In this document: positions 1 through 64,000 of the stretch, piece by piece
Layout of the letters: the number at the start of each line of letters is the position of its first letter
How positions within the stretch are numbered: the first letter of the stretch is position 1
Assembly (NCBI GenBank): GCA_021372515.1
Contig: JAJFUG010000180.1
Span: 64,240-128,239 of the forward strand
DNA from: a bacterium
GTDB taxonomy: Bacteria; Gemmatimonadota; Glassbacteria; GWA2-58-10
Length of the DNA stretch: 64,000 nt
Direction: 5' to 3'
Program-made: the position numbers and the translations under genes
The notes under the pieces: model-generated
What the model was told of the DNA's origin: nothing
Databases searched by the model: none
Seen by the model: the letters and a program-made list of their open reading frames with translations, nothing else

Positions 1-1
1 G

Positions 2-178
2 GCGCTGGTGGGCCAGATCCTGGGGCGCTCTACGGCCCAGGTTCTGCGTGAGCTGGACAGCGCCGGGCTCGTCCGCCTGCGCGACAGCCGCGTGCGGGCC
101 ACGCGCGAGGGGCTCCTGGTGCTGGACTCCCTGGTGGACCGGATTCTGGCCCGCGGGGAGTTTCCGCTTGACAAATAG
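2..178 (+). CDS. hemW: HemW/HemN-like radical-SAM protein, C-terminal fragment (5' end outside window)
   Basis: Frame-2 translation ALVGQILGRSTAQVLRELDSAGLVRLRDSRVRATREGLLVLDSLVDRILARGEFPLDK* resembles the HemW C-terminal domain. Position immediately upstream of hrcA matches the hemN-hrcA arrangement in Firmicutes. Confidence 0.45.
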   Translation, partial: ALVGQILGRSTAQVLRELDSAGLVRLRDSRVRATREGLLVLDSLVDRILARGEFPLDK

Positions 179-241
179 GGGGCGGATTGCAAAAATTATG
201 GCATATCAGGGGGGCTTTAACTCGAATAAAAAAAGGCCGTT

Positions 242-1294
242 ATGACTTACGAGAACCAAAAGGCGCAGCGCGATGACCTCACTGAGCGCGAGGCGGTGAT
301 CCTCGAGCAGGTGATCGGCGACTACATCGCCACGGCTGCCCCGGTGGGCTCGCGTCACTTGTCGCGCAGCGGCGACAGCGGCCTGAGCGCGGCCACGATC
401 CGCAACACGATGAGCGACCTGGAGGAGAAAGGTTTCCTCTGGCAGCCGCACCCGAGCGCGGGACGGGTCCCCACGGACAAGGCCTACCGCTTTTTCGTGG
501 ACACCCTGGCCCGTCGGCACAAGGTCCTGCCCAAGGGCCTGGAACGGATGCTCCAGCCGCTCTCGGGCGACCCGGCCCTGGAGCGGGTGGTCCAGCGCGC
601 GGCCCAGGCGCTAAGCGTGCTGACCTGTGAGCTGGGCGTGGGGATCGCCCCGCTGGTGGATGAGGGCGTGCTGGAGAACGTTGACCTGATCCGGGTGGGG
701 GCGGAGCGTCTGATGCTGATCCTGACCATCCAGCACGGGCTGGTCAAGACCATTTTCGTGGAGATAGACAGCCGGGTGAGCGACCAGCGCCTGAGCGGTC
801 TGTCCGGACGGCTGCGCGAGCGCCTGGCCGGGCTGCCCCTGGGCGAGATTCGCCGCACGGCCCGCGAGCGGCTCAAGGATGCGGTGGAGGATGACGCCGA
901 CCCGCTCAACGTGTTCGTCCAGAGTGCGGACAGCATTTTCGAGCTGGGCGAGGGCGGCGGCGAACTGGTCCTGGGCGGGGCGGCCAAGCTGGCCAGCCAG
1001 CCCGAGTTCAGCGATCAGGTGAACCTGCGCTCGCTGATCGGCCTGACCGAGAGGCGCGACCTTCTGCTCGAAACCATGAAAAAGCGGGCTGGGGCCGAGG
1101 GCCTGCGTATCACCATCGGCGCCGAGAACGAGCTTTCGGAGCTGTCGAATTTCACCCTGATCACCGACACTTACCGTATCGGCCGGATGAAAGGCATAAT
1201 AGGGGTGATCGGTCCGACCCGGATGAGCTACAGCCGGGTGATCTCGGTGGTCGAGTACACCAGCCGTCTGCTCTCCAAGGTGCTGGAAAGCTGA
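242..1294 (+). CDS. hrcA: Heat-inducible transcription repressor HrcA
   Basis: 350-aa ORF whose N-terminus (LTEREAVILEQVIGDYIATAAPVGSRHLSR) is the HrcA winged-helix region. Directly followed by dnaJ. Confidence 0.9.
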   Translation: MTYENQKAQRDDLTEREAVILEQVIGDYIATAAPVGSRHLSRSGDSGLSAATIRNTMSDLEEKGFLWQPHPSAGRVPTDKAYRFFVDTLARRHKVLPKGLERMLQPLSGDPALERVVQRAAQALSVLTCELGVGIAPLVDEGVLENVDLIRVGAERLMLILTIQHGLVKTIFVEIDSRVSDQRLSGLSGRLRERLAGLPLGEIRRTARERLKDAVEDDADPLNVFVQSADSIFELGEGGGELVLGGAAKLASQPEFSDQVNLRSLIGLTERRDLLLETMKKRAGAEGLRITIGAENELSELSNFTLITDTYRIGRMKGIIGVIGPTRMSYSRVISVVEYTSRLLSKVLES

Positions 1295-1340
1295 TTCGAT
1301 GAGGAACGAAGCGTAAGCCTGGAGGAGAAAGAGATTTCCA

Positions 1341-2510
1341 ATGACCAAGCGTGACTACTACGAGGTGCTCGGCGTGGGTAAGGAAGCCACGGCCGAGGAG
1401 ATAAAGAAAGCCTACCGCAAGCTGGCGGTGCAGTTCCACCCGGACAAGAACCCGGGCGACAAGGCGTCGGAGGAGAAGTTCAAGGAGGCCACCGAGGCCT
1501 ACGAGGTGCTGCGCGACCAGGAAAAGCGCGCCCAGTACGACCGGTTCGGGCACGATGGGCAGTTCGCCCGCGCGGGCGGCGGAGCCGGAGGCGGGTTCGG
1601 CGGGTACCAGGATTTCGACCTGAGCGACGCCCTGAACGCGTTCATGCGCGATTTCGGCGGGTTCGGCTTCGGCGACCTGTTCGGAGGGGGAGGTGGCCAG
1701 GGCCGCGGCGGCGGGCGCGGGGCCAACCGCGGCGGCGACCTTCAGGTGCGCCTGCGCCTCGACCTGGAGGAGGTGGCCAGCGGGGTGGAAAAGACACTCA
1801 AGATCAACCTCCAGCAGGCCTGCACCGACTGCGGCGGCAGCGGCTCCAAGAGCGGCCGCACCTCTGTCTGCCCGGCCTGCCAGGGCAGCGGTCAGGTTCG
1901 CAATGTGCAGCGCTCCATTTTCGGGCAGTTTGTCAGTGTGAGCCCCTGCCAGCGCTGCGGCGGCACGGGCCAGGTGGTCCAGGACCAGTGCGACGCCTGC
2001 CACGGCGAGGGCCGTGTGACCCGCGAGCGCAAGATCAAGGTGAAAATTCCGGCCGGGGTGAACAGCGGCAACTACCTCACCTTGCGCGGCCAGGGCAACG
2101 CCGGGCTGCGCGGTGGGCCTCCGGGCGACCTGATCGTGCTGATCGAGGTGGAGGAGCACGAGAGTTTCGAGCGGCACGGGGACGATGTCCTGTACGACCT
2201 GCCCATCTCGTTCAGCCAGGCTGCCCTGGGCGCCGAGGTGGAGATACCAACTCTGGAGGGCAAGGCCCGGCTCAGTATCCCGCACGGGACACAGACCGGC
2301 AAGATACTGCGCATGCGGGGCAAGGGCCTGCCGCACCTGAACGGCTCGGGGCGCGGTGACCAGCTTGTGCGGATCACGGTCTGGACCCCGGGCAGCCTGT
2401 CGGCCAAGGAACGCGAGCTGTTCCAGGAACTGAGCCGGGTCGAGAGCCAGAGCCCGCCCTCGGCTGGGCGCGGATTCTGGAACCGGATGAAAGAGGCGTT
2501 CAGCGGCTGA
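1341..2510 (+). CDS. dnaJ: Molecular chaperone DnaJ
   Basis: J-domain (YYEVLGV...HPDKNP), G/F-rich linker, four CxxCxGxG zinc-finger repeats and a C-terminal domain. RBS ggaggag upstream. Confidence 0.95.
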
Positions 2511-2535
2511 GACATGCCGAGGGAGGCGGGACAGC

Positions 2536-3318
2536 GTGCGCGCCAGGAAATCCGGTGAGGATGAGCAGTTCGAGGAGCTGACAACCACGGCCCTGTACGT
2601 GCCGGCGGAGAATATCAGTGACGGCTGGCTGGAGTTCCCGGACGAGGAATTGCACCATCTGACCCACGTGCTGCGCCAGGGAGCGGGCAGCCGGGTCCAG
2701 GTGCTGGACGGCTGCGGTGGGGTTTGGTCCGTGCTCGTGGAGCGCCGCGAGGGCCGTCTGGCCGGACGGGTGCTGGAGCACGAGCAGGCCACCGCGCCCG
2801 TACCGGCGATAAGCGTGGCCCTGGCCCCCGGACGCAAGGAACGTCTGCGCTGGGCCGTGGAGAAGCTGGCTGAGCTGGGGGCGGCGCGGATAATCCCGCT
2901 TCTCAGCGCTCAGGTCTCGTTCCCCGGCGACCCCGGCCGTCTGCCCGAGCGCCTTCAGCCGGTCTGCGTGGCCGCGCTCAAGCAGTCGCGGCAGCCGTTC
3001 CTGACCCGGGTCGAGCCGCCGCTGGGTTTCGCAGATTTTATGAAAACATGCACTGCAGCAGAGGTGCAGGCGGTATTCTGCCATAAAAAAACTCAAACCC
3101 GCGCCCCGATAGGCCGAAATAGATTAGGGGGAGCGCGTGAGTTGGTTCTGGTGGTGGGGCCGGAGGGTGGCTTCGACAGCGCCGAGAGCGGGTCGATCCT
3201 GTCCAGCGGCTTGCCCTGCCTGGATTTGGGTCTGTCCACATTGCGTTTCGAGACCGCGGCGCTGGCCGGATTCGTTCTGCTGCGGCAGATGTTGCGTGGC
3301 GATCAGGGGTTGTACTGA
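2536..3318 (+). CDS. rsmE: 16S rRNA (uracil1498-N3)-methyltransferase RsmE
   Basis: RsmE-like PUA and SPOUT regions (ISVALAPGRKERLRWAVEKLAELGAARIIPL). Position after dnaJ matches B. subtilis dnaJ-prmA-rsmE synteny. GTG start uncertain. Confidence 0.75.
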   Translation: MRARKSGEDEQFEELTTTALYVPAENISDGWLEFPDEELHHLTHVLRQGAGSRVQVLDGCGGVWSVLVERREGRLAGRVLEHEQATAPVPAISVALAPGRKERLRWAVEKLAELGAARIIPLLSAQVSFPGDPGRLPERLQPVCVAALKQSRQPFLTRVEPPLGFADFMKTCTAAEVQAVFCHKKTQTRAPIGRNRLGGARELVLVVGPEGGFDSAESGSILSSGLPCLDLGLSTLRFETAALAGFVLLRQMLRGDQGLY

Positions 3319-3444
3319 AAGCCGCACCGTTATATGTTTGAATTGAATGTTAGGCCCATACAACAGTTAAACCCTGAACCAGATCGGTCCGGGAAAGCGC
3401 CGGGCCGCCGCCGGGGCGGCTGAAACCGGTTGAGGAGTTCGACC

Positions 3445-4710
3445 ATGCAGGAGAGGGACATCAATGGCATTCTGCAAAAAGTCGAGGAGCTGAAATCAGT
3501 TTTCTCGTTCGGGGTCAGGTTCCTGCCGTTCCTGGAGGACCTGCTTGTGTTCGTCCAGGAAATGGCCCCCATGCTGAACGAGATGAACCAGTCCATCCAG
3601 GACAGCTCCAGTAAGATGCCCAAAGCCGTTCAGCAGCTCGATAAGGTGACAAGCGCCACGGAGCTGGCCACGAACGAGATTTTGGACAAGGTCGATTCCA
3701 TGCTCGGCCGTCTGGACCAGGTGACCACCAATTTCAATGTTGTACGCGAACGCCTGTCCGCCGAACAAACCGCGCTTAGCGGGATCGCCGGGGCGATCGA
3801 GGAGCTTCTGGAGCTGCCCGGGGTGCGCGAGGGCCTCAACCGGGTGTTCGAGGACGAGAAAGCGCGCCAGAAGGGCGTCGAGATCAAGAAGATCGTCGAT
3901 GAGTTCCTGTCCGGCAAGATCGGCGAGGATGTGCCGCAGTCAGTCGAGAACCTGCTGCAGGACACACAGACCGACGCCTACGACATAATGAACGCCCTGC
4001 AGGTGCAGGATATCACCGCCCAGCAGATCGAGGGCGCCCACGGCCTGCTGCGTTCGGTCCAGGAACGGCTGAACATGCTCATCACCAAGTACTCGGAGGC
4101 CGAGCCGCCGGCGATTTTCCGCGAGGCCAAGGCCCATGACATCAACGCCATCTTCGACATGGACGATGACCGTCAGAAGGCCGTGGACGAGGTGCTCGGC
4201 CAGAGCCCGGAAAACCTTCTGGCCGAGAGTGAACCCGCCCCGGCCGAGGCGTCGGATGAAAGCGATCTGCCCGCCTCCAGCGCTTTCGATGAAAGCCTGC
4301 CTGAGGCGGTCGAGGCCGAAGCCGAGGCCGAGGTAGCGGGTGAGGAGCCGAACCAGGCCGAGATCGACGAGTTGCTGAGCTGGGGCGATGGCGGCGCCAA
4401 CGCCGCGCTGCCCGGTGAGGAAACGGCCGCGCTGGATGAGCAGGCCGCCGATGAAATGTCCGCGGAGGACCTGCTGGCCGGGGCCGACTTGACGGCCGTG
4501 GAGCCGGAGCAGGTCGAGGAACCGCTGCTGGAGGAGGTCATCCCGGCCGATTCCGGCAACGGGAAGCTTGAAGAAGTGGTCGTGGAGGAGCCGGAGGTTC
4601 CCAAAGCGAAAAAGGGACAGGGAAAAAATGAAAAGCCGGCCAAGGAGAAGGAAGACGGCGCGGCAAGCATAAAAATCTCCCAGGAAGAGATCGACAAGCT
4701 GTTTTCGTAG
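3445..4710 (+). CDS. CheZ-like CheY-P phosphatase homolog with a long acidic C-terminal tail
   Basis: [35 protein letters not shown] aligns with the E. coli CheZ active-site segment [28 protein letters not shown], conserving D and Q at +4. The C-terminus [10 protein letters not shown] and an internal copy [11 protein letters not shown] resemble the CheZ CheY-binding peptide DQVDDLLDSLGF. ATG at 3445 with a gagga RBS; the track ORF starts at a TTG at 3430. Confidence 0.7.
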
Positions 4711-4743
4711 TGGACCCGGTGCCGAAAACAAATGTTTCTGCTC

Positions 4744-4772
4744 TTGACTTTATTAGCAACGCCAATTATTTT
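4744..4772 (+). promoter_or_regulatory. Putative sigma70-type promoter for rpsU (TTGACT-17-TATTTT)
   Basis: TTGACT at 4744-4749, a 17-nt spacer and TATTTT at 4767-4772, about 50 nt upstream of the rpsU start. Confidence 0.35.
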
Positions 4773-4823
4773 TTATTTTCACCGGGGTCAACTAACCGCA
4801 AACTCTTCCAGGGAGGTACCTGC

Positions 4824-5015
4824 GTGCCGGAAGTATATATCGATGAAGGCGAGTCCTTTGAAAAGGCCTTGAAAAAATTCAAGAAGAAATGCGAAAAGGC
4901 CGGAATCCTCTCCGATTTGCGCAAGCACCGTCATTTTGAGAAACCCAGCGAGAAGCGTAAGCGCAAGATGAACGCCGCCAAGAGGAAACTCAAGAAGGAG
5001 GCGCGTCACCGTTAG
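4824..5015 (+). CDS. rpsU: 30S ribosomal protein S21
   Basis: [63 protein letters not shown] has the S21 signature. GTG start at 4824 with a gggagg RBS 7 nt upstream. The track ORF from 4710 is an upstream in-frame extension. Confidence 0.85.
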
Positions 5016-5127
5016 TCCCCTTCAGCGCGGGAGTCGGGAAATGGCCTGCGAAAAAATACTGAACAGGGTTCGCCTGCTTAAGTGAGCCTTCGACGCCTGG
5101 CACGGTCGGAGGCTCTTTCATTTTAGT

Positions 5128-5150
5128 GGCGCCCGGCGGCGCTTTTTTTA
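5128..5150 (+). terminator. Intrinsic terminator after rpsU
   Basis: GC hairpin gcgcc-cggc-ggcgc (5129-5142) followed by a 7-T run (5143-5149). Confidence 0.5.
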
Positions 5151-5226
5151 TTTTTACCGTCAGGGCGACGGCAGCTCCTGGTGAAACAAACGGCTGCGAG
5201 AGAATGAACTCAGACCGGAAGACTAT

Positions 5227-7692
5227 ATGCTCAGCCAACAGACCCGCGACATCCTTGAATATGACCGTCTCCTGGCCCTGGTGGCCGGCTACGCGGTGAG
5301 TCAGGACGGGGCGGCGCACGTGCGCGCCCTGGCTCCGCTGGACGACCCGGAGGCGATCGGGCGGCACTATGACTGCCTGGACGAGATGCGCTCGATCACG
5401 GGCGAGGGCCACAATTTCCGGCCCTCCGCGGCGCCGGTGCTGGCCGGGCCCCTGGCCCGGCTGACCAAGGCCGGGGTGATCCTGGAGGGGGCCGAGATCG
5501 TGGCGGTGGGACGGATGCTGGAGGCGGCCGGGGACGAGCGCGGCTACATCCTGCGGCGCGAGGACTCGCTGCCAAGGCTGAGCGCGCTGGCCGGGGCTCT
5601 GGACAGCCAGGAGGAGATACGGCGCGAGATCGAGCGCACGTTCGACGAGAACGCCGAGGTGGTGAGCAACGCCTCGCCGCTTCTGAGCAAGCTGCGCCAG
5701 GATGCCCGTCACGTACGCGAGCGGATCGAGAAGCAGCTCGAGCAGATCTCGGGCCGTCTGACCGAGGCCGGCTCCACGGGCGACAATTTCGTCACCCTGC
5801 GCCAGGAGCGCTATGTCCTGGCTGTCCGCCGCGATGAGATGCACTCCTGCCCGGGGATAATCCAGGGCGAGAGCGGCAGCGGGGCCACCCTGTTCATCGA
5901 GCCGGAGCAGGTGGTCTACTCGAACAACCGGCTGCGCGAGATCGAGCTGGACATCCAGCGCGAGAAACTGCGTATCCTGGCCGCCCTGAGCGCCCGTCTC
6001 TGCACCTGCCGTCCGCAACTGGCCGACAACGTGCGCGTGCTGGCCGAGCTGGACAGCCTCTACGCCCGGGCCGTGTTCGCCCGCGAGTACGGTTGCACGC
6101 GGCCGGGCCTGACCCGTGGCGGGGCTTTCGTGCTGCGGCGCGCGCGTCACCCGCTCCTGCTGGAGCGCCACCTGAAAGAGGCCGATTCCCCGGCCGCTGC
6201 CGCAGCCGCCGCCGAGGCGGTGGTGCCGCTGGACATCGAGCTGGCCGCGGGCGAGCGCACGTTGCTCGTGTCCGGTCCCAACGCCGGCGGCAAGACAGTC
6301 CTTCTGAAGACCGCCGGGATCGTGGTCCTGACCGCCCAGAGCGGGATTTTCCCTCCCCTGGGCGAGGGCAGCTCGCTGCCGGTGTTCGCCGGGGTGTTCG
6401 CCGCCATCGGGGATGAGCAGTCACTGGACCGCGACCTTTCGACTTTCTCCAGCCACGTGCTCGACCTGGTCACTGCCATCGACTCGGGCAACCCGGACAG
6501 CCTGATACTGCTGGATGAGATCGGCGTGGGCACCGACCCGGCCGAGGGCGCGGCCCTGGCCGCCAGCGTGCTGGAGCACCTGACCCGCCGCGGCTGCCTG
6601 ACCCTGAGCACCACGCATTTCGGCGAGCTGAAGCTCCTGTACGAGCGAATCCCCGGGCTGGTCAACGGCTCGCTGGAGTTCGACCCGGAGCGGATGCAGC
6701 CCACGTTCCATTTCCGGAAAGGGCTGCCCGGCCAGAGCTACGGCCTGGCGATCGCCCGCAACATGGGGATGAGCCCCCTGGTGCTGGAGCGCGCCGCCAC
6801 CTACCTGACCGGTGGGGCGATCAACATCAACGAGTACCTGGCCCGTCTGGAGGCCCAGCAGAAAAAGCTGGAGGCCGCCACGGTGGAGGCCGAGTCACTC
6901 CAGGCCCGGCTCCAGATCGAGAGTGAGGCCCTGCGGCGCGAGCGCCAGGAGTCGCGCGAGCGCCTGGTTGAGTTGGCCCGCCGGGAGAGGGACTTCCAGA
7001 AGGAGATGGCACGCCGCGAGCGCGAGCACATGCTGCAGGCGCGCCGCAGCGTGGAGGAGGTGATCGCCCGGCTGGAGAGCCAGTGGCGCGAGGGCCAGGC
7101 CGAACAGGCCGCCCGTGTCGCCCGGCGCAGCATGGAGGAGCGGATCGCCGAGCTGCGCGCCGCGGCCGAGGCCGACACCGGGGCCGGTCAGTCCGGCCTG
7201 GGGGAGGAGGGTGAGCCGGGAGGAGCGTTCGAGGCAGGGGACCGGGTGCGCGTGGTCGGGCTGGGCCTGGAGGGCGAGATAGCCGAGGGCCCGGACAACA
7301 CGGGCCGCTACACGGTGATCGCCGGGCGGGCCAAAATGAGCCTGCGCGCCGATGAGATGCTGCGCTCATCCAACCGGGCCGCCCGCAAGCGTCACACCGC
7401 CGGGGCCGGCTTCAGCGCGCCGGAGCCCGAGGCCGACTCCGCCGAGCCGGGCCGGCTGGACCTGCGCGGCCTGCGGGTGGATGAGATCGACCAGGAGCTG
7501 GACCGTTTCCTGGCCCGGGCGCGCGGGGCTGGCCTGGGCAGCGTGGTGATCGTGCACGGCAAGGGCACCGGGGCGCTGCGCAGCCGGGTGAACGAGCTGC
7601 TTTCCCGTGACCGGCGCGTGGCGGCGTTCCGCCTGGGGGCCTGGAACGAGGGCGGCTCCGGGGCTACTGTGGCCACGTTCGTCGCTGAATGA
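5227..7692 (+). CDS. mutS2: Endonuclease MutS2 (MutS domains III-V plus C-terminal Smr domain)
   Basis: 821-aa protein with Walker A GPNAGGKT, a long coiled coil and a C-terminal Smr domain (LDLRGLRVDEIDQELDRFLARA...VIVHGKGTGALR). Confidence 0.9.
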   Translation: MLSQQTRDILEYDRLLALVAGYAVSQDGAAHVRALAPLDDPEAIGRHYDCLDEMRSITGEGHNFRPSAAPVLAGPLARLTKAGVILEGAEIVAVGRMLEAAGDERGYILRREDSLPRLSALAGALDSQEEIRREIERTFDENAEVVSNASPLLSKLRQDARHVRERIEKQLEQISGRLTEAGSTGDNFVTLRQERYVLAVRRDEMHSCPGIIQGESGSGATLFIEPEQVVYSNNRLREIELDIQREKLRILAALSARLCTCRPQLADNVRVLAELDSLYARAVFAREYGCTRPGLTRGGAFVLRRARHPLLLERHLKEADSPAAAAAAAEAVVPLDIELAAGERTLLVSGPNAGGKTVLLKTAGIVVLTAQSGIFPPLGEGSSLPVFAGVFAAIGDEQSLDRDLSTFSSHVLDLVTAIDSGNPDSLILLDEIGVGTDPAEGAALAASVLEHLTRRGCLTLSTTHFGELKLLYERIPGLVNGSLEFDPERMQPTFHFRKGLPGQSYGLAIARNMGMSPLVLERAATYLTGGAININEYLARLEAQQKKLEAATVEAESLQARLQIESEALRRERQESRERLVELARRERDFQKEMARREREHMLQARRSVEEVIARLESQWREGQAEQAARVARRSMEERIAELRAAAEADTGAGQSGLGEEGEPGGAFEAGDRVRVVGLGLEGEIAEGPDNTGRYTVIAGRAKMSLRADEMLRSSNRAARKRHTAGAGFSAPEPEADSAEPGRLDLRGLRVDEIDQELDRFLARARGAGLGSVVIVHGKGTGALRSRVNELLSRDRRVAAFRLGAWNEGGSGATVATFVAE

Positions 7693-7885
7693 GCGGGACT
7701 GGAGATGCCATAGTGGCGCGGCGCGCTGTGCCATGCCCCTGCGAAACCCCGGGACAGGGCTTGCGGCCACGGCATTTTTTGCTCCTTGACGGCCCCCCGG
7801 TTTTGGAAAATGAATCAGAACCATTAATGTAAACACTGATTGCAATTCGGAATTGTCCTGAACGGGCGTATTGGAGGAGGGCCGG

Positions 7886-9703
7886 GTGAGCGGTTTCATA
7901 CCGGATGAGATAATCGACCAGATACGCCTGCAGACCGACATTGCGGAGGTCATCGGCCAGTTCGTCGAGCTGCGCCACCGCGGGCGCAACTGGCTCGGCC
8001 TGTGCCCGTTCCACAGCGAGCGCACGCCCTCGTTCACGGTCACGCCGGACAAGGGCTTTTTCAAATGCTTCGGTTGCGGCAAGGCCGGGGATGTCTACTC
8101 GTTCCTGATGGAGCACCAGAAACTGGATTTCGCCCAGGCGGTGGGGTTCCTGGCCGAGCGGCTGGGAATAACCATCCCGCGGGGGCAGTTCGATCAGAAA
8201 GAGGACGAGCACCGCGGACGGCTGATCTACGCCAACCAGTTCGCGCGGGATTATTTCCGCGGCTGCCTGGCGGAGCCGGCCGAGGGCCGCGCGGCGCGCG
8301 ACTACCTGGCCCAGCGCGGCCTGAGCCCGGAGGTCGTGGAAAGAAACGAGCTGGGTTGGGCCCCGCGCGAGCGGGAGGCCCTGAAAAAAGCCGCCCTGGG
8401 CCACGGTATCGAGGAGGCGACCCTGCGCGAGGCCGGGCTGCTCACCACCCCGGATGAGCAGGGCCAGAGCGTGGACCGTTTCCGCGGCCGGGTGATGTTC
8501 CCGATCCACGACCTCGGCGGGCGGACCATCGCTTTCGGCGGGCGCATCCTGGGGCCGGGCGAGCCGAAATACCTGAACAGCCCCGAGACCCCGCTGTTCC
8601 GCAAGGGCGAGATACTGTTCGGCCTGGACCGCGCCCGCGGGCCGATCCGTCAGGAGGGCTGGGCCGTGGTGGTGGAGGGCTACATGGACCGGATCGCCCT
8701 GGCCACGTACGGCTACGAGACTGCCGTGGCGCCGCTGGGCACCGCGCTCACTCCGGAGCAGGCCGCCCTGCTGTCGCGCTACGCGCGCGAGGTGTTCCTG
8801 CTGTACGACCCGGACACGGCTGGGCTGAAGGCCACGTTCCGCGGCGGGGATGAGCTGTTGGCGGCGGGCCTGGCCGTACGGGTGATCAGCCTGCCCGGGG
8901 CGGAGGACCCGGATGAGTTCCTGCGCGCCCACGGGGCGGCCGAGTTCGAGACCCTCCGGCGCGCGGCGGTGGATTTCCTGGACCGCAAGATCGATATCCT
9001 GCGTCAGAAGATGGACCTGCGCCAGGTGGCCCAGCGCGAGCAGGCCGCGGACAAGCTGCTCGAATCGGTGGCGCGCTGCAAGGACAGTATGGCCCGCACG
9101 CTCTACCTGCGCAAGTGCGTGGAGTTCATCGAGGTGCCGGAAGCCGTGCTGCAGGAGCGGCTCTCCCGCATCGAATCCCGCGCCCGGCGGGTCCCGCAGC
9201 GCACCACCGCGCCGGTCGGGGAGCAGGCCGCTGCGGCGGCAGAGACCCCCACCGGCGGAGTTTCGGGGGCCCTGGATGCCGAGCGCTATGTCCTGGCAAT
9301 CTGCATCCTCCATCCCGACTACATCCCGCAGACCCTGGAGGCCCTGGGCGATCCGCCTTTCGAAAGCTCCCTGTACGCCCAGGCTTTCGACACCCTGTCC
9401 GAGCTGCAGCGCTCGGGAGTGCGTAACCTGATCGAGGCGCTCTACCAGGGCCTGCCATCCGCGCTCTATCCGCTGCTGGCCGAGCTGGCCGCGGACGCAA
9501 CCCGCTACGAGCCGGCCCCCCAGGTGTTCGGCTACTGCTGGCGCAGGATAAAAGTGGGCCGTATACTTAAACATTTGGAAGAGAGTATGCAGAAACTGGC
9601 CGTTGCGGACGACCCGGAGCTGATCCGTGAGCAGGCCTTGCTTCACAAGGAAATGAAAAAACTCGAACGTGAAATGTCCAGTCATTTTGCTATCCAAAAG
9701 TAA
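7886..9703 (+). CDS. dnaG: DNA primase DnaG
   Basis: Zinc ribbon CPFHSERTPSFTVTPDKGFFKCFGCGKAGD, a TOPRIM domain and a C-terminal helicase-binding region. GTG at 7886 with a ggagga RBS (track ORF starts at a TTG at 7871). Confidence 0.9.
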   Translation: MSGFIPDEIIDQIRLQTDIAEVIGQFVELRHRGRNWLGLCPFHSERTPSFTVTPDKGFFKCFGCGKAGDVYSFLMEHQKLDFAQAVGFLAERLGITIPRGQFDQKEDEHRGRLIYANQFARDYFRGCLAEPAEGRAARDYLAQRGLSPEVVERNELGWAPREREALKKAALGHGIEEATLREAGLLTTPDEQGQSVDRFRGRVMFPIHDLGGRTIAFGGRILGPGEPKYLNSPETPLFRKGEILFGLDRARGPIRQEGWAVVVEGYMDRIALATYGYETAVAPLGTALTPEQAALLSRYAREVFLLYDPDTAGLKATFRGGDELLAAGLAVRVISLPGAEDPDEFLRAHGAAEFETLRRAAVDFLDRKIDILRQKMDLRQVAQREQAADKLLESVARCKDSMARTLYLRKCVEFIEVPEAVLQERLSRIESRARRVPQRTTAPVGEQAAAAAETPTGGVSGALDAERYVLAICILHPDYIPQTLEALGDPPFESSLYAQAFDTLSELQRSGVRNLIEALYQGLPSALYPLLAELAADATRYEPAPQVFGYCWRRIKVGRILKHLEESMQKLAVADDPELIREQALLHKEMKKLEREMSSHFAIQK

Positions 9704-9711
9704 AGCATTTG

Positions 9712-9740
9712 TTGACTTCCCACCCGCCGGTGTTTAAATT
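9712..9740 (+). promoter_or_regulatory. Putative promoter (TTGACT-17-TAAATT) in the dnaG-rpoD spacer
   Basis: TTGACT at 9712-9717, 17-nt spacer, TAAATT at 9735-9740. It lies 9 nt after the dnaG stop and about 335 nt before the rpoD start. Confidence 0.4.
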
Positions 9741-9986
9741 CAAACAGTCAAGATACAATCAATCCGCTCTATCTTGGCCGGTAATGAGCAGCAACGCGGT
9801 CTTTTTTTCTCGCAACCGCAGTCGCCGTGGATGGCCGGGATGCCCGCAGGAAGGGTGTTTGCGCGCCATCTGTCCCTGTTTTCGAGGAGACGGGCATGCA
9901 GCTCTGCCACCCAGGCTTGCCGGTTTTTTGTCCAATCGGAACCCGCGAATTCAATATTGATTTATTTATAGAATCTGTTGTTTGGG

Positions 9987-10020
9987 CCACGTTCAGTTTG
10001 CTGGACGTGGTTTTTTGTTT
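9987..10020 (+). terminator. Terminator-like hairpin plus U-tract inside the rpoD leader (attenuator, or 3' end of a small RNA)
   Basis: ccacgttcag-tttg-ctggacgtgg (10-bp stem with one mismatch) followed by ttttttgtttt. It ends about 55 nt upstream of the rpoD ATG. Confidence 0.5.
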
Positions 10021-10075
10021 TCCCGCGGACCCGCCTTTCCGCGCAACCTCTTAATCCACGCACGGATTGTGTGTA

Positions 10076-11743
10076 ATGAACCGACGAGCATCCAGCATCC
10101 AGAGCGGCAGTGCATCGGTCGAAGAGAGCCAGGAGACTGTGGAAACCCCGGTTGTGGAGACGAGGATCAGACAGGCGCGTGAGCCCCTGAGCGCCAGGCG
10201 GAAGCTTCGCCTTAGGCGCGCCGGGCACGAGCATCTGGCCGAGGCCGAGGTGCAGAGTGGTGGTGGTGATGATCCGGTCAAGCTGTACCTTCAGGAGATG
10301 GGCCGGGTGCCCCTGCTCGACCGCCAGGGTGAGATCGCCCTGGCCGAGGTGATCGACCAGGGGCGGCGCAAGGTTCGCGCCGCGGTGTTCGAGAGCCTCC
10401 AGTCGTTCCGCCTTCTGATCGAGGGCAAGGACATGCTGGAGTGCGAGAACATCACGATCGAGGAGTTTGTCGAGACCGACCTGAGCGACTGGAAAGGCAG
10501 CTACCTGGGCAATCGGGAGAAGAACCGTATCCTCAAGATGCTGGCCAGGGCCGAGTCCCAGTTCCGCGAGCTGGAACAGACTATGCTGGCGCTGGAGTCG
10601 GCAGGGCCGGGCGCCGGGCGTGAGGGGCTGGAGAGCCGGATCACGGCGGAGCGCCGCACCCTGCGCAACGCTTTCGCCCGCATACCGGTGAACTCCTCGC
10701 AGATCCAGAAACTGGTGGACTCCATCGCGGATGTCTGCGCCGAGGTGGAGGACGTTATGCGGCGGCTCGAATACCTGGACCGGGTGCTGGTCCGGGTGCG
10801 CAAGGCGGCGCGGCCACTGCCCGCGGCGCAGATACGCCAGTACCTGGCGCGCAAGGCCGGGATGGGGTATTTCGGCGATGGGGCCGAGGGCGACCTGAGC
10901 GCCTACCGCGACGAGATCGCCGCCCGCCTGACCCGCCTGGAACACGATTGCGGGCTGGCCGGCCGCGAGATACTGCGCCTCGGACGCCGTCTGACCAAGT
11001 ACAACGAGGCCGTGGCAGAGGCCAAGCAGATGCTGATCAAGTCGAACGTGCGGCTGGTCATCTCGGTGGCCAAGCGCTATGTCAACCGCGGCCTGGAGTT
11101 CCTGGACCTGATCCAGGAGGGCAACAAGGGACTGATGCGCGCCACCGAGAAATTCGATTGCCGCAAGGGCTACAAGTTCTCGACCTACGCCACCTGGTGG
11201 ATCCGCCAGGCCATCACGCGCGCCATCGCCGACCAGGCCCGGGTGATCCGCGTGCCGGTGCACATGATAGAGACCTTGAACAAGGTCAACCGCATCGCCT
11301 GGAAGCTGGTCCAGGAGTTCGGCGCCGAGCCCTCCCCCGAGCAGATCAGCGCTCAGCTCGGCCTCCCGGTGGACAAGGTGCGCGAGGTGATGAAGATCAG
11401 CCAGGAGACGGTCTCGCTCAACGATTTCATCAAGGAGGGCGAGGACAGCTCGCTGGGTGAGCTGATCGAGGACACCGAGTTCGACTCGCCGGCCCGCACG
11501 GCGGCCTACTCGATGCTGCGCGACCAGATCACCACCGCTCTGGGCTCGCTGACCGCGCGCGAGGAAAAAGTGATCCGCCTGAGATTCGGGATCGACGACG
11601 GGTGCCCGCGTACGCTGGAGGAGGTGGGCGAAATCTTCAACATCACCCGCGAGCGTGTGCGCCAGATCGAGGCCAAGGCCCTGACCAAGTTGCGCCACCC
11701 CAGCCGCAGCGGCATCCTGAAAAAGTATATGTTTTTCCCTTGA
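10076..11743 (+). CDS. rpoD: RNA polymerase primary sigma factor RpoD/SigA
   Basis: Regions 1.1, 1.2, 2 ([27 protein letters not shown]), 3 and 4 ([24 protein letters not shown]) are all present. ATG at 10076. Confidence 0.95.
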
Positions 11744-11766
11744 GTCCGGTGAGCGGATAAATAGGG

Positions 11767-11795
11767 TTGACAAGCGGGCCTTCGGTGATTAACTT
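11767..11795 (+). promoter_or_regulatory. Putative promoter for the tRNA pair (TTGACA-17-TAACTT)
   Basis: Perfect -35 TTGACA at 11767-11772, 17-nt spacer, TAACTT at 11790-11795. It sits 20 nt upstream of the first tRNA. Confidence 0.45.
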
Positions 11796-11814
11796 GAATC
11801 TCTCTTAGCGGGAG

Positions 11815-11891
<77 letters not shown>

Positions 11892-11903
11892 TATTGAATC
11901 AAT

Positions 11904-11979
11904 GGGCGATTGGCTCAGCGGCTAGAGCGTCCGGTTCACATCCGGAAGATCACTGGTTCAAATCCAGTATCGCCCACCA
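11904..11979 (+). tRNA. tRNA-Val (CAC anticodon)
   Basis: Acceptor GGGCGAT/ATCGCCC, anticodon stem tccgg/ccgga with loop ttCACat, T-arm actgg-ttcaaat-ccagt, encoded CCA. Confidence 0.75.
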
Positions 11980-12058
11980 TTTTGAAAACAACCGTTCTTA
12001 TGGAACATTCAAAATACACTGTCGACGTGTCATATTCTTCCGGGGCTTGGTGCAATGG

Positions 12059-12092
12059 AAGTGTACTGTCCGAGGACGGTACACTTTTTTGT
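12059..12092 (+). terminator. Intrinsic terminator after the tRNA pair
   Basis: gtgtactgtc-cgag-gacggtacac (10-bp stem with one G-U pair) followed by ttttttgttt. Confidence 0.7.
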
Positions 12093-12168
12093 TTCTGAGG
12101 GTTTCATAAGATATGGCGGGGCGGGGAAAGCAGCGCAAGGGTCCATCACGACGTTCAGGAGGGGGAGG

Positions 12169-12888
12169 ATGGAAGAACCACTGGAACTCCTGTTGAGGCT
12201 CCAGGAGATCGATGTCGAGATCAACGAAATCCAGGGCCGCAGGTCGACGATCCCGGCGCAGATTGAGGCGCTGGAACACGAAATGGATTCGGCCCGCCAG
12301 GAACTTGTCGACAAGGAATCCCAGTTGAAAGCGGCCCGTCTCGTCATCCGCGAGACCGAGGGCCGGGTGGCTCAGCTGGACGAGGGCTCAAACCGCTACA
12401 AGCAGCAGTTGCTCGCGGTCAAGAGCAACCGCGAGTACTCGGCCCTGCTGACAGAGATTGAGGCGATAAAGCGGGAGAAGGCGGAGCTGGAGGAGCGCAT
12501 CATCAGCCGCATGGAGCAGATCGAGCAGTTGAACCAGTCCCTCGATCAGTCCCGCGCCTCCCTGGCGGACCAGGAGAGCGGTCGCCGCGAGCAGTACGAC
12601 AGCCTCAAGGGCCAGATTCAGGACCTGGACGAGCAGATCGCCATCCGCCGTCAGAAGCGCGAGGGCCTGTCGGTGCGGGTCAAGCCGCGTCTGCTCGTTC
12701 TGTACGAACGGATCATGGGCTCGCGGGTAAACCAGGCGGTGGTAGCCCTGCGCAACGGAAGTTGCGGCGGGTGCCACGCGATGATCCCGCTCCAGCAGGT
12801 GAACGATATCCGCAAGGGCCGGGACATCCACACCTGCGAAAACTGCGGGCGGATACTGTATTACGAAGAAAACGGCAACGGGGCCTGA
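12169..12888 (+). CDS. COG1579/DUF164-type coiled-coil zinc-ribbon protein
   Basis: Long coiled coil followed by a C-terminal CGGCHAMIPLQQ...HTCENCGRILYY zinc ribbon. ATG at 12169 preceded by ggggagg. The track ORF from 12055 runs across the tRNA terminator. Confidence 0.7.
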   Translation: MEEPLELLLRLQEIDVEINEIQGRRSTIPAQIEALEHEMDSARQELVDKESQLKAARLVIRETEGRVAQLDEGSNRYKQQLLAVKSNREYSALLTEIEAIKREKAELEERIISRMEQIEQLNQSLDQSRASLADQESGRREQYDSLKGQIQDLDEQIAIRRQKREGLSVRVKPRLLVLYERIMGSRVNQAVVALRNGSCGGCHAMIPLQQVNDIRKGRDIHTCENCGRILYYEENGNGA

Positions 12889-12913
12889 ACCGGCCGCGTG
12901 GAGCCTTAAGGCA

Positions 12914-13287
12914 GGGAGCGAAGCGGACAGCCGCGGTCGGCTCACCGCAAGGCCGGCCGAGGAAAGTCCGGACTCCGCAGAGCAGGATGCTGGATAACGT
13001 CCAGGCAGGGTGACCTGACGGAAAGTGCCACAGAAAACATACCGCCCCGCACCCTCGGGTCGGGGTAAGGGTGAAAAGGTGCGGTAAGAGCGCACCGCTC
13101 GTCCGGTGACGGACGGGGCAGGGTAAACCCCATCCGGAGCAAGACCGAATAGGGGAGGAGAGGCGGCTCGTCTCGCTCGACTCCCGGGTAGGTTGCATCA
13201 GAGCGGCGGGAGCAATCCCCCGCCAAGATGAATGGCTGTCGCCCCGCTCTCGGGCGGGGTACAGAATCCGGCTTATGCTTCGCTCCC
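12914..13287 (+). ncRNA. rnpB: RNase P RNA, bacterial type A
   Basis: Universal motifs GAGGAAAGTCCGGACTC, GGAAAGTGCCACAGAAA, GGTAAGAGCGCACC, GGGTAAACCCCATCCGGAGCAA and ACAGAATCCGGCTTAT. P1 helix gggagcgaagc (12914-12924) pairs with gcttcgctccc (13277-13287). Confidence 0.9.
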
Positions 13288-13336
13288 GTAAATTTTTCAG
13301 CAGCACCCGATAATTCTCAGCCAGGGTGGAAGAGCG

Positions 13337-15046
13337 ATGAAGTATCGTTGGGTCAGCCCCGCCGTACCAGAGGCTGCGCCGCAGCCTGAGTTAAACAGCC
13401 GCTTCGGGCTCCATCCCCTGGTGGCCAGGATTCTTTCCAATCGCGGGTTTTTCGGCGAGGCTGAGATCGAGCGCTTTCTGCACCCCAACCTGGATGACCT
13501 GTACGACCCGCACCTGATGCTGGGCATGGAGCCGGCCGTGGTGCGCCTGGCCGAGGCCCTGGGCCGCCGTGAGAAAATCGTGGTCTACGGTGATTACGAC
13601 GTGGACGGGATCACCTCGATTTCGCTGATGGTGCGCTACCTGCGCCAGCTGGGCGGCTCGGTGGGCTACTACATCCCAAACCGTATGGTCGAGGGCTACG
13701 GCATCACCGAGGTGGGAATCGACGCCGTGGCGGCGATGGGAGCCACGCTGCTGGTCACGGTCGACTGCGGGATCACCGCGGTGGAGGCTATCGAGTACGC
13801 CAAGAGCAAGGGCATGGACGTGATAGTCACAGACCATCACGAGCCGGGCCCCGAGATACCGGAAGCCACGGCCATCCTCAACCCCAAGCAGCCGGGGGAC
13901 ACCTATCCCGAGAAGGAGCTGGCCGGGATCGGAGTGGCGTTCAAGCTCTGCCAGGGACTCTGCCGCCGTATGGGCGAGAATGAGAACGAGCTGTACGAGC
14001 ACCTCGACCTGGTGGCTGTGGGCTCCATCGCCGATATAGTGCCGCTGTTGGGTGAGAACCGCATTTTCGCCCGGGTGGGGCTGGAGAAGCTCAAGACCTC
14101 GCGCAAGCCGGGCATCCAGGCGCTGATCGAGCTGGCCGGGCTGAGCGAGAAGAAGCTGGGCAGCGCGGACGTGGTGTTCTCGATGGCCCCGCGGATCAAC
14201 GCGGTGGGCCGCATGGGCGATGCCCTGCGCGGGGTGGAGCTGTTCCTGACCGACGACATGGAGCAGGCCATGCGCCTGGCCCAGGTGCTGGACCAGGAGA
14301 ACCGCTCCCGCCGCGAGGTGGACAACCAAACCCTGCTCGAGGCGCGCCGGATGATCGAGGACACGGTGGACCTGGAGAACCGCTGGTCAATCGTGATCCA
14401 CTCGCGCAACTGGCACCCCGGGGTGCTGGGCATAGTGGCCTCGCGCATTGTCGAGGAATACTACCGTCCCACCGTGCTGATCACTTTCGATGACGAGGGC
14501 GAGGGCAAGGGCTCGGCGCGCTCGATCGCCAATTTCCACCTCTACGAGGCGCTCAAGAGTTGCGGCCACTGCCTGGATGTGTTCGGCGGGCACAAGTACG
14601 CCGCGGGCCTTCAGCTCAAGCAGCACGACCTGGAGGAGTTCGTCGAGGCTTTCGACCGGGCGGCGCACGATATGCTCAGCCTGGAGGACCTCACCCCCGA
14701 GATCATGGTCGACCTGGAGGTGAATCTGGAGCAGGCCGACTACGACCTTCTGCACTGCATGCAGATGTTTCAGCCCTACGGTCCGGGCAATCCCAAGCCG
14801 GTGCTGGTGGCCAACGACCTTTCGGTGGTGGGCTATCCGCGGATCGTGGGCAACAACCACCTGAAAATGCGGGTGCGTCACAACGGCCGTCAGATCGACG
14901 CGATCGGGTTCCACCTGGCCGACAAGCTCAAAGAGATCAACACGGCCCGGGACAAGATCAGCATGGCGTTCGTGCTGGAGGAGAACGAGTGGAACAACAT
15001 GCGTCACCTCCAGGCCAACATCAAGGATATCAAGGTTTACGAATAG
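13337..15046 (+). CDS. recJ: Single-stranded-DNA-specific exonuclease RecJ
   Basis: DHH motifs (VVYGDYDVDGITS, TDHH) and a DHHA1 domain. 569 aa. Confidence 0.9.
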   Translation: MKYRWVSPAVPEAAPQPELNSRFGLHPLVARILSNRGFFGEAEIERFLHPNLDDLYDPHLMLGMEPAVVRLAEALGRREKIVVYGDYDVDGITSISLMVRYLRQLGGSVGYYIPNRMVEGYGITEVGIDAVAAMGATLLVTVDCGITAVEAIEYAKSKGMDVIVTDHHEPGPEIPEATAILNPKQPGDTYPEKELAGIGVAFKLCQGLCRRMGENENELYEHLDLVAVGSIADIVPLLGENRIFARVGLEKLKTSRKPGIQALIELAGLSEKKLGSADVVFSMAPRINAVGRMGDALRGVELFLTDDMEQAMRLAQVLDQENRSRREVDNQTLLEARRMIEDTVDLENRWSIVIHSRNWHPGVLGIVASRIVEEYYRPTVLITFDDEGEGKGSARSIANFHLYEALKSCGHCLDVFGGHKYAAGLQLKQHDLEEFVEAFDRAAHDMLSLEDLTPEIMVDLEVNLEQADYDLLHCMQMFQPYGPGNPKPVLVANDLSVVGYPRIVGNNHLKMRVRHNGRQIDAIGFHLADKLKEINTARDKISMAFVLEENEWNNMRHLQANIKDIKVYE

Positions 15047-15607
15047 ATGCGGATTATCGCCGGGCGTTTTCGCGGCCGGAAGCTGCAGGCGCCCGCCGGG
15101 CGCGTGGTGCGGCCGACCGGTGACAGGCTTAAGGAGTCGATGTTCTCCGCTCTCGGGGACGTCTGCCAGGGGGCCGGCGTCCTCGATCTTTTTGCGGGCA
15201 GCGGGGCGCTGGGCCTGGAGGCCCTGAGCCGCGGGGCGAACCGGGTGGTTTTCGTGGACAATTCGCGCACCTCGCTGGCCGCGCTCGAGCGGAACATCAC
15301 CACGCTTCAGGTGCGCGAGCAGTGCGGGGTGACCTGCGCCGAGGCGGTGCATTTCCTGTCCCGCGAGAGCGCCGAGTGGTTTGACCTGGTGTTCGCCGAC
15401 CCGCCCTACGGCCAGGGCCTGGACCGCCGGGTCCTGGACTGGTGGCTGTCCGGCGCGGCCCGTCCCGGCGCGGTGCTGGTCCTGGAGTATCCGGCCGAGG
15501 CGCCGCCGCAGCGCCCGGATGACAACCTTCAGCCGCTGAAGGAGCGCGCTTTCGGCGCCGGGGCCTACAGCATCTATCTCCGGCCCGAGGAAAGGACAGC
15601 CCTGTGA
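15047..15607 (+). CDS. rsmD: 16S rRNA (guanine966-N2)-methyltransferase RsmD
   Basis: MRIIAGRFRGRKL, VLDLFAGSGALGLEALSRGA and FADPPY motifs. Start codon abuts the recJ stop. Confidence 0.85.
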   Translation: MRIIAGRFRGRKLQAPAGRVVRPTGDRLKESMFSALGDVCQGAGVLDLFAGSGALGLEALSRGANRVVFVDNSRTSLAALERNITTLQVREQCGVTCAEAVHFLSRESAEWFDLVFADPPYGQGLDRRVLDWWLSGAARPGAVLVLEYPAEAPPQRPDDNLQPLKERAFGAGAYSIYLRPEERTAL

Positions 15608-16095
15608 GGATCGGCATCTACCCCGGATCGTTCGACCCGATCACCCTCGGCCACATGGACATCATCCGCCGGGGCCTCAAGCTGGTCGACCACCTGATAA
15701 TCGCCGTGGCCAAGTCACCGAGCAAGCGCACCACATTCGGCCCCCAGGAGCGCCGGGACATGATCCACGAGTCCCTGGCCGAAATGGGCCTCGACCTGGA
15801 GGTGGATCTGTTCGAGGGGCTGCTGGTCGACTATGCCCGACGGCGCGGCGCGGTGGTCATTTTCCGTGGCCTGCGCGCGGTCTCCGATTTCGAGTTCGAG
15901 TTCCAGATGGCCCTGATGAACAAGAAACTCGACCCGGAGATAGAGGTGGTTTTCATGGCCCCCGAGCAGGAGTACATCTACCTCAGCTCCAGCCTGGTGC
16001 GGGAGGTGGCCTCCCTGGGCGGTCAGGTCTCGGACCTGGTGACCGAATGCGTGGCCCGCAAGCTTTACGGGCGTTTTCAGTCCGACCGGCGATGA
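15604..16095 (+). CDS. coaD: Phosphopantetheine adenylyltransferase CoaD
   Basis: IGIYPGSFDPITLGHMDII nucleotidyltransferase motif. Overlaps the rsmD stop by 4 nt; rsmD-coaD is a conserved pair. Confidence 0.9.
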   Translation: MRIGIYPGSFDPITLGHMDIIRRGLKLVDHLIIAVAKSPSKRTTFGPQERRDMIHESLAEMGLDLEVDLFEGLLVDYARRRGAVVIFRGLRAVSDFEFEFQMALMNKKLDPEIEVVFMAPEQEYIYLSSSLVREVASLGGQVSDLVTECVARKLYGRFQSDRR

Positions 16096-16175
16096 GGTGG
16101 GATTGATTACTGTCAGTTCAGGGTGGGTGTTGTGGCGAACAGGCAATAAAATCAAGGCTTTTCGTCAACTTTTCC

Positions 16176-16204
16176 TTGCATTTTCTCAGTGGCGGGGTTA
16201 TTTT
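16176..16204 (+). promoter_or_regulatory. Putative promoter (TTGCAT-17-TATTTT) for the rimP-nusA-infB operon
   Basis: TTGCAT at 16176-16181, 17-nt spacer, TATTTT at 16199-16204. It lies immediately upstream of a strong hairpin plus U-tract. Confidence 0.4.
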
Positions 16205-16212
16205 TTAAGAGA

Positions 16213-16242
16213 AGAGTGGGGACCGCCCCACTCTTTCTTTTT
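16213..16242 (+). terminator. Intrinsic terminator or leader attenuator between coaD and rimP
   Basis: agagtgggg-accg-ccccactct (9-bp stem) followed by ttcttttt. It could terminate coaD and/or act as a NusA-responsive leader terminator for the downstream operon. Confidence 0.65.
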
Positions 16243-16281
16243 AAATGGGCTGTTTGAGGCCCACTGACCGCGGAGCCGATT

Positions 16282-16746
16282 ATGGAGCTGGAGGAACAAC
16301 TGGCCGAGGCCTGCGCGCCAGCCCTGGCCGCGGCAGGCCTGGAGCTGGTGCTGGTCGAGGTGGCCGGCCTGCCGCGCCGCCGCACCGTCCGGCTGTATAT
16401 AGACAAGCCGGAGGGGGTGGACGTGGAGGACTGCGCCCGCGCCAGCCGTCTGGTCGATCCGCTGATCGAGGCCGCGGGGGTCTTGACTGTCTCCTGGGTC
16501 CTGGAGGTCTCCTCACCGGGCCTGGAGCGTCCCCTGGTCAAGGCCGCCGATTACGAGCGCTTTACAGGCCGCAAGGCCCGGCTCAAGCTGAAACGCCCGT
16601 TGCTGGAGAACCGCCGGAACCTGACCGGCACACTGCTCGGGCTGGATGGGCAGGGACGGGCGCGCGTGCAGTTGGAGGGCTCAGAGGAAGTCCAGGTGGA
16701 GCTGGAGAATGTCGCCCGCGCCAACCTGATCTACGAGTGGAAATAA
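16282..16746 (+). CDS. rimP: Ribosome maturation factor RimP
   Basis: 154-aa RimP-like sequence (LVLVEVAGLPRRRTVRLYIDKPEGVDVEDCARASRLV) directly preceding nusA. Confidence 0.85.
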   Translation: MELEEQLAEACAPALAAAGLELVLVEVAGLPRRRTVRLYIDKPEGVDVEDCARASRLVDPLIEAAGVLTVSWVLEVSSPGLERPLVKAADYERFTGRKARLKLKRPLLENRRNLTGTLLGLDGQGRARVQLEGSEEVQVELENVARANLIYEWK

Positions 16747-16832
16747 CGACATGTCCGCCGGGCGAGCCATCCTCCCCGCCCGGTGGTCGAGGCTGTCAAT
16801 CCATACAACAGGCTGCAAACGGAGCTGTCAAA

Positions 16833-18629
16833 ATGATTAATCCGATTCTGGATGCCTTCGGCGAGATCGCGCGTGAAAAGAGTATCAGCCAGATCGAGCT
16901 GATCGAGATGATCGAGGCCGGGCTGGTGGCCGCGGTGCGCAAGCGCTACGGTGCGAACTGCGAGGTGAAAGTCCAGATCGAGCCCCGCGAGGGTCGGATC
17001 CGGATCCAGGTGGGACGCCACGTGGTGGAGACGGTCGAGGACACTACGGCCCAGGTCGCTCTGGAGGAGGCACAGCGGATTGACCCCAAGATCGCCCTGG
17101 AGGGAATCCTCTGGAACGAGGTGCCGTTCTCCGATTTCGGCCGCAACGCGATCCAGGCCGCCAAGCAGGTGGTGATCCAGCGCATCCGCGAGGCCGAGCG
17201 CGACAAGATCCGCTCCGAGTACTCGGGCAAGATCGGCGAGCTGCTCTCGGGCACGATCCAGCAGGTGGAGCGGGGCAACTATGTTGTGTTCCTGAACCGG
17301 CAGACCGAGGCGATCATGCCGATGAAGGAGACCAACCGCAAGGACCATTTCAAGCAGGGCGATCCGGTGCGCGCCTGCCTGATCGATATCCGCGAGACCA
17401 CCAAGGGTCCGCAGCTCATCCTGAGCCGCACTCATGAGTCGTTCCTCAAGGCCCTGTTCCAGTTGGAGGTGCCCGAGATATACCAGGGCATCATCGACAT
17501 CCGGGGCGTGGTGCGCGAGGCGGGCAGCCGGGCCAAGATCGCGGTCTACTCGCACGATGACCACATCGACGCCGTGGGGGCCTGCGTGGGCCTCAAGGGC
17601 AGCCGGGTCCAGGCCGTGGTCAACGAGCTGGGCGGCGAACGGATCGACATCATCCCGTTCAGCGACGAGCCGCAGGAGTACGTGCGCGCCGCGCTCAATC
17701 CGGCCAAGATCTACCGCACCTCGATCAACCGCGAGGACGGCCAGGTGAACGTGGTAATCGAGGATGACCAGCTCTCCCTGGCGATCGGCAAGAACGGCCA
17801 GAACGTGCGCCTGGCCTCCAAGCTCACCGGCTGGAAGATCGAGTTGATGACCAAGAAGGATTTCATGGCCCAGCGCGATGAGGGCCTGGCCGGTATCTTC
17901 GGGCCCAAGAAGCCCGCGTCGGATGAGTCTGCCGCCGGCGAGGGGTCGGAGAAGGAGCCGGTCGCGGTGGAACCGTCGCGGCCCGAGATCAAGCTGGCGG
18001 ACCTGTTTGCGCCCAAGGCGCCCGCGGCCAAGGCGCAGGAGCCCAAGGCGCCCGCGGCCAAAGCGCCGGAGCCCAAGGCGCCCGTGGCCAAAGCGCCGGA
18101 GCCCAAGGCGCCCATGGCCAAAGCGCCGGAGCCTGAGGAAGAGGCGCCGGAGGAGGAGTCCGTTCCGGCCGTGGCGGCCGCCGCAGCCGTGCCGGAGCAG
18201 GAGCCTGAGGGCGCGGGTCCGGAGGAGGGACCGGCCGTGGAGCAGGAGGAGCCGGTTGCCGAGGCGTCGCCTGCGGCGACTGAGGAGCCGGGGGCCGTGG
18301 AAGAGGCGGGTGAAGAGGCCGGGTTGGAAACCGGGGAAGAGGAGTATGAGAGCGGTCCGCGGCGCGATCTGGAAAAGCTCGGTCCGGAGCAGCAGGAGTT
18401 GATCGATAACCTGCCGGTGGAGGATTTCCCGCTCAACCTGATCGAGGCGATCTCGGGCAACGTCCGCGAGAAGCTGGAGGAGGCCGGTTACGACAGTTTC
18501 TACCAGCTCGTGCTGGCCGACCTGGAGGAGCTGTCTGGAGTGAAGGGGATCGGACGCAAGACAGCGACAAGAGTGAAGGAAATTGTGGATTATCTGGTTG
18601 AGCATTATTCCGAGGAGGAAGAAGACTGA
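16833..18629 (+). CDS. nusA: Transcription termination/antitermination factor NusA (with C-terminal acidic repeat domains and a Pro/Ala/Lys-rich repeat insertion)
   Basis: MINPILDAFGEIAREKSISQIELIE N-terminal domain, S1 domain, KH1/KH2 (GACVGLKGSRVQAV, LAIGKNGQNVRLASKLTGWKIEL) and a C-terminal HhH AR domain. ATG at 16833. The track ORF from 16245 is an in-frame upstream extension through rimP. Confidence 0.95.
   Translation: MINPILDAFGEIAREKSISQIELIEMIEAGLVAAVRKRYGANCEVKVQIEPREGRIRIQVGRHVVETVEDTTAQVALEEAQRIDPKIALEGILWNEVPFSDFGRNAIQAAKQVVIQRIREAERDKIRSEYSGKIGELLSGTIQQVERGNYVVFLNRQTEAIMPMKETNRKDHFKQGDPVRACLIDIRETTKGPQLILSRTHESFLKALFQLEVPEIYQGIIDIRGVVREAGSRAKIAVYSHDDHIDAVGACVGLKGSRVQAVVNELGGERIDIIPFSDEPQEYVRAALNPAKIYRTSINREDGQVNVVIEDDQLSLAIGKNGQNVRLASKLTGWKIELMTKKDFMAQRDEGLAGIFGPKKPASDESAAGEGSEKEPVAVEPSRPEIKLADLFAPKAPAAKAQEPKAPAAKAPEPKAPVAKAPEPKAPMAKAPEPEEEAPEEESVPAVAAAAAVPEQEPEGAGPEEGPAVEQEEPVAEASPAATEEPGAVEEAGEEAGLETGEEEYESGPRRDLEKLGPEQQELIDNLPVEDFPLNLIEAISGNVREKLEEAGYDSFYQLVLADLEELSGVKGIGRKTATRVKEIVDYLVEHYSEEEED
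18011..18130 (+). repeat. 4 x 30-nt perfect or near-perfect tandem repeat inside nusA, encoding PKAPAAKAQE, PKAPAAKAPE, PKAPVAKAPE and PKAPMAKAPE
   Basis: Unit gcccaaggcgcccgcggccaaRgcgcMgga repeated four times in tandem, with 1-3 substitutions per copy. Confidence 0.9.
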
Positions 18630-18808
18630 TCTTGGCGCGGCGGCCTTCAGACACTGAAGTGCCTATATTATCAATAAGTGGATAAACTATTTACAAATAG
18701 CAGCCGTGCTGCTATTATAGATGGATATTGGAATTCGTGTCTCAGGCGCCGGTCGATGCCGCGCCCGCGAGATTTACGGCCCAGAACGGTCTGCGCTGAC
18801 GGCTCGAG

Positions 18809-18835
18809 AGGTCTCCCGAGGCAAGCGGGAGACCT
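18809..18835 (+). promoter_or_regulatory. Stable stem-loop in the nusA-infB spacer
   Basis: aggtctcccg-aggcaag-cgggagacct is a 10-bp perfect stem. A second 8-bp hairpin, atagcagc-cgt-gctgctat, lies at 18697-18715. No ylxR or L7Ae genes are present here. Confidence 0.35.
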
Positions 18836-18880
18836 GTGGTTCGGCAGTTACGGATGTAATTTAAAATTGAGGAGAAGACT

Positions 18881-21166
18881 TTGGCCGGATATCGCGTATA
18901 TCAGGTGGCAAAAGACTTCGACATCTCGAGCGAGGCTCTGGTTAAGCTTCTTGAGGAGATAAACCTGCCGGTTAGCTCCCACATGAGCACGATCGACGAG
19001 AAGACGGTGGAGCTTATCACCAGGAAGCTCGCACAGGAAAAAGCCGCCGTTCGACTGAAAATCGAAAACAAGAAGAAACATGTCCCCGTGCGCACCAAGG
19101 CGGAGGAAGAGCTGGAAAAGAAACGCGACTCCCACCGCTCGAAAAGCGCGGTGCGGCGCAAGCGCTTCGACTCCGATCGTCCCGTCGCCAGCCCGCCCGT
19201 TGTCCCGCCCGCTGAGGACGAGGATCGCAGCCAGGCCAAGCCCTGGGGTAAAAAGAAGAAGAAAAAGAAACAGGTCAGCCAGAAAGTAATCGCCGACAAC
19301 ATCCGCAAAACCCTGGCTAAGATCGACGCCGGAGTGCGCAAGAAAAAGCGCCGCCGCCCGATCCCCGGCGGAGTCGAGACGGTCGAGGTCCGCGAGCCGG
19401 AAAAAAGCGTGCGGGTGATGGAGTTCATCTCCCTGGCCGAGCTGAGCGACCTGATCGGTATCCCGGCCGCCACGCTCATTTCCACCTGCATCGACCTGGG
19501 CCTGATGGTCACGGTCAACCAGCGGCTGGATTTCGAGACGATCAGCGTGATCTGCGAGGAGTTCGGCTACAAGGCGATCCACGCCGAGGAATACGGCCAG
19601 GAGCTGCTGCAGGAGGTGGTGGAGGAGGTCCAGGCCGATGGCGTGGAACCCACCCGCCGCGCCCCGATTGTCACGGTGATGGGCCATGTCGACCACGGCA
19701 AGACCACCCTTCTCGACTATATCCGCAAGACCAGCGTGGTCTCGGGCGAGGCCGGCGGTATCACCCAGCACATCGGCGCCTACAAGGTGGAGACCGAGAG
19801 CGGGATGGTCTGTTTCCTGGACACCCCGGGCCACGAGGCGTTCACCTCGATGCGCGCCCGCGGGGCCCAGGTGACCGATATCGTGGTGCTGGTGGTGGCG
19901 GCGGATGACGCCGTGCAGCCCCAGACCCTCGAGGCGATCAACCACGCCAAGGCCGCCAACGTGCCCATAATAGTGGCGATAAACAAGATCGACCTGCCCC
20001 AGGCCAATCCGGGCAAGACCAAGCAGGCCCTGGCCAACCACGGCCTGTTGATCGAGGAGTTCGGTGGCAAGGTGCTCTGCGCCGAGATCAGCGCCAAGAA
20101 AGGCATCGGCGTGGAAAAGCTGATGGAGTTGATCCTGCTGCAGGCCGAGATGATGGAGCTGACCGCAGTACAGAGCGGCCCGGCCCGCGGTGTGGTGATC
20201 GAGGCCAAGCTCGACCGCGGCATGGGTCCGGTGGCCACCGTGCTTCTTACCGCCGGCTGCCTGCACGTGGGCGACCCGTTTGTCTGCGGCCTGGTCTCGG
20301 GCCGCGTGCGGGCCATGCGCAACGAGCGCGGCGAGCACCTGACCGAGGAGGGTCCCTCCTCACCGGTGCAGGTGCTGGGCTTCAGCGGGGTGCCCCAGGC
20401 CGGAGACACGTTCCACGTGATGCGCGAGGAGCGCGAGGCCAAGGACATCTCCAACAACCGCCAGCGCCTGAAACGCGAGCAGGAGTTCAGCCGCCACCGC
20501 AAGATGACCCTGGGCCAGCTCTACGAGCGTATCGAGGCCGGCGAGGTCCACACCCTGCACCTGATTATCAAGGGTGATGTGGACGGGTCGGTGGAGGCGC
20601 TGAGCGACGCCCTGGAGAAGCTGTCGACCCAGGAAGTGAAGGTGGAGGTGATCCACCGCGGCGTGGGCGCGATCAGCGAGCATGATGTGATCCTGGCCTC
20701 GGCATCGGACGCGATCATCATCGGTTTCCACGTGCGGCCGGATGTGAAGGCCCGCGAGACCGCCCAGCGCGAGGGCGTGGACATCCGCCTCTACCGCGTG
20801 ATCTACGAGACGGTTGACGATATCCGTAAGGCGATGGAAGGCCTTCTCACCGCCGAGCAGCGCGAGAGCCTGCAGAGCACTATCGCTGTGCGCCAGGTGT
20901 TCAAGCTCTCAAAGGTGGGGGCCATCGCCGGCTGCCATGTCTCCAGCGGCACGGTGAACCGCAACCACAAGGCGCGCCTGGTGCGCGACGGCGTGGTGGT
21001 CTGGGAGGGGACGATCGCCTCACTCAAGCGCGTGAAGGACGACGTGCGCGAGGTAAACACGGGTTTCGAGTGCGGTATCCGCCTCGAAAATTACATGGAC
21101 ATTAAGGCCGGTGACGTCATAGAGACTTACATCATCGAAGAGGTCAAGCGCCAGCTTACCTCCTGA
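18881..21166 (+). CDS. infB: Translation initiation factor IF-2
   Basis: N-terminal [27 protein letters not shown], a Lys-rich linker, G-domain motifs ([24 protein letters not shown]) and C-terminal beta-barrels. TTG start at 18881 with a ggaga RBS. Confidence 0.9.
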
Positions 21167-21192
21167 GGGCCCGAACCTGGGCGCGGTGTTGA

Positions 21193-21474
21193 ATGGTTAT
21201 CGGGGTCTGTGAGTTCGAGCTGCACCTGGCCGGCATTCAGTCGCTCAAGTCCAAGCGCGGCGTGCTGAACCGGCTCAAAGCCAGGATCAGCAACAAATTC
21301 AATGTCTCGGTGGCCGAGGTGGACCACCTGGACAGTTGGCAGAGTTCGGTGATCGCCGTGGCGATTGTCTCCAACGAGCAGCGCTTCGCCAACCAGGTGC
21401 TTTCAAAAGTCTCGGAACTGGTGGCCTCAGACCACCAGGTGATGTTGATCGACCAGAGGATGCAGTTTCTGTAA
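21193..21474 (+). CDS. DUF503 protein (YlxP-like), conserved between infB and rbfA
   Basis: 93 aa in the position of B. subtilis ylxP. Its TAA stop overlaps the rbfA ATG (taATG). Confidence 0.7.
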   Translation: MVIGVCEFELHLAGIQSLKSKRGVLNRLKARISNKFNVSVAEVDHLDSWQSSVIAVAIVSNEQRFANQVLSKVSELVASDHQVMLIDQRMQFL

Positions 21475-21884
21475 TGAAACGACAGCATGGGTTCAAGAGA
21501 AGCGACCGGATAGGCGAGTTGCTGCACCGCGAGATCGGCGGGATCATCCGCTTCGAGGTGCGCGACCCCCGTCTGGAAGAGGTGACTGTGACCGCGGTGC
21601 GTTGCGTGGATGACCTGCGCGAGGCCACCGTGTTCGTTGCGGTGCTGGGTGAGGACAAGACCCCGGCCATGAAAGCCCTGGAGCGGGCGGCCAGTTTCAT
21701 CCGCTCCTCGCTGGGGCGGCGCTGCTATCTGAGATTTGTGCCCAACTTGCATTTCCGTCTCGATACCAGCCTGCAGAACGTGGCTCGGATCGAGGACCTG
21801 CTCGACCGTGTTCACCGTGAGCAGGAGCAGATCGAGGCGGAGCGGGAAGCACGGCGGGGGGAGCAGAGCAGTGACGAGCCGTGA
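21474..21884 (+). CDS. rbfA: Ribosome-binding factor A
   Basis: MKRQHGFKRSDRIGELLHREIGGIIRFEVRDPRL is a typical RbfA sequence. ATG at 21474. Confidence 0.85.
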   Translation: MKRQHGFKRSDRIGELLHREIGGIIRFEVRDPRLEEVTVTAVRCVDDLREATVFVAVLGEDKTPAMKALERAASFIRSSLGRRCYLRFVPNLHFRLDTSLQNVARIEDLLDRVHREQEQIEAEREARRGEQSSDEP

Positions 21885-22860
21885 GGCGGCCCCCGGCGCC
21901 GGGAAAGTGACCGACATCCGCGGCCTGCTCCTGCTGGACAAGCCGGTTGGGCCGACCAGTCACGATGTGGTGGACAAGGTGCGGCGTCTGTTCGGGCTGC
22001 GCAAGGTGGGGCACACGGGCACGCTGGACCCGCTGGCCACGGGCCTGCTGGTGCTGTGCCTGGGCGGGGCGACCCGTTTCGCCTCGTACCTGGCGGGCCA
22101 GGACAAGGTCTACCGCGCGGTGATCCGTCTGGGCGAGGTGAGCAGCACGGATGATGCCGAGGGCGAGATAATCCGCCGCTTCGAGGGCGACCTGGCCGGG
22201 CAGGTGGGCGGCCGGGAGGCGCTGGCACAGGTGCTGGCCGGTTTCCTGGGCGTAAGCCGCCAGATGCCGCCCAGCTACAGTTCCAAGAAAATCGAGGGCG
22301 TGCCGGCCTACGCCCTGGCCCGCAAGGGCAAGACGCCGGCCCTCAAGCCAGCCACGGTGCGGATCGACCGGATTAGCCTTCTGTCGGTCGAACTGCCGCA
22401 CCTCGAGCTGGAGGTGGCCTGCTCGGCCGGGACCTACCTGCGCTCGCTGGCCCGTGACCTGGGTGAGCGGCTGGGTGTCGGGGGGTTGCTGGACGGCCTG
22501 GTGCGCACGCGGGTAGGGGCTTTCGCGCTGGAGGAGGCGACCAGCCTGGCCGCCCTGGCAAACCTGGAAGAACGCGCCGACCGCGTGTCCTGCCTGCTGC
22601 CGGTCGAACGGGGCCTGGAGAGGCTGAAGCCGGTGGCCCTGACCGCCGAGGGTCTGCAGAAAATGTTTTTCGGCCGCAGCCTCGATCTGGCTGCGGGTGA
22701 GTTGAGCCTGGAGGGGGAATACGCCCTGGGACCGAACGATGTCCGGTTGCATGCGCCGGATGGCTCATTCCTGGGAGTCGGCGTGCTGGAGTTGATCGGG
22801 CGGGGAGCCGGAGTGCTCCGTCCGCGCCGGTTGATGATAGAGGCGTTCCCGGCCGATTGA
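21871..22860 (+). CDS. truB: tRNA pseudouridine(55) synthase TruB
   Basis: LLLDKPVGPTSHDVVDKVRRLFGLRKVGHTGTLDPLATGLL carries the catalytic Asp motif, and a PUA-like C-terminus follows. GTG at 21871 overlaps the rbfA end; a start at 21907 is an alternative. Confidence 0.85.
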   Translation: MTSREAAPGAGKVTDIRGLLLLDKPVGPTSHDVVDKVRRLFGLRKVGHTGTLDPLATGLLVLCLGGATRFASYLAGQDKVYRAVIRLGEVSSTDDAEGEIIRRFEGDLAGQVGGREALAQVLAGFLGVSRQMPPSYSSKKIEGVPAYALARKGKTPALKPATVRIDRISLLSVELPHLELEVACSAGTYLRSLARDLGERLGVGGLLDGLVRTRVGAFALEEATSLAALANLEERADRVSCLLPVERGLERLKPVALTAEGLQKMFFGRSLDLAAGELSLEGEYALGPNDVRLHAPDGSFLGVGVLELIGRGAGVLRPRRLMIEAFPAD

Positions 22861-22906
22861 GAGTGTGGGGCCGGGGCTGCGTCGCCGGCCGTCCGAGGAT
22901 GGTTCG

Positions 22907-23842
22907 ATGGAAGTGTGGAAAGATGACGGCTCCCGGCAGTTCCCATCGGATTCCGGCACGGCGTTGACCGTGGGGACGTTCGACGGGGTGCACCGGGGGC
23001 ATGTGCATATACTGGAAGAGCTGGTCCGGGTGTCACGCGAGGGCGGTCTGCGCTCGGTGGTGGTCACTTTCGATCCGCACCCCAGGCATGTGCTTCAGCC
23101 GGCCGTGGAGTTCGGCCTGCTCACCGGCGAGGCGGCCAAGACCCGTCTGATCGGCGCGCTGGGTGTGGACTATCTGGCCGTGACCCGTTTCGACCTGGCG
23201 CTGTCGCAGCTCCCGCCGGAGCGGTTCGTGGTCGATCACCTGCTCGAACGCTTCCGGATGCGCACCCTGGTCGTGGGCTATGACCACGCTTTCGGCAAGG
23301 ATCGCGCCGGGGGGCAGCAGATGCTGTCCGAGATGTCGGACCGCCTGGGGTTCTCTCTGGTGCGGGTGCCGCCCGTGCTGCACGAGGGCCGGCCGATCTC
23401 AAGCTCGCGGGTGCGCCGGGCGCTGGAAGAGGGCCGCATGGCCGAGGCCGAGCACCTGCTCGGACGGTTCTACTCGTTCAGCGGGCGCGTGGTGCACGGC
23501 GCCGGTCGGGGACGCAAGCTGGGACACCCCACGGCCAACCTGGTCCCGCTGTTTGAGCGCAAGCAGCTTTTCCCGTCCGGTGTCTACGCCGCGCGGGTCA
23601 GTCTGGACGGGCGTTGGGTGCAGGGAGCGCTGTACTGGGGGCCGCGGCCGACTTTCAACGAGGATGAGCCGGGCTTGGAGCTGAACCTGTACGAGTTCGA
23701 GGCCGACCTGTACGACCGGGTCCTGGAAGTGGAGGTGGTCGAGCGTATCCGCCCGATCCGGAGCTTCCCGGATTCCGATGAGTTGATCCGGCAGATGGAC
23801 CGTGACGATACGGCGGTCAGGAGGGTGCTGGAAGGCATCTAA
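22907..23842 (+). CDS. ribF: Bifunctional riboflavin kinase / FMN adenylyltransferase RibF
   Basis: LTVGTFDGVHRGHVHIL FAD-synthetase motif and a C-terminal riboflavin kinase domain (GRGRKLGHPTANL, LYEFEADLYD). ATG at 22907 with a gagga RBS. Confidence 0.9.
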   Translation: MEVWKDDGSRQFPSDSGTALTVGTFDGVHRGHVHILEELVRVSREGGLRSVVVTFDPHPRHVLQPAVEFGLLTGEAAKTRLIGALGVDYLAVTRFDLALSQLPPERFVVDHLLERFRMRTLVVGYDHAFGKDRAGGQQMLSEMSDRLGFSLVRVPPVLHEGRPISSSRVRRALEEGRMAEAEHLLGRFYSFSGRVVHGAGRGRKLGHPTANLVPLFERKQLFPSGVYAARVSLDGRWVQGALYWGPRPTFNEDEPGLELNLYEFEADLYDRVLEVEVVERIRPIRSFPDSDELIRQMDRDDTAVRRVLEGI

Positions 23843-23947
23843 AATCCGGCGCTGGACATGGCCGGGCAATTACTGAAACGAACCTGTCATACCAATAAAC
23901 CAAAGGGTTGTTCACAACCTGAGTCAGCATCTGGAGGGAAGAGGTAG

Positions 23948-24217
23948 ATGAGCATCACAGCAGAAGTAAAGGCCGGGCTGATCGAGCAGTACCGCAAGAA
24001 CGAGAAGGATGTCGGATCGGCCTCCGTGCAGGTGGCGATCCTGACCGAGCGCATCCGCAACCTGACCGAGCATTTCAAGACGCACAAGAAGGACCACCAT
24101 TCGCGGCGGGGACTGCTGAAGCTGGTCGGCCAGCGCAAGCGCCTGCTCGAATACCTGCGCAGGAGCAGCTTCAATGAGTACAAAGAACTCATTGGACGGC
24201 TGCAGTTGCGCAAGTAA
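23948..24217 (+). CDS. rpsO: 30S ribosomal protein S15
   Basis: 89 aa with [50 protein letters not shown]. Confidence 0.95.
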
Positions 24218-24384
24218 TCTGTTTCCGGCCGGGGCCTTTTTAGGCCGCGGCGCGAGTAAGCCCGTCGGAATAAGGGCGGCGTAAATCTTTCCGCTTGTCG
24301 GAAGTCCCGGTTTACGGACCTGAAATTTCGGGCGGTCCCCCTTAGGGAATCGGCTTATTCAAATCACAAAGCGGAAGGAATCAC

Positions 24385-26475
24385 ATGGTTTACAGACTTG
24401 AAAGAATGATCGGCGGGCGACCGCTGTCAATCGAAACCGGCCGCATGGCCAAACAAGCCCACGGCTCGGCCCTGGTGCGCTACGGCGATACGGTCATCCT
24501 GGCCGCCGTTGTGGCGAGCAAGGAACCCAAGCCGGGGGTGGATTTCCTGCCCCTGTTCGTGGATTACCGCGAGCGCGCGTTCGCCGGCGGCAAGATACCG
24601 GGCGGATTTTTCAAACGCGAGGGCCGTCCCAGCGAGCGCGAAATCCTCTGCGCCCGCCAGGTGGACCGTCCTATCCGGCCCCTGTTCCCCAAGGGCTACA
24701 ACCACGATGTCATAGTGATGCTCACCGTGCTCAGTTCCGACCAGGAAAACCAGGCGGATGTTCTGGGTCTGGTGGCGGCCAGCACAGCCCTGGCGCTCAG
24801 CCACATCCCGGTTACGTCCACCGTGGCCTCGGTCCGGGTGGGCTACATCGACGGACAGTACGTGCTCAACCCCACGTTCAGCCAGATGGACTCCAGCAGC
24901 CTCGACCTGACCGTGGCCGGAACCCGCGGCGACATCGTGATGGTCGAGGGCGGCGCCAATGAGCTGCCCGACACCCTGGTGCTGGGCGCGCTCGAATTCG
25001 CCCAGAAAGGCATCGCCGAAGTGGTGTCCCTGATCGACGAGCTGGTCGGACAGGCCGGAGCGCCCAAGCAGCAGTTCGTCCCGCGTGAGATGGACCCCAA
25101 GCTGCGCGAGCTGGTGCGCAGCCGGGTCGAGAACCCGCTGGACGACATCCTGACCATCGCCGAGAAGCAGGCCCGCGAGGAGACCTACAACCAGCTCGTG
25201 GCCGACACGGTGGATGACCTGGCCGAGGAATATCCCGAGATGGAGAAGGAAATCTCCTCGGTGATCGGCGAGATGGAGAAGGAAAAGATGCGCCGCATGG
25301 TCCTGGAGCAGCATCGCCGGGTGGATGGCCGCAGCACCACCGAGATCCGCCAGATTACCTGCGAGATCCAGGTGCTGCCGCGCGTGCACGGCTCGGCGCT
25401 GTTCACCCGCGGCCAGACCCAGGCCCTGGTTTCGGCCACCCTGGGCACGAGCATGGACAGCCAGGTGATCGACTCGATCGAGCAGGCCGAGTTCCGCAAG
25501 ACTTTCATGCTGCACTACAATTTCCCCTCGTTCAGCGTGGGCGAGGTGGGCATCCCGCGCGGCCCCGGCCGTCGCGAGATCGGTCACGGCGCGCTGGCCG
25601 AGAGGGCCATCCGCCCGATGATCAACATCGAGGGCTTCCCCTACACCATCCGCCTGGTCTCGGACATCCTGGAATCCAACGGTTCCAGCTCGATGGCCAC
25701 GGTCTGCGGCGGGTCGCTGGCCCTGATGGACGCCGGTGTGCCGCTGAAGCGGCCGGTGGCGGGCATCGCCATGGGCCTGATCTTCGAGAGCGGCCGTCAC
25801 GCCGTGCTCAGTGACATCCTGGGCGTCGAGGACCACCTGGGCGACATGGATTTCAAGGTGGCCGGCAGCCGCGAGGGCCTGACAGCTTTCCAGTTGGACA
25901 GCAAGATGGGCGGCATCCCGCTGGCAGTGCTGGGCGAGGCCATGCAGCAGGCCATAACCGGCTACCGCTCGATCCTCGACCTGATGGACAGCGCCATCGA
26001 CACCCCGCGCGCCGAGATCAGCCCCTACGCGCCGCGTATCGTGACGATCAAGATCCATCCGGACAAGATCCGTGAGGTCATCGGCCCGGGCGGCAAGATG
26101 ATCCGCAAGATCACCGAGGAATCGGGGGCCAAGATCGAGATCGAGGACGACGGGACAGTGACCATCGCCTCGGCGGATGAGAACGCCTGCAACATCGCCA
26201 TAGAGCGGATCAACGAGATCGCGGCCGAGCCCGAAATCGGGCGGGTCTACAACAGCGTGGTCAAGACAGTCACCTCGTTCGGTGCGTTTGTCGAGTTCAT
26301 GCCCGGCCGCGAGGGACTGGTCCATATCTCCGAGCTGGAGAAGACCCGGGTCAAGGACATCGAGTCCGTGGTCAAGGTCGGCGACAAGTTCAAGGTCAAG
26401 CTGATCGGGATCGACAAGCAGAACCGGATCAAGCTGTCCAAGGTGGCGGCGATGGAAGAGGAAGGGGTAAACTGA
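24385..26475 (+). CDS. pnp: Polynucleotide phosphorylase
   Basis: 696 aa with two RNase PH domains followed by KH and S1 domains (GRVYNSVVKTVTSFGAFVEF). RBS ggaagga. Confidence 0.95.
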   Translation: MVYRLERMIGGRPLSIETGRMAKQAHGSALVRYGDTVILAAVVASKEPKPGVDFLPLFVDYRERAFAGGKIPGGFFKREGRPSEREILCARQVDRPIRPLFPKGYNHDVIVMLTVLSSDQENQADVLGLVAASTALALSHIPVTSTVASVRVGYIDGQYVLNPTFSQMDSSSLDLTVAGTRGDIVMVEGGANELPDTLVLGALEFAQKGIAEVVSLIDELVGQAGAPKQQFVPREMDPKLRELVRSRVENPLDDILTIAEKQAREETYNQLVADTVDDLAEEYPEMEKEISSVIGEMEKEKMRRMVLEQHRRVDGRSTTEIRQITCEIQVLPRVHGSALFTRGQTQALVSATLGTSMDSQVIDSIEQAEFRKTFMLHYNFPSFSVGEVGIPRGPGRREIGHGALAERAIRPMINIEGFPYTIRLVSDILESNGSSSMATVCGGSLALMDAGVPLKRPVAGIAMGLIFESGRHAVLSDILGVEDHLGDMDFKVAGSREGLTAFQLDSKMGGIPLAVLGEAMQQAITGYRSILDLMDSAIDTPRAEISPYAPRIVTIKIHPDKIREVIGPGGKMIRKITEESGAKIEIEDDGTVTIASADENACNIAIERINEIAAEPEIGRVYNSVVKTVTSFGAFVEFMPGREGLVHISELEKTRVKDIESVVKVGDKFKVKLIGIDKQNRIKLSKVAAMEEEGVN

Positions 26476-26479
26476 GCAC

Positions 26480-27754
26480 GTGAGCATGGAACAGGTAAAG
26501 CATCTTACCACCGAAAGCGGGCTGCGTATCGTGATGGAGCGTATTCCGCACGTGCGCTCCTGCTCGCTGGGGGTGTGGATTAACCGCGGCAGCCGTCACG
26601 AGCCGCTGGAGAAGGTGGGTATCAGCCACCTGCTGGAGCACATGGTGTTCAAGGGCACCAGCCGGCGGGACGTGAAAGAGATCGCCAACTCCATCGAATC
26701 GGTGGGCGGCAGCCTGGATGCGTTCACCAGCCGCGAGTTCACCTGTTTCCATGCCAAGGTGCTGGATGAATACAGCGATTTCGCCCTGGACGTGCTGGCC
26801 GACCTGATCGACTCGCCCTGTCTGGCCGAGGACCAACTCGCCCGCGAGAAGCAGGTGGTGTACGAGGAAATCCGGAACATGGAGGACACGCCGGATGACC
26901 TTATACACCAGCTCTACTCCGAGACGATCTGGGGCGGTGGCCCGCTGGGCTATCCGCTGCTGGGCACCTACGAGACCGTGGAGGGCATCGGCGGCGAGGA
27001 CCTGCGCGGCTACCTGACCGGGCAGTACCAGGCGCGCAACATGGTGATTTCCGTGGCCGGCAACATCGATTTCGCATCGGTCGAGGCCACGATTCACGAG
27101 AAGTTCGCTTTCGCGGCGGCGCGCAACGGCAACGGCGCCTCCGGGCTGAGCACAGAAAGCCAGACAGCCTCCGGCCCGGTGCGCCGACATGTCAGCCGGG
27201 CTTGCCAGCAGACCCACCTGTGCCTGGGCACGCTGGGCATGTCGCATTCCGACCCGCGGCGCTACGCTTTCCTGCTGCTGAGCAGTATTGTGGGCGGCGG
27301 TATGAGCTCGCGCCTGTTCCAGCGGGTGCGGGAGGAGGAAGCCCTGGCCTACGTGGTCTACAGCTTTCAGCAGTTCTACCGCGACATGGGTGTGTTCGGG
27401 GTTTACGCCGGGGTGGAGCCCAGCCGCAGCGAGCACGCGGTGGAGGTAATCCGCCAGGAGTATTCCAGTATCCTCAGCCAGGGAGTGACAGCCGAGGAGC
27501 TGGAGGGGGCCAAGAACCAGCTCAAGGGGCAGCTCGTGCTGGGGCTGGAGAGCACCACCACCCGGATGTTCCGCCTGGCCAATTTCGAGTTGAACGAGGA
27601 GCCCTACCAGCCCATAGACGATGTGATCGCCAACATCCAGGCGGTGAGCCTGGAGGATGTGGCCGCGGTCGCCGCCCTGGTGCTGGACCCGGACGGGCAG
27701 TACGTGGTCTCCCTCGGCCCGGAAAGTGAAAGCGACAGCGCGGCGGAGGAATGA
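26480..27754 (+). CDS. M16-family zinc peptidase (MlpA/YmxG-like) downstream of pnp
   Basis: HLLEHMVFKGT inverted zinc-binding motif followed by a second M16 domain. Same position as B. subtilis mlpA. Confidence 0.85.
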   Translation: MSMEQVKHLTTESGLRIVMERIPHVRSCSLGVWINRGSRHEPLEKVGISHLLEHMVFKGTSRRDVKEIANSIESVGGSLDAFTSREFTCFHAKVLDEYSDFALDVLADLIDSPCLAEDQLAREKQVVYEEIRNMEDTPDDLIHQLYSETIWGGGPLGYPLLGTYETVEGIGGEDLRGYLTGQYQARNMVISVAGNIDFASVEATIHEKFAFAAARNGNGASGLSTESQTASGPVRRHVSRACQQTHLCLGTLGMSHSDPRRYAFLLLSSIVGGGMSSRLFQRVREEEALAYVVYSFQQFYRDMGVFGVYAGVEPSRSEHAVEVIRQEYSSILSQGVTAEELEGAKNQLKGQLVLGLESTTTRMFRLANFELNEEPYQPIDDVIANIQAVSLEDVAAVAALVLDPDGQYVVSLGPESESDSAAEE

Positions 27755-27782
27755 TCCGCCCGGAAATATGAGCATCGAACGG

Positions 27783-27816
27783 CCCCGGGGCGCTTTGGAG
27801 CGGCCCGGGGTTTTTC
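27783..27816 (+). terminator. Intrinsic terminator after the pnp / M16 peptidase operon
   Basis: ccccggggcgc-tttggag-gcggcccgggg (11-bp stem with one mismatch) followed by tttttcgctt. Confidence 0.55.
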
Positions 27817-27858
27817 GCTTGAGCTTGATTATTTCACCCTTTGAGCCCAGATATAAGC

Positions 27859-28761
27859 ATGGCTGACGACAATTACCACCGTCGGAGCGAGGGAGACCGC
27901 ACCGCCTCCCGGGCCGAGCGCGACCACCGTCGCGCCCTGGGCCAGAATTTCCTGAAGAGCGAATCCATCGCCCGTCGGATTGCCGAGAGCCTGGGACCCC
28001 TGGAGAGCTCGCACGTGCTGGAGCTGGGGGCCGGGCCGGGACGGTTGAGCGGACAGATTGTACAGCGCGCCGCGGTGGTCACCCTGCTGGAGCTGGACCC
28101 GGCCCTGGTCGCGCGCCTGGAGGAAAAATACCGCGCCGATGCGCGGGTGTCCGTGGTGCGCGGGGATATCCTGCGCTTCGATTTCGGGCACTGGGCCGGG
28201 GGCTGCGCCCCGCTCACGCCGGTTGTGGCGGGCAACATCCCCTACAACATCACCTCCAACCTGCTGCACTGTCTGCTGGAAGCGCGCAGCCACCTGGGCA
28301 CGGTGGTGCTGATGCTGCAGGAGGAGGTGGCGCGCAAGCTGACCTGTACGCCCGGGGGCAAGGCCTGGGCCATGCTGCCGGTGCTGATCAACTGCTACGC
28401 CTCATCCGAGTACCTTTTCCGGGTGGAGGCCGGCAATTTCAGCCCGCAGCCCAAGGTGGACTCGGCGGTGGTGCGGCTCGATTTCGCTTTCGGCCGCGGC
28501 GGATGCCCGCAGCGTCCGCAGGATGAGCGTCTGTTCCAGGCCCTGGTCAAGCGCCTGTTCCTGGAGCGGCGCAAGCAGGTGCAGAAAGTGCTGCGCTCCG
28601 ACCCGCTCTACCGCCTGGGTCCGGAGCAGCTTGAGCGCCTGGCCGCCGCCGTCGGGCAGGACCTTGGCCGAAGGCCGGAGGAGCTGTCGGTGGAGGATTT
28701 CATCCGCTTGGCCGACTGCCTGGCCACGCTGCGGGCCGTGGAACCTGGCCCGGCGGATTGA
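27859..28761 (+). CDS. rsmA: 16S rRNA (adenine1518/1519-N6)-dimethyltransferase RsmA/KsgA
   Basis: LGQNFL, LELGAGPGRLS and GNIPYNITS motifs. ATG at 27859 (track ORF starts at a TTG at 27841). Confidence 0.9.
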   Translation: MADDNYHRRSEGDRTASRAERDHRRALGQNFLKSESIARRIAESLGPLESSHVLELGAGPGRLSGQIVQRAAVVTLLELDPALVARLEEKYRADARVSVVRGDILRFDFGHWAGGCAPLTPVVAGNIPYNITSNLLHCLLEARSHLGTVVLMLQEEVARKLTCTPGGKAWAMLPVLINCYASSEYLFRVEAGNFSPQPKVDSAVVRLDFAFGRGGCPQRPQDERLFQALVKRLFLERRKQVQKVLRSDPLYRLGPEQLERLAAAVGQDLGRRPEELSVEDFIRLADCLATLRAVEPGPAD

Positions 28762-28849
28762 TCACTGGTATGGAAATTGCCTATCGAGTGGGCGGACAAG
28801 TATCCTCACCCCTGCAATCCAAAGTCTTTCGCCGGTCGGGGAGGCGCGG

Positions 28850-29191
28850 TTGGACCAGCCGAAAATCAGGAAACTCGAATTCGAGAACTTCGAGCCGCAG
28901 TCCCGCGGCGAGGGAGCTCTCGAGCTCAAACGCCTGAACGACATTTCGTTGCAGCTTCGGGCCGAGCTGGGACGATCCAAGGTGACCCTGCGTGAGATAC
29001 TGAGCTGGAAGCGTGACACGATTGTCACCCTGGAAAAGCTGGCCGGCGAGAACGTGGACATCTACATCCACGGTGTGCGTTTCGCCAGCGGAGAGGTCCT
29101 GGTGGTGGAGGACAATTTTGCCGTCCGCCTGACCGAACTGCTCAGCTACATTGAGCGGGTCAAGCTGGGTTTGAGCCGCGCCGCGGAGTGA
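28850..29191 (+). CDS. FliN/SpoA-domain protein (flagellar motor switch / T3SS C-ring family), orphan
   Basis: ISLQLRAELGRSKVTLREILSWKRDTIVTLEKLAGENVDIYIHGVRFASGEVLVVEDNFAVRLTELLSYIER aligns along its whole length with E. coli FliN IPVKLTVELGRTRMTIKELLRLTQGSVVALDGLAGEPLDILINGYLIAQGEVVVVADKYGVRITDII. Putative TTG start at 28850 with a ggggagg RBS; the start is uncertain. Confidence 0.65.
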   Translation: MDQPKIRKLEFENFEPQSRGEGALELKRLNDISLQLRAELGRSKVTLREILSWKRDTIVTLEKLAGENVDIYIHGVRFASGEVLVVEDNFAVRLTELLSYIERVKLGLSRAAE

Positions 29192-29226
29192 ACCTGGACC
29201 TTTTCCATTCCGGCAGCGGGGACCGT

Positions 29227-29796
29227 ATGACAGAGGATATCCGCAATTTTATTCTCACCCTGCCTTTCGTCGTCATCCTTCTTCTGCTCCTTTTCTGGCT
29301 GATCAAGGCCCTGGCCCCCTCGCGCCGCGATATGGAGCGCCGGGACCGTTTCGACCAGGCCGGCTACGAGACGGTGCGCCAGACCCGGATGAAAGAGTAT
29401 TCGGTCATGGGCCTCTCGGTCGCGGTGATTGTTTTCTGCCTGGGGGTGATGGGCTATCTGGCCTGGCAGCTTTTTCACGCCGGGGCCGGCGCCGGGGTCG
29501 AGGCTGCGACCCGCTCGATGGAGACGATGCTGATGTTCATCCCGGCCATCGTTCTGCTGACCTTCGTGGCAGTAGCCTCACGGCGCTACATCCGCCGCCA
29601 GGAGGAAACCCTGCACGAGTTCAACGAGTTCAAGGCCAAGCGCGAGCATGCCCTGAAAGCTTACGATGAGAAACGCCGCGGCCGCGGGCTGGAAAACGAG
29701 GACGGCACTCCGGTGACTATCAAGCAGAAAGTGGACCGCAGCAAGAAAGACCGGCCGGACAACGAATCCGGGCGGCACCGGCGGAGGGGAAAATAG
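29227..29796 (+). CDS. Small membrane protein (about 3 TM segments) with a basic C-terminal tail, cotranscribed with the FliN-like gene
   Basis: Hydrophobic segments ILTLPFVVILLLLLFWLI, VMGLSVAVIVFCLGVMGYLAW and MLMFIPAIVLLTFVAVA. The upstream stop overlaps the ORF. No recognisable family; it does not look like FliO. Confidence 0.45.
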   Translation: MTEDIRNFILTLPFVVILLLLLFWLIKALAPSRRDMERRDRFDQAGYETVRQTRMKEYSVMGLSVAVIVFCLGVMGYLAWQLFHAGAGAGVEAATRSMETMLMFIPAIVLLTFVAVASRRYIRRQEETLHEFNEFKAKREHALKAYDEKRRGRGLENEDGTPVTIKQKVDRSKKDRPDNESGRHRRRGK

Positions 29797-29834
29797 GGAT
29801 AGCCGGTTTGCGGCAGCTGCCGGTGAATACAGTT

Positions 29835-29864
29835 TTGACAAAAAGCACGCAATGCAATTAAATT
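29835..29864 (+). promoter_or_regulatory. Putative promoter for the GH92 gene (TTGACA-18-TAAATT)
   Basis: TTGACA at 29835-29840, 18-nt spacer, TAAATT at 29859-29864. Confidence 0.4.
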
Positions 29865-29942
29865 TGCCCAGTCTCGAAACCCCGCAGTTTGGCTTTCCAC
29901 GGTATGGCCCATTTCCGTTTCTTACTAACAGGGATATTTCAC

Positions 29943-32153
29943 ATGCGAACAAGCCTGTTCCAGCTCTCATTCACCCTGCTTCTGATTCCCTCGGTCAGTC
30001 TGCTATCACAGGGAATGCCGCCGGTCGGCAATTCGCAATATGTGAATCCTTTTGTCGGTTCGGTTGGCGGAGGGAACACTTTTCCCGGGGTGACTCTGCC
30101 TTTCGGCCTGGTGAAACTGGGGCCGGACTGCGCGGAAAAAGGCTCCAACTCGGGCTATGAACCGGACTCTCCGGTGCGGGGGTTCAGCCACGTGCATGTG
30201 AGCGGCACCGGCGGCGGCCCCAAGTACGGCAACATACTGTTTTTACCTGTCTGCGGAGATTCTTTCCAGGTTGGCGATGGGCTCAGGCCGAGCCGCGAAT
30301 ATGCCGAACCGGGCTATTTCCGGATGATGCTGGAACGGTGCGGCGACAGCCGGGAGGGAACCGGCCGGCCCGAGCAGGGCATAATCGCGGAACTGACCGC
30401 GAGCCACAGTGTCGGGTTCCACCAGTATACATTCCCTGAATCGAGCGACCCGCGGATAATCATCGATGTGGCGAGCCTGTTGGGGCCGAACCATTGCTGC
30501 GGCGAGAAGCAGGAATTTGTGGACGGGGAAATCACGGTCGAGTCGGACAGCACGATCAACGGCTACAGCACGGTCAAAGGGGGCTGGAACCAGGGGCCGG
30601 CCTACACGGTCTATTTTTATGCGCTTTTTCAGCAACCGTTCGATTCCTACCTGGCGCGGGGGAAATACGTAACCGAGGTTAAATACAATAAAACAGCCGC
30701 TCAGAGTATCAAGATCAAAGTGGGTATCTCGTTCCTGAGCACCCGGAAAGCGCGTGAGAATATCGACACGGAAATCCCGCACTGGGATTTCCAGCGGACA
30801 CGCCTGGAGGCGCTCGGAAAATGGGATGCGATCCTGGACCGGGTGCAGATCGACACCGATTTCCCGGAGAGCCGGGTCAATTTTTTCAGTTCCCTGTACC
30901 GCTGCTATCTGATGCCGGCGAACCGCAGCGGAGAGTACAGCCGGATCAAGGGTGTCTATTATGACGATTATTATGCAATCTGGGACACCTACCGAACGGC
31001 CGATCCGCTGCGCCTTCTGCTCACTCCCGGAAACCAGCGGGACATCCTCAACTCACTGCTCAATATCTACCGGGCCGAGGGCTACCTGCCAGATGCGCGA
31101 AGCGGCAATGCCAACGGCCGGACCCAGGGGGGAAGTAACGCCGACATCCTGCTGGCCGAGGCGTTTGTGAAAGGCATACAGGGAATCGACTACGAGACTG
31201 CGCTCAAAGCCATGCTGAAAGACGCTGAGGCGCCGCCTGAGGACGCACGGAAAGAGGGCCGCGGCGGCCTGGAGGACTATAGCCGGCTCGGCTATGTCTC
31301 CTCGGCCAACGAGCGCTCCGGCACCCGGACCATGGAATATTCCTACTGCGATTACGCGATCGCGGTCCTGGCGGAGGGGCTGGGCCACAAGGAGGTGGCG
31401 GCTGAATACTATAAAAAAGCCGGCAACTGGCAGAACCTCTGGCGGGATAAGACCGTGGATGGGATAACGGGATTCATCTGGCCCCGGGACCGCAGCGGCG
31501 CCTGGGTGCCGGATTCCTCCTTTTTGACCGAGAGCGGCACCTGGCCCGATTACTTCTACGAGGGCACCACCTGGGAATACAGTCTTTTCGCGCCGCACGA
31601 CATGCGCCGCCTGATCGCGAAGTGCGGCGGCCGGGACAAGACCCTGAAACGCCTGGACCACCTGTTCGACCGGAACTACTACAACGTGGCCAACGAGCCC
31701 TCTTTCCTGTTCCCGTTGCTTTATCACTGGATCGGCCGGCCGGATAAATCCTCCGAGCGGGTCCAGCGCATTCTTAGGAAATACTATCAGCCGACCCGGG
31801 ACGGTCTGCCGGGTAACGATGATTCCGGGGCCATGGCGGCCTGGTACGTGTTCAACTGCCTGGGGCTTTACCCGGTGGCCGGCACCGACTTCTACCTGAT
31901 CGTAAGTCCCTCTGTCAAGCGCACGGCTGTCAGTCTCGAGAACGGCAACCGGTTCGAAATCACGGCCGCGGGTCTGACCGAGGACAATATCTACATCCAG
32001 TCGGCCCGGCTGAACGGCGCCGCTTTGGACCGGACCTGGCTTACCCACGCCGAGATTGTCAAAGGCGGGAGCCTGTGGCTGGAGATGGGGAACAAGCCCT
32101 CAGCCTGGGGACAGAACGCTGTCCCGCCCTCGCCGCTGGAGCAGACGAGATAA
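29943..32153 (+). CDS. Glycoside hydrolase family 92 alpha-mannosidase (secreted)
   Basis: Signal peptide MRTSLFQLSFTLLLIPSVSLLSQG, then the GH92 N-terminal signature YVNPFVGSVGGGNTFPGVTLPFGLVKLGPD...GFSHVHVSGTGG. About 737 aa. Confidence 0.85.
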   Translation: MRTSLFQLSFTLLLIPSVSLLSQGMPPVGNSQYVNPFVGSVGGGNTFPGVTLPFGLVKLGPDCAEKGSNSGYEPDSPVRGFSHVHVSGTGGGPKYGNILFLPVCGDSFQVGDGLRPSREYAEPGYFRMMLERCGDSREGTGRPEQGIIAELTASHSVGFHQYTFPESSDPRIIIDVASLLGPNHCCGEKQEFVDGEITVESDSTINGYSTVKGGWNQGPAYTVYFYALFQQPFDSYLARGKYVTEVKYNKTAAQSIKIKVGISFLSTRKARENIDTEIPHWDFQRTRLEALGKWDAILDRVQIDTDFPESRVNFFSSLYRCYLMPANRSGEYSRIKGVYYDDYYAIWDTYRTADPLRLLLTPGNQRDILNSLLNIYRAEGYLPDARSGNANGRTQGGSNADILLAEAFVKGIQGIDYETALKAMLKDAEAPPEDARKEGRGGLEDYSRLGYVSSANERSGTRTMEYSYCDYAIAVLAEGLGHKEVAAEYYKKAGNWQNLWRDKTVDGITGFIWPRDRSGAWVPDSSFLTESGTWPDYFYEGTTWEYSLFAPHDMRRLIAKCGGRDKTLKRLDHLFDRNYYNVANEPSFLFPLLYHWIGRPDKSSERVQRILRKYYQPTRDGLPGNDDSGAMAAWYVFNCLGLYPVAGTDFYLIVSPSVKRTAVSLENGNRFEITAAGLTEDNIYIQSARLNGAALDRTWLTHAEIVKGGSLWLEMGNKPSAWGQNAVPPSPLEQTR

Positions 32154-32200
32154 GATTGTTGTGCCTAAGGCATTGTTAATTAAAAGTATAGGGTTGGATT

Positions 32201-32249
32201 AATGGCTGTTCTGTCTCCAGGCTGCAACATGTGGAGCAGGACAGCCATT
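32201..32249 (+). promoter_or_regulatory. About 48-nt imperfect palindrome centred on ACATGT between the GH92 and GH20 genes
   Basis: aatggctgttctgtctccaggctgca-ACATGT-ggagcaggacagccatt. Arms are about 17 of 18 complementary. No U-tract follows. Confidence 0.3.
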
Positions 32250-32392
32250 GTCTTGGGAGCAGGTCTGCCACCGGCTGTATACTTTTTTCCATGCCACTTG
32301 GCTGTTATTATACTAATCGCGAAATCTGAAAACACAGTCCACCTTGTCGAACTGAATTGAATTCTCAAAATCGTCACCCATGCGAGGTATCC

Positions 32393-34678
32393 GTGAAATG
32401 CAATCCGTCTGATCTGTTCCGCACCGCCGGCCGCGCCATTCTGTTACTGGCCGCCGTGATCGTCTGCCTGGGCTTGCCGACTCGCTACGCCATCGGTGCC
32501 GAGCCAGTGTCACGCACTGTCGCCACCGCACTGCGCAGCCGCGGCTACAGCCTCATTCCCGCGCCTCAGCGGGTGGACCTGGAGCCGGGCGATATCCGTC
32601 TCGACCGGACCTGGGGCATAGTGTCCGAGGCGGGCGAGGGCACGATCGCCGAGCGCCGTCTGAAAGAGGCGGCCGCCGAGCTCCACGGCCTGGAGTTCTC
32701 CGGCAGCGGCGCGGGGCGGATTGTCCTTGCGATCAAGCCGGGCACGGTCACCACGGCGGTGGACAAGGCCTGTGAGGAGCAGGCCTACCGGATAAGCCTT
32801 CAGCCCGGTCGTGTCGAAATCTGCGGCAACGCCCCGGCTGGCCTTTTTTACGGGGTCCAGAGCCTGCTCCAGCTCCTGCGTGCCGACAACGGGCAGTGGC
32901 GCGTTCCGGCCGGGACAATCACCGACTGGCCCTCCATGCGGCTGCGTTTCATCCACTGGGACACCAAGCACCACCAGAACCGGATGGAGACCCTCAAGCG
33001 CCAGATCGATTGGGCGGCCTTTTTCAAGGTCAACGCCATCGGGTTCGAGCTGGAGGACAAGTACGAGTACCCGCGCCACCCGGTGATCGGTGCGCCCGGG
33101 GCCTACACCAGGGCCGAGATGCAGGAGCTGACCCGCTACGCCCTGGAACGCTATGTCCAGCTTGTGCCGCAGATCCAGGCCCCCTCCCACATGGCCTACG
33201 TGCTGAAACACCCCGAGTTCGCCCACCTGCGCGCCGACAACAGCAACTACCATATCTGCATGTGCGATGAGGAGGCGATGCGGCTCATTTTCGACATGTA
33301 CCAGGATATGATCGACGCCACCCCGGGGGTGAAATATTTCCACGCCTCCACGGATGAGGTCTACTACGCCGGCTCCTGCCCCAAATGCACGCGGAAACGT
33401 CCCTATAATGACATCAACCGCAGCCTCACCTGGGTCGAGTATGTCAACCGCGCTTTCGACTGGCTCAAGGCGCGCGACCGCCGGATGCTGTGCTGGGTGG
33501 AGTTCCCGCTCCTGACCGAGCATATCTCGCTCCTGCCTCGCGGGCTGATCAACGCGGAACTCGTGGCGGAGCGCAGCGACGAATGGAACCGCGGCCTGGA
33601 GAAGGCCGGGGTGGAGCAGCTTATCTACAGCTCCCAGCAGGGGGAGGAATACCTGTTCCCCAACTATTTCTCCTCCAGTTTCCTGTATCGCGGTAAGCCT
33701 GTAACCGGACGGATCGGCGAGCCAGAGGCCCTGGTGAACGGCGTGCTGGACAAGGGATACAAGGCCATCGGCACCTACGCCGCGGCCTGGGATGACAGCG
33801 GGCTTCACGATGAAACTTTCTGGCTGGGTTGGGCCACGGTCTCCCAGTACGGCTGGTCGCCCGCGGCTCCCTCGACCGCGCAGAGCGTCGCCGATTTCAT
33901 GGACGTGTTCTACGGCCCAGGCAACAGCGACATGCTCTCGGTCTACCGCACGGTAATGGAGGGCGCCCGCGTGTACCAGGAGGCCTGGGACAGGGTGCCG
34001 GCCACGCGGCTCAAGCCCTCCTACGGCCTCTGGACCCAGAAAGGGCGCGACACCACGCGCATCGACCTGACCATAGAGCCGCCGCGCCTGCCTTTCAGCT
34101 ATGACATGACCCTGGTGGTGGGGGACAATTTCAGCCGCAGCTACGGCCCCCTGATCGCCCAGACCGCCGAGATGGCGCTCCGCTTGCAGGACCTCGAGAT
34201 CGTGCTGAACGACAAGCTCAACACAGTCAATCGCAATCGCTACAACATCGAGGTGCTGCTCTCGCTGGTCCGTTTCGAGGAGTATTTCTGCAACACGATC
34301 CAGACCCTGAAGAAAGTGGAGGCTTTGTTCCTGGAGGCCAGGGGCCCCATGGACCGTCAGGAGGAGGCCCGGGTGCTGGCCCTTCTGACCCAGGCGCACA
34401 CCCTGGTGGCCGATAATTTGCGCGAGCGCCAGGTGATGTGGAACGGGTTCCAGCAGACCTGGGAGAAAAGCCGTTTCCCGAAGAACCGGACCGTGGACGG
34501 CCGGGTGTTTTTCCACGAGCTTGACGATCTCAAGGACCACCACGCCGACCGCAGGCCGGGTCTGGATTACCTGCTCGAACCGCTCGACAACATCGGGCTC
34601 GAAAAGTGGAACCGCGGCCTGGCGGACTACATCCGCAGTTTCGCCGTGGGCAGCAAGCTGCCTGTACCCGAGCTGTAG
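32393..34678 (+). CDS. Glycoside hydrolase family 20 beta-N-acetylhexosaminidase-like protein (secreted)
   Basis: Signal-like N-terminus RTAGRAILLLAAVIVCLGLPTRYAIGA, then a GH20b-like region YRISLQPGRVEICGNAPAGLFYGVQSLLQLL...GTITDWPSMRLRFIHWDTKHH and a HASTDEVYY catalytic-like motif. GTG start at 32393 with a GAGG RBS (track ORF from a TTG at 32357). Confidence 0.65.
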   Translation: MKCNPSDLFRTAGRAILLLAAVIVCLGLPTRYAIGAEPVSRTVATALRSRGYSLIPAPQRVDLEPGDIRLDRTWGIVSEAGEGTIAERRLKEAAAELHGLEFSGSGAGRIVLAIKPGTVTTAVDKACEEQAYRISLQPGRVEICGNAPAGLFYGVQSLLQLLRADNGQWRVPAGTITDWPSMRLRFIHWDTKHHQNRMETLKRQIDWAAFFKVNAIGFELEDKYEYPRHPVIGAPGAYTRAEMQELTRYALERYVQLVPQIQAPSHMAYVLKHPEFAHLRADNSNYHICMCDEEAMRLIFDMYQDMIDATPGVKYFHASTDEVYYAGSCPKCTRKRPYNDINRSLTWVEYVNRAFDWLKARDRRMLCWVEFPLLTEHISLLPRGLINAELVAERSDEWNRGLEKAGVEQLIYSSQQGEEYLFPNYFSSSFLYRGKPVTGRIGEPEALVNGVLDKGYKAIGTYAAAWDDSGLHDETFWLGWATVSQYGWSPAAPSTAQSVADFMDVFYGPGNSDMLSVYRTVMEGARVYQEAWDRVPATRLKPSYGLWTQKGRDTTRIDLTIEPPRLPFSYDMTLVVGDNFSRSYGPLIAQTAEMALRLQDLEIVLNDKLNTVNRNRYNIEVLLSLVRFEEYFCNTIQTLKKVEALFLEARGPMDRQEEARVLALLTQAHTLVADNLRERQVMWNGFQQTWEKSRFPKNRTVDGRVFFHELDDLKDHHADRRPGLDYLLEPLDNIGLEKWNRGLADYIRSFAVGSKLPVPEL

Positions 34679-34821
34679 CGCCACAACGGTTGCACCGCAA
34701 TCGTCGTCTCGTTGGAAATCGTATAAATAGAACAGGGGCGGGTTTAAAACCCGCCCCTACGTTTTTGTAGCGGACCGCGTAGCGCTGGGAAAGACCAGAC
34801 TTATCCGGCGAACGCCCCCCC

Positions 34822-36027
34822 TCACTCGTAGCGCAGGGCCTCGATCGGGTCGAGACGCGCGGCCTTGACCGCCGGGAAATAGCCGAACCCCACGCCCACC
34901 GCGGTGGAAAACAGGAAGGCGATCAGGACTATACCCACGTTGACGATGAACGGCACGTTAAGGATGAACGACAGCCAGAGCGAGGCGCTCAGGGCCAGTA
35001 CAATGCCAACTATGCCGCCGAACGAGGACAGCACGGCCGACTCCACCAGGAACTGCACCAGCACCTCGTGCTCCAGGGCGCCTATCGCCAGACGGATGCC
35101 GATCTCGCGGGTGCGCTCGGTCACCGAGACCAGCATGATGTTCATGATCCCGATGCCGCCGACCAGCAGGCTGACCGCCGCCACCGCGCTCAGCAGGGCG
35201 GTGAGGATCTGCGTGGTTCCAGCGAGCATGTTGGCGATCTCCTTGGTGTCCATCACGCTGAAATTGTCGTCCTCGCTGGCCGCCAGGTGACGGCGCTCCC
35301 GGATCAGGGCCCGGATGTCCTGCTGGGCCTTTTCGGTCGAGGCGCCATCCTGCACCGAGACCTGGAACAGGGAGACATTCTGGTTGCCCGAGATACGCCG
35401 CTGGAAAGTGCGCAGTGGGATGATCACGATATCGTCCTGATCCATACCCATCGTATTCTGGCCCTTGGTGGCCAGGACCCCGACCACCGTGCAGGTCAGC
35501 TTTTCCAGACGGATGTTCTCGCCAATCGGGTCCTGCGAGCCGAACAGCTCCTTGACGATGCTGGAGCCAATGATGCAGACCGCCGCCCCGGCGCGCATCT
35601 CGCTGTCCGAGAACTGACGGCCGCTCTGGATGCTGCGGTTCGAGGTCTTGAGGTACTGGTTTTCGGTCCCGGTCACGGTGGTGGACCAGTTCTCGTTGCC
35701 GTAGACCACCTGAAGGCTGCGCGAGGCTATGGGCGCCACGGCCGCGATCGAGCTGACGCCGGTCAGGATGGCCTGGCCATCGGCCACCTTGAACGGTATG
35801 CTCTCGGAGGACTGGCCGGGGCCGAGACGCTTGCCGGGGCTGATCATCAGAAGGTTGCTGCCCATGCTTGAAATCTGTTGCCGCACCTGGGCCGTGGCCC
35901 CCTCGCCGATAGTCACCATGGTAATAACAGCCGCCACACCGATAACTATGCCCAGGATGGTCAGGACCGAGCGCATGACATTACGCCTGATTTCGCGCAG
36001 GGCGAGCAGAATAGCGTTCCAGAACAT
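34822..36027 (-). CDS. ABC transporter permease, MacB/FtsX family (4 TM segments plus a large periplasmic domain)
   Basis: 401 aa with an N-terminal TM, a periplasmic MacB_PCD-like domain and a C-terminal FtsX domain (GIGIMNIMLVSVTERTREIGIRLAIGA). Confidence 0.85.
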   Translation of the reverse strand: MFWNAILLALREIRRNVMRSVLTILGIVIGVAAVITMVTIGEGATAQVRQQISSMGSNLLMISPGKRLGPGQSSESIPFKVADGQAILTGVSSIAAVAPIASRSLQVVYGNENWSTTVTGTENQYLKTSNRSIQSGRQFSDSEMRAGAAVCIIGSSIVKELFGSQDPIGENIRLEKLTCTVVGVLATKGQNTMGMDQDDIVIIPLRTFQRRISGNQNVSLFQVSVQDGASTEKAQQDIRALIRERRHLAASEDDNFSVMDTKEIANMLAGTTQILTALLSAVAAVSLLVGGIGIMNIMLVSVTERTREIGIRLAIGALEHEVLVQFLVESAVLSSFGGIVGIVLALSASLWLSFILNVPFIVNVGIVLIAFLFSTAVGVGFGYFPAVKAARLDPIEALRYE

Positions 36028-36758
36028 TATGCCGCCCTCCCGTTGCCGTTGTCCGACTCGACCAGGCCGTCCAGAAAGTGGACCACGCGCTTGGCGTAGG
36101 ACGCCATGTCCGGCTCGTGGGTGACCATGACCACCGTGATCCCACGGTCACGGTTGAGGCCGGTGAGCAGGTCCATGATCTCCCTGGCCCGGGCCGTATC
36201 CAAGTTGCCGGTTGGCTCATCCGCGAAAAGCACCGCGGGATTGGTCACGATGGCGCGGGCCACCGCCACCCGCTGCTGCTGGCCCCCCGACAGCTCGGAC
36301 GGGGTGTGGGTCATCCACTCACGGAGGCCCACCACATCCAGGGCCTGAAGCGCCTGCTTGCGCCGTTCGGCCGCGGGAAGGCCGCGGTAAAGCAGCGGCA
36401 GCTCCACGTTCTCCAGGGCCGAGGTGCGGCTCAGCAGGTTGAAACCCTGGAAGACAAAGCCCAGGTAGAAACGGCGCAGCCGCGTGCGCTGGGTGCGCGA
36501 CAGTCTTTCCACCGGGACGCCCTTGAAACGGTATGTCCCAGCGGTGGGCGTGTCCAGGCAGCCCAGGATGTTCATGCAGGTGGACTTGCCCGAGCCGCTG
36601 GGTCCCATCACGGCGACGAACTCGCCTGTCTCTATCCGCAGGTCTATTCCGCGCAGGGCCGCCATCTCGGCCTGACCGCTGCCGTAGACCTTGGTCACGC
36701 CCTGCAGCTCGATCAGGGGCTGAGTGTCTGTTGTATGTTCTGCGGCCGGCATGTTCAT
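36027..36758 (-). CDS. ABC transporter ATP-binding protein (MacB/LolD-type ATPase)
   Basis: Walker A GPSGSGKST, Q-loop, signature LSGGQQQRVAVARA and Walker B LFADEPTGNLD. Confidence 0.9.
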   Translation of the reverse strand: MNMPAAEHTTDTQPLIELQGVTKVYGSGQAEMAALRGIDLRIETGEFVAVMGPSGSGKSTCMNILGCLDTPTAGTYRFKGVPVERLSRTQRTRLRRFYLGFVFQGFNLLSRTSALENVELPLLYRGLPAAERRKQALQALDVVGLREWMTHTPSELSGGQQQRVAVARAIVTNPAVLFADEPTGNLDTARAREIMDLLTGLNRDRGITVVMVTHEPDMASYAKRVVHFLDGLVESDNGNGRAA

Positions 36759-38038
36759 TTCTCCTGGCTGATTATATCGGTCACGACCGCTGCGCCGGGC
36801 TCGATCTCGCCGCTGGTTATCTCGGTCCGGCTCCCGTCAGTCGAGCCGACAGTGACCGTCACCGCGGTGAGCTTGCCGTTATTCAGCACCCAGACATGCT
36901 GCTGCTTGCTGTCGCCATTGGCATGGTTGCCGGTCTGCGACATGGGCGGGTGCGGCAGAATCGAACTGACCAGGCTGCCGGAACGTTTTTTCTTGACCGC
37001 CTGGACCGGCGGAGAGAAACGCAGCGCGGCGCTCGGCACCAGCAGCGCGTTCTCCACTTTCTGCACCGTGATATCGGCGGTGGCGGTCATTCCCGGCCGC
37101 AGGGCCAGGTCGGAGTTGTCCACTTTCAGCACGGTCTCGTAGGTCACCACCCCGGAGGTGGTGGAGGAGCCGAAATGCGCCTCGGTAATCACCGCCTTGA
37201 AATTCCGGTTGGGGTAGGCGGCCACGTTGAATTCGGCCTCCTGGCCCTCGTGCACCTTGCCGATGTCGGCCTCGTCCACGTCCACGTGCAGCTCCATCTG
37301 AGTCAGGTCCTCGGCCAGGGTGAACAGCACGGCCACCTGGAACGAGGCGGCCACGGTCTGGCCCGGCTCCACGTTGCGGCCGAGCACCACGCCGTTGACC
37401 GGCGAGCGGATTATAGTCTTGGACAGGTCGGTCAGGTTGGCGCTGAGCGTGGCCTGGGCCTGGAACACCGACGCGTTGGCGCTGGCCAGATCGGCCTTGG
37501 CCCGCTCGTAGTCCGCCTCGGCGGCATCATACTCGGTCTGTGAGGGCACCTTGTTGTCGCTCAGCTCCCGGACTTTTTTCATCTGGTCGAGCTTGGCCTG
37601 TGTCTGCATGAGCGTGGCCTTGGCCTCCAGCACCTTGGCCCTGGCCGACTCGAGCGCGGCCCTCGACTGCATCACCTGGGCCGAAATCTTGGTGGTGTCC
37701 AGGTGCGCCAGTGGCTGGCCCACCGTGACCTTGTCATTGAAATCCACCTCGACACTCTTGACTATGCCCGACAGCTCGCTGCCCACCTCGACCTCGTTGG
37801 TCGGCTGCAGAGTACCGGTGGCGGTGACAATCACTGTCAGGTCGCCGCGGGTGGCCTCCTGTGTCTTGTACTGGACCTGCTCGGCATGGCCCATCATTTT
37901 CCAGACCAGGATCACGGCCAGCACCACCGCCGCGAGGACCACCACCTGCCACTTGCGCGAACCTTTCCTGCGCCCCGCGGGCTGATCGAGTTCCAGGAGC
38001 CTGGATATCTCGGAATCGGGATTGATCTTCGTGCTCAT
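36755..38038 (-). CDS. HlyD/MacA-family periplasmic adaptor subunit
   Basis: N-terminal TM, long coiled-coil hairpin, then lipoyl and beta-barrel regions. Overlaps neighbouring genes by 4 nt. Confidence 0.85.
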   Translation of the reverse strand: MSTKINPDSEISRLLELDQPAGRRKGSRKWQVVVLAAVVLAVILVWKMMGHAEQVQYKTQEATRGDLTVIVTATGTLQPTNEVEVGSELSGIVKSVEVDFNDKVTVGQPLAHLDTTKISAQVMQSRAALESARAKVLEAKATLMQTQAKLDQMKKVRELSDNKVPSQTEYDAAEADYERAKADLASANASVFQAQATLSANLTDLSKTIIRSPVNGVVLGRNVEPGQTVAASFQVAVLFTLAEDLTQMELHVDVDEADIGKVHEGQEAEFNVAAYPNRNFKAVITEAHFGSSTTSGVVTYETVLKVDNSDLALRPGMTATADITVQKVENALLVPSAALRFSPPVQAVKKKRSGSLVSSILPHPPMSQTGNHANGDSKQQHVWVLNNGKLTAVTVTVGSTDGSRTEITSGEIEPGAAVVTDIISQEK

Positions 38039-39543
38039 CAGTTCTTTTCCGTGTTAGAGAGTCCACTTGTCTCGGGGGCCAGGGAAGTCCAGCCGCCGCC
38101 CAGGGCCTTGTACAGGCTGATCAGGTCCGAGGTCACCGCCCCATCGCTCTGCGCCAGCTGGTCCTGGAACGACAGGAGCGAGCGCTGGGCCTCCAGGATG
38201 CTGCTGAAATCGGTCAGTCCGGCCTCGTATTCCTGACGGGCCAGGTCGGCGGCTTTGCCAGCCGCCGCAGCCGCCGCGCTCAGCGACTGACGGCGTTTCT
38301 GCTCCTTGGCGTAGGCGGTCAGGGCGTTCTCCACCTCCTCCACCGCACCCAGCACCGAGGATTCGTAGGCGGCCAGGTACTGCTCCTGGAGCGCCGACTG
38401 CACCTGGATGTTCTTACGGATCGAGCCGCCGCGGAATATGGGCCAGCTTATCAGGGAACTGCCGCTCGCGGCCCGGCTGCCGGAGGTGAAAAGGTTGTCC
38501 AGGCTGAGGGCCTCCAGCCCGATGGAGCCGCTCAGGGAGAGCTTGGGGTAGAGGTCCGCCTTGGCCACGCCCACCCGCGCGGTCTGGGCGGCGAGCTGAC
38601 GTTCGGCGTGGCGGATGTCCGGACGGCGGCGCAGCATGTCGGCCGGTATCCCGACCGCCACGCTGAGCGGTGTGACCGGGATAGTCCCGCGTTGCTCCAG
38701 CTCAGAGTGCAGGGCGCCGGGCTGCTCGCCCAGAAGGACCGCCAGGCGGTTCAGCGCCCCCTCCAGGCCGGTCTGCAGCGTGGGTATCTGCGAGCGGGTG
38801 CTCTCCAGGTTGTAGCGGGCCTGCTCCACGGCCAGCTCATCGCTCAGACCGGCCTGGGCGCGCCACCGGGCGAGCTGGTAAGTCTCGCTCTGCGCGGCCA
38901 GGTTCTGCTCGGCCACGCTCAAACGGGTCTGATAGGTGCGCAGCTCGGTGTAATTGAGCGCCACCTCGGCGACGAGGGAGACCAGGACATCGTGAAGGTC
39001 CTCCTGGCTGGCCTGGAGGTCGGCCGTAGAGGCCTCGACCGAGCGCCGTGTCCCGCCGAAAAGGTCCAGCTCCCAGCCCGCGTCGAAACCGGCCTGGAAC
39101 ATGTTGCGCGTGGCCCCGCCGCCGGTTTTCTTGCTGCTCTGGCTGCGCGAGGCCGAACCGCTGGCATCCAGCGTGGGGAGCAGGCTGGCCTGGGAGGCGC
39201 CCCGGCGGGCGCGGGCCTCCCGCACGCGGGCCTCGGCCTGACGCAGGTCGCGGTTGCCCTTGACCGCGCGCTCGACCAGTCCGCTAAGCTCCGGGTCGCC
39301 CAGCGCGTTCCACCACTGCGCCAGGGCCTGCGGGTCGGCTTCTCCGAAAGCCAGGCTGCTGTCCGGACCGCTGTGCCACTGCGCGGAGACCGTGTCGGTG
39401 GGGCGGACATACTTCGGCCCCACAGCGGCGCAACCGGTCAGCAGAACGGCCGCCAGAAAGGCTGTCAGTCCGGATGCCGTCCTGAGGACATATCCTTCGC
39501 TTGTGTCTGTCATATTTCCTATCCCTTTGTTCATGTTTACCAC
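38038..39543 (-). CDS. TolC/NodT-family outer-membrane efflux protein (lipoprotein-like N-terminus)
   Basis: Signal followed by LLTGC AAV (lipobox-like), and two OEP repeats with coiled coils. Confidence 0.85.
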   Translation of the reverse strand: MVNMNKGIGNMTDTSEGYVLRTASGLTAFLAAVLLTGCAAVGPKYVRPTDTVSAQWHSGPDSSLAFGEADPQALAQWWNALGDPELSGLVERAVKGNRDLRQAEARVREARARRGASQASLLPTLDASGSASRSQSSKKTGGGATRNMFQAGFDAGWELDLFGGTRRSVEASTADLQASQEDLHDVLVSLVAEVALNYTELRTYQTRLSVAEQNLAAQSETYQLARWRAQAGLSDELAVEQARYNLESTRSQIPTLQTGLEGALNRLAVLLGEQPGALHSELEQRGTIPVTPLSVAVGIPADMLRRRPDIRHAERQLAAQTARVGVAKADLYPKLSLSGSIGLEALSLDNLFTSGSRAASGSSLISWPIFRGGSIRKNIQVQSALQEQYLAAYESSVLGAVEEVENALTAYAKEQKRRQSLSAAAAAAGKAADLARQEYEAGLTDFSSILEAQRSLLSFQDQLAQSDGAVTSDLISLYKALGGGWTSLAPETSGLSNTEKN

Positions 39544-39557
39544 CCCATCTTTCTGCT

Positions 39558-40217
39558 CTATGACACCACCCGGTTCGATTCGGTTTCAGCCCGGATCGCC
39601 TTCATACCGGCCAGCGAGAACGCTATCACGTGCCTGGCATAGGCTTCAATATTTTCTATCCGCAAGGGGATATCCTTGTCTTCTCTGCCTGCGGGCCGGT
39701 TCAGTCTGGCGATCGGACCGATGCACTGACTGATCACGCTGGCCGCGCAGAACCGGACCTGCATATCGGGCACCAGCGGGCCGACCAGATCGCGGATCAG
39801 GATCAGCAGATTCTGCCGCAGCGGCTCGAGGGCTTTCCTCATCACCTCAACCAGCAGTCCGGTGGGGTTGGCCAGCTCTTTCTGCACGATCAGAAACTCC
39901 ATGTTGTCCCGGTCGGCAATGCGGGCCAGAAGGGAGGTGACCACCCCCCGGAACCGCTCCTCGGGCGGCGCCCCGGAGCTCACACCCCCATCGGGGGGAA
40001 AGCGCGTGATGGATTGATGGAAACTGTGCCGCCACGTTTCGACATACAGGTTTTCCTTGTTCCCGAAATGGTAATTCACCGCCGCGACATTCGCTCCCGC
40101 TCGCCGGCAGATTTCGGCAATCGTGGCATTCCGGTAGCCGTTTTCCGCAAACACCTGGCTGGCTGCGGCGAGCAGTTCCTCGCGTGTTTTGTTGTGGCCT
40201 TTCCTATTGCGATCCAT
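39558..40217 (-). CDS. TetR/AcrR-family transcriptional regulator, first gene of the efflux operon
   Basis: HTH TREELLAAASQVFAENGYRNATIAEICRRAGANVAAVNYHFGNKENLY. ATG at 40217; the track ORF extends to a TTG at 40292. Confidence 0.85.
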   Translation of the reverse strand: MDRNRKGHNKTREELLAAASQVFAENGYRNATIAEICRRAGANVAAVNYHFGNKENLYVETWRHSFHQSITRFPPDGGVSSGAPPEERFRGVVTSLLARIADRDNMEFLIVQKELANPTGLLVEVMRKALEPLRQNLLILIRDLVGPLVPDMQVRFCAASVISQCIGPIARLNRPAGREDKDIPLRIENIEAYARHVIAFSLAGMKAIRAETESNRVVS

Positions 40218-40264
40218 CGATTTCTCCGTCTGTTTGGGGGGCTGTTTCCTGTAATCAAATATAA

Positions 40265-40288
40265 ATTTAAAATAAACATTTAAAATAA
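40265..40288 (+). promoter_or_regulatory. AT-rich direct repeat (ATTTAAAATAA x 2, 13-nt period) upstream of tetR; candidate operator or promoter
   Basis: Copies at 40265-40275 and 40278-40288, each containing the palindromic TTTAAA, inside a sharply AT-rich stretch. Confidence 0.3.
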
Positions 40289-40759
40289 TCAATAGGAAAT
40301 GATGGGCCCGGAAAGAGAGACTTATCCTTTCATTACGGCGATCACCTCGCGGGCCACGATCGAGCGGACGATCAGCACCACGGCGCGCCGCCCACGAAAG
40401 AATGCGAGGAAAAGTGTCGCGGCCATGCGATGGATTACGAGGACGGTTCTCCAGTCATGGTCAAGCTGGGAGCGGACCGCAGTTGCAGGCGGGCTGGAGC
40501 GATGACTCCGGACATCGCAGGTGACGATGGTAGAGGTGAAGGGGGAAGTCCTTGGAGGATAATATCTAAGGCTCAGATCTCTGGCTGGCTGTGGCTGGCT
40601 GTTCGGAAGAGTCGCTGAGGTGGCAAGGATTGAGCTTTTTGTTTCACAATCTGCAATGAAAACAGATTGACGTTTGTGTCCTGTGAAATGAGAATAATGG
40701 ATGTTTGCTACCGCGTGACGAATAGCATGCACCACAGCCATGAAATCTCACAGAAAGAG

Positions 40760-41152
40760 ATGGAGATGGAACAAAATAAAACCATACTTCTCGCGGATGA
40801 CAACGTCCAGATACTGCGAATGCTGAACAGTTTTTTTAGGCGAGCAGGTTATAGATGCAAATTATGCACATGCGGGGAGGAAGCCGCCAATATCCTAAGA
40901 AATGACAGGGACATAGGTCTGGTTCTAACCGACCACAAAATGCCCGGGAACGAAGCGCTGCAGATGGTGAAAGAGATAAGGATAAAGTATCCGGATATAA
41001 AAATAGTCGTGATGTCAGGAAATTATTCAGATGATACACTCTTGGAATTGAAAGGAATAGGCGTCAGAAAGTATTTGCAGAAACCTTTGGAATTGAGGCA
41101 ATTGCAGATGACAATACAGGAAGAGCTGTTCAGTTCAATGGCAGGTGAATGA
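40760..41152 (+). CDS. Single-domain CheY-like response regulator (receiver only)
   Basis: Receiver residues are all present: LLADDN acidic pair, the phospho-acceptor D in LVLTDHKMPG, S in VVMSG and K in YLQKPL. No output domain. Low GC. Confidence 0.8.
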   Translation: MEMEQNKTILLADDNVQILRMLNSFFRRAGYRCKLCTCGEEAANILRNDRDIGLVLTDHKMPGNEALQMVKEIRIKYPDIKIVVMSGNYSDDTLLELKGIGVRKYLQKPLELRQLQMTIQEELFSSMAGE

Positions 41153-44100
41153 GGAAGGAAACATTGCGTTCGCCATCGAAATTGTGCTTCATGAAACCTC
41201 CAATCGATTCAAGCAGTGTTCTCGCCGTAGAAAACCCTATCCCGACTCCCCGGAGAGTACCCTCAAGATTCGGTTGCATTGTGAACGAAGACTCAATGCT
41301 ACTCCTTATCCGAGCTTGCTCCACTATCGAGTTAAGGCTGTCGATACGGATGATGACGAGATTGCCCTTTTCACTGGCAGTGACCGTGATTAAACCGCCA
41401 CGGCTTACCGGGATGAGCTGCTCCAGGCAATTGTGAACAATCTGCTTGATTACGGATACTTTGGCCGGGGCAACGGAAATATCAGTGTTGATATCGAAAA
41501 CCATTTCGATGTTTCTGGCTTTCAGCTGCTTTTCAAACATCCGGGTGACTTGTTTTAAAATATCGGCTATCGAGCCTGGAGTGGCGTGCGTTCGGCCGTA
41601 CAGCTCGTAAAGATGCGAGAGTGTTTGCGAAATGTGATTGATTTCTGAATTCAAGAGTTGCAGATACACGTAGTCCGGATTTTCGGGCGTAAAGCTTTTA
41701 CCGATAATGTAGAGGGAGTTTTTAATCGTTGAAAGTGGGTCGCTCAGAGTCTGGGCGATTTCAGAGGCGATCCTTCCAGTCAACGCTATTTTATTGATAC
41801 TCAAATTTTCAAGAAGAAGCTCTCTGCGGTGTAGATAGTCGGAAAGCAGGCCGCTTATTTCATCCAGATGATTCTGGTCGAAAGGCATATCCCAGGTGGC
41901 AGAAGTGGAAAAAACCGTGATGGAGCCTTTCACAACGCCTGTGATGACAATTTTACTGGATATGTATCCACTATCCGAAACCTGATTGTTTTCGGGATAG
42001 GATTTTCCATCATAGAAGATGACCACCAGCCTTTCTTGCGGATCGGCATAGGAGTCTTTAATGATAAACGCCACGTTGTTAAGAATATCCGATAAGTTGG
42101 CTCCCTTCTCAAATTCTGCTCTTATCTGGTTCCGGCAGGAGAGCTGCTTTACCTGTTTCTTCAAATCTTTTTCGGATTTCTGAAGTTCAGCCGTTCTTTC
42201 CTTGACCGTCAGCTCAAGCATTTTTTGGGATTTATATACTTCCTCCTCGGCTTTCCTACGGTCGCTGATATCGGTGATGAAACCCTCTACAGCCACAGGT
42301 TGTCCATCTTCTCCATAGACACAACTGCCCTTTTCCAGAACCCATTTATCAGGGCCGTTGAGTGTAACGATTCTATAATTCAGTTCAAACGGTCTTCTTG
42401 AGGCGACCGCTATTTCCAGATTGCTTTTCAGAATGCGGTAATCTTCTGCAGTTACGAGTGTGCACCTCGATTTGCCGACCAACTCCGATACAGTGTAACC
42501 GGTAAGTTCCCGGCAGCCCTCGCTGGCGAAAGTAAAGATGCAATCTTTCCCATCCATTACGCAACGATAGACCATGCCGGGAAGATTACCCAGCAGGGCG
42601 GTCATGGCTCTACGGCTTTCGTCCAACTCTTCAGCGATTTTCTTGCGTGCCGTAATATCCCTCGAGGTCCCATAGATGAAAATCGCAGAATTATCGGGTT
42701 CGACATAAAAAGAAAAAGTGAAGCTAACCCATATGATATCGCCGGATTTGCTAATACAACGGCATTCTCTGCGTTTTTCGTTTTTCGGGAGGTCTTTGTA
42801 TTCCCAGGGATTATTCAACAGCTTGATAAGCTGTTGTCTGTCATCCGGGTGAACGATTTCGAGGATGAGGCCGTTTCTGGCATAATACTCATCCCGCGAG
42901 TAGCCGAAGAACGTCTCTATAGCAGGGCTTAGGTAATTGATTTTGACTTCAGGATACACTTGGAATTTGTAAATAATGTCGAGAGATTCTTCGACAAGAC
43001 TTTTGAACTTGTTTTCGCTTTGCTCCAGGGCCAGAATGTGCCTTTTTATTGAAAGGGCATTGCTGACAATGTCGGTAAGGGTGGATACTGTTATTCGCAG
43101 TTCTTGCATCCATTCCTTATTCTCTGCCATGGAATGGATCCCAAGGAGGCCAACGATTCTTTCGGATGAGACAACCGGAGCGATCAGTAAAGACTTGGTG
43201 CCAATTGTATTGAAATGCTTGCGGGCTTTTTTATTCTTCGAGGCAAGGGATTGATCGGGAAAGAAAGTAAAGGCACCGGCCTTTTGGGATATTTCTTTTT
43301 TCCCCGGAAACTGATCCGAAACAAACTTTCTGATAAGGTCTGTCTGGGGACTCAAACCTTCCCTGCACCAGTAATTAGCCAATACTATATTATTTCCGTC
43401 CTGGTCGTATAACGAAAGATGAACCCTGTCCGCCTCAGCCAGGTTGCCGATAAATCCGAGAATTTTGTCTATTTCAAGATCGATGCTTTGAGGATCGGCG
43501 ATGATGATATTTCTGGAAAACGCACTGATCTGATTCTCCAGCCTTAATCTTGCCTCGAGTTCCTTCCTCAAGGATGTCTCACTTGTAACATCTTGAAAAA
43601 TCAGGGTGTGCACCGACTCGCCCAGCGAGACATCCGTGCCCATGTGCACCCTGAAAACCCGTCCGTCCGGCTTGTCTTCCTTCAGGCCCGTCTCGATATC
43701 CAGCGGGAATTGAAACTGCCGGATATCGTACTGCGATTTCCGGGTGAAAACCTTCACCTCATAGATGCAGGCTTCTCCTGAGAACGTCGTGAATCCAAAA
43801 TAGGGACGCCGGTCGTAGCAGGCGTTGATATCCGTCGATTCGATGCCGGTCAGATGTTTTCCGGACGACAGTTCACGAATGCTTCTTTTTAATTTACCGC
43901 CGATTCGCGAAGCCGTTATTTCATACTCGGTCCCTGGCTCCAGGATTTCCATGGTGCTGGCCAGGTTGGCGCCCTGCCTCTGGATGCGGGCTTCGAGATT
44001 GTAGTTGGAGGCGGTGCAGAAAGCATAGCCGGTAAGGTCACAGAGGGGGTGCTCCCGGCCGGAGTAGCCTGAAATAACAAGGGAAAGGTCTCGTATCAAG

Positions 44101-44708
44101 TCTGGATTGAGACTGGTTTTTATTCGGAAAGTTATCCGGATGTCCTCATCCGGACGGCAGAGCGGTTCTTCGTACATCAGGTAGCAATTGAGCGAATCAG
44201 AGACATGCGGGTGATGGAATATGATCCATTTCCCATCCTGTTCCTTTATTTGCCAGTGGTCGCCGCAGGCATGGTGGCAGAACCAGTTGACTCCGATCTT
44301 GTCTTGCTCCGAGGGGCCTGTGTAAACCGGGTTCCAGCCGCTTTCCTCGTCCGCATTCAAGGAGCAGATGTCTTTCATCTTCTCCAGATGCTTTTTTATC
44401 CGAGAATACCCTTCCTCATCCAGCAGTTCTTTCAAATGGGCTCTGTCATGAGCCAGTTGAGGCAGTCTCTCTGAAAGCAATGGGAAATTACTTGAAAAGC
44501 CGATAATCGAGAATCGGTCGTCAAGATAGACCTCCGGGATTTCAGCAAAGGCGCGGATGGTGAAAGCCGAGCGGCCAAACTTGTCCCTTTCACCGATTTC
44601 GAAGGCGTATCTGTCCCGCATCTGTTTTAGCAATAAAGCGGGAACCTCTCCCCTGCAACTCACAGCACCACCCCGGAAGTTTGAAGAATTAGTTATAATA
44701 ATTTCCAA
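41130..44708 (-). CDS. Large cytoplasmic multi-domain sensor: novel Cys/His-rich N-terminal domain, GAF, two PAS, a coiled coil, and a HisKA/HATPase_c-like C-terminus with apparently degenerate H-box and G1 box
   Basis: 1192 aa with no TM segments. PAS-like SRDITARKKIAEEL...GMVYRCVMDGKDCIFTFASEGCRELTGYT. H-box region reads IASEIAQTLSDPL, with Ser where the phospho-His is expected. ATPase region has an N-box (IVHNCLEQL) and G2 (GVGIGFS), but the G1 DxGxG is replaced by IDSLNS. Overlaps the 3' end of the receiver gene by 23 nt. Confidence 0.7.
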   Translation of the reverse strand: MEIIITNSSNFRGGAVSCRGEVPALLLKQMRDRYAFEIGERDKFGRSAFTIRAFAEIPEVYLDDRFSIIGFSSNFPLLSERLPQLAHDRAHLKELLDEEGYSRIKKHLEKMKDICSLNADEESGWNPVYTGPSEQDKIGVNWFCHHACGDHWQIKEQDGKWIIFHHPHVSDSLNCYLMYEEPLCRPDEDIRITFRIKTSLNPDLIRDLSLVISGYSGREHPLCDLTGYAFCTASNYNLEARIQRQGANLASTMEILEPGTEYEITASRIGGKLKRSIRELSSGKHLTGIESTDINACYDRRPYFGFTTFSGEACIYEVKVFTRKSQYDIRQFQFPLDIETGLKEDKPDGRVFRVHMGTDVSLGESVHTLIFQDVTSETSLRKELEARLRLENQISAFSRNIIIADPQSIDLEIDKILGFIGNLAEADRVHLSLYDQDGNNIVLANYWCREGLSPQTDLIRKFVSDQFPGKKEISQKAGAFTFFPDQSLASKNKKARKHFNTIGTKSLLIAPVVSSERIVGLLGIHSMAENKEWMQELRITVSTLTDIVSNALSIKRHILALEQSENKFKSLVEESLDIIYKFQVYPEVKINYLSPAIETFFGYSRDEYYARNGLILEIVHPDDRQQLIKLLNNPWEYKDLPKNEKRRECRCISKSGDIIWVSFTFSFYVEPDNSAIFIYGTSRDITARKKIAEELDESRRAMTALLGNLPGMVYRCVMDGKDCIFTFASEGCRELTGYTVSELVGKSRCTLVTAEDYRILKSNLEIAVASRRPFELNYRIVTLNGPDKWVLEKGSCVYGEDGQPVAVEGFITDISDRRKAEEEVYKSQKMLELTVKERTAELQKSEKDLKKQVKQLSCRNQIRAEFEKGANLSDILNNVAFIIKDSYADPQERLVVIFYDGKSYPENNQVSDSGYISSKIVITGVVKGSITVFSTSATWDMPFDQNHLDEISGLLSDYLHRRELLLENLSINKIALTGRIASEIAQTLSDPLSTIKNSLYIIGKSFTPENPDYVYLQLLNSEINHISQTLSHLYELYGRTHATPGSIADILKQVTRMFEKQLKARNIEMVFDINTDISVAPAKVSVIKQIVHNCLEQLIPVSRGGLITVTASEKGNLVIIRIDSLNSIVEQARIRSSIESSFTMQPNLEGTLRGVGIGFSTARTLLESIGGFMKHNFDGERNVSFLIHLPLN

Positions 44709-45006
44709 ATACTAAAATCTCTTGAGAAATATTGCAAGAGATTTGTGGTATATACGGGTACGTAATTAAAGAATAAAAGCGTTGCAAAATTAAATAAAAC
44801 GAAAACCGTTTAAACAGACGTTTTGAAAAAATATTTACAGAATTTACAATGTATTTATCTTGAGTCAAGCTTTGTAACAGGATAGAATTAAGTGAAAAAA
44901 TTTGTGCAAATTATTAAAATGGGCTCGGATGCGAATAAGTTGCATATACAATAGAAGGTGATGCTAATAAAACAAGATAAAGTCAATAACCGTTAAAGAG
45001 AGATTT

Positions 45007-45723
45007 ATGCTGGCTGATGATTTAACAATCAGAAGTTTGTTCGACTCTGTCCTCTGGCTGCTGGAACAAACCAGCGTGCCGGCCCTACTCGTTGATTACC
45101 GCGGCAAGATAATAACAGCCAACACCCCTTTTCTTAGCGTGACAAAATTCCAGGAGGAGGAACTCCTGGGGAAAAGGTGCAGGGAATTGGAAGTAATTGA
45201 AGATTTGGTGGAAATACAAAGACGGAAAAAATATCTGAAATCACAAATAGGGCACTACCACGGGTACTCAATCATTATCGACCGGGACAAAAAGGAATTT
45301 TTCTGCCGACTCAGTATCGATAAAGTCGCCTGCGATAGCGCCGCCTACTATCTGAAGCAGTTCCAAATGATGAACCACAACAAAATTGAGGAATTCAAAG
45401 ACCTTGTAAAAATACGCAATACTATTGAAGAAAATCTCCAGGAAATCAGGGATGTATTTGTCCTGGCTCGCGTGGTGCGGATGGATTACCGCAGGATCCT
45501 GTTTCTGATGAAGGAGTTTGAGGGGGTCACTCCCAAGCGTTACCTGACCGGCGTGCGCTTGAGACGCTGTCTCGAACTGATAGAGGCTTCGAGCAAGACT
45601 CAGAAGGAGATCGCTTTCGAGCTCGGTTTCTGCGATGTCTCCCACCTGTGCAATGTCTTCAAAGACAGCATGAAAATGACGATTACCGAATACCTGAAAA
45701 CAAACTGCTGCCAGAACGGTTGA
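45007..45723 (+). CDS. AraC/XylS-family transcriptional regulator with an N-terminal sensory (PAS-like) domain
   Basis: C-terminal dual HTH RYLTGVRLRRCLELIEASSKTQKEIAFELGFCDVSHLCNVFKDSMKMTITEY. Low-GC gene in a divergent arrangement with the sensor gene across a 300-bp AT-rich spacer. Confidence 0.8.
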   Translation: MLADDLTIRSLFDSVLWLLEQTSVPALLVDYRGKIITANTPFLSVTKFQEEELLGKRCRELEVIEDLVEIQRRKKYLKSQIGHYHGYSIIIDRDKKEFFCRLSIDKVACDSAAYYLKQFQMMNHNKIEEFKDLVKIRNTIEENLQEIRDVFVLARVVRMDYRRILFLMKEFEGVTPKRYLTGVRLRRCLELIEASSKTQKEIAFELGFCDVSHLCNVFKDSMKMTITEYLKTNCCQNG

Positions 45724-45761
45724 TTCCATATTCCCCCAATCCCCTCCCTGGGAGGTACGAG

Positions 45762-46427
45762 ATGTTAAGAACAATCCTCGTTACTCTGTTGTTTGTCTTA
45801 CCAGCCTCCTTGATGTCGGCAGATGGAGTGAAATATCAGAAAATTACGCAGGGCGACTGGGCGGTGGTGCTGGTCCGGGGCCTCAATCTGGATGCAAACA
45901 AGCCGCTCGAAAAGGTGCAGGATTTCACCAAATTACTCGAAAAAGTCCAAATTGTGCCCCAGGACGGTTGGAAGATCGACCGGATGATTACGGAAAGCGA
46001 TTATCTGGGGACTCTGGGAAAAGCCCTGATTTATCTGAACTCGCAGAAAGTCGACAAGAAGCAGGCGGAATTCGACCGGTTCTTCGCTTTCCTCGAGGAT
46101 AAAGTCGGCCTCGATCTTTCCCAGCTGCTTGCTCTGCTGCCCAGGAATGGCAATCTGCAGAACCTGACGGATGGTCTGGCGAACTACATCTCCTCCAAAA
46201 CCGGTGCTTCAGGGAGTGACACCCGGCCGGGTGCTGAAAGTACCGCCTCCGGCACGAAGAGCAAGATCACGGGTGGCGGGAACAGCGGTCCCGGCCTGGC
46301 TGCGGTATCCAGCCCGGTGGCCAGCCTGGCCGCGGCGCTGACTGCATACGCGCCCGGACCCGGACCCTCGAACCCTGATTACTGGAATATTTTCTCCAAG
46401 CCGGCAAGCCCGATACTGCCGAATTAG
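45762..46427 (+). CDS. Secreted hypothetical protein (signal peptide; Gly/Ser/Pro-rich C-terminus)
   Basis: MLRTILVTLLFVLPASLMSA signal peptide. RBS gggaggt 5 nt upstream of the ATG. No recognisable domain. Confidence 0.55.
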   Translation: MLRTILVTLLFVLPASLMSADGVKYQKITQGDWAVVLVRGLNLDANKPLEKVQDFTKLLEKVQIVPQDGWKIDRMITESDYLGTLGKALIYLNSQKVDKKQAEFDRFFAFLEDKVGLDLSQLLALLPRNGNLQNLTDGLANYISSKTGASGSDTRPGAESTASGTKSKITGGGNSGPGLAAVSSPVASLAAALTAYAPGPGPSNPDYWNIFSKPASPILPN

Positions 46428-46476
46428 GGTGAGCTTGGGTCGATTTCTTTCCTGAATCCTGAATGGAGGTAGATCC

Positions 46477-48990
46477 ATGTTGCGTTATGTCAGGAAACTG
46501 TTGCCGGCGCTTGTTTTCGCTTTCACACCGATGGTCCTGAACGCCCAGCCGGCTGTTATCCCCCTGCTGCCGGATGACAATGCCGAGCATGTCGCCTTTA
46601 CGAAACAGAGTTTCGATGCGTTGCTACAGAAAAGCAAATCCCTGTCAGACCAGAAGATGCCCAATCTGGCCTCTGGAATCAATTCCATGAGCCATGAGGC
46701 GGCCCTCAAAGCGGCGGTCGATTATTTGCTCGCCGCCCGCGTGAATGTCGGCGGCTCGTTCAGCGAGGGCGCCTTGCCCACCGGCGGCAGCGGGTTGACC
46801 AAGGCCTGGCCTTATTCGGCCGGCGGCACAGTCGCGGCCAGAAGCACTTACGGCGAGATCGGCCTGGCCCTGCTCTATGCCTGGGACCATTCCGGCAACA
46901 GTACGACTTTACAGAACGCGATCAAGTCGATGGCCGACGAGATGGTGAACGACTACACGGTGAAAAGCGGCCCGATCTCCGGGACCACCAAGCCATTCAT
47001 GACCGATGTATTGTTCCTTCTGAAAGTGTCCGAGTCCGGCTTCTCCGGGACATCAACCTACGGGGACATCGCCGCGACCCTTTTCGAAAGGCTGCGGTCG
47101 GCCAGACCGGCGGCCAGCGACGAGGTGGACAGAATAGTCACCGCCAGGACAACCCAGGGAGCAAAAGAACTGTCCGGCTACGACATCGCCTGGCTGTACC
47201 TGGCGGCAAGCAGTATCGGCAGCTCCAGCAAAGTGACCGGCGGGGCGGTCAAGACCAACGCCGCGGCTTACGCTGCTGCCGTCCGGACTGCGTACAACGG
47301 CCTGGGGGGAAGCTGGGAAGTCAACGGGGCTGGCTCGACCAACGCCCAGGTCCGCACCAGCACCGGCAACATGCTCAGCCGCGGCCTGCTGGCTCTGGCC
47401 GGTCTGGGGGACAGCGGCTTGTCGGTTTTCCTGACTGCGTCCCAGGAAACCTCCGCGGGCGCCAATTACGGGGCTTTCATGCCGGCCGGTAACGTCCAGA
47501 GCAACGGCTACATCATCGCGGCTCTCAGAAAACCTGGATGCTCCATCGGCGCTTACCGCGGTTGCAAGTACCTGCTTGAGTATCAGAACACGGACGGGTC
47601 CTGGTACAGCTATCCCCTGACCTCCAACACCGACATCTACCCGAGTGAAGTAGCTGCGGCGTTGAGCGGCCTGGCCAACGCGGCCTATGTCGTCTCTGTC
47701 TCGGGGATCAAGGACCGCGAGGGCAGCACGAGTCTTTCCCGCATTCCGGTCGTGCTGAAAAACGAGGACGGGGACACCGCCTACAAGGTCACCAGTAACG
47801 GCGCCGCCGAATTCTACGCCGTGCTGGACACCAACCTCATAATGTCTTTCCCCGTGAGCACAGCTCTCAGTAACGCCTTGAAAGGCATTGTAATAACCTC
47901 GACCGATGCCTCCTATATCCTGGAGCAGGCGGTCAAGTCTCCGCCTTTCGGTACGGATTCCCCGAATTACGGGACCGGCTCCATTGCCTTGCAGGCGGCC
48001 AACCTCGCCAAGAGCACCTCTTTCACGGGCGGCAGCGTCAACAGCCAGATCGCGGCCGAGATACTGCGTTTCAGTGTCGGCCTCAGCTCGCAGTACCCGC
48101 CGATCTATTTCGATCTGAGCATGCTGGACGGCGCATCGCTGAAAGACACTCTGCGCGTTTTGTACGACCATTCTGGAACGATGAATTTCACGGCAGCCAA
48201 GAATTTCGTACTGCGCGGCGACATCACCAACAGCATGAAAACCTCAGGCGGTCTGCCCTCCACCTCGACCCTGCTGGCTTCCGCCGGAGCGGTGGAGTCG
48301 CCGTTCCGCCTGGCCCTGGACAACCTCGGCGTCCAGTCCGGCAGTCTGAGCCTCCAGGTGAGAGTGGCCGGCATCAGCTCATCGGACAAGGGCCCCCGGG
48401 CGTTCCAGTACCTGGTCACCTATGATCCGAGTCTCGTGAAGTACAACGGGCTCGAGCTGTCGGCCGAGGCCGCCGGTTTCATGTACGCGGTCAACGATTC
48501 CGAACCCGGCCGGCTCAGGATCGCCATGGCGGGCGGGATCCCCCTGCGGGCCGACTGCGTGATCGCCTCGCTCCGGTTTGTCCCTCTCGGTACAGGCGTT
48601 GCGCCGATATTCGGTCTAAACAGTGTCATGATCGAGGATAAGATCGCGGATGTCGAGAGCGCGGTCTATTCGGCTCTCCAGGCCGATGCGGCTTACCTGC
48701 CCAAGGCGTTCAGCCTGTCGCAGAACCAGCCCAACCCGTTCAACCCGTCCACCACGATCAGCTACACCATCCCGGAGGGGGCGGAGCCGCTCAAGGTGAA
48801 CCTCTCCGTGTTCAACATGCGTGGGCAACTGGTCAACTGTCTGGTCGACCGGGACCAGGCGGCCGGGACCTATTCCGTGAACTGGGACGGCCGTGGCAGT
48901 GACGGCCGCAGCGTTGCCTCGGGGGTCTATTTCTATCGGATACAGGCAGGAAAATACTCTCAGGTCAGGAAGATGATCATCCTGAAGTAA
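46477..48990 (+). CDS. Secreted alpha/alpha-toroid (prenyltransferase / squalene-cyclase-like repeat) protein with a cohesin-like beta-sandwich and a T9SS type-A C-terminal sorting domain
   Basis: Signal MLRYVRKLLPALVFAFTPMVLNAQP. Repeats such as GCKYLLEYQNTDGSWYSYPL and AVDYLLAARVNVGGSF. Cohesin-like module LSLQVRVAGISSSDKGPRAFQYLVTYDPSLVKYNGLEL...RLRIAMAGGIPLRADCVIASLRFVPL. CTD (48706-48987) AFSLSQNQPNPFNPSTTISYTIPEG...VFNMRGQLV...WDGRGSDGRSVASGVYFYRIQAG matches TIGR04183-type sorting domains. Confidence 0.7.
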   Translation: MLRYVRKLLPALVFAFTPMVLNAQPAVIPLLPDDNAEHVAFTKQSFDALLQKSKSLSDQKMPNLASGINSMSHEAALKAAVDYLLAARVNVGGSFSEGALPTGGSGLTKAWPYSAGGTVAARSTYGEIGLALLYAWDHSGNSTTLQNAIKSMADEMVNDYTVKSGPISGTTKPFMTDVLFLLKVSESGFSGTSTYGDIAATLFERLRSARPAASDEVDRIVTARTTQGAKELSGYDIAWLYLAASSIGSSSKVTGGAVKTNAAAYAAAVRTAYNGLGGSWEVNGAGSTNAQVRTSTGNMLSRGLLALAGLGDSGLSVFLTASQETSAGANYGAFMPAGNVQSNGYIIAALRKPGCSIGAYRGCKYLLEYQNTDGSWYSYPLTSNTDIYPSEVAAALSGLANAAYVVSVSGIKDREGSTSLSRIPVVLKNEDGDTAYKVTSNGAAEFYAVLDTNLIMSFPVSTALSNALKGIVITSTDASYILEQAVKSPPFGTDSPNYGTGSIALQAANLAKSTSFTGGSVNSQIAAEILRFSVGLSSQYPPIYFDLSMLDGASLKDTLRVLYDHSGTMNFTAAKNFVLRGDITNSMKTSGGLPSTSTLLASAGAVESPFRLALDNLGVQSGSLSLQVRVAGISSSDKGPRAFQYLVTYDPSLVKYNGLELSAEAAGFMYAVNDSEPGRLRIAMAGGIPLRADCVIASLRFVPLGTGVAPIFGLNSVMIEDKIADVESAVYSALQADAAYLPKAFSLSQNQPNPFNPSTTISYTIPEGAEPLKVNLSVFNMRGQLVNCLVDRDQAAGTYSVNWDGRGSDGRSVASGVYFYRIQAGKYSQVRKMIILK

Positions 48991-49026
48991 TTATTCCTGA
49001 ATGGTCCACGATAGAGGAGACTTCCT

Positions 49027-52000
49027 ATGTTGATAAAATCGAAGTTGCTGCAGCTTTCGACCTTCCTGGCGGTGTTCCTTTTCACCGGTTTTGCCTACGG
49101 GCAGGTGAGTCTGCGGGTGGTGGACATACCCGCGGCGGCGAACGGGACAACCATCGGGGTGGTCGTAAAAGTCGGCCCGGCCAGCGGAGTATCCTCCGCG
49201 GACATCTGGCTGACCTATGACAACACGAAGCTGAGCCCGACCGGGACGGTGAGCAAAGGCGTCCAATTCGGCAATTTCAGCATCGTGTCCTCCACCGAGG
49301 CCGCGAGCGAGGTCCGGGTGGCGATGGCCGGAAGCACTCCGGTCAACGTCGGCAGCGAATCGGACCTTATCACAGTCTATTTCAACGTGCTGACAGGCAG
49401 CGGCTCGACCACGGTCGACTTCAGCAAGAACCTGCTGAACGGGACGAACCTCACCACCACCACACAGTCCGGGACTGTCACCTTTACCGCGCTGCCGGCG
49501 GTGAACCTGTCCGTGCAGGATTATCCGAACGCAGCCTACCAATCGGTGATCGGGATCCCGGTCAAGATCGGCGCCTACAACGACATCTCATCGGCGGATA
49601 TCTGGCTCGTTTACGATCCGGCGAAGTTGCAGCCGACCGGCACTGTAAACCGGGGAGCCTCTTTCCAGGCGTTCTCCCTGTCCTCCTCGACCGCCAATTC
49701 AGGCGAGGTCAGAGTGGCCATGGCCGGCTCCAGCCCGGTCAATATCACGGCGGCGTCAGACCTGATTGTCGTGTACTTCAAGGTCCTGCAAGCCAGCGGG
49801 ACGGCGAGCATAGGTTTCAGCAAGAACCTTGTCAACGGCGGGAATTTCCCCACGAACGTGACCTCCGGAACAGTCAGTTTCGTCTCCCAGTCGACGAGCT
49901 TCACTCTCCCGATCAAGGTGGCAAACCCGGGTGAAACGGTCTCGGTCGATATTTCGGCGCCATCGGTGACCGGGGTCAGAGGCATCGATGTCTGGATCAG
50001 CTACGACCCGGCCGTGCTCGCTCCGGCGAGCGCCTCGCTGGCGAGTGAACTGTCCGCGGCCGGTTTCTCCCTCCAGAGCAACCTTTCCGGCGCCGGTCTG
50101 GCCAAGCTGGCCCTGGCTGTCGGAACTCCGGCCACGATCAGTGGGACCGTGGCTACGATAGCTTTCACGGTTGTCGGCGCCGGAGGGCAAAGCACAGCGC
50201 TGGGTTTCAACCGGTTGAACATCAACGAGGGCGGCATCCAGGCCACGACACAGAACGGAAGCGTTGCGATCAACCGGGCGCCAGTGCTGTCGGAGATCGG
50301 GAATAAAAGTGCAGTGACCGGCACGCCGCTGACATTCAGCCTCCAGGCCACGGACCCCGACGGGGACGGGATCGTCTTTTCGGCGACCGGCCTGCCGACC
50401 GGCGCGACTCTGAATACTGAAACCGGGGAGTTCAGCTGGACACCGTCCGCGACCGGTACGTTCAATATCACTTTTAAGGCCACGGACATTCACGGAATTG
50501 AAGACAGCGAGACGATCAGTGTCAGCGTGAGCCAGGCGCATGTCAATCAGGCCCCGGTGCTCAGCACCGAGGGTGTGCCCACATCCACCTCCGTGACTGT
50601 TGGTGGCAATGTCAATTATACGTTTGTCGCCACGGACCCGGACAGTGATCCGGTAAGTTATCAGTCCAGCGACTTGCCGGCTGGGGCAAGCCTGAACTCC
50701 GGCACTGGCTTGTTCAGCTGGACCCCCACGGCCGCCGGGACTGCGAGCATCACTTTCTGGGCCACTGACGGGAGCTTGAACTCCAACACCCACACCCTGA
50801 CAATAACTGTCAACGCCGGCGCCGTCCCCCCACCGCCTCCTCCGCCGGTAAACACTCCACCGGTTCTGAACCCCATACAGAACCGCAGTGTCGCGGCAGG
50901 TGATGTGGTCAGCATTCTGGCCCAGGCCACCGATGCGAACGGGGACCAGCTCACCTATGCCTTGAGCGGCAATGTTCTGAGCGCAATTCCCGCCCCGGTC
51001 TTCAACACCGCTACCGGACAGTTCACCTGGTCGACCACTGCGGCCACTATCGGTGGTATCTACCAGGCGACAGTCACGGTGAGCGACGGACACGGAGGAG
51101 TGGTAAGCCGAAGCTTCACAATAACAGTTGCGGGCGTGAACCATCCCCCGGTTCTCGGGACGTTGAACAACGTGACTGTGAACCAGGGACAGGTGGTCTC
51201 TTTCACTGTTACGGCCACGGACCCGGACGGCGACCCGCTGACATTGAGCGCCAGCGGAGCGCCGTTGACCGCCACTCCCGCGGCCTCTTTCAACGCTGCG
51301 ACGGGCCAGTTCTCCTGGGCCACCAGCCAGGCGATACAGGGGAATTTCACCCTGACATTCACGGCCTCGGACGGTAAAGGCGGAGTGGCGACAAAGAGTA
51401 TCACTGTCACCGTAGGTTCGGTCAACCGTCCACCCGTGCTCAACCCTATCGGCGGCAAGACCGTGGTCGAGCGTGAAACCCTCGAATTCAACGTGTCGGC
51501 CAGCGACCCGGATGCCGGGGCTCAGCTTCTGATTACCACAACGCCGCTGCCCACGGGTGCGACATTCTCGTACAACGTGGCCACGCACTCTGGACAGTTC
51601 CGGTTCGCCCCGGTCCTGGGGCAGGCCGGAACGTACCCGGTGACATTTACGGTCAGCGACGGGCAACTGGCGGCCACGGAAACAATACAGATCACGGTGA
51701 CCCAGGCCTCGGTGCCGCCGGTTATCGCCACCATCGGTAACCGGACTGTCAATGTGGGCCAGCGCCTGGCTTTCCAGATCACCGCAACCGACCCCGCCGG
51801 CCGGTCCACGGTGAGCCTGAGCCTGAGCGGGCTGCCCTCTGGTGCGTCTTTCGATCCTGCGACCGGTCTGTTCTCGTTCACTCCGACCCAGGCCGGAGCC
51901 TCCACCGTGACCGTTACGGCCACCGGCGGCGGCGGGGCGACAAGCACCCAGACGTTCACCGTTACGGCCGTAGGGGTGAACAGACCGCCGGTATTCACCC

Positions 52001-55000
52001 CCCTGGCTGCCCAGTCGGTCAACACCGGCGCGGCGCTTCAGTTTACGGTGCAGGCGACCGATCCTGACGGTGACCCGGTTACCCTGTCCGCCACCGGCTC
52101 TCCCCTCCAGAGCCTGGGGGCCTCTTTCAACCCGGCCAGCGGTGGATTTTCCTGGACCCCGGCCGCCGGGACACAGGGTAACTACCGGGTGGATTTCAGC
52201 GCCGTGGACGACAAGGGCGGGAACAGCCGGATGACGCTCACTATCACGGTGGGCTCGGTGAACCGTCCTCCCGCCCTGTCCGATGTAACGAACAGGCAGG
52301 TGAACGCCGGTCTGCCACTGATCGTAACTTTCACGGCCTCGGACCCGGACGGCAACCCGCTCACTTTGAGCACCCCGGTGCGCCCGGCCGGCTCTGTGGT
52401 CACTTTCAGCGCAGGCAGCGGCTCTTTCAACTGGACGCCGACCTCGGACCAGGTCGGCACGCACGATGTGACTCTTATTGTAAGCGACGGCAGCCTGACC
52501 GCGGAAAAGAAATTCACCATCACCGTACTGAAAACCAACCATCCGCCGACCATGGCGCCGCTGGGCAACCGTACGGTCTCCGAGGGGGGGCGGCTGGATA
52601 TTAATGTATTGGCCAGCGATCCGGACAACGACCCGCTGCTGTATTTCGCGACCGGCATACCGGAGGGGGCGACTTTCGACGCATCCACCGGCCTGTTCAC
52701 TTTCAAGCCGACATACGATCAGGCCGGCTCCTACACGGTCAATTTCAAGGTCTCCGACGCGGACGGGCTGAGCGCGAACCAGAACGTCCAGATTCAGGTC
52801 AAGGACTTCAACCGTCCGCCGGTTTTCGGAACTCTGGGCAACCAGACCGTCGAGGTGGGCAAGCTGCTCGAGGTGATGGTTAGCGCCAGCGACCCGGACA
52901 ACGACGTGCTGACTTTCAGCGCCAGAGTCCCGTCCGGGGCCGCGTTTGACGCGCAGACCAGGGTGCTGCGGTGGATACCGGGCGCCCAGGACGCCGGCAC
53001 CCGTCAGGCCACTTTCAGCGTGAGCGACGGCAAGGGGGAGAGCGTCACCCGTAACATCTCCATTTCCGTGACCACTCCCAACATCGTGCTCAACCGCCCG
53101 CCGCTGATCGATCCGGTCGGGGCGCAGGTGGTGGAGGCCGGCCAGAGCCTGAGCTTCAGTGTCAGCGCCAGCGACCCGGAGCAATCCAAGGTCATCCTGA
53201 CCGCGAGCGGGGTCCCGGCAGGCGCTTCGTTCACCAGCTCTACCGGGGCTTTCAAGTTTACGCCCACCTACCTGCAGGCCGGCAGCTACAGCGTGACATT
53301 CACCGCCAGTGACGGACAGTTGACCGCCTCGCTTCCGGTGGCGATAACTGTAGTGCGCAGTCTCAACAGCGCCCCGGTGCTCAGCGGTGTCTCCAACCGC
53401 GAGGTCCAGGCGGGCCAGAGCCTGACTTTCGTGGTCAGCGCCTCCGATCCCGAGGGGGACCAGTTCACCCTCGGCGCGCGCAACCTGCCTCCGGGTGCGG
53501 TGTTCAACCCCGGCAACGGGACATTTACATATTCTCCGACCATGGAGCAGGCGGGCAGCTACAATGTCTCGTTCCTGGCTACGGATTTCCTGGGGGCTTC
53601 CTCGGAAAAATCGATGACCCTCTCGGTCAGGGCGGTGAACCGTCCGCCGGAGTTTGTCCGCTCCGGCAATATCGCCGCCGCTGTCGGGCAACTGATCGAA
53701 CTGATCGTCACAGCCAACGATCCTGACGGCGACCCCCTGGTCTACAGCTCGTCCAGCGCAGCGGCGCTGGGAGCCGCGTTCGATACGCAGTCGCACATCC
53801 TGAAATGGACCCCGGCCACGCCGGGGACGTTCGGCGTCAATTTCAAGGTCGAGGACGGACGGGGCGGCAGCGCGGTGCAGACAGTGCTGATCGCTGTGAG
53901 TTCTCCGACAGTCAAGCTCAACCTTTCGCCGAAATTCGAGCCTCTGCAGAACTATGTCCTGAACGCAGGCGGCAGCCTTTCCTTTACGGTGAACGCCAGC
54001 GACCCGGACGGAGACAACCTGGTGTTCGGCATAACCAAGGCCCCGGCCAATGCGTCTTTCAACTCCACTACCCGCACTTTCTCCTTCAACCCCGATCTCA
54101 GCCAGAGCGGTGTTTTCAAGCCGGTTTTCACGGTGAGCGACGGCAAGCTGACCGATCAAGTGTCGGCCGAGATCGAAGTCAAAGCCGTCAACCGGGCGCC
54201 GGTGCTGAGCGGCATACCTGACCGTAGCGTACCCGAGGCCGGGAAGCTGAGCTTCTTCGTCAACGCTTTCGATCCGGACAGCGATCCCCTCGTGCGGACC
54301 GCCGACAACCTGCCGGAGAACGCGGGATTCAACCCGCAGAGCGGGCGTTTTTCGTTTTCACCGGCGGTTGGGCAGGCCGGTTCTTACACTGTCAGGTTCT
54401 TTGCCATCGACCCGAAGGGAGCCTCAGACACGGTCACGGTCAGCATCCAGGTGCTGCAGGTCAATCTCCCGCCGGCTCTCGGTTTCCTGAGCAATCTTGA
54501 GGTGACTGCGGGTGAGCTGGCCGAGATAGTCCTTTCCGCCAGCGACCCCAACGACCCTCTGGCCGACCTGGTGTTCAGTGCTTCCGGCCTGCCGCAGGGG
54601 GCCGTGTTCAGCGCCGCGGACCGCTCGTTCCGCTGGACGCCTGAAGTCACTCAGATCGGCAATTTCCGAGTCTCTTTCGCAGTCACCGACCCGGCCGGGC
54701 TCAAGGACGAGAAAGACATCAAGATCACGGTCAAGGATCCGGCGCGCTTTGTCGACAGCCCGCCGGTCCTCGCTTCTGTCGGCGACAGAACGGTGGAGGA
54801 GGGCAGCGCCCTGAGCTTCACTGTAACGGCCACTGACCCGGACCCGGGCAGCACTGTCACCCTGACCGCCCGGAATCTGCCAAATGGGGCGGCTTTCAGT
54901 TCCGCACCCGGGGCGTCGAGCGCCAGCGGCACATTCAGTTTCACCCCGACCATGCTGCAGGCAGGTAGCTACAACGTGGTGTTCAGAGCAAGTGACGGGG

Positions 55001-58000
55001 ATTTCATCAATGAAGAGACAGTTACGATAACGGTGACCGAGCTGGATGTCGCCCCTGTGATCAGCGTGTCCCCAAGCCAGACCGCGGCAGTGGGACAGAC
55101 GCTGAGCATCAAGGTGGACGGCAGCGACGCCAGCGGAGAGCCGGTGGTCCTGTCCGTCCAGAACTCGCCGATGAACTCGCTGTTCCTGACCTCCGCAGGG
55201 CGTTTCGCTTTTACTCCGAGCCTGGAGCAGGCGGGCCAGAGCTTCCCGGTCACCTTCCGGGTGACGGATGCCTCGGGCGGGTATGCCGAAGCGACCTGCA
55301 ACATCAGCGTCAGCGCGCTCAACGTGGCGCCCGAGCTGCGGCGGATACCACCCCTGGCGATAAGTGAGGGCGGGTTGCTGGAGTTCTCGGTCGTGGCGGA
55401 TGACCGCAACGGCGACGTGCTGACCTATTCAGCGGGCAACCTGCCCACCGGCGCGAGTTTTGACGCGGCGGTGGGAATTTTCCGCTGGATGCCTGCGGCT
55501 GGATCGGCGGGCAACTACAGTGTCAGCTTCAGCGCCGCCGACCCGGCCGGTCTTTCGGACAGCCGCTCGGTCTCCATCACGGTCGGGTCGGTCAACCGGC
55601 CGCCGATGCTGTCCGACCCCGGGCCGCAGTCGGCCGCCGAGGGCCAGGTCCTGGGCTTCCAGGTGAGCGCCAGCGACCCGGACGGCAACCCTGTCACCCT
55701 GAGCGCATCCGGCCTGCCCGCGGGTGCGACTTTCAGCGATAACGGCAACGGCTCGGGCAGTTTCTCCTGGGCCACCACCTACCGCAGCAACGGCAGCTAC
55801 CAGGTGGTGTTCTCCGCCTCGGATGGGAGTCTTTCGGATCAGTTGAGAGTGCCGATTACCATCCAGGACGTGAATCTGCCGCCGACGCTCGACTTGGCTG
55901 GAGGGACCCTGCTCGCCGCAGCCGGGATGAAATTCAGGCACGTGGAGGAAGGTATCCGGCTGGCGGCTGACGTGAACGATGTCCAGACCTTCACCGTGAA
56001 AGAGGGTGAGCAGGTCCGGGTCGGGATAAAGGTGGAGGACCCCGGCGGCGACCTGCTCGCGGTAGCGGTCAGGAACCTGCCGGCCAACGCCTCGCTGGGC
56101 CCGGACGGAATGAGCATCCTGTTCGCTCCGGATTACGACCAGGCCGGCGATTACCTCGTGCTGATCGAGGTGTCGGACGGCGTGTTCACGGTCAGCCGCT
56201 ACGCAGCTTTCAAGGTGGAGGACGTCAACCGTCCGCCCGTGCTGCGTCCTGTCGGCGAGCGCTACGTCCAGGAAGGGATGCTCATATCGTTCGAGATCAA
56301 CGCCTACGACCCGGACGGCGACCCGATCACCTACGCTTTCTCAGGGTTGCCGGGAGTGGCGACGCTGGTCAACAACCTGTTCACCTTCGATACGAGGCTC
56401 CTGCCAGCCCGCCAGCCGGTGGATGCAGTGTATTTCCTGTTCCGGGCTTTCGACGGACGGGGGGGATCGGACTGGGTCGGCCAGGACATCGCGATCATCC
56501 GGCCGTATACGGTGGGCCTGGGCGGCACCCAGCTCGCCGCGGCTGTCTCGCCCGGGGACTCGATCCCCTTGCAGATGCGGGAGGGGATAGGGATCCAGAT
56601 GGCCCTGGTTAACAGCGGCTCCGGCACCTACAACACCACCGGCAGCATTCAGGTCAGCGAGATTTCCGGACCGCTCACCGAGGATGTGATCAAAAACCTG
56701 CAAGGCGGTGGAAGTTCACTCCTGGCGGTGGCGGCCTCCGGCGGCGGAAAGTCCAAGCTGACAGCGGCGGTGACCCCGATACAGCTTTCCGCCGGGGGTG
56801 AGTCCGGGTTCTTCAGCATCCGGCGCGGCTGGAGTGTGGACCTGGGCGGTTTCAGCCTGACCGGGCAGGCCCGGCCGGGGGTCAACGACAGTATTTACCT
56901 GTACCTCGGCTTCGCCTTCCAGGACAGCGACCTGGTGACCCAGGACCCCGATCTGAACGGCGCTTTCGGGACCCGGATGTCCATCGCCGCCTGGGACAGC
57001 GTGCTGGGCAAGTTCGTCCTGCTCGAAGGGGTGGTCGACACCCTGCTGAACAGAGTGAGGCTCAGTATTCCTCTGGAAGTGGATACGAGCCGGACAGCGC
57101 TGTCCGCTTTCGGGCCGATCGATCTGCCGCGTTCGGTCCCCAGACCGCGCTACAAGTACTTCACGGCCGGTGCGGTGCTGGATTATACCCCGCCGTCGGT
57201 CGAGGTCCAGAGCAAGAGCTTCGTGACCTCCAGGACCGAGCCGTACACAATCCTGGCCAAGATATCCGACGATCTGACCGGGATCGCGCGGGTCGACCTG
57301 ATCTACACTATCGCCGAACAGACCGATACCGTCGGGATGGAACAGGTCTCCGGCGTCTACCAGGGTGAAATTCCTGGCCAGCCGATTGGCGCCAACATCT
57401 CATACTACGTCGAGGCGATTGACCGTGACGGCAACGTGTCCCGCGAGCCGAAGGTCTCGGGGTACCTGCTCAACGTGAGCGAGTTGGGGCCGACGGACCT
57501 GGACGGCAACGGCAAGGTGGACGTCTTCGACCTGCTGGTCCTGCTGCGGGCTCTGACGAGCCACGAAGACCGGGACGTGAACGGTGACGGCAAGACCGAC
57601 ATCTGGGACCTTCTGGTGCTGCTGAAAGTGCTGTCCGGCAAAGTGCAGACCGCCCTGTCGGGCCAGCCCGCCGGATTGGAGCAGATGCTCAACCCGTCCG
57701 GGAAGACGGCTCCCGAATACAAGGACGATTTCGGGGTCCGGATCGACGAGGCGGCGCAGGCGGCTGTAGCCCGGATCGTTCTGGAGGTTTCGCCGGAGGT
57801 TGGATTGGGCCAGGTGACAGTCGCCCCGGCGGCCAAGGGCTGGCAGGTCGTAACCTCCAGGGAGGGCGACCGGCTCACGCTGCTGGTGTTCAGTCTGGAC
57901 GGGGCGCCCCTGGCAGGCGGGACGCTGGTCAACGTGGATTATCTGCTGGGTAAGGGCGAACGGCTGAACGAGAGCCATGTCAGGCTGCAGGAAATCCTCG

Positions 58001-58350
58001 TCCTGAACGCCGAGGGACAGACGCTCAAAGCCGGGGTCAGTCTCGACGGCGTGGCTGCCCTGCCGCGGGCTTTCAGCCTGGAGCAGAACTGCCCGAACCC
58101 GTTCAACCCCTCGACCAGCATCAGTTTCAGCCTGCCCGAGGGCCCGCAGGTCCAGGTCCGGCTGAGCGTGTACAACCTGAGAGGCCAATTGCTGAAGGTC
58201 CTGGTCAATGAGACCCGCGATCCGGGAAGTTACCAGGTCACCTGGGACGGCCGGGACGAGCGGGGACGGGCAGCGCCCTCAGGGGTCTATTTCTATCGAA
58301 TGGAGGCGGGGGATTTTGCCAGGATGCGTAAGATGATCCTTCTCAAATAG
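49027..58350 (+). CDS. Giant (3107-aa) cell-surface scaffoldin/adhesin-like protein: signal peptide, 3 cohesin-like modules, about 22 He_PIG/cadherin-like Ig repeats, unknown beta-rich region, type-I dockerin, and T9SS type-A C-terminal sorting domain
   Basis: Signal MLIKSKLLQLSTFLAVFLFTGFAYGQ with an aggagga RBS. Three modules each carry the cohesin hallmarks (IWLTYDNTKLSPTG...VRVAMAGSTPVNVGSESDLITVYFNV). Repeats of about 95 aa run NRPPVL...TDPDGDPLTLSASGLP.GASF...TG.FSWTP...G.Y.VTF.VSDG. Dockerin DLDGNGKVDVFDLLVLLRAL...DVNGDGKTDIWDLLVLLKVL. The CTD FSLEQNCPNPFNPSTSISFSLPEG...VYNLRGQLL...WDGRDERGRAAPSGVYFYRMEAG is nearly identical in architecture to the CTD of the upstream gene. Confidence 0.8.
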   Translation: MLIKSKLLQLSTFLAVFLFTGFAYGQVSLRVVDIPAAANGTTIGVVVKVGPASGVSSADIWLTYDNTKLSPTGTVSKGVQFGNFSIVSSTEAASEVRVAMAGSTPVNVGSESDLITVYFNVLTGSGSTTVDFSKNLLNGTNLTTTTQSGTVTFTALPAVNLSVQDYPNAAYQSVIGIPVKIGAYNDISSADIWLVYDPAKLQPTGTVNRGASFQAFSLSSSTANSGEVRVAMAGSSPVNITAASDLIVVYFKVLQASGTASIGFSKNLVNGGNFPTNVTSGTVSFVSQSTSFTLPIKVANPGETVSVDISAPSVTGVRGIDVWISYDPAVLAPASASLASELSAAGFSLQSNLSGAGLAKLALAVGTPATISGTVATIAFTVVGAGGQSTALGFNRLNINEGGIQATTQNGSVAINRAPVLSEIGNKSAVTGTPLTFSLQATDPDGDGIVFSATGLPTGATLNTETGEFSWTPSATGTFNITFKATDIHGIEDSETISVSVSQAHVNQAPVLSTEGVPTSTSVTVGGNVNYTFVATDPDSDPVSYQSSDLPAGASLNSGTGLFSWTPTAAGTASITFWATDGSLNSNTHTLTITVNAGAVPPPPPPPVNTPPVLNPIQNRSVAAGDVVSILAQATDANGDQLTYALSGNVLSAIPAPVFNTATGQFTWSTTAATIGGIYQATVTVSDGHGGVVSRSFTITVAGVNHPPVLGTLNNVTVNQGQVVSFTVTATDPDGDPLTLSASGAPLTATPAASFNAATGQFSWATSQAIQGNFTLTFTASDGKGGVATKSITVTVGSVNRPPVLNPIGGKTVVERETLEFNVSASDPDAGAQLLITTTPLPTGATFSYNVATHSGQFRFAPVLGQAGTYPVTFTVSDGQLAATETIQITVTQASVPPVIATIGNRTVNVGQRLAFQITATDPAGRSTVSLSLSGLPSGASFDPATGLFSFTPTQAGASTVTVTATGGGGATSTQTFTVTAVGVNRPPVFTPLAAQSVNTGAALQFTVQATDPDGDPVTLSATGSPLQSLGASFNPASGGFSWTPAAGTQGNYRVDFSAVDDKGGNSRMTLTITVGSVNRPPALSDVTNRQVNAGLPLIVTFTASDPDGNPLTLSTPVRPAGSVVTFSAGSGSFNWTPTSDQVGTHDVTLIVSDGSLTAEKKFTITVLKTNHPPTMAPLGNRTVSEGGRLDINVLASDPDNDPLLYFATGIPEGATFDASTGLFTFKPTYDQAGSYTVNFKVSDADGLSANQNVQIQVKDFNRPPVFGTLGNQTVEVGKLLEVMVSASDPDNDVLTFSARVPSGAAFDAQTRVLRWIPGAQDAGTRQATFSVSDGKGESVTRNISISVTTPNIVLNRPPLIDPVGAQVVEAGQSLSFSVSASDPEQSKVILTASGVPAGASFTSSTGAFKFTPTYLQAGSYSVTFTASDGQLTASLPVAITVVRSLNSAPVLSGVSNREVQAGQSLTFVVSASDPEGDQFTLGARNLPPGAVFNPGNGTFTYSPTMEQAGSYNVSFLATDFLGASSEKSMTLSVRAVNRPPEFVRSGNIAAAVGQLIELIVTANDPDGDPLVYSSSSAAALGAAFDTQSHILKWTPATPGTFGVNFKVEDGRGGSAVQTVLIAVSSPTVKLNLSPKFEPLQNYVLNAGGSLSFTVNASDPDGDNLVFGITKAPANASFNSTTRTFSFNPDLSQSGVFKPVFTVSDGKLTDQVSAEIEVKAVNRAPVLSGIPDRSVPEAGKLSFFVNAFDPDSDPLVRTADNLPENAGFNPQSGRFSFSPAVGQAGSYTVRFFAIDPKGASDTVTVSIQVLQVNLPPALGFLSNLEVTAGELAEIVLSASDPNDPLADLVFSASGLPQGAVFSAADRSFRWTPEVTQIGNFRVSFAVTDPAGLKDEKDIKITVKDPARFVDSPPVLASVGDRTVEEGSALSFTVTATDPDPGSTVTLTARNLPNGAAFSSAPGASSASGTFSFTPTMLQAGSYNVVFRASDGDFINEETVTITVTELDVAPVISVSPSQTAAVGQTLSIKVDGSDASGEPVVLSVQNSPMNSLFLTSAGRFAFTPSLEQAGQSFPVTFRVTDASGGYAEATCNISVSALNVAPELRRIPPLAISEGGLLEFSVVADDRNGDVLTYSAGNLPTGASFDAAVGIFRWMPAAGSAGNYSVSFSAADPAGLSDSRSVSITVGSVNRPPMLSDPGPQSAAEGQVLGFQVSASDPDGNPVTLSASGLPAGATFSDNGNGSGSFSWATTYRSNGSYQVVFSASDGSLSDQLRVPITIQDVNLPPTLDLAGGTLLAAAGMKFRHVEEGIRLAADVNDVQTFTVKEGEQVRVGIKVEDPGGDLLAVAVRNLPANASLGPDGMSILFAPDYDQAGDYLVLIEVSDGVFTVSRYAAFKVEDVNRPPVLRPVGERYVQEGMLISFEINAYDPDGDPITYAFSGLPGVATLVNNLFTFDTRLLPARQPVDAVYFLFRAFDGRGGSDWVGQDIAIIRPYTVGLGGTQLAAAVSPGDSIPLQMREGIGIQMALVNSGSGTYNTTGSIQVSEISGPLTEDVIKNLQGGGSSLLAVAASGGGKSKLTAAVTPIQLSAGGESGFFSIRRGWSVDLGGFSLTGQARPGVNDSIYLYLGFAFQDSDLVTQDPDLNGAFGTRMSIAAWDSVLGKFVLLEGVVDTLLNRVRLSIPLEVDTSRTALSAFGPIDLPRSVPRPRYKYFTAGAVLDYTPPSVEVQSKSFVTSRTEPYTILAKISDDLTGIARVDLIYTIAEQTDTVGMEQVSGVYQGEIPGQPIGANISYYVEAIDRDGNVSREPKVSGYLLNVSELGPTDLDGNGKVDVFDLLVLLRALTSHEDRDVNGDGKTDIWDLLVLLKVLSGKVQTALSGQPAGLEQMLNPSGKTAPEYKDDFGVRIDEAAQAAVARIVLEVSPEVGLGQVTVAPAAKGWQVVTSREGDRLTLLVFSLDGAPLAGGTLVNVDYLLGKGERLNESHVRLQEILVLNAEGQTLKAGVSLDGVAALPRAFSLEQNCPNPFNPSTSISFSLPEGPQVQVRLSVYNLRGQLLKVLVNETRDPGSYQVTWDGRDERGRAAPSGVYFYRMEAGDFARMRKMILLK
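49100..50270 (+). other. Three tandem cohesin-like modules (N-terminal region of the giant protein)
   Basis: Each module of about 130 aa has V.L.V....A..G..I.V.VK.G......S.DIWL.YD...L.PTG and a (S/A)(D/E)(A/S)GEVRVAMAGS.PVN...SDLI.VYF.VL pattern, typical of the cohesin beta-sandwich. Confidence 0.55.
50273..56515 (+). repeat. Array of about 22 tandem protein-level repeats (about 285 nt each) encoding He_PIG/cadherin-like (dystroglycan-type) Ig domains
   Basis: Repeats start with N(R/H/L)(P/A)P(V/A/T)L and contain (S/T)A(S/T)DPDGD(P)L...G.P.GA(S/T)F.....G.F.WTP....G.Y.V.F.(V/A)SDG. They are divergent at the nucleotide level. Confidence 0.7.
57496..57639 (+). other. Type-I dockerin module (two Ca-binding EF-hand-like repeats) within the giant protein
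   Basis: DLDGNGKVDVFDLLVLLRALTSHEDRDVNGDGKTDIWDLLVLLKVLSG has two D.(D/N)G(N/D)GK.D repeats, each followed by a DLL.LL helix. Confidence 0.7.
58069..58347 (+). other. T9SS type-A (FlgD-Ig-like, TIGR04183-type) C-terminal sorting domain of the giant protein
   Basis: AFSLEQNCPNPFNPSTSISFSLPEGPQVQVRLSVYNLRGQLLKVLVNETRDPGSYQVTWDGRDERGRAAPSGVYFYRMEAGDFARMRKMILLK. Confidence 0.75.
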
Positions 58351-58366
58351 CGGTTCCCGACCCGAA

Positions 58367-58403
58367 GCCTGCGCCTTTCTCTCCCTGAGAGGGAGGCGCA
58401 GGC
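58367..58403 (+). terminator. Hairpin downstream of the giant gene (possible terminator, weak U-tract)
   Basis: gcctgcgcctttctctccct-gaga-gggaggcgcaggc imperfect long stem followed by gttctgctcg. Confidence 0.35.
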
Positions 58404-58555
58404 GTTCTGCTCGATCCAACGACCCGACACATTGCCCTCAGCCTGGAAAGAGGAGCGGCGAGCCGGGAGAGTTTGTAAATCAGGGAGCGAAAAATAAAAC
58501 CGGGTTCCGTAATGTTCCCCGGAGCCTTCTGTGCCGGTTTTGAACTTCTTGAAAG

Positions 58556-59791
58556 ATGACAATGCCGGAAAGAATAAAAAGAATACTGGTTCTGACAGTT
58601 GTTCTGGCGCTGGCCGCGGTGGTCCCGGCGGACCGTCTCCAGGCGGCTTTCCAGGTCCCGGCGGCAAAAACGGCCGGAATAAGCTCCAATTTCTATGTGG
58701 GGACTCTGCTGGGCTACAATGACAACCTTTTTCTGGACAGCACGGACACCCAGGCGGTTTTCAGCCAGCACCTGGTGCCGCATTTCGACCTGGACTACCG
58801 CACGCGGCGGCTCAGCGTGAACCTGGACTACACGGGCGATTACAGCTGGTACAGTGCGGGCGGGGACAGGACCAAGAACGCCCTGCACTACACGCGTCTC
58901 GGGTCTGACTGGAACTGGCACCGTGACCTGAGCCTGCAGTTCTTCGGCGACCTCAGCGAGCGGCCCATCGACCTGACCAAGGGTGGAGGGGTGCTGACCT
59001 CGGCCTTGAACGTAGGCGGTTTTTTCCGGCCCCCGGCGATCAACAGCGTCCTGACCCGCACTGTCGGGCTGGGCCAGCACTATTTCCGGCGGCTGAACAG
59101 CCGGCTGCAGCTGGAGGCCTCCTACGGCGCGAGCGACATGCAGACCGACCGGAAATACGGGCGGGATGTGTTCCAGCACGGGGCTTCCGGCAAGTTGCTT
59201 TACACCTGGAGCAAGCGGCTGGACCTGGCCCTGCGTTTCGCCGTGCAGAACCAGAACTACGAGGGCGGCATCCGGCGGCGTAATTCCAGCCTGGTGCTGG
59301 AGGCTGACTATGCCATCACCCCGCGCACCTCTCTTTTCGGGGCGGCCGGGGTGGAGGACCTGAAACTGCGGAACCCCGGGCCAGGCCTGAGAGCGGGCAA
59401 CGCCCGGGCCTACCTGGAGGCCGGGGTGAGTTTCGACCGGATCCCGCGCACGAGCCTGGCCCTGTCCGTCAGCCGGCGGCTGCTGTCCGACATCAGCGCC
59501 AACCTGTACACCTTGACCGAGGTCGCTGTCCGGGCCAACCACGAGTTGAGCCGTCGGGTCGAGCTGTCCGGGGCGCTCTACTCCAGGAGCCTGTCCCTGG
59601 ACCAGGTGGAGCAGCGGCTGAACGATTACATCCTCGGCTCCGAGTTACAGATCACCTATCGCATCTCGCGGGACCTGCAGCCGATGGTGAACCTCAACTA
59701 TGTGGTCAACGCCGGGGAGTTCCGGCCGAACGATTTCGCCAATTTCCGCCTGAACACCGGGCTACGCTACTACTTCTTTGCCCTCAACTGA
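58556..59791 (+). CDS. Outer-membrane beta-barrel protein associated with the polysaccharide-export locus
   Basis: Signal MTMPERIKRILVLTVVLALAAVVP. Alternating amphipathic beta-strand pattern and a C-terminal aromatic-rich strand LRYYFFALN. Sits directly upstream of the PHP phosphatase, wza and wzc. Confidence 0.55.
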   Translation: MTMPERIKRILVLTVVLALAAVVPADRLQAAFQVPAAKTAGISSNFYVGTLLGYNDNLFLDSTDTQAVFSQHLVPHFDLDYRTRRLSVNLDYTGDYSWYSAGGDRTKNALHYTRLGSDWNWHRDLSLQFFGDLSERPIDLTKGGGVLTSALNVGGFFRPPAINSVLTRTVGLGQHYFRRLNSRLQLEASYGASDMQTDRKYGRDVFQHGASGKLLYTWSKRLDLALRFAVQNQNYEGGIRRRNSSLVLEADYAITPRTSLFGAAGVEDLKLRNPGPGLRAGNARAYLEAGVSFDRIPRTSLALSVSRRLLSDISANLYTLTEVAVRANHELSRRVELSGALYSRSLSLDQVEQRLNDYILGSELQITYRISRDLQPMVNLNYVVNAGEFRPNDFANFRLNTGLRYYFFALN

Positions 59792-59840
59792 GGGAGTTGG
59801 AGAACCGCCTCTCCATCGACCGGAACTGCAAGGGAACATT

Positions 59841-60437
59841 ATGGAACTGAAGGCCGATCTGCACATCCACTCCGAGTACTCCTTCGACTGCCGTCTGAAG
59901 CTGGAAGAGATCGCCAGGCAGGCTGTCCGGCGGGGCCTCGATATCGTGGCCGTGACCGACCACGGCACTCTGGAAGGCAGCCTGAGGCTGCGTGAGCAGG
60001 TCGCCTCCAGTGGCGCCGGGCTTCAGGTGGTGGTAGGCTGTGAGATAACGACCGAGGCGGGCGATATCCTGGGGCTTTTTCTGGAGCGGGAGATCCGTTC
60101 AAGCCGTGCACTCGATGTCATCGCGGAGATAAAAGACATGGGCGGCGTGAGCGTCCTGGCCCACCCATACCGGGCCGGTGAGCCCTCCCGTGACGTGCTG
60201 GAGGCGGTGGATGCAGTCGAGATCTACAACGGCCGCAGCAGCAAGGTCCAAAACTATCTGGCGCAGGTGCTGGCCCTGCGGCTACAGAAACCGGGGCTTT
60301 CGGGCAGCGACGCCCATGTGCCGGATGAGGTCGGCTGCGCCTACACTCTTCTGGATGATATGCCGGAAATCGGAAAGGCCTCATTCAAGGGGTGCGAACT
60401 CCTTAACAGTTGCCTGGGAGTGAGGCTGAATGTTTAG
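59841..60437 (+). CDS. PHP-domain phosphoesterase, likely CpsB/YwqE-type Mn-dependent protein-tyrosine phosphatase partner of the BY-kinase
   Basis: ADLHIHSEYSFDCRLKLEEIARQAVRRGLDIVAVTDHGTL carries PHP motif I/II histidines; later HPYR and GSDAHV motifs. The track ORF starts further upstream at 59778; ATG at 59841 is chosen. Context with Wza and Wzc. Confidence 0.65.
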   Translation: MELKADLHIHSEYSFDCRLKLEEIARQAVRRGLDIVAVTDHGTLEGSLRLREQVASSGAGLQVVVGCEITTEAGDILGLFLEREIRSSRALDVIAEIKDMGGVSVLAHPYRAGEPSRDVLEAVDAVEIYNGRSSKVQNYLAQVLALRLQKPGLSGSDAHVPDEVGCAYTLLDDMPEIGKASFKGCELLNSCLGVRLNV

Positions 60438-61425
60438 AGTGTACTCTCGGATAAGGTCCGCTGCGGGCCGGATGGAGCGCCGGATCATGAGAATTTCCCT
60501 CGATCGGCCTGGATTGTCGCGCCGGACTGGGCAATGTATCCGCCTGGTTGTCTGCCTGATCCTGTGCAGCCTCGCAACCCCTGTTCTGACTGTTGCGGCC
60601 GGTGAGCCCTCAGGTTCGGATGCCTACGTTCTGGGGGTGGGGGACATCCTGCACATCACGGTCCTGGATGAGCCGGACCTGACCGGCAGTTTCCAGGTCT
60701 CCTCGGCCGGCAACATCAGCTACCCTTTCCTGGGCAACCTGCCGGTCAAAGGCCTGACCGTCGAGGAACTCGACCAGTACCTGGTGCTGAAACTGAGCCA
60801 GGACTACCTGGTCAACCCGGTGGTGACAGTCAGCGTGGAGAGCTACCAGAGCAAGAAAGTCTATGTCCAGGGCGAGGTGGCCAAGCCGGGGGTCTATTAC
60901 CTCAAGGAGCGCACCGGGGTGCTGAACCTTCTGCTGGAATCCGGCGGCACCACCCGGGACGCCTCGGAGGAGATCGTCATCCTGCGCTCCGCGGGCGGCT
61001 CTCACGGCGGAAGCGACTCCGCCTCGGCCGAGGATTTCGAGCAGATACACATCAACCTCAAGGAACTGCTGAGCGGCGACCAGAGCCAGAACGTGCAGGT
61101 GCAAAATGGGGACATCCTGTACGTGGCCAATGCCAGCGGCGGGCAGTTCCGGACCGAGGGCCGCTTCGTCAACATCATGGGCGAGGTGAAAAAGCCCGGC
61201 AACTACGATTACCGCCTGGGTCTGACTGTCCTGAACGCGATCCTCGAAGCCGGCGGGTTCACCGAGTACGCAGCCAAGAACAAGGTCAAGGTCATAAAGA
61301 AAGTGGGAGACAAGCAGAAAGTCCTGATCGCCAGGCTGGACGACCTGGTCAAGAGCGGCAGTCTGGAAGAGGACATGCTGCTCGACCCGGGCGACCTGGT
61401 GGTGGTTCCGCAGAGCCTGTTCTAA
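60430..61425 (+). CDS. wza: Polysaccharide export protein Wza/KpsD family (Poly_export plus SLBB domains)
   Basis: YVLGVGDILHITVLDEPDLTGSFQVSSAGNISYPFLGNLPVKGLTVEEL is the Poly_export motif, followed by two SLBB-like segments. Alternative ATG starts at 60472 and 60487 give a cleaner signal peptide. Confidence 0.8.
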   Translation: MFRVYSRIRSAAGRMERRIMRISLDRPGLSRRTGQCIRLVVCLILCSLATPVLTVAAGEPSGSDAYVLGVGDILHITVLDEPDLTGSFQVSSAGNISYPFLGNLPVKGLTVEELDQYLVLKLSQDYLVNPVVTVSVESYQSKKVYVQGEVAKPGVYYLKERTGVLNLLLESGGTTRDASEEIVILRSAGGSHGGSDSASAEDFEQIHINLKELLSGDQSQNVQVQNGDILYVANASGGQFRTEGRFVNIMGEVKKPGNYDYRLGLTVLNAILEAGGFTEYAAKNKVKVIKKVGDKQKVLIARLDDLVKSGSLEEDMLLDPGDLVVVPQSLF

Positions 61426-61446
61426 CCCTTGCACGGGATAGGGGTC

Positions 61447-63432
61447 ATGTACAACGAACAAGAAGAAAGCCGGATCGAGAACATCCACCTGCTGGACTAC
61501 TGGAAAGTGGTGCGCAAGCACCTCAACCTGGGCCTGACCGTTTTCTCGGTCATCGTTGCCGGGACGCTTCTGTATCTATTCACCGCCACACCGATCTACG
61601 AGGCCGTCTCCCGTATTCTGATCACCGAGGACCTCTCCCGCACGGTGATGGGGGCGGAGCTGGCCCAGAGCATTTTCAGCGACCAGTTGCGCTTCGAGAC
61701 CGAGCTTCAGATCCTGAAGGGCGACCCGGTCTACGACGGGGTGATCCAGAGCCTGCGGCTCTGCCCGGAGGGCAAAGGGAGCCCGGAATACGAGCGGACC
61801 CTGAACGGCCTGAAAGGGCGGGTCGTATGCTCGCGCCTGCGCAACACCCGCCTTCTGGAGGTCAAGGCCGCCTCGGCCTCGCCCGATACGGCGGCGCTTC
61901 TTGCCAACACGCTCGTCTCGGTCTACATGAACGCCTACCGGACCCGTCAGCTGGAGTCCTCGCGCAACACCGCCTCCTGGCTCAACCAGCAGCTGCTGGA
62001 CCTGGAATACAAGGTCAAGCAGTCGCAGCAGGAGCTGCTGGACTACATCAGCGCCGAACGGATCACTTTCGTCTCGGACGGCACCGGCCTGGAGAGCGAG
62101 CTTAAAACCGACCTGTTCAAGGCCCCGGACGAGACACTGCTCGACGACATACACGCCCGCCTGATCCAGGCCAAGCTTGAGCGCGACGACATTCTGCAGC
62201 GCTACAAGGGCAAGCACCCCAAGGTCCAGCAGGCGGACGCCAAAGTCGCTTCCCTGGAGCGCGAGTACGCCCAGGAGAAAGTCCGCCTGGAATCCGAGCG
62301 CAACCTCCTGACCAACAAGATTATCGAGGCCCGGCGTAAGGCAGTCCGGCACGACATCCTCAAGCGCCAGGTCGACACGAACAAGGAGCTTTACAACCTG
62401 TTCATCAAGAAGATGCAGGAGGTGGACCTGTCCCAGGGCCTGGGCGAGGGCGACATCAAGGTGGTGGAGTCCGCCGTGCCGCCGATGCTGCCGGACAAAC
62501 CAAAGAAAAGGCTGGTCCTCCTGATAGGCGTGCTGCTGGGGCTCAGCCTCGGGGTGGGGAGCACTTTCCTGGTCGAGTACCTGGACCGCTCGCTCAAGTC
62601 CAAGGAGGAGATAGAGGCCCTGACCGGCCTGCCCGTGCTCTCCTCGATCAGCCTGCAGAGCGTGGCGGACAAGGGCGCCTTCGATTACCGGACTTATTTC
62701 GGGGACAGGGATTACCGCAAGGAGCATGAGCTTTTCCGGGTGCTCAGGGCCAACATCAAGTTCTCCGACCTGAAGCAGAAGTCCAGGATACTTCTGGTCA
62801 CCAGTAGTTGCCCGGGCGAGGGCAAGACCACTGTCTCCAGCCGTCTGGCCCTGAACCTGGCCGCGGCCGGCGAGCGGGTGCTGTTGGTGGACGCCGACCT
62901 ACGCAAGCCGCGCGTGCACAAGATATTCGGCCTGGAGAACAAGCGCGGTCTGACCAACATGATGGTCGAGGAAATGCCGGATTTCTCGTTCATCCACCCG
63001 GAGCTGACCGCCGGCCTGGACGTGCTCAACTGCGGCCCCCTGCCGGCCCAGCCCGCCGAGCTCATCGAGAACTCGCGCTTCGGAGCTCTCATCAAGGAAC
63101 TGGCCGGCCGCTACGACCGGATCATCATCGACAGCCCGCCCGTGGCCACGGTCATCGATGCGGCGCTCATAGCCACTTTCTGCGACAGCGTGCTGCTGGT
63201 GATCGACCCGCGCACCACCGACCGCCAGGTGCTGCGCCAGGCCCAGACCCAGCTTGAAAAGGCCGGCATCAGGATCCTCGGCCTGGTCCTGAACAAGATC
63301 GCCCACGAGGAAGAGGGCTATTACTACTACTCGTACTACTACTACGAGGACAGCGCCACGGGTGACCGGAAGAAACGCACCCACCGTAAAAAGCGCTCCG
63401 CAGAGAAGCAGAAGGAAGAAGTCACGGTCTGA
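61447..63432 (+). CDS. wzc: Wzc-like polysaccharide co-polymerase / BY tyrosine autokinase with C-terminal tyrosine cluster
   Basis: Wzz-like N-terminal TM (LTVFSVIVAGTLLYLF), a periplasmic coiled coil, a second TM, Walker A SSCPGEGKTTVSS, Walker A' VLLVDADLRKP, Walker B VIDSPP and the Y-cluster EEEGYYYYSYYYYED. ATG at 61447. Confidence 0.85.
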   Translation: MYNEQEESRIENIHLLDYWKVVRKHLNLGLTVFSVIVAGTLLYLFTATPIYEAVSRILITEDLSRTVMGAELAQSIFSDQLRFETELQILKGDPVYDGVIQSLRLCPEGKGSPEYERTLNGLKGRVVCSRLRNTRLLEVKAASASPDTAALLANTLVSVYMNAYRTRQLESSRNTASWLNQQLLDLEYKVKQSQQELLDYISAERITFVSDGTGLESELKTDLFKAPDETLLDDIHARLIQAKLERDDILQRYKGKHPKVQQADAKVASLEREYAQEKVRLESERNLLTNKIIEARRKAVRHDILKRQVDTNKELYNLFIKKMQEVDLSQGLGEGDIKVVESAVPPMLPDKPKKRLVLLIGVLLGLSLGVGSTFLVEYLDRSLKSKEEIEALTGLPVLSSISLQSVADKGAFDYRTYFGDRDYRKEHELFRVLRANIKFSDLKQKSRILLVTSSCPGEGKTTVSSRLALNLAAAGERVLLVDADLRKPRVHKIFGLENKRGLTNMMVEEMPDFSFIHPELTAGLDVLNCGPLPAQPAELIENSRFGALIKELAGRYDRIIIDSPPVATVIDAALIATFCDSVLLVIDPRTTDRQVLRQAQTQLEKAGIRILGLVLNKIAHEEEGYYYYSYYYYEDSATGDRKKRTHRKKRSAEKQKEEVTV

Positions 63433-63462
63433 GCCTTATTTGGACTAAAGCTAAGGAAACGC

Positions 63463-64000
63463 ATGCCGCCGAACCCTGAAAATACACTTCCCCGGCTCCT
63501 GGGCTGGACTGCGGAGGGACTCTTCTACGCCCTGCTTCTGTTTGCGGTCTTCAGCCACGGGGCGGTCGAGGCCTGGTCTCTGTCGATGAGCCACCTGATG
63601 GTCTGCGCAGTTGCGCTGCTGTCTGCCGCAGGCCTCCTGGCCTCTGGGGAAAGGTGGGTGCGCCTGCCGCTCCTGTGCTGGCTCCTGCTGGCCCTGCTGC
63701 TCTGGGGGATGGTCTCCTGGGGCTGGTTCTCCATCTATCGTCAGGCCAGCCTGGAGAGCCTGCTCAAGCTCAACGATTACCTTCTGGTCGCCTTTTTCGT
63801 GTACAGCCGTTTCGTCAGGGAGGCGGACCAGAAACGGCTCGTCCTGACCCTGACTCTATTGGGAGTACTGGTGGCCGGCTGGGGCCTGATCCGCTATTTC
63901 GCCGTCTCCCAGGGCCTGCTTTCCCGTCTGGGCAACGAGTCGGTCGGGGCGACCGCGCCCTATGTCAACCACAACCATTTCGCCGGCTGTCTGGAACTGA
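63463..64000 (+). CDS. O-antigen ligase / Wzy-like polymerase family membrane protein (N-terminal part; runs off the window end)
   Basis: Open frame from the ATG at 63463 with no stop to the window end. Multiple TM helices and a YVNHNHFAGCLE motif typical of O-antigen ligase-like proteins. Not in the ORF track because it has no stop. Confidence 0.6.
   Translation, partial: MPPNPENTLPRLLGWTAEGLFYALLLFAVFSHGAVEAWSLSMSHLMVCAVALLSAAGLLASGERWVRLPLLCWLLLALLLWGMVSWGWFSIYRQASLESLLKLNDYLLVAFFVYSRFVREADQKRLVLTLTLLGVLVAGWGLIRYFAVSQGLLSRLGNESVGATAPYVNHNHFAGCLEL

Follow-up and report, generated by a model that had tools for sequence, protein, structure and literature searches.

A probable divergent CheZ-family phosphatase with a long multi-peptide tail, encoded between rsmE and rpsU in Glassbacteria

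The mechanistic paradigm for CheZ-type phosphatases is the Escherichia coli enzyme (PDB 1KMI; Zhao et al. 2002, via PMC10542144). It consists of a helical hairpin domain with an Asp-x3-Gln pair, D143 and Q147, on the second long helix, followed by a flexible linker and a single amphipathic C-terminal peptide of the form [SN]Qxx[IV]DxL[LF]. The linker is about 30 residues long. A different, Campylobacterota-specific branch comprises HP0170 of Helicobacter pylori and Cj0700 of Campylobacter jejuni, the genes of which lie outside the main che cluster. These divergent CheZ proteins are missed by standard annotation, yet they are working CheY-P phosphatases (10.1101/2023.01.06.523011). The CheY-P docking site at the N-termini of the switch proteins FliM and FliY is the EIDAL motif (PMC6946799, PMC9126983). 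CheZ has further been annotated in the che/fla cluster of Ignavibacterium album (PMC3362086) and of Roseithermus (PMC7409140). We found no biochemical data on any FCB-type CheZ in the literature, and a limited literature search returned no paper describing CheZ tails with multiple EIDAL peptides or the relocation in Glassbacteria that is discussed below.

The gene considered here occupies positions 3445..4710 (+) of the window, a 64-kb stretch of Glassbacteria DNA. Its product, we consider likely, is a CheY-phosphate phosphatase of the CheZ family, of a divergent FCB type, with a long tail that carries multiple docking peptides and with its gene relocated in the genome. The gene is an unusual variant of known CheZ and no new kind of system, and the current understanding of chemotaxis is not overturned by it. 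That the open reading frame is real is confirmed. It extends over 3430/3445..4710 (+) and encodes 421 amino acids followed by a stop codon (P0001). The ATG at 3445 is the likely start because a Shine-Dalgarno-like GAGGAG, read from the sequence at 3432..3437 (+), lies 7 nt upstream of it and because homologues start with MQE[RK]DI. The GC3 of 0.81 is like that of the adjoining genes. An identical protein is already public at NCBI as 'hypothetical protein LLH00_16690 [bacterium]'; if the identification is correct, such 'hypothetical' Glassbacteria proteins can be named CheZ.

The AlphaFold2 model, the conservation pattern and the Pfam CheZ match together delimit a helical hairpin (bundle) domain at residues 1-217 (3445..4095, +). 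In the model, which is that of a monomer, helices are predicted at residues 3-55, 58-123, 127-158 and 162-217 with pLDDT values of about 75-87. At its N-terminus the protein has about 45 residues more than E. coli CheZ, a conserved segment (residues 1-45, with F20, G23, P28, F36 and P42) that is specific to the FCB type. By analogy with the E. coli enzyme, residues 1-217 would form a long helical hairpin that dimerises to a four-helix bundle. The first hairpin helix bears a conserved motif at residues 71-81 (3655..3687, +), which aligns with residues ~61-71 of E. coli CheZ.

The putative active-site helix motif was located by the family profile, an hhalign alignment and conservation at residues 185-195 (3997..4029, +), or 184-195 with its flanking residue. 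When the family profile was run with hmmsearch against chain Z of 1KMI, QDITsQ of the profile came to stand opposite QDLTGQ of the E. coli protein, and D189 (nt 4009-4011) and Q193 (nt 4021-4023) were column-aligned to D143 and Q147. The hhalign comparison gave the same register. An earlier note on this DNA, made from the letters alone, had matched QVQDITAQQ to the E. coli active-site helix, and this proposal is borne out. The note had also held that a catalytic D/Q pair that could not be aligned to CheZ would speak against the assignment; the profile does align it. Of the 258 homologues that were collected, 248 have the pattern QDxxxQ, and L185, Q186, Q188, D189, I190, T191, Q193 and Q194 are invariant across a 31-sequence alignment. 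On the E. coli mechanism, D189 and Q193 of the second long helix would enter the active site of CheY-P and there orient the water for hydrolysis. We infer from these comparisons that the protein forms dimers, binds CheY and acts as a phosphatase, and that its substrate is the chemotaxis CheY of a host with flagella.

Sequence similarity to the E. coli enzyme is only remote. Chain Z of 1KMI was the best match of the family profile in the PDB (E=3e-4), and an hhalign run against the single E. coli CheZ sequence gave E=0.0023 with a probability of only 12.5%. The operon-type CheZ proteins of the FCB superphylum (Ignavibacterium album, Roseithermus sacchariphilus, and P0100, P0110, P0120 and P0030) belong to the same subfamily, with 30-40% identity and E-values of 1e-25 to 1e-37. 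They share with the window protein the N-terminal segment, the invariant motifs LQVQDITxQQI and ATELATxEILD, the proximal RQxxxDE and a terminal peptide SQ[DE][DE]IDxLF, which is often present in multiple copies. The subfamily is large: 390 relatives were recovered when 5.8 billion proteins were searched, an exhaustive HMMER scan gave 465 clusters at 50% identity (E<=1e-3), and a genome scan placed relatives in at least 509 GTDB species. The lineages concerned are Glassbacteria/Gemmatimonadota, KSB1, Kryptonia, Kapaibacteria, Ignavibacteria, Calditrichota and Rhodothermales, all of the FCB superphylum, and many of the relatives had already been annotated as CheZ by JGI or NCBI. The description of CheZ as classically proteobacterial, from which the earlier note started, does not survive the spread of these CheZ-annotated genes and their presence in che operons; for genome annotation the proteobacterial-only view of CheZ is outdated. 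If our assignment holds, CheZ-type phosphatases occur widely in the FCB superphylum as well as in Proteobacteria, which matters for censuses that class chemosensory systems by the presence or absence of a phosphatase.

The genomic context was surveyed by tblastn of the window neighbours and of che and fli genes in 87 loci, and Pfam-annotated neighbourhoods were read as well. Outside Glassbacteria, some 72 loci (of KSB1, Kryptonia, Kapaibacteria, Ignavibacteria, Calditrichota and Rhodothermales) have the gene order (cheW)-HEAT protein-cheR-cheY1-cheY2-[Z]-cheA-cheB, where [Z] is the homologue of our gene, often followed by fliF-fliG-fliI. The order cheR-cheY-cheY-cheZ-cheA-cheB beside flagellar genes is also that of the published clusters (PMC3362086, PMC7409140). 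The homologue thus lies directly 3' of two cheY genes, and CheY2 is 55% identical to E. coli CheY. This cheY-cheY-[Z]-cheA context provides an independent identification of the family as chemotaxis CheZ. Together with the family profile and the register of the catalytic D/Q pair, it bears out the proposal of the earlier note that the window gene encodes a CheZ homologue.

In Glassbacteria the gene is placed differently. The window locus and its counterparts (L002-L006, L010, L082, L088 and L089) have the order hrcA-dnaJ-rsmE-[Z]-rpsU-mutS2-dnaG-rpoD-...-CT398-like-recJ, with a flavodoxin-like gene between rpsU and mutS2 in L088 only. In the window the upstream neighbour rsmE (2536..3318, +), part of the hrcA-dnaJ-rsmE block that is syntenic across Glassbacteria-clade loci, and the downstream neighbour rpsU, encoding ribosomal protein S21 (4824..5015, +), flank the gene as had been noticed earlier. 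The rsmE-[Z]-rpsU placement is kept in every Glassbacteria-clade locus, of which at least 8 are independent, down to 44% protein identity. Unlike the E. coli gene, the window gene does not adjoin cheY or cheA. The ~45 genes of the 64-kb window are for housekeeping functions, glycosidases, efflux, the cell surface and polysaccharide export; that no che or fla gene was found among them agrees with the earlier description of the gene as unlinked from chemotaxis genes; within 10 kb in the Glassbacteria-clade loci, likewise, no cheY, cheA or flagellar gene was found.

The conserved synteny in all Glassbacteria-clade loci shows that the 'orphan' position is a clade-wide relocation. A rough neighbour-joining tree built from the N-terminal domains recovers the orphan clade as monophyletic (23 of 30 bootstraps), with operon-type sequences around it, which suggests a single relocation in the ancestor of Glassbacteria; two Calditrichota-like loci stand next to the orphan clade. 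In the scenario we propose, the gene would have left a cheY-cheZ-cheA operon in the ancestor of the class Glassbacteria (Gemmatimonadota) and become fixed between rsmE and rpsU, just upstream of rpsU-(mutS2)-dnaG-rpoD, while its tail roughly doubled. The relocation beside rpsU-dnaG-rpoD is a clean case of a signalling gene uncoupled from its operon. Location and tail length are the only respects in which the Glassbacteria type differs from its FCB relatives: operon-type proteins have a median length of 300 amino acids, with a tail of ~90 residues and 21% D/E, against ~420 amino acids, ~198 residues and 30% in Glassbacteria. These are median values for the tails (198 versus 90 residues, with D/E fractions of 0.30 versus 0.21), and the length and acidity of the orphan-type tails are still inside the range of the family.

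The new position raises the question of the substrate. A phosphatase that left the che operon could have been repurposed to act on single-domain receivers outside chemotaxis, such as the one encoded at 40760-41152 of the window, and would then be expressed with housekeeping, heat-shock or macromolecular-synthesis genes and link two-component output to growth state. The strict conservation of the rsmE-rpsU position over the independent loci, the doubled and more acidic tail and the absence of che genes nearby are consistent with this explanation; still, we regard it as unlikely. The candidate receiver shares only about 28% identity with the operon CheY1 and CheY2, it gave no match to E. coli CheY in BLASTP, and its gene adjoins that of a GAF-PAS protein, so we rejected it as the cognate substrate; the earlier note had called it CheY-like, which, at so low an identity to the operon CheYs, it is not. 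It also differs at the positions aligned to A90, A103 and V108 of E. coli CheY, residues that belong to the peptide-binding face. The docking peptides of the tail, moreover, are still of the EIDAL type, the motif by which FliM binds CheY-P (PMC6946799). Since they resemble FliM N-termini, they point to a true CheY as the partner, and the suggestion in the earlier note of a target receiver that does not belong to a canonical che cluster found no positive support. An unlinked and functional chemotaxis CheZ, finally, has a precedent in HP0170/Cj0700, and Cj0700 left a non-chemotaxis regulator phosphorylated (10.1101/2023.01.06.523011).

Ordinary dephosphorylation of CheY-P by an unlinked, multivalent CheZ is the function that we consider most likely. 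Published surveys name Glassbacteria among the lineages that have flagellins (PMC6248924, PMC7018530) and FlgV, a protein associated with the flagellum (PMC11607428). This evidence comes from other Glassbacteria MAGs and the literature, and it makes a role in chemotaxis plausible. A more speculative version of the relocation argument, to which we give little credence, is that the Glassbacteria CheZ, locked in the hrcA-dnaJ-rsmE/rpsU-dnaG-rpoD block and equipped with an expanded tether, now is a constitutive multivalent phosphatase or sink for CheY-P (or another phosphorylated receiver), coupling motility or other two-component output to growth or stress state, and is no longer a stoichiometric part of the chemoreceptor pathway.

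Beyond the bundle domain the protein continues in an acidic tether, recognised by its composition, the AlphaFold2 prediction of disorder and its poor conservation (residues 218-410, 4096..4674, +). At about 193 residues it is far longer than the linker of E. coli CheZ. Its acidic residues had been put at about 35% D/E, which is too high: the whole of residues 218-410 contains 28% D/E and 7% K/R, with a net charge of -42, and a maximum of 36% D/E is reached only in the best 50-residue window. The sole helical elements that AlphaFold2 predicts in the otherwise disordered tail, at residues 241-252, 304-315 and 413-420, coincide with peptide motifs. Within the clade the tail keeps only 18-38% identity, as against 67-92% in the N-terminal segment, along the catalytic helix and in the C-terminal peptide. 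Judged from the alignments, this contrast is a sign of purifying selection and the pattern expected of a disordered linker that bears conserved short linear motifs.

Four such motifs can be distinguished, compared with the single peptide of E. coli CheZ: two docking peptides that are still intact, a proximal motif and a relic. The proximal peptide-like motif RQKAVDEVL (residues 243-251, 4171..4197, +), identified by alignment and a predicted short helix, is a case of the RQxxxDE motif common to all members; its Q244 and D248 are invariant in the family, and HMMER places the C-terminal peptide of E. coli CheZ on it. The relic is a degenerate EIDAL-type sequence, SSAFDESL (residues 278-285, 4276..4299, +; alignment columns 380-400), whose counterpart is intact in P0010, P0011, P0013 and P0018, for instance as SQAEIDSLF or QEQIDALF in more distant clade members. 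These more distant members have three peptide copies, the first of which decayed to SSAFDESL in the subclade of the window. The internal EIDAL-type peptide (residues 303-314, 4351..4386, +), a predicted helix within the disordered tail, has the core NQAEIDELL, with QAEIDELL at 304-311. The C-terminal one (residues 411-421, 4675..4707, +), also a predicted helix and near-invariant in the clade, has the core SQEEIDKLF, with QEEIDKLF at 413-420. Both are kept in the clade amid the divergent tail, and this conservation is, on the sequences compared, far beyond chance. As far as can be read from the primary structure, the protein thus carries the C-terminal amphipathic CheY-binding-type peptide on a flexible linker that is expected of a CheZ.

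The two cores fit the EIDAL(L) motif of FliM and FliY. Unlike those switch proteins, which have the motif once at the N-terminus, the window protein carries it in at least two copies in the C-terminal tail of a phosphatase and has no FliM or SpoA domain. An FCB FliM from one fetched locus (Rhodothermales) begins MAKPLNQDEIDILL, and the N-terminus of FliM in L042 has NQDEIDILL, comparable to the tail peptides. The earlier note had stressed the duplication of the C-terminal-type peptide. Both copies are indeed present, but they are no peculiarity of this gene. Strict matches to SQ[DE][DE]ID[KA]L[FL] were counted in 246 family proteins: 107 carry a single one, 70 carry two, 19 three and 7 between four and six, which gives at least two copies in 96 of the 246. 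With up to six copies in relatives, peptide duplication is a family trait. A recent duplication of DNA as the source of the two peptides was rejected; they share only 22 nt at 82% identity, corresponding to the motif codons, and there is no tandem repeat.

To our knowledge no characterized CheZ has more than one docking peptide. In the mechanism that we propose for the CheZ reading, the EIDAL peptides would bind CheY-P through its alpha4-beta5-alpha5 face and hold it close to the catalytic bundle. With two or three such sites along a tether of ~190 residues the enzyme would be multivalent, with a higher capture rate and a longer reach. Across the FCB CheZ family, with up to six EIDAL peptides per chain, capture of CheY-P may be avidity-based. 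If the CheZ reading is right, these proteins offer a natural CheZ series, with as many as six peptides and with tethers ranging from about 50 to 200 residues, for a test of the effect of tether length and valency on CheY-P turnover.

The same peptides would also suit a protein that is mainly a non-catalytic sink or scaffold for CheY-P, or a competitor that mimics FliM: its EIDAL peptides would keep CheY-P from the motor, and phosphatase activity would be secondary or lost. Several EIDAL-type peptides on a long flexible tether, up to six of them in relatives, and their close likeness to the FliM N-terminus are what such a protein would be expected to show. We consider this improbable, more so than a change of substrate, since the catalytic D/Q pair and the LQVQDITxQQI helix are essentially invariant in the subfamily, the orphan clade included, a conservation that would be difficult to account for in a protein that does not catalyse. 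Besides, sequestering CheY-P does not preclude dephosphorylating it.

Profile searches with the window protein itself gave a less clear picture than those with the family. The earlier note had pointed to the Pfam CheZ model PF04344, and this is indeed the top Pfam match of the 421-residue protein (E=1.5e-5, covering residues 47-105), but its score of 25.5 bits stays below the gathering score of 30.7. The NCBIfam CheZ model NF008368 gave 21.4 bits, far below the cut-off of 257. Because the protein by itself fails the strict Pfam and NCBIfam test, its CheZ membership rests on family-level evidence. The Pfam model is matched by 29 of 31 sampled family members at E<=1e-3, and the short, operon-type members P0100 (37.1 bits) and P0110 (35.4 bits) pass the gathering score, with alignments that cover model positions 23-197 of 203. 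A Foldseek search of the PDB with the AlphaFold2 model returned weak, generic coiled-coil matches (best E=0.47), with 1KMI_Z at rank 13 (E=1); since the fold consists of long coiled coils, Foldseek is unable to tell CheZ from other proteins of this kind. Membership of the CheC/CheX/FliY type of phosphatase, which is marked by a CheC-like domain with the active site D/S-x3-E-x2-N-x22-P, does not fit: with E-values up to 10 admitted, neither Pfam nor NCBIfam gave a CheC-family match, and the predicted fold is all-helical. Chance resemblance, by which the gene would encode no CheZ but an unspecific coiled-coil protein whose acidic tail is of low complexity, could draw on the sub-threshold Pfam score, the many weak matches to coiled-coil families and the non-specific structural search, but it is effectively refuted, and has in our estimate next to no probability, because homologues at 30-40% identity pass the Pfam CheZ threshold and sit between cheY and cheA in the operon-type loci and because the catalytic and docking motifs are conserved across the 258 sequences.

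Some smaller observations concern the same loci. The PDB search with the single sequence gave only one short match, to a repeat of an LPXTG surface protein; it falls in the region of the hairpin tip and was dismissed as spurious. An apparent second, partial copy of the gene in one Glassbacteria MAG (L005 and L010) is most likely one gene split over two contigs in the repetitive tail and not a paralogue. Rfam gave no match to a structured RNA or leader between the CheZ-like gene and rpsU. The latter gene has its own Shine-Dalgarno sequence, GGGAGG, and is followed by mutS2, dnaG and rpoD; a weak promoter-like site precedes it at 4744-4772, and a terminator-like hairpin is found at 5128-5143.

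The tails of the FCB-type CheZ proteins, the CheZ subfamily of the FCB superphylum, carry peptides of the EIDAL type, the CheY-P docking motif found at FliM and FliY N-termini. These peptides read QDDIDA[LM]F or similar and are separated by about 15-40 residues where several copies occur. Their number varies among the proteins from none to six when counted with a strict pattern, as exemplified by the collected homologues P0187, P0200, P0221, P0170 and P0172 and by the homologue loci L073 and L070. No description of such multivalent CheZ tails was found in the papers searched. In the che operons of FCB relatives cheZ is preceded by two tandem cheY genes. These operons also contain a conserved gene for a HEAT-repeat protein of about 460 amino acids, located between cheW/MCP and cheR (6919-8325 in locus L086, with an equivalent position in about 65 loci).

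Within the Glassbacteria, the metagenome-assembled genome JAZDIG01 has its CheZ-like gene split over two contigs, with one part at a contig end (L005) and the other at a contig start (L010). The two contigs overlap within the acidic tail region of the gene. They seem to reflect an assembly that broke in the low-complexity tail, and not a pair of paralogues. The gene order around the orphan CheZ-like gene is otherwise fixed in the clade, and the sole deviation seen was a flavodoxin-like gene inserted between rpsU and mutS2 in a GWA2_58_10-type contig (L088, 11952-12563).

Downstream of rpoD in the window, tRNA-Met(CAT) and tRNA-Val(CAC) genes (11815-11979, + strand) are followed by a gene for a CT398-like protein with a coiled-coil hairpin and a C4 zinc-ribbon (12055-12888, +), which is syntenic in all Glassbacteria-clade loci. 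RpoN and components of flagellar or type III export are bound by relatives of this family, such as Chlamydia CT398 and H. pylori HP0958. The CT398-like gene is separated from recJ by the gene for an RNase P RNA of the bacterial class A (12915-13290, +), which matched with 303 bits. Further downstream, the nusA ORF (16245-18629, +) encodes 794 amino acids, and the NusA N-terminal domain begins only at residue 201. The additional part may reflect an extended N-terminus, fusion to the gene upstream (usually rimP) or a mis-set start.

The stand-alone receiver-domain gene of the window (40760-41152, +) is convergent with, and slightly overlaps, a gene for a GAF-PAS protein of 1192 amino acids (41133-44708, -), in which no kinase or other output domain was recognisable at E<=1e-3. 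The latter gene is followed by that of a PAS-AraC regulator (45007-45723). The genes at 34822-40292 (-) encode an ABC efflux system of the MacB type, with a MacB_PCD/FtsX permease, an ABC ATPase, an HlyD-family adaptor and an OEP outer-membrane factor, together with a regulator of the TetR/CecR type.

Two putative surface proteins are encoded at 46477-48990 (+; large, 837 amino acids) and 49027-58350 (+; giant, 3107 amino acids). Both have a C-terminal FlgD_ig/Por_Secre_tail domain (T9SS-type), and the FlgD_ig match was rejected as a sign of a flagellar gene, being an Ig-fold sorting-domain match. The 3107-residue protein further contains about 20 He_PIG/Big_9/cadherin-like Ig repeats and a cohesin-like domain.

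Follow-up and report, generated by a model that had tools for sequence, protein, structure and literature searches.

The locus analysed here raises the question of whether two adjacent genes for large secreted proteins encode a cognate cohesin-dockerin pair, as a sequence-only reading had proposed, and what the helical toroid carried by the first protein would do in such an assembly. The gene of the toroid protein, hereafter the partner, occupies 46477–48990 (+ strand, as do all features given below) of the window, the 64,000-nucleotide stretch of bacterial DNA that was analysed as a whole. It is an 837-aa open reading frame (NCBI MCE5272952.1) that NCBI annotates as 'T9SS type A sorting domain-containing protein [bacterium]'. 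Its domains follow each other in the order Sec signal peptide, toroid, small beta-sandwich, degenerate dockerin-like module, cohesin and type-A C-terminal sorting domain (CTD). The predicted signal peptide (residues 1–23, 46477–46545; MLRYVRKLLPALVFAFTPMVLNA, followed by Q) was recognised by reading the sequence and would consist of a basic n-region and a hydrophobic core ending in LNA before Q. The next segment (residues 24–71, 46546–46689) carries the motif PLLPxD...VAFTxxSF, with positions invariant across P0002, P0017 and the fragments P0021, P0022 and P0025. From its sequence, the partner looks like a secreted surface protein in which a helical barrel head would stand on a cohesin/dockerin-type stalk. 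Since its gene adjoins that of the giant protein and, usually, genes for exopolysaccharide (EPS) export, the partner, the giant and their neighbours look like part of a rare surface assembly made from known parts. The description of the partner as secreted, and as combining an alpha/alpha toroid that has squalene-cyclase-like repeats with a cohesin and a T9SS CTD, was borne out by the signal peptide, AF2 modelling, profiles and HMMs.

The toroid (residues ~72–405, 46690–47691), delimited by AF2, Foldseek and the toroid-family profile A2, is of the (alpha/alpha)6 type and was assigned to the terpenoid-cyclase/prenyltransferase/six-hairpin superfamily. It includes the QNTDGSWY motif at residues 370–377. 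Because a multi-domain alignment (A3) misplaced remote toroid and beta-sandwich segments, the toroid-only alignment A2 was used instead. Structure prediction from it, a check that the sequence-only reading had called for, gave a confident barrel for residues 56–410 (13 helices, pLDDT 84.4, pTM 0.87). All good Foldseek matches of this model are (alpha/alpha)6 barrels, headed by GH76, GH9, GH105 and GH88 at TM ~0.5 and 10–15% identity, and even the best structural neighbour is distant (TM ~0.5, E 2.5e-3). Profile A2 matches the squalene-hopene cyclase (SHC) 1gsz at E 9e-27 in four stretches, the best at profile positions 231–293 of 327, and remote toroid relatives give weak SQHop_cyclase matches. 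Weaker matches of A2 were obtained with PL10 (E 4e-5) and GH76 (E 0.026). Single-sequence Pfam and NCBIfam scans of the toroid and mid-region returned no match. Judged by these profiles, the toroid has its relatives among barrels of the squalene-cyclase/prenyltransferase type.

Relatedness does not make it a cyclase. The SHC similarity, together with marginal matches to TEP1/C4 thioester domains (E 0.16–0.27), could be taken to place the toroid among isoprenoid enzymes, as a class II terpene cyclase or a prenyltransferase, or to make it a protease trap of the thioester type (alpha2-macroglobulin TED), but we find this scarcely credible. That similarity is concentrated mainly in repeated QW-like helix-capping motifs, Foldseek prefers glycoside-hydrolase barrels, and the protein is exported with a surface-sorting CTD and has no A2M or MG domain in a Pfam scan. 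Searches across the partner found neither DxDD (D.DD) nor CxEQ (C.EQ), and on the absence of these motifs both a class II cyclase and a thioester domain were rejected, the former also because the toroid is a single ~335-residue barrel and class II cyclases have a two-barrel (beta-gamma) architecture. The alpha2-macroglobulin/TED fold that had been offered as an alternative is therefore dropped. Six residues (W111, D177, R224, D236, W280 and E391) are invariant out to toroid-only relatives, a combination of carboxylates, one arginine and tryptophans that would be in keeping with a site for binding or cleaving sugars. Membership of a glycoside hydrolase family such as GH76 is no more than possible: the fold matches at TM ~0.5, the sequence at E 0.026, and D177, D236 and E391 are conserved.

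The C-terminal half of the partner contains a cohesin of what we call the P type (residues ~601–742, 48277–48702), located by profile, phmmer, BLASTP and Foldseek. Cohesin was not returned by a full-length scan against Pfam, and on residues 601–745 PF00963 scored 18.1 bits (E 0.0033), under its gathering cutoff of 24.1. The four-sequence family profile A7, in turn, matches the solved cohesins 5nrk_A (E 3.6e-5), 5nrm_A (4.8e-5), 4ums and 6kg8. About 50 phmmer matches cover residues 577–707, with Pfam Cohesin present in 10 of 10 scanned, and BLASTP aligns residues 620–707 with the third N-terminal cohesin of the giant (31% identity, E 2e-5). A full-length AF2 model made from a two-sequence alignment (pLDDT 36.8; 50–60 in the cohesin region) served for the cohesin Foldseek comparison only; despite its low confidence, 23 of its 23 best PDB matches are cohesins, with E from 2.3e-4, TM to target of 0.4–0.6 and rmsd of 3–5 A. 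By these comparisons the module is a true cohesin homologue, so that the lack of cohesin similarity at residues ~610–740, which was to have counted against the earlier reading, is not what was found. That reading had also made the module common to both genes. This holds for the giant's N-terminal cohesins but not for its C-terminal cohesin-like module, to which hhalign found no similarity (probability 0.7%). The cohesins of the locus fall into three conserved types (partner P-type, giant tandem A-type and giant B-type) that are 23–35% identical between types; P-type orthologues are 32–51% identical to one another and, over full-length alignments, 23–33% identical to the giant's cohesins. A fourth, weak cohesin-like module lies directly after the giant's dockerin.

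Between toroid and cohesin, the partner holds a feature that had been overlooked. A small beta-sandwich (residues ~406–468, 47692–47880) is modelled with beta strands, at low confidence, in the full-length AF2 prediction and may be CarboxypepD_reg-like, an assignment that we infer by eye since the partner itself gives no HMM match; P0036 and P0038 have a CarboxypepD_reg domain upstream of a dockerin. It is followed by a degenerate two-helix module (residues ~469–540, 47881–48096; ITSTDASYILEQAV ... AANLAKSTSFTGGSVNSQIAAEILRFSVG) that is derived from a dockerin. The corresponding alignment block (A8) gave no direct dockerin match against PDB and Pfam, but hhalign pairs it over 96 columns with a dockerin-cohesin supermodule (A9; probability 94%, E 1e-7), whose members carry Pfam Dockerin_1 and whose profile matches solved dockerins at E 1e-11 to 5e-5 (8x39, 1e-11; 1ohz_B, 2e-5). 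On this transitive evidence, the two helices are homologous to dockerin helices 1 and 3, and they are rich in family-invariant residues (D, A, S, L ... Q, I, E, I, L, F). The F-hand loop pattern (D-x-[DN]-x-[DN]-G-x-x-x-x-x-D) has no match in the partner, and in the MAFFT register AANLAKSTSFTGGS stands where dockerins have AADVSGNG; the calcium-binding loops are lost. The linker (residues 541–600, 48097–48276) belongs to the same supermodule and ends in LxGDIxN, a motif that aligns with LLMGEVSGNW of remote modules and whose L, G, D, I and N do not vary within the family. The whole unit of beta-sandwich, dockerin, linker and cohesin recurs in at least 12 unrelated proteins, e.g. P0031, P0032, P0038, P0039, P0042 and P0051.

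The partner ends in a type-A T9SS CTD (residues ~743–837 plus stop codon, 48703–48990), detected at residues 752–835, the extreme C-terminus, by TIGR04183 (35 bits, cutoff 23) and PF18962 (28.7 bits, cutoff 27) and also by FlgD_ig (E 1.4e-9). It is 58% identical to the CTD of the giant over 99 aa (E 8e-35). The near match between the two CTDs is thus real, but as an argument for pairing it is weak: the CTDs of this lineage's cargo are normally 48–67% identical, and that of an unrelated cargo protein from the related locus L002 reaches 54–57%, so the 58% is not specific to the pair.

The neighbouring giant (49027–58350) is a 3107-aa scaffoldin-like adhesin, described with Pfam, a local cohesin HMM and the F-hand pattern. 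Three N-terminal cohesins, two of A type and one of B type (nt ~49135–50202, local cohesin HMM), precede about 20 He_PIG/Big_9 Ig repeats (Pfam, within 49027–58350). Near the C-terminus lie a canonical dockerin (residues 2823–2867, nt 57493–57627) with the two F-hand loops DLDGNGKVDVFD and DVNGDGKTDIWD, the weak cohesin-like module (nt ~57694–58062), whose tail profile matches the NagJ cohesin at E 0.008, and the CTD (nt ~58054–58347, Pfam). Pfam Dockerin_1 remains sub-threshold on the dockerin (19.4 bits, cutoff 22.9), which conforms to the F-hand motif; the stretch matches 5lxv_B at E 4e-4 and the NagH dockerin at E 0.011. The claim that the single dockerin of the two genes lies in the giant holds for canonical dockerins, as judged by the F-hand pattern, but leaves out the dockerin-derived module of the partner.

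The two genes are preceded by a gene for a PAS-AraC transcriptional regulator at the head of the cassette (45007–45723; Pfam HTH_18 E 1.4e-14, PAS_9). In L002 and L003 its place is taken by orthologues of 36% identity, and in the window promoter-like sites cluster just upstream of it, at 44823–44920. Between regulator and partner, and in every locus directly before the toroid gene, lies a gene for a 221-aa secreted hypothetical protein (45762–46427, MCE5272951.1) with an invariant C-terminal DYWxxFSxPASPxxPN; its orthologues in L001, L002, L003 and L007 are 38–46% identical. It has no match in Pfam or NCBIfam and is unrelated to the TonB_2 proteins encoded next to the toroid-only relatives. 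Since gaps within 45007–58350 are only 36–49 nt and terminator-like sites are absent between the genes, the sequence suggests that these genes form one operon. Downstream lie an outer-membrane beta-barrel (58556–59791) resembling the PEP-CTERM-system-associated protein TIGR03016 (E 1.4e-10, below cutoff; Pfam Porin_4 E 2e-4) and three EPS export genes: a PHP phosphatase (59778–60437), Wza (60430–61425) and a Wzc tyrosine autokinase (61429–63432), all identified by Pfam. NCBIfam gave 173 bits for TIGR03027 (cutoff 180) and 188 bits for TIGR01007 on the export genes. The L003 counterparts of the beta-barrel, PHP and Wza genes are 39, 51 and 68% identical respectively. Elsewhere in the window there are genes for housekeeping functions, for GH92/GH20 and for efflux.

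The toroid-protein family is rare, with four lineages among ~15 billion proteins. It was found by exhaustive HMMER search, word-indexed searches having given mostly CTD matches or almost none, and scans of genome contigs and a metagenome revealed no further lineage. An alignment of eight sequences was too divergent for pattern design. The conserved cassette consists of the PAS-AraC regulator, the 221-aa secreted protein, the toroid protein and the giant cohesin/Ig-repeat/dockerin protein. As the sequence-only reading had anticipated, the toroid-giant pair co-occurs in relatives: it is kept in both that have sufficient flanking sequence (L001 and L002/L007), and in L003 it is fused. Full-length identity to the L002 giant, which has five cohesins, is 47%, and the number of A-type copies differs between lineages (2 vs 4), as in scaffoldins. 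The Rosetta-stone-like L003 fusion corresponds to partner residues 211–391 joined to giant residues 2712–3107; it retains the canonical dockerin, is devoid of the dockerin-derived module, and lies in an AraC/221-aa/beta-barrel/Wza context with neither a giant gene nor a partner-type cohesin. The beta-barrel gene there directly follows the toroid/giant-type gene. Downstream of the cassette, both the window and L003 have an EPS export locus, which in L003 comprises Wza, Wzy_C-TPR, PHP and glycosyltransferases, and the toroid-only relative P0030 is encoded between Wzx, Wzc and Wzy_C-TPR genes (L005). The toroid is thus linked to EPS genes in three separate contexts, those of the toroid-only relatives being two short contigs that possibly represent one lineage. 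The linkage is not universal, since in L002 the cassette is followed by HD-domain genes instead of EPS genes.

How the two proteins would interact can be read in several ways. In the dedicated two-protein pair of the sequence-only reading, the partner's cohesin would be the cognate receptor of the giant's dockerin. The genes are adjacent and conserved, no canonical F-hand dockerin other than the giant's occurs in the window, and a separately conserved cohesin type is compatible with dedicated specificity. Such a pair is nevertheless rather unlikely, given that the L003 cassette has a canonical dockerin but no P-type cohesin, that four further modules, cohesins or cohesin-like, are rival receptors and that the CTD match is generic. 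Loading in the style of a scaffoldin, with copies of the toroid protein docked through their dockerin-like module on the giant's 3–5 N-terminal cohesins, would account for the variable A-type copy number and draws on the homology of the invariant-rich helices to real dockerins. We hold it to be improbable, because the calcium-binding loops are lost, the module is not directly detected as a dockerin, and L003 keeps the toroid with neither this module nor the giant.

Heterotypic pairing might also be absent altogether. The dockerin-cohesin tandem ahead of the CTD would then be a self-contained stalk or self-association cassette, of a kind frequent in the cargo of these lineages, acting intramolecularly or head to tail between copies, and gene adjacency would reflect co-regulation only. 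A dockerin(-like) and a cohesin(-like) module followed by a CTD form the end of both proteins, the supermodule occurs in a dozen or more unrelated proteins, L003 shows the two tails to be interchangeable on the toroid, and NagH and NagJ, whose complex has been solved, are weakly matched by the giant's dockerin and tail module respectively (E ~0.01 each). Those matches are marginal, however, and the extra N-terminal cohesins of two conserved types are left unexplained by this arrangement, which we also regard as rather unlikely. Our best reading, which we believe about as much as we doubt, is that of a cohesin-dockerin assembly displayed by the T9SS, on which the toroid would be the head that binds or trims EPS, a role that we infer from the predicted fold and the gene context. 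After export by the T9SS, both large proteins would lose their CTDs and become attached to the outer membrane, the usual course for type-A cargo. At the cell surface, cohesin-dockerin-type contacts would build a long scaffold spaced by Ig repeats, with the toroid as the working end that may bind or trim the exopolysaccharide of the adjacent Wza/Wzc/Wzy-type locus, as BcsZ or AlgL do for theirs. Alternatively, it may be a lectin-like anchor for that polymer.

Each building block of such an assembly is already known, and any function given to the whole is a proposal, which makes the finding a lead rather than a discovery. Cohesin and dockerin modules reportedly occur outside cellulosomes as well. 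A bolder and unlikely extension is that the toroid founds an unrecognised EPS-active family (glycanase, lyase or polymer-anchoring lectin), mounted by cohesin and dockerin on a T9SS-displayed giant scaffold as a matrix-building Gram-negative counterpart of the cellulosome at a PEP-CTERM-like EPS locus. Our best reading, if right, would widen the functional range of cohesin-dockerin assemblies to one that, in an uncultured Gram-negative bacterium, serves the cell's own exopolysaccharide matrix and not biomass degradation, and would provide a first role for the widespread, unannotated secreted squalene-cyclase-like toroids beside Wzx/Wzy/Wzc loci.

Several known systems resemble parts of this locus. 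BcsZ (GH8) and AlgL (PL5) are glycanases encoded at EPS loci, and the toroid gene shares this position. The best Foldseek or weak profile matches of the toroid are GH76 alpha-1,6-mannanase, GH9, GH88/GH105 and PL10; unlike these (alpha/alpha)6 enzymes, it shows no family signature, and its link to them is an analogy by fold and context only because TM and identity are low and neither signature nor catalytic residues were identified. With the SHC and prenyltransferase barrels (SQHop_cyclase_N/C, six-hairpin clan) it shares the helical toroid and repeated Q..DG(S/G)W helix-capping motifs, but it differs from them in being an exported single barrel that lacks DxDD and a Pfam match. A literature search on secreted SHC-like or dockerin-linked toroids and on PDB 8X39 yielded nothing useful. 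The giant's dockerin and the module that follows it recall Clostridium perfringens NagH-NagJ (PDB 2OZN), each partner of which they match weakly; here both modules are in one polypeptide, and organism and secretion route differ. Another such system is that of the Cloacimonadota MAGs of 'Ca. Stygibacter', for which cohesin scaffoldins with T9SS CTDs and cellulosome-like assemblies were proposed (PMC8542988). Unlike there, the subunit here has a cohesin and a degenerate dockerin in place of a C-terminal canonical dockerin, the only canonical dockerin sits on the scaffold itself, and, with no CBM or recognisable CAZyme, the context is EPS export and not polymer degradation. What the two cases share is a large scaffold with several cohesins and a CTD, an uncultured Gram-negative bacterium as its source, and cohesin/dockerin modules on secreted proteins with FCB-type T9SS sorting domains.

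The partner ORF (46477-48990, plus strand) is real and encodes 837 residues. In NCBI it is MCE5272952.1, on a 134-kb contig of a bacterial MAG, with "T9SS type A sorting domain-containing protein" as its sole annotation. Single-sequence HMM scans detected nothing besides this C-terminal sorting domain (CTD; TIGR04183, 35 bits for a cutoff of 23; PF18962, 28.7 for a cutoff of 27). The giant ORF (49027-58350, 3107 aa) starts 36 bases downstream. The two CTDs are 58% identical (E 8e-35), a likeness that the sequence-only reading had taken as a mark of this pair. It proved generic, because an identity matrix gave 48-67% CTD identity among all cargo compared, including an unrelated protein from the related locus L002 (54-57%).

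The proposal that partner and giant have a cohesin-like module in common was borne out. Partner residues 601-745 alone score 18.1 bits against Pfam Cohesin, below the cutoff of 24.1, but a four-member family profile of the module matches solved cohesins (5nrk_A, E 3.6e-5), and residues 620-707 are 31% identical to the giant's third cohesin (E 2e-5). Approximately 50 phmmer matches span this stretch, and the ten that were scanned are all Pfam-verified cohesin proteins. The top 23 Foldseek matches of a full-length partner model, itself of poor quality, are all cohesins. On this evidence the module (residues 601-742) is accepted as a cohesin homologue with putative dockerin binding.

Many of the remote matches start about 25 residues ahead of the cohesin, with a dockerin just upstream. 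Their alignment revealed a recurrent supermodule composed of a beta-sandwich, a dockerin, a "WxFxP...LLMGEVSGNW" linker and a cohesin, to which partner residues ~469-600 align: ITSTDASYILEQAV and GGSVNSQIAAEILRFSVG correspond in position to the two dockerin helices, and LRGDITN to the linker motif. When the partner-family block was compared with the remote block by hhalign, the probability was 94% (E 1e-7), and the remote block matches solved dockerins (E 1e-11 to 5e-5). The Ca-binding loops are lost in the partner, and no dockerin was detected directly in this module. Residues ~469-600 thus appear to form a dockerin-derived module that had been overlooked; because it is present, though degenerate and loop-less, the earlier claim of a single dockerin, located in the giant, holds for canonical dockerins only.

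In the giant, Pfam identifies three N-terminal cohesins, ~20 He_PIG/Big_9 Ig repeats, a sub-threshold dockerin and the same kind of CTD. The canonical dockerin has two F-hand loops (residues 2824-2835 and 2850-2861). The N-terminal cohesins (residues 37-125, 158-257 and 265-392, at 49135-50202; L002 8168-10150) comprise tandem A-type copies and one B-type. Two A-type copies are found in the window and in the related locus L001 and four in L002, where their mutual identity reaches 94%; such copy-number variation is typical of scaffoldins. With the partner's P-type, there are three cohesin types, each conserved across lineages (the tandem A-type in 2 or 4 copies) and mutually only 23-35% identical in full-length alignments. 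Two weak resemblances adjoin in 57493-58062: the giant's dockerin resembles that of NagH (E 0.011), and the module right behind it (residues 2890-3012) resembles the NagJ cohesin (E 0.008). NagH and NagJ pair with each other in the solved complex 2OZN, a hint that the giant's tail may associate with itself. A cognate pair between the partner's cohesin and the giant's dockerin, as originally proposed, is therefore not established: since the CTD match is generic, three cohesin types coexist and the giant's tail is weakly NagH/NagJ-like, several pairings are possible.

The toroid (residues ~72-405) was modeled with AlphaFold2 from a toroid-only alignment (A2) of 14 sequences, covering the family and its remote relatives. 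The model of residues 56-410 is confident (pLDDT 84.4, pTM 0.87, 13 helices). Foldseek against the PDB returned solely (alpha/alpha)6 barrels (GH76 alpha-1,6-mannanase, GH9, GH105, GH88, MmpH and AprG), with a TM of only ~0.5 and a best E-value of 2.5e-3; the toroid therefore has no close structural neighbour. Against PDB sequences, the A2 profile matched squalene-hopene cyclase (E 9e-27, over four repeat-like stretches), then PL10 pectate lyase (E 4e-5), GH76 (E 0.026) and the thioester domains of TEP1 and C4 (E 0.16-0.27). Weak SQHop_cyclase Pfam matches were observed on remote relatives. The description as a squalene-cyclase-like alpha/alpha toroid is thus right at the level of fold and superfamily. 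Membership of the class II cyclases is rejected, as the partner protein lacks their defining DxDD motif, and the suggested affiliation with thioester domains fails likewise, CxEQ being absent from the protein. W111, D177, R224, D236, W280 and E391 are among the residues whose conservation extends from the family to its toroid-only relatives; this set is consistent with a site for sugar binding or catalysis.

When partner residues 1-745 were searched exhaustively with HMMER in 1.84 billion cluster representatives, only two further full-length family members were recovered, P0002 (44% identity) and P0017 (41%), besides a single domain-shuffled relative (P0020/P0021) and some fragments. No new lineages emerged from pattern scans of genomes and metagenomes. 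The partner-giant pair is kept in relatives: L001 carries the 221-aa protein orthologue, the partner and a giant N-terminus with three cohesins, and L002/L007 carries AraC, a 246-aa protein, the partner and a 3095-aa giant with five cohesins. The third locus, L003, encodes a PAS kinase, PAS-AraC, a 227-aa protein, the toroid, a beta-barrel, Wza, Wzy_C-TPR, PHP and glycosyltransferases, and has no giant gene. There, the C-terminal 400 residues of the toroid gene product are the giant's tail (Ig-like domain, canonical dockerin, cohesin-like module and CTD), with 38% identity to giant residues 2712-3107. One additional T near position 9997 (GGC[T]GAG) interrupts this gene (9394-11821); it may be an assembly error or mark a recent pseudogene, and its removal gives a continuous ~808-aa protein of toroid plus giant-type tail. 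The fusion indicates that partner and giant are functionally linked, and that partner-type and giant-type tails are interchangeable carriers of the toroid. In all four lineages, the toroid gene is directly preceded by the gene for the 221-aa secreted hypothetical protein (45762-46427). This protein, with an invariant C-terminal DYWxxFSxPASPxxPN and no family match, might constitute a third component.

Intergenic gaps are 36-49 nt, terminator-like sites are lacking and promoter-like sites are confined to the region ahead of the AraC gene, which suggests that 45007-58350 is one operon. Downstream of the giant, exopolysaccharide (EPS) export genes (58556-63432) encode a TIGR03016-like outer-membrane barrel, a PHP phosphatase, Wza (TIGR03027, 173 bits, just under the cutoff of 180) and Wzc. 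The Wzc is TIGR03018/03007-like, and these genes together resemble XrtA/PEP-CTERM-type loci; the adjoining surface proteins carry T9SS CTDs, not PEP-CTERM anchors. The barrel-Wza arrangement recurs in L003 with further EPS genes, and the toroid-only relative P0030 is located among Wzx, Wzc and Wzy_C-TPR genes. Another, P0048, adjoins a TPR-rich protein. For both P0030 (L005 8001-9847) and P0048 (L004 1517-3492), the next gene is convergent and TonB_2/TonB_C-like, with no relationship to the 221-aa protein. L002 departs from the EPS context: there, HD-domain genes lie downstream. From context and fold, we propose that the toroid would act on or bind the EPS of its locus, and that the cohesin, dockerin and CTD modules would hold it at the cell surface alongside the giant scaffold.

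A low-GC island (40000-46000; 46-48% versus 60-66% elsewhere) contains regulators only, namely a 1192-aa PAS/GAF sensor (41130-44708, minus strand) and the PAS-AraC gene (45007-45723), which presumably control the cassette's structural genes of different composition. In L002 and L003, too, the cassette is bordered by PAS/AraC regulators related to these. GH92 alpha-mannosidase-family and GH20 hexosaminidase-family genes lie ~12 kb upstream of the cassette (29889-34678), with a MacAB/HlyD/TolC efflux unit and a TetR regulator in between (34822-40292). The remaining window is ordinary chromosome (hrcA, dnaJ, mutS2, dnaG, rpoD, recJ, nusA, infB, truB, ribF, pnp and ksgA).

Cohesin and dockerin modules are well known outside cellulosomes. 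An earlier study proposed scaffoldins that carry both cohesins and T9SS CTDs in Cloacimonadota MAGs (PMC8542988). What is new here is the rare toroid family, the degenerate-dockerin-plus-cohesin tail on a toroid protein, a scaffold that holds the sole canonical dockerin, the naturally occurring fusion variant of L003 and the EPS-locus context.
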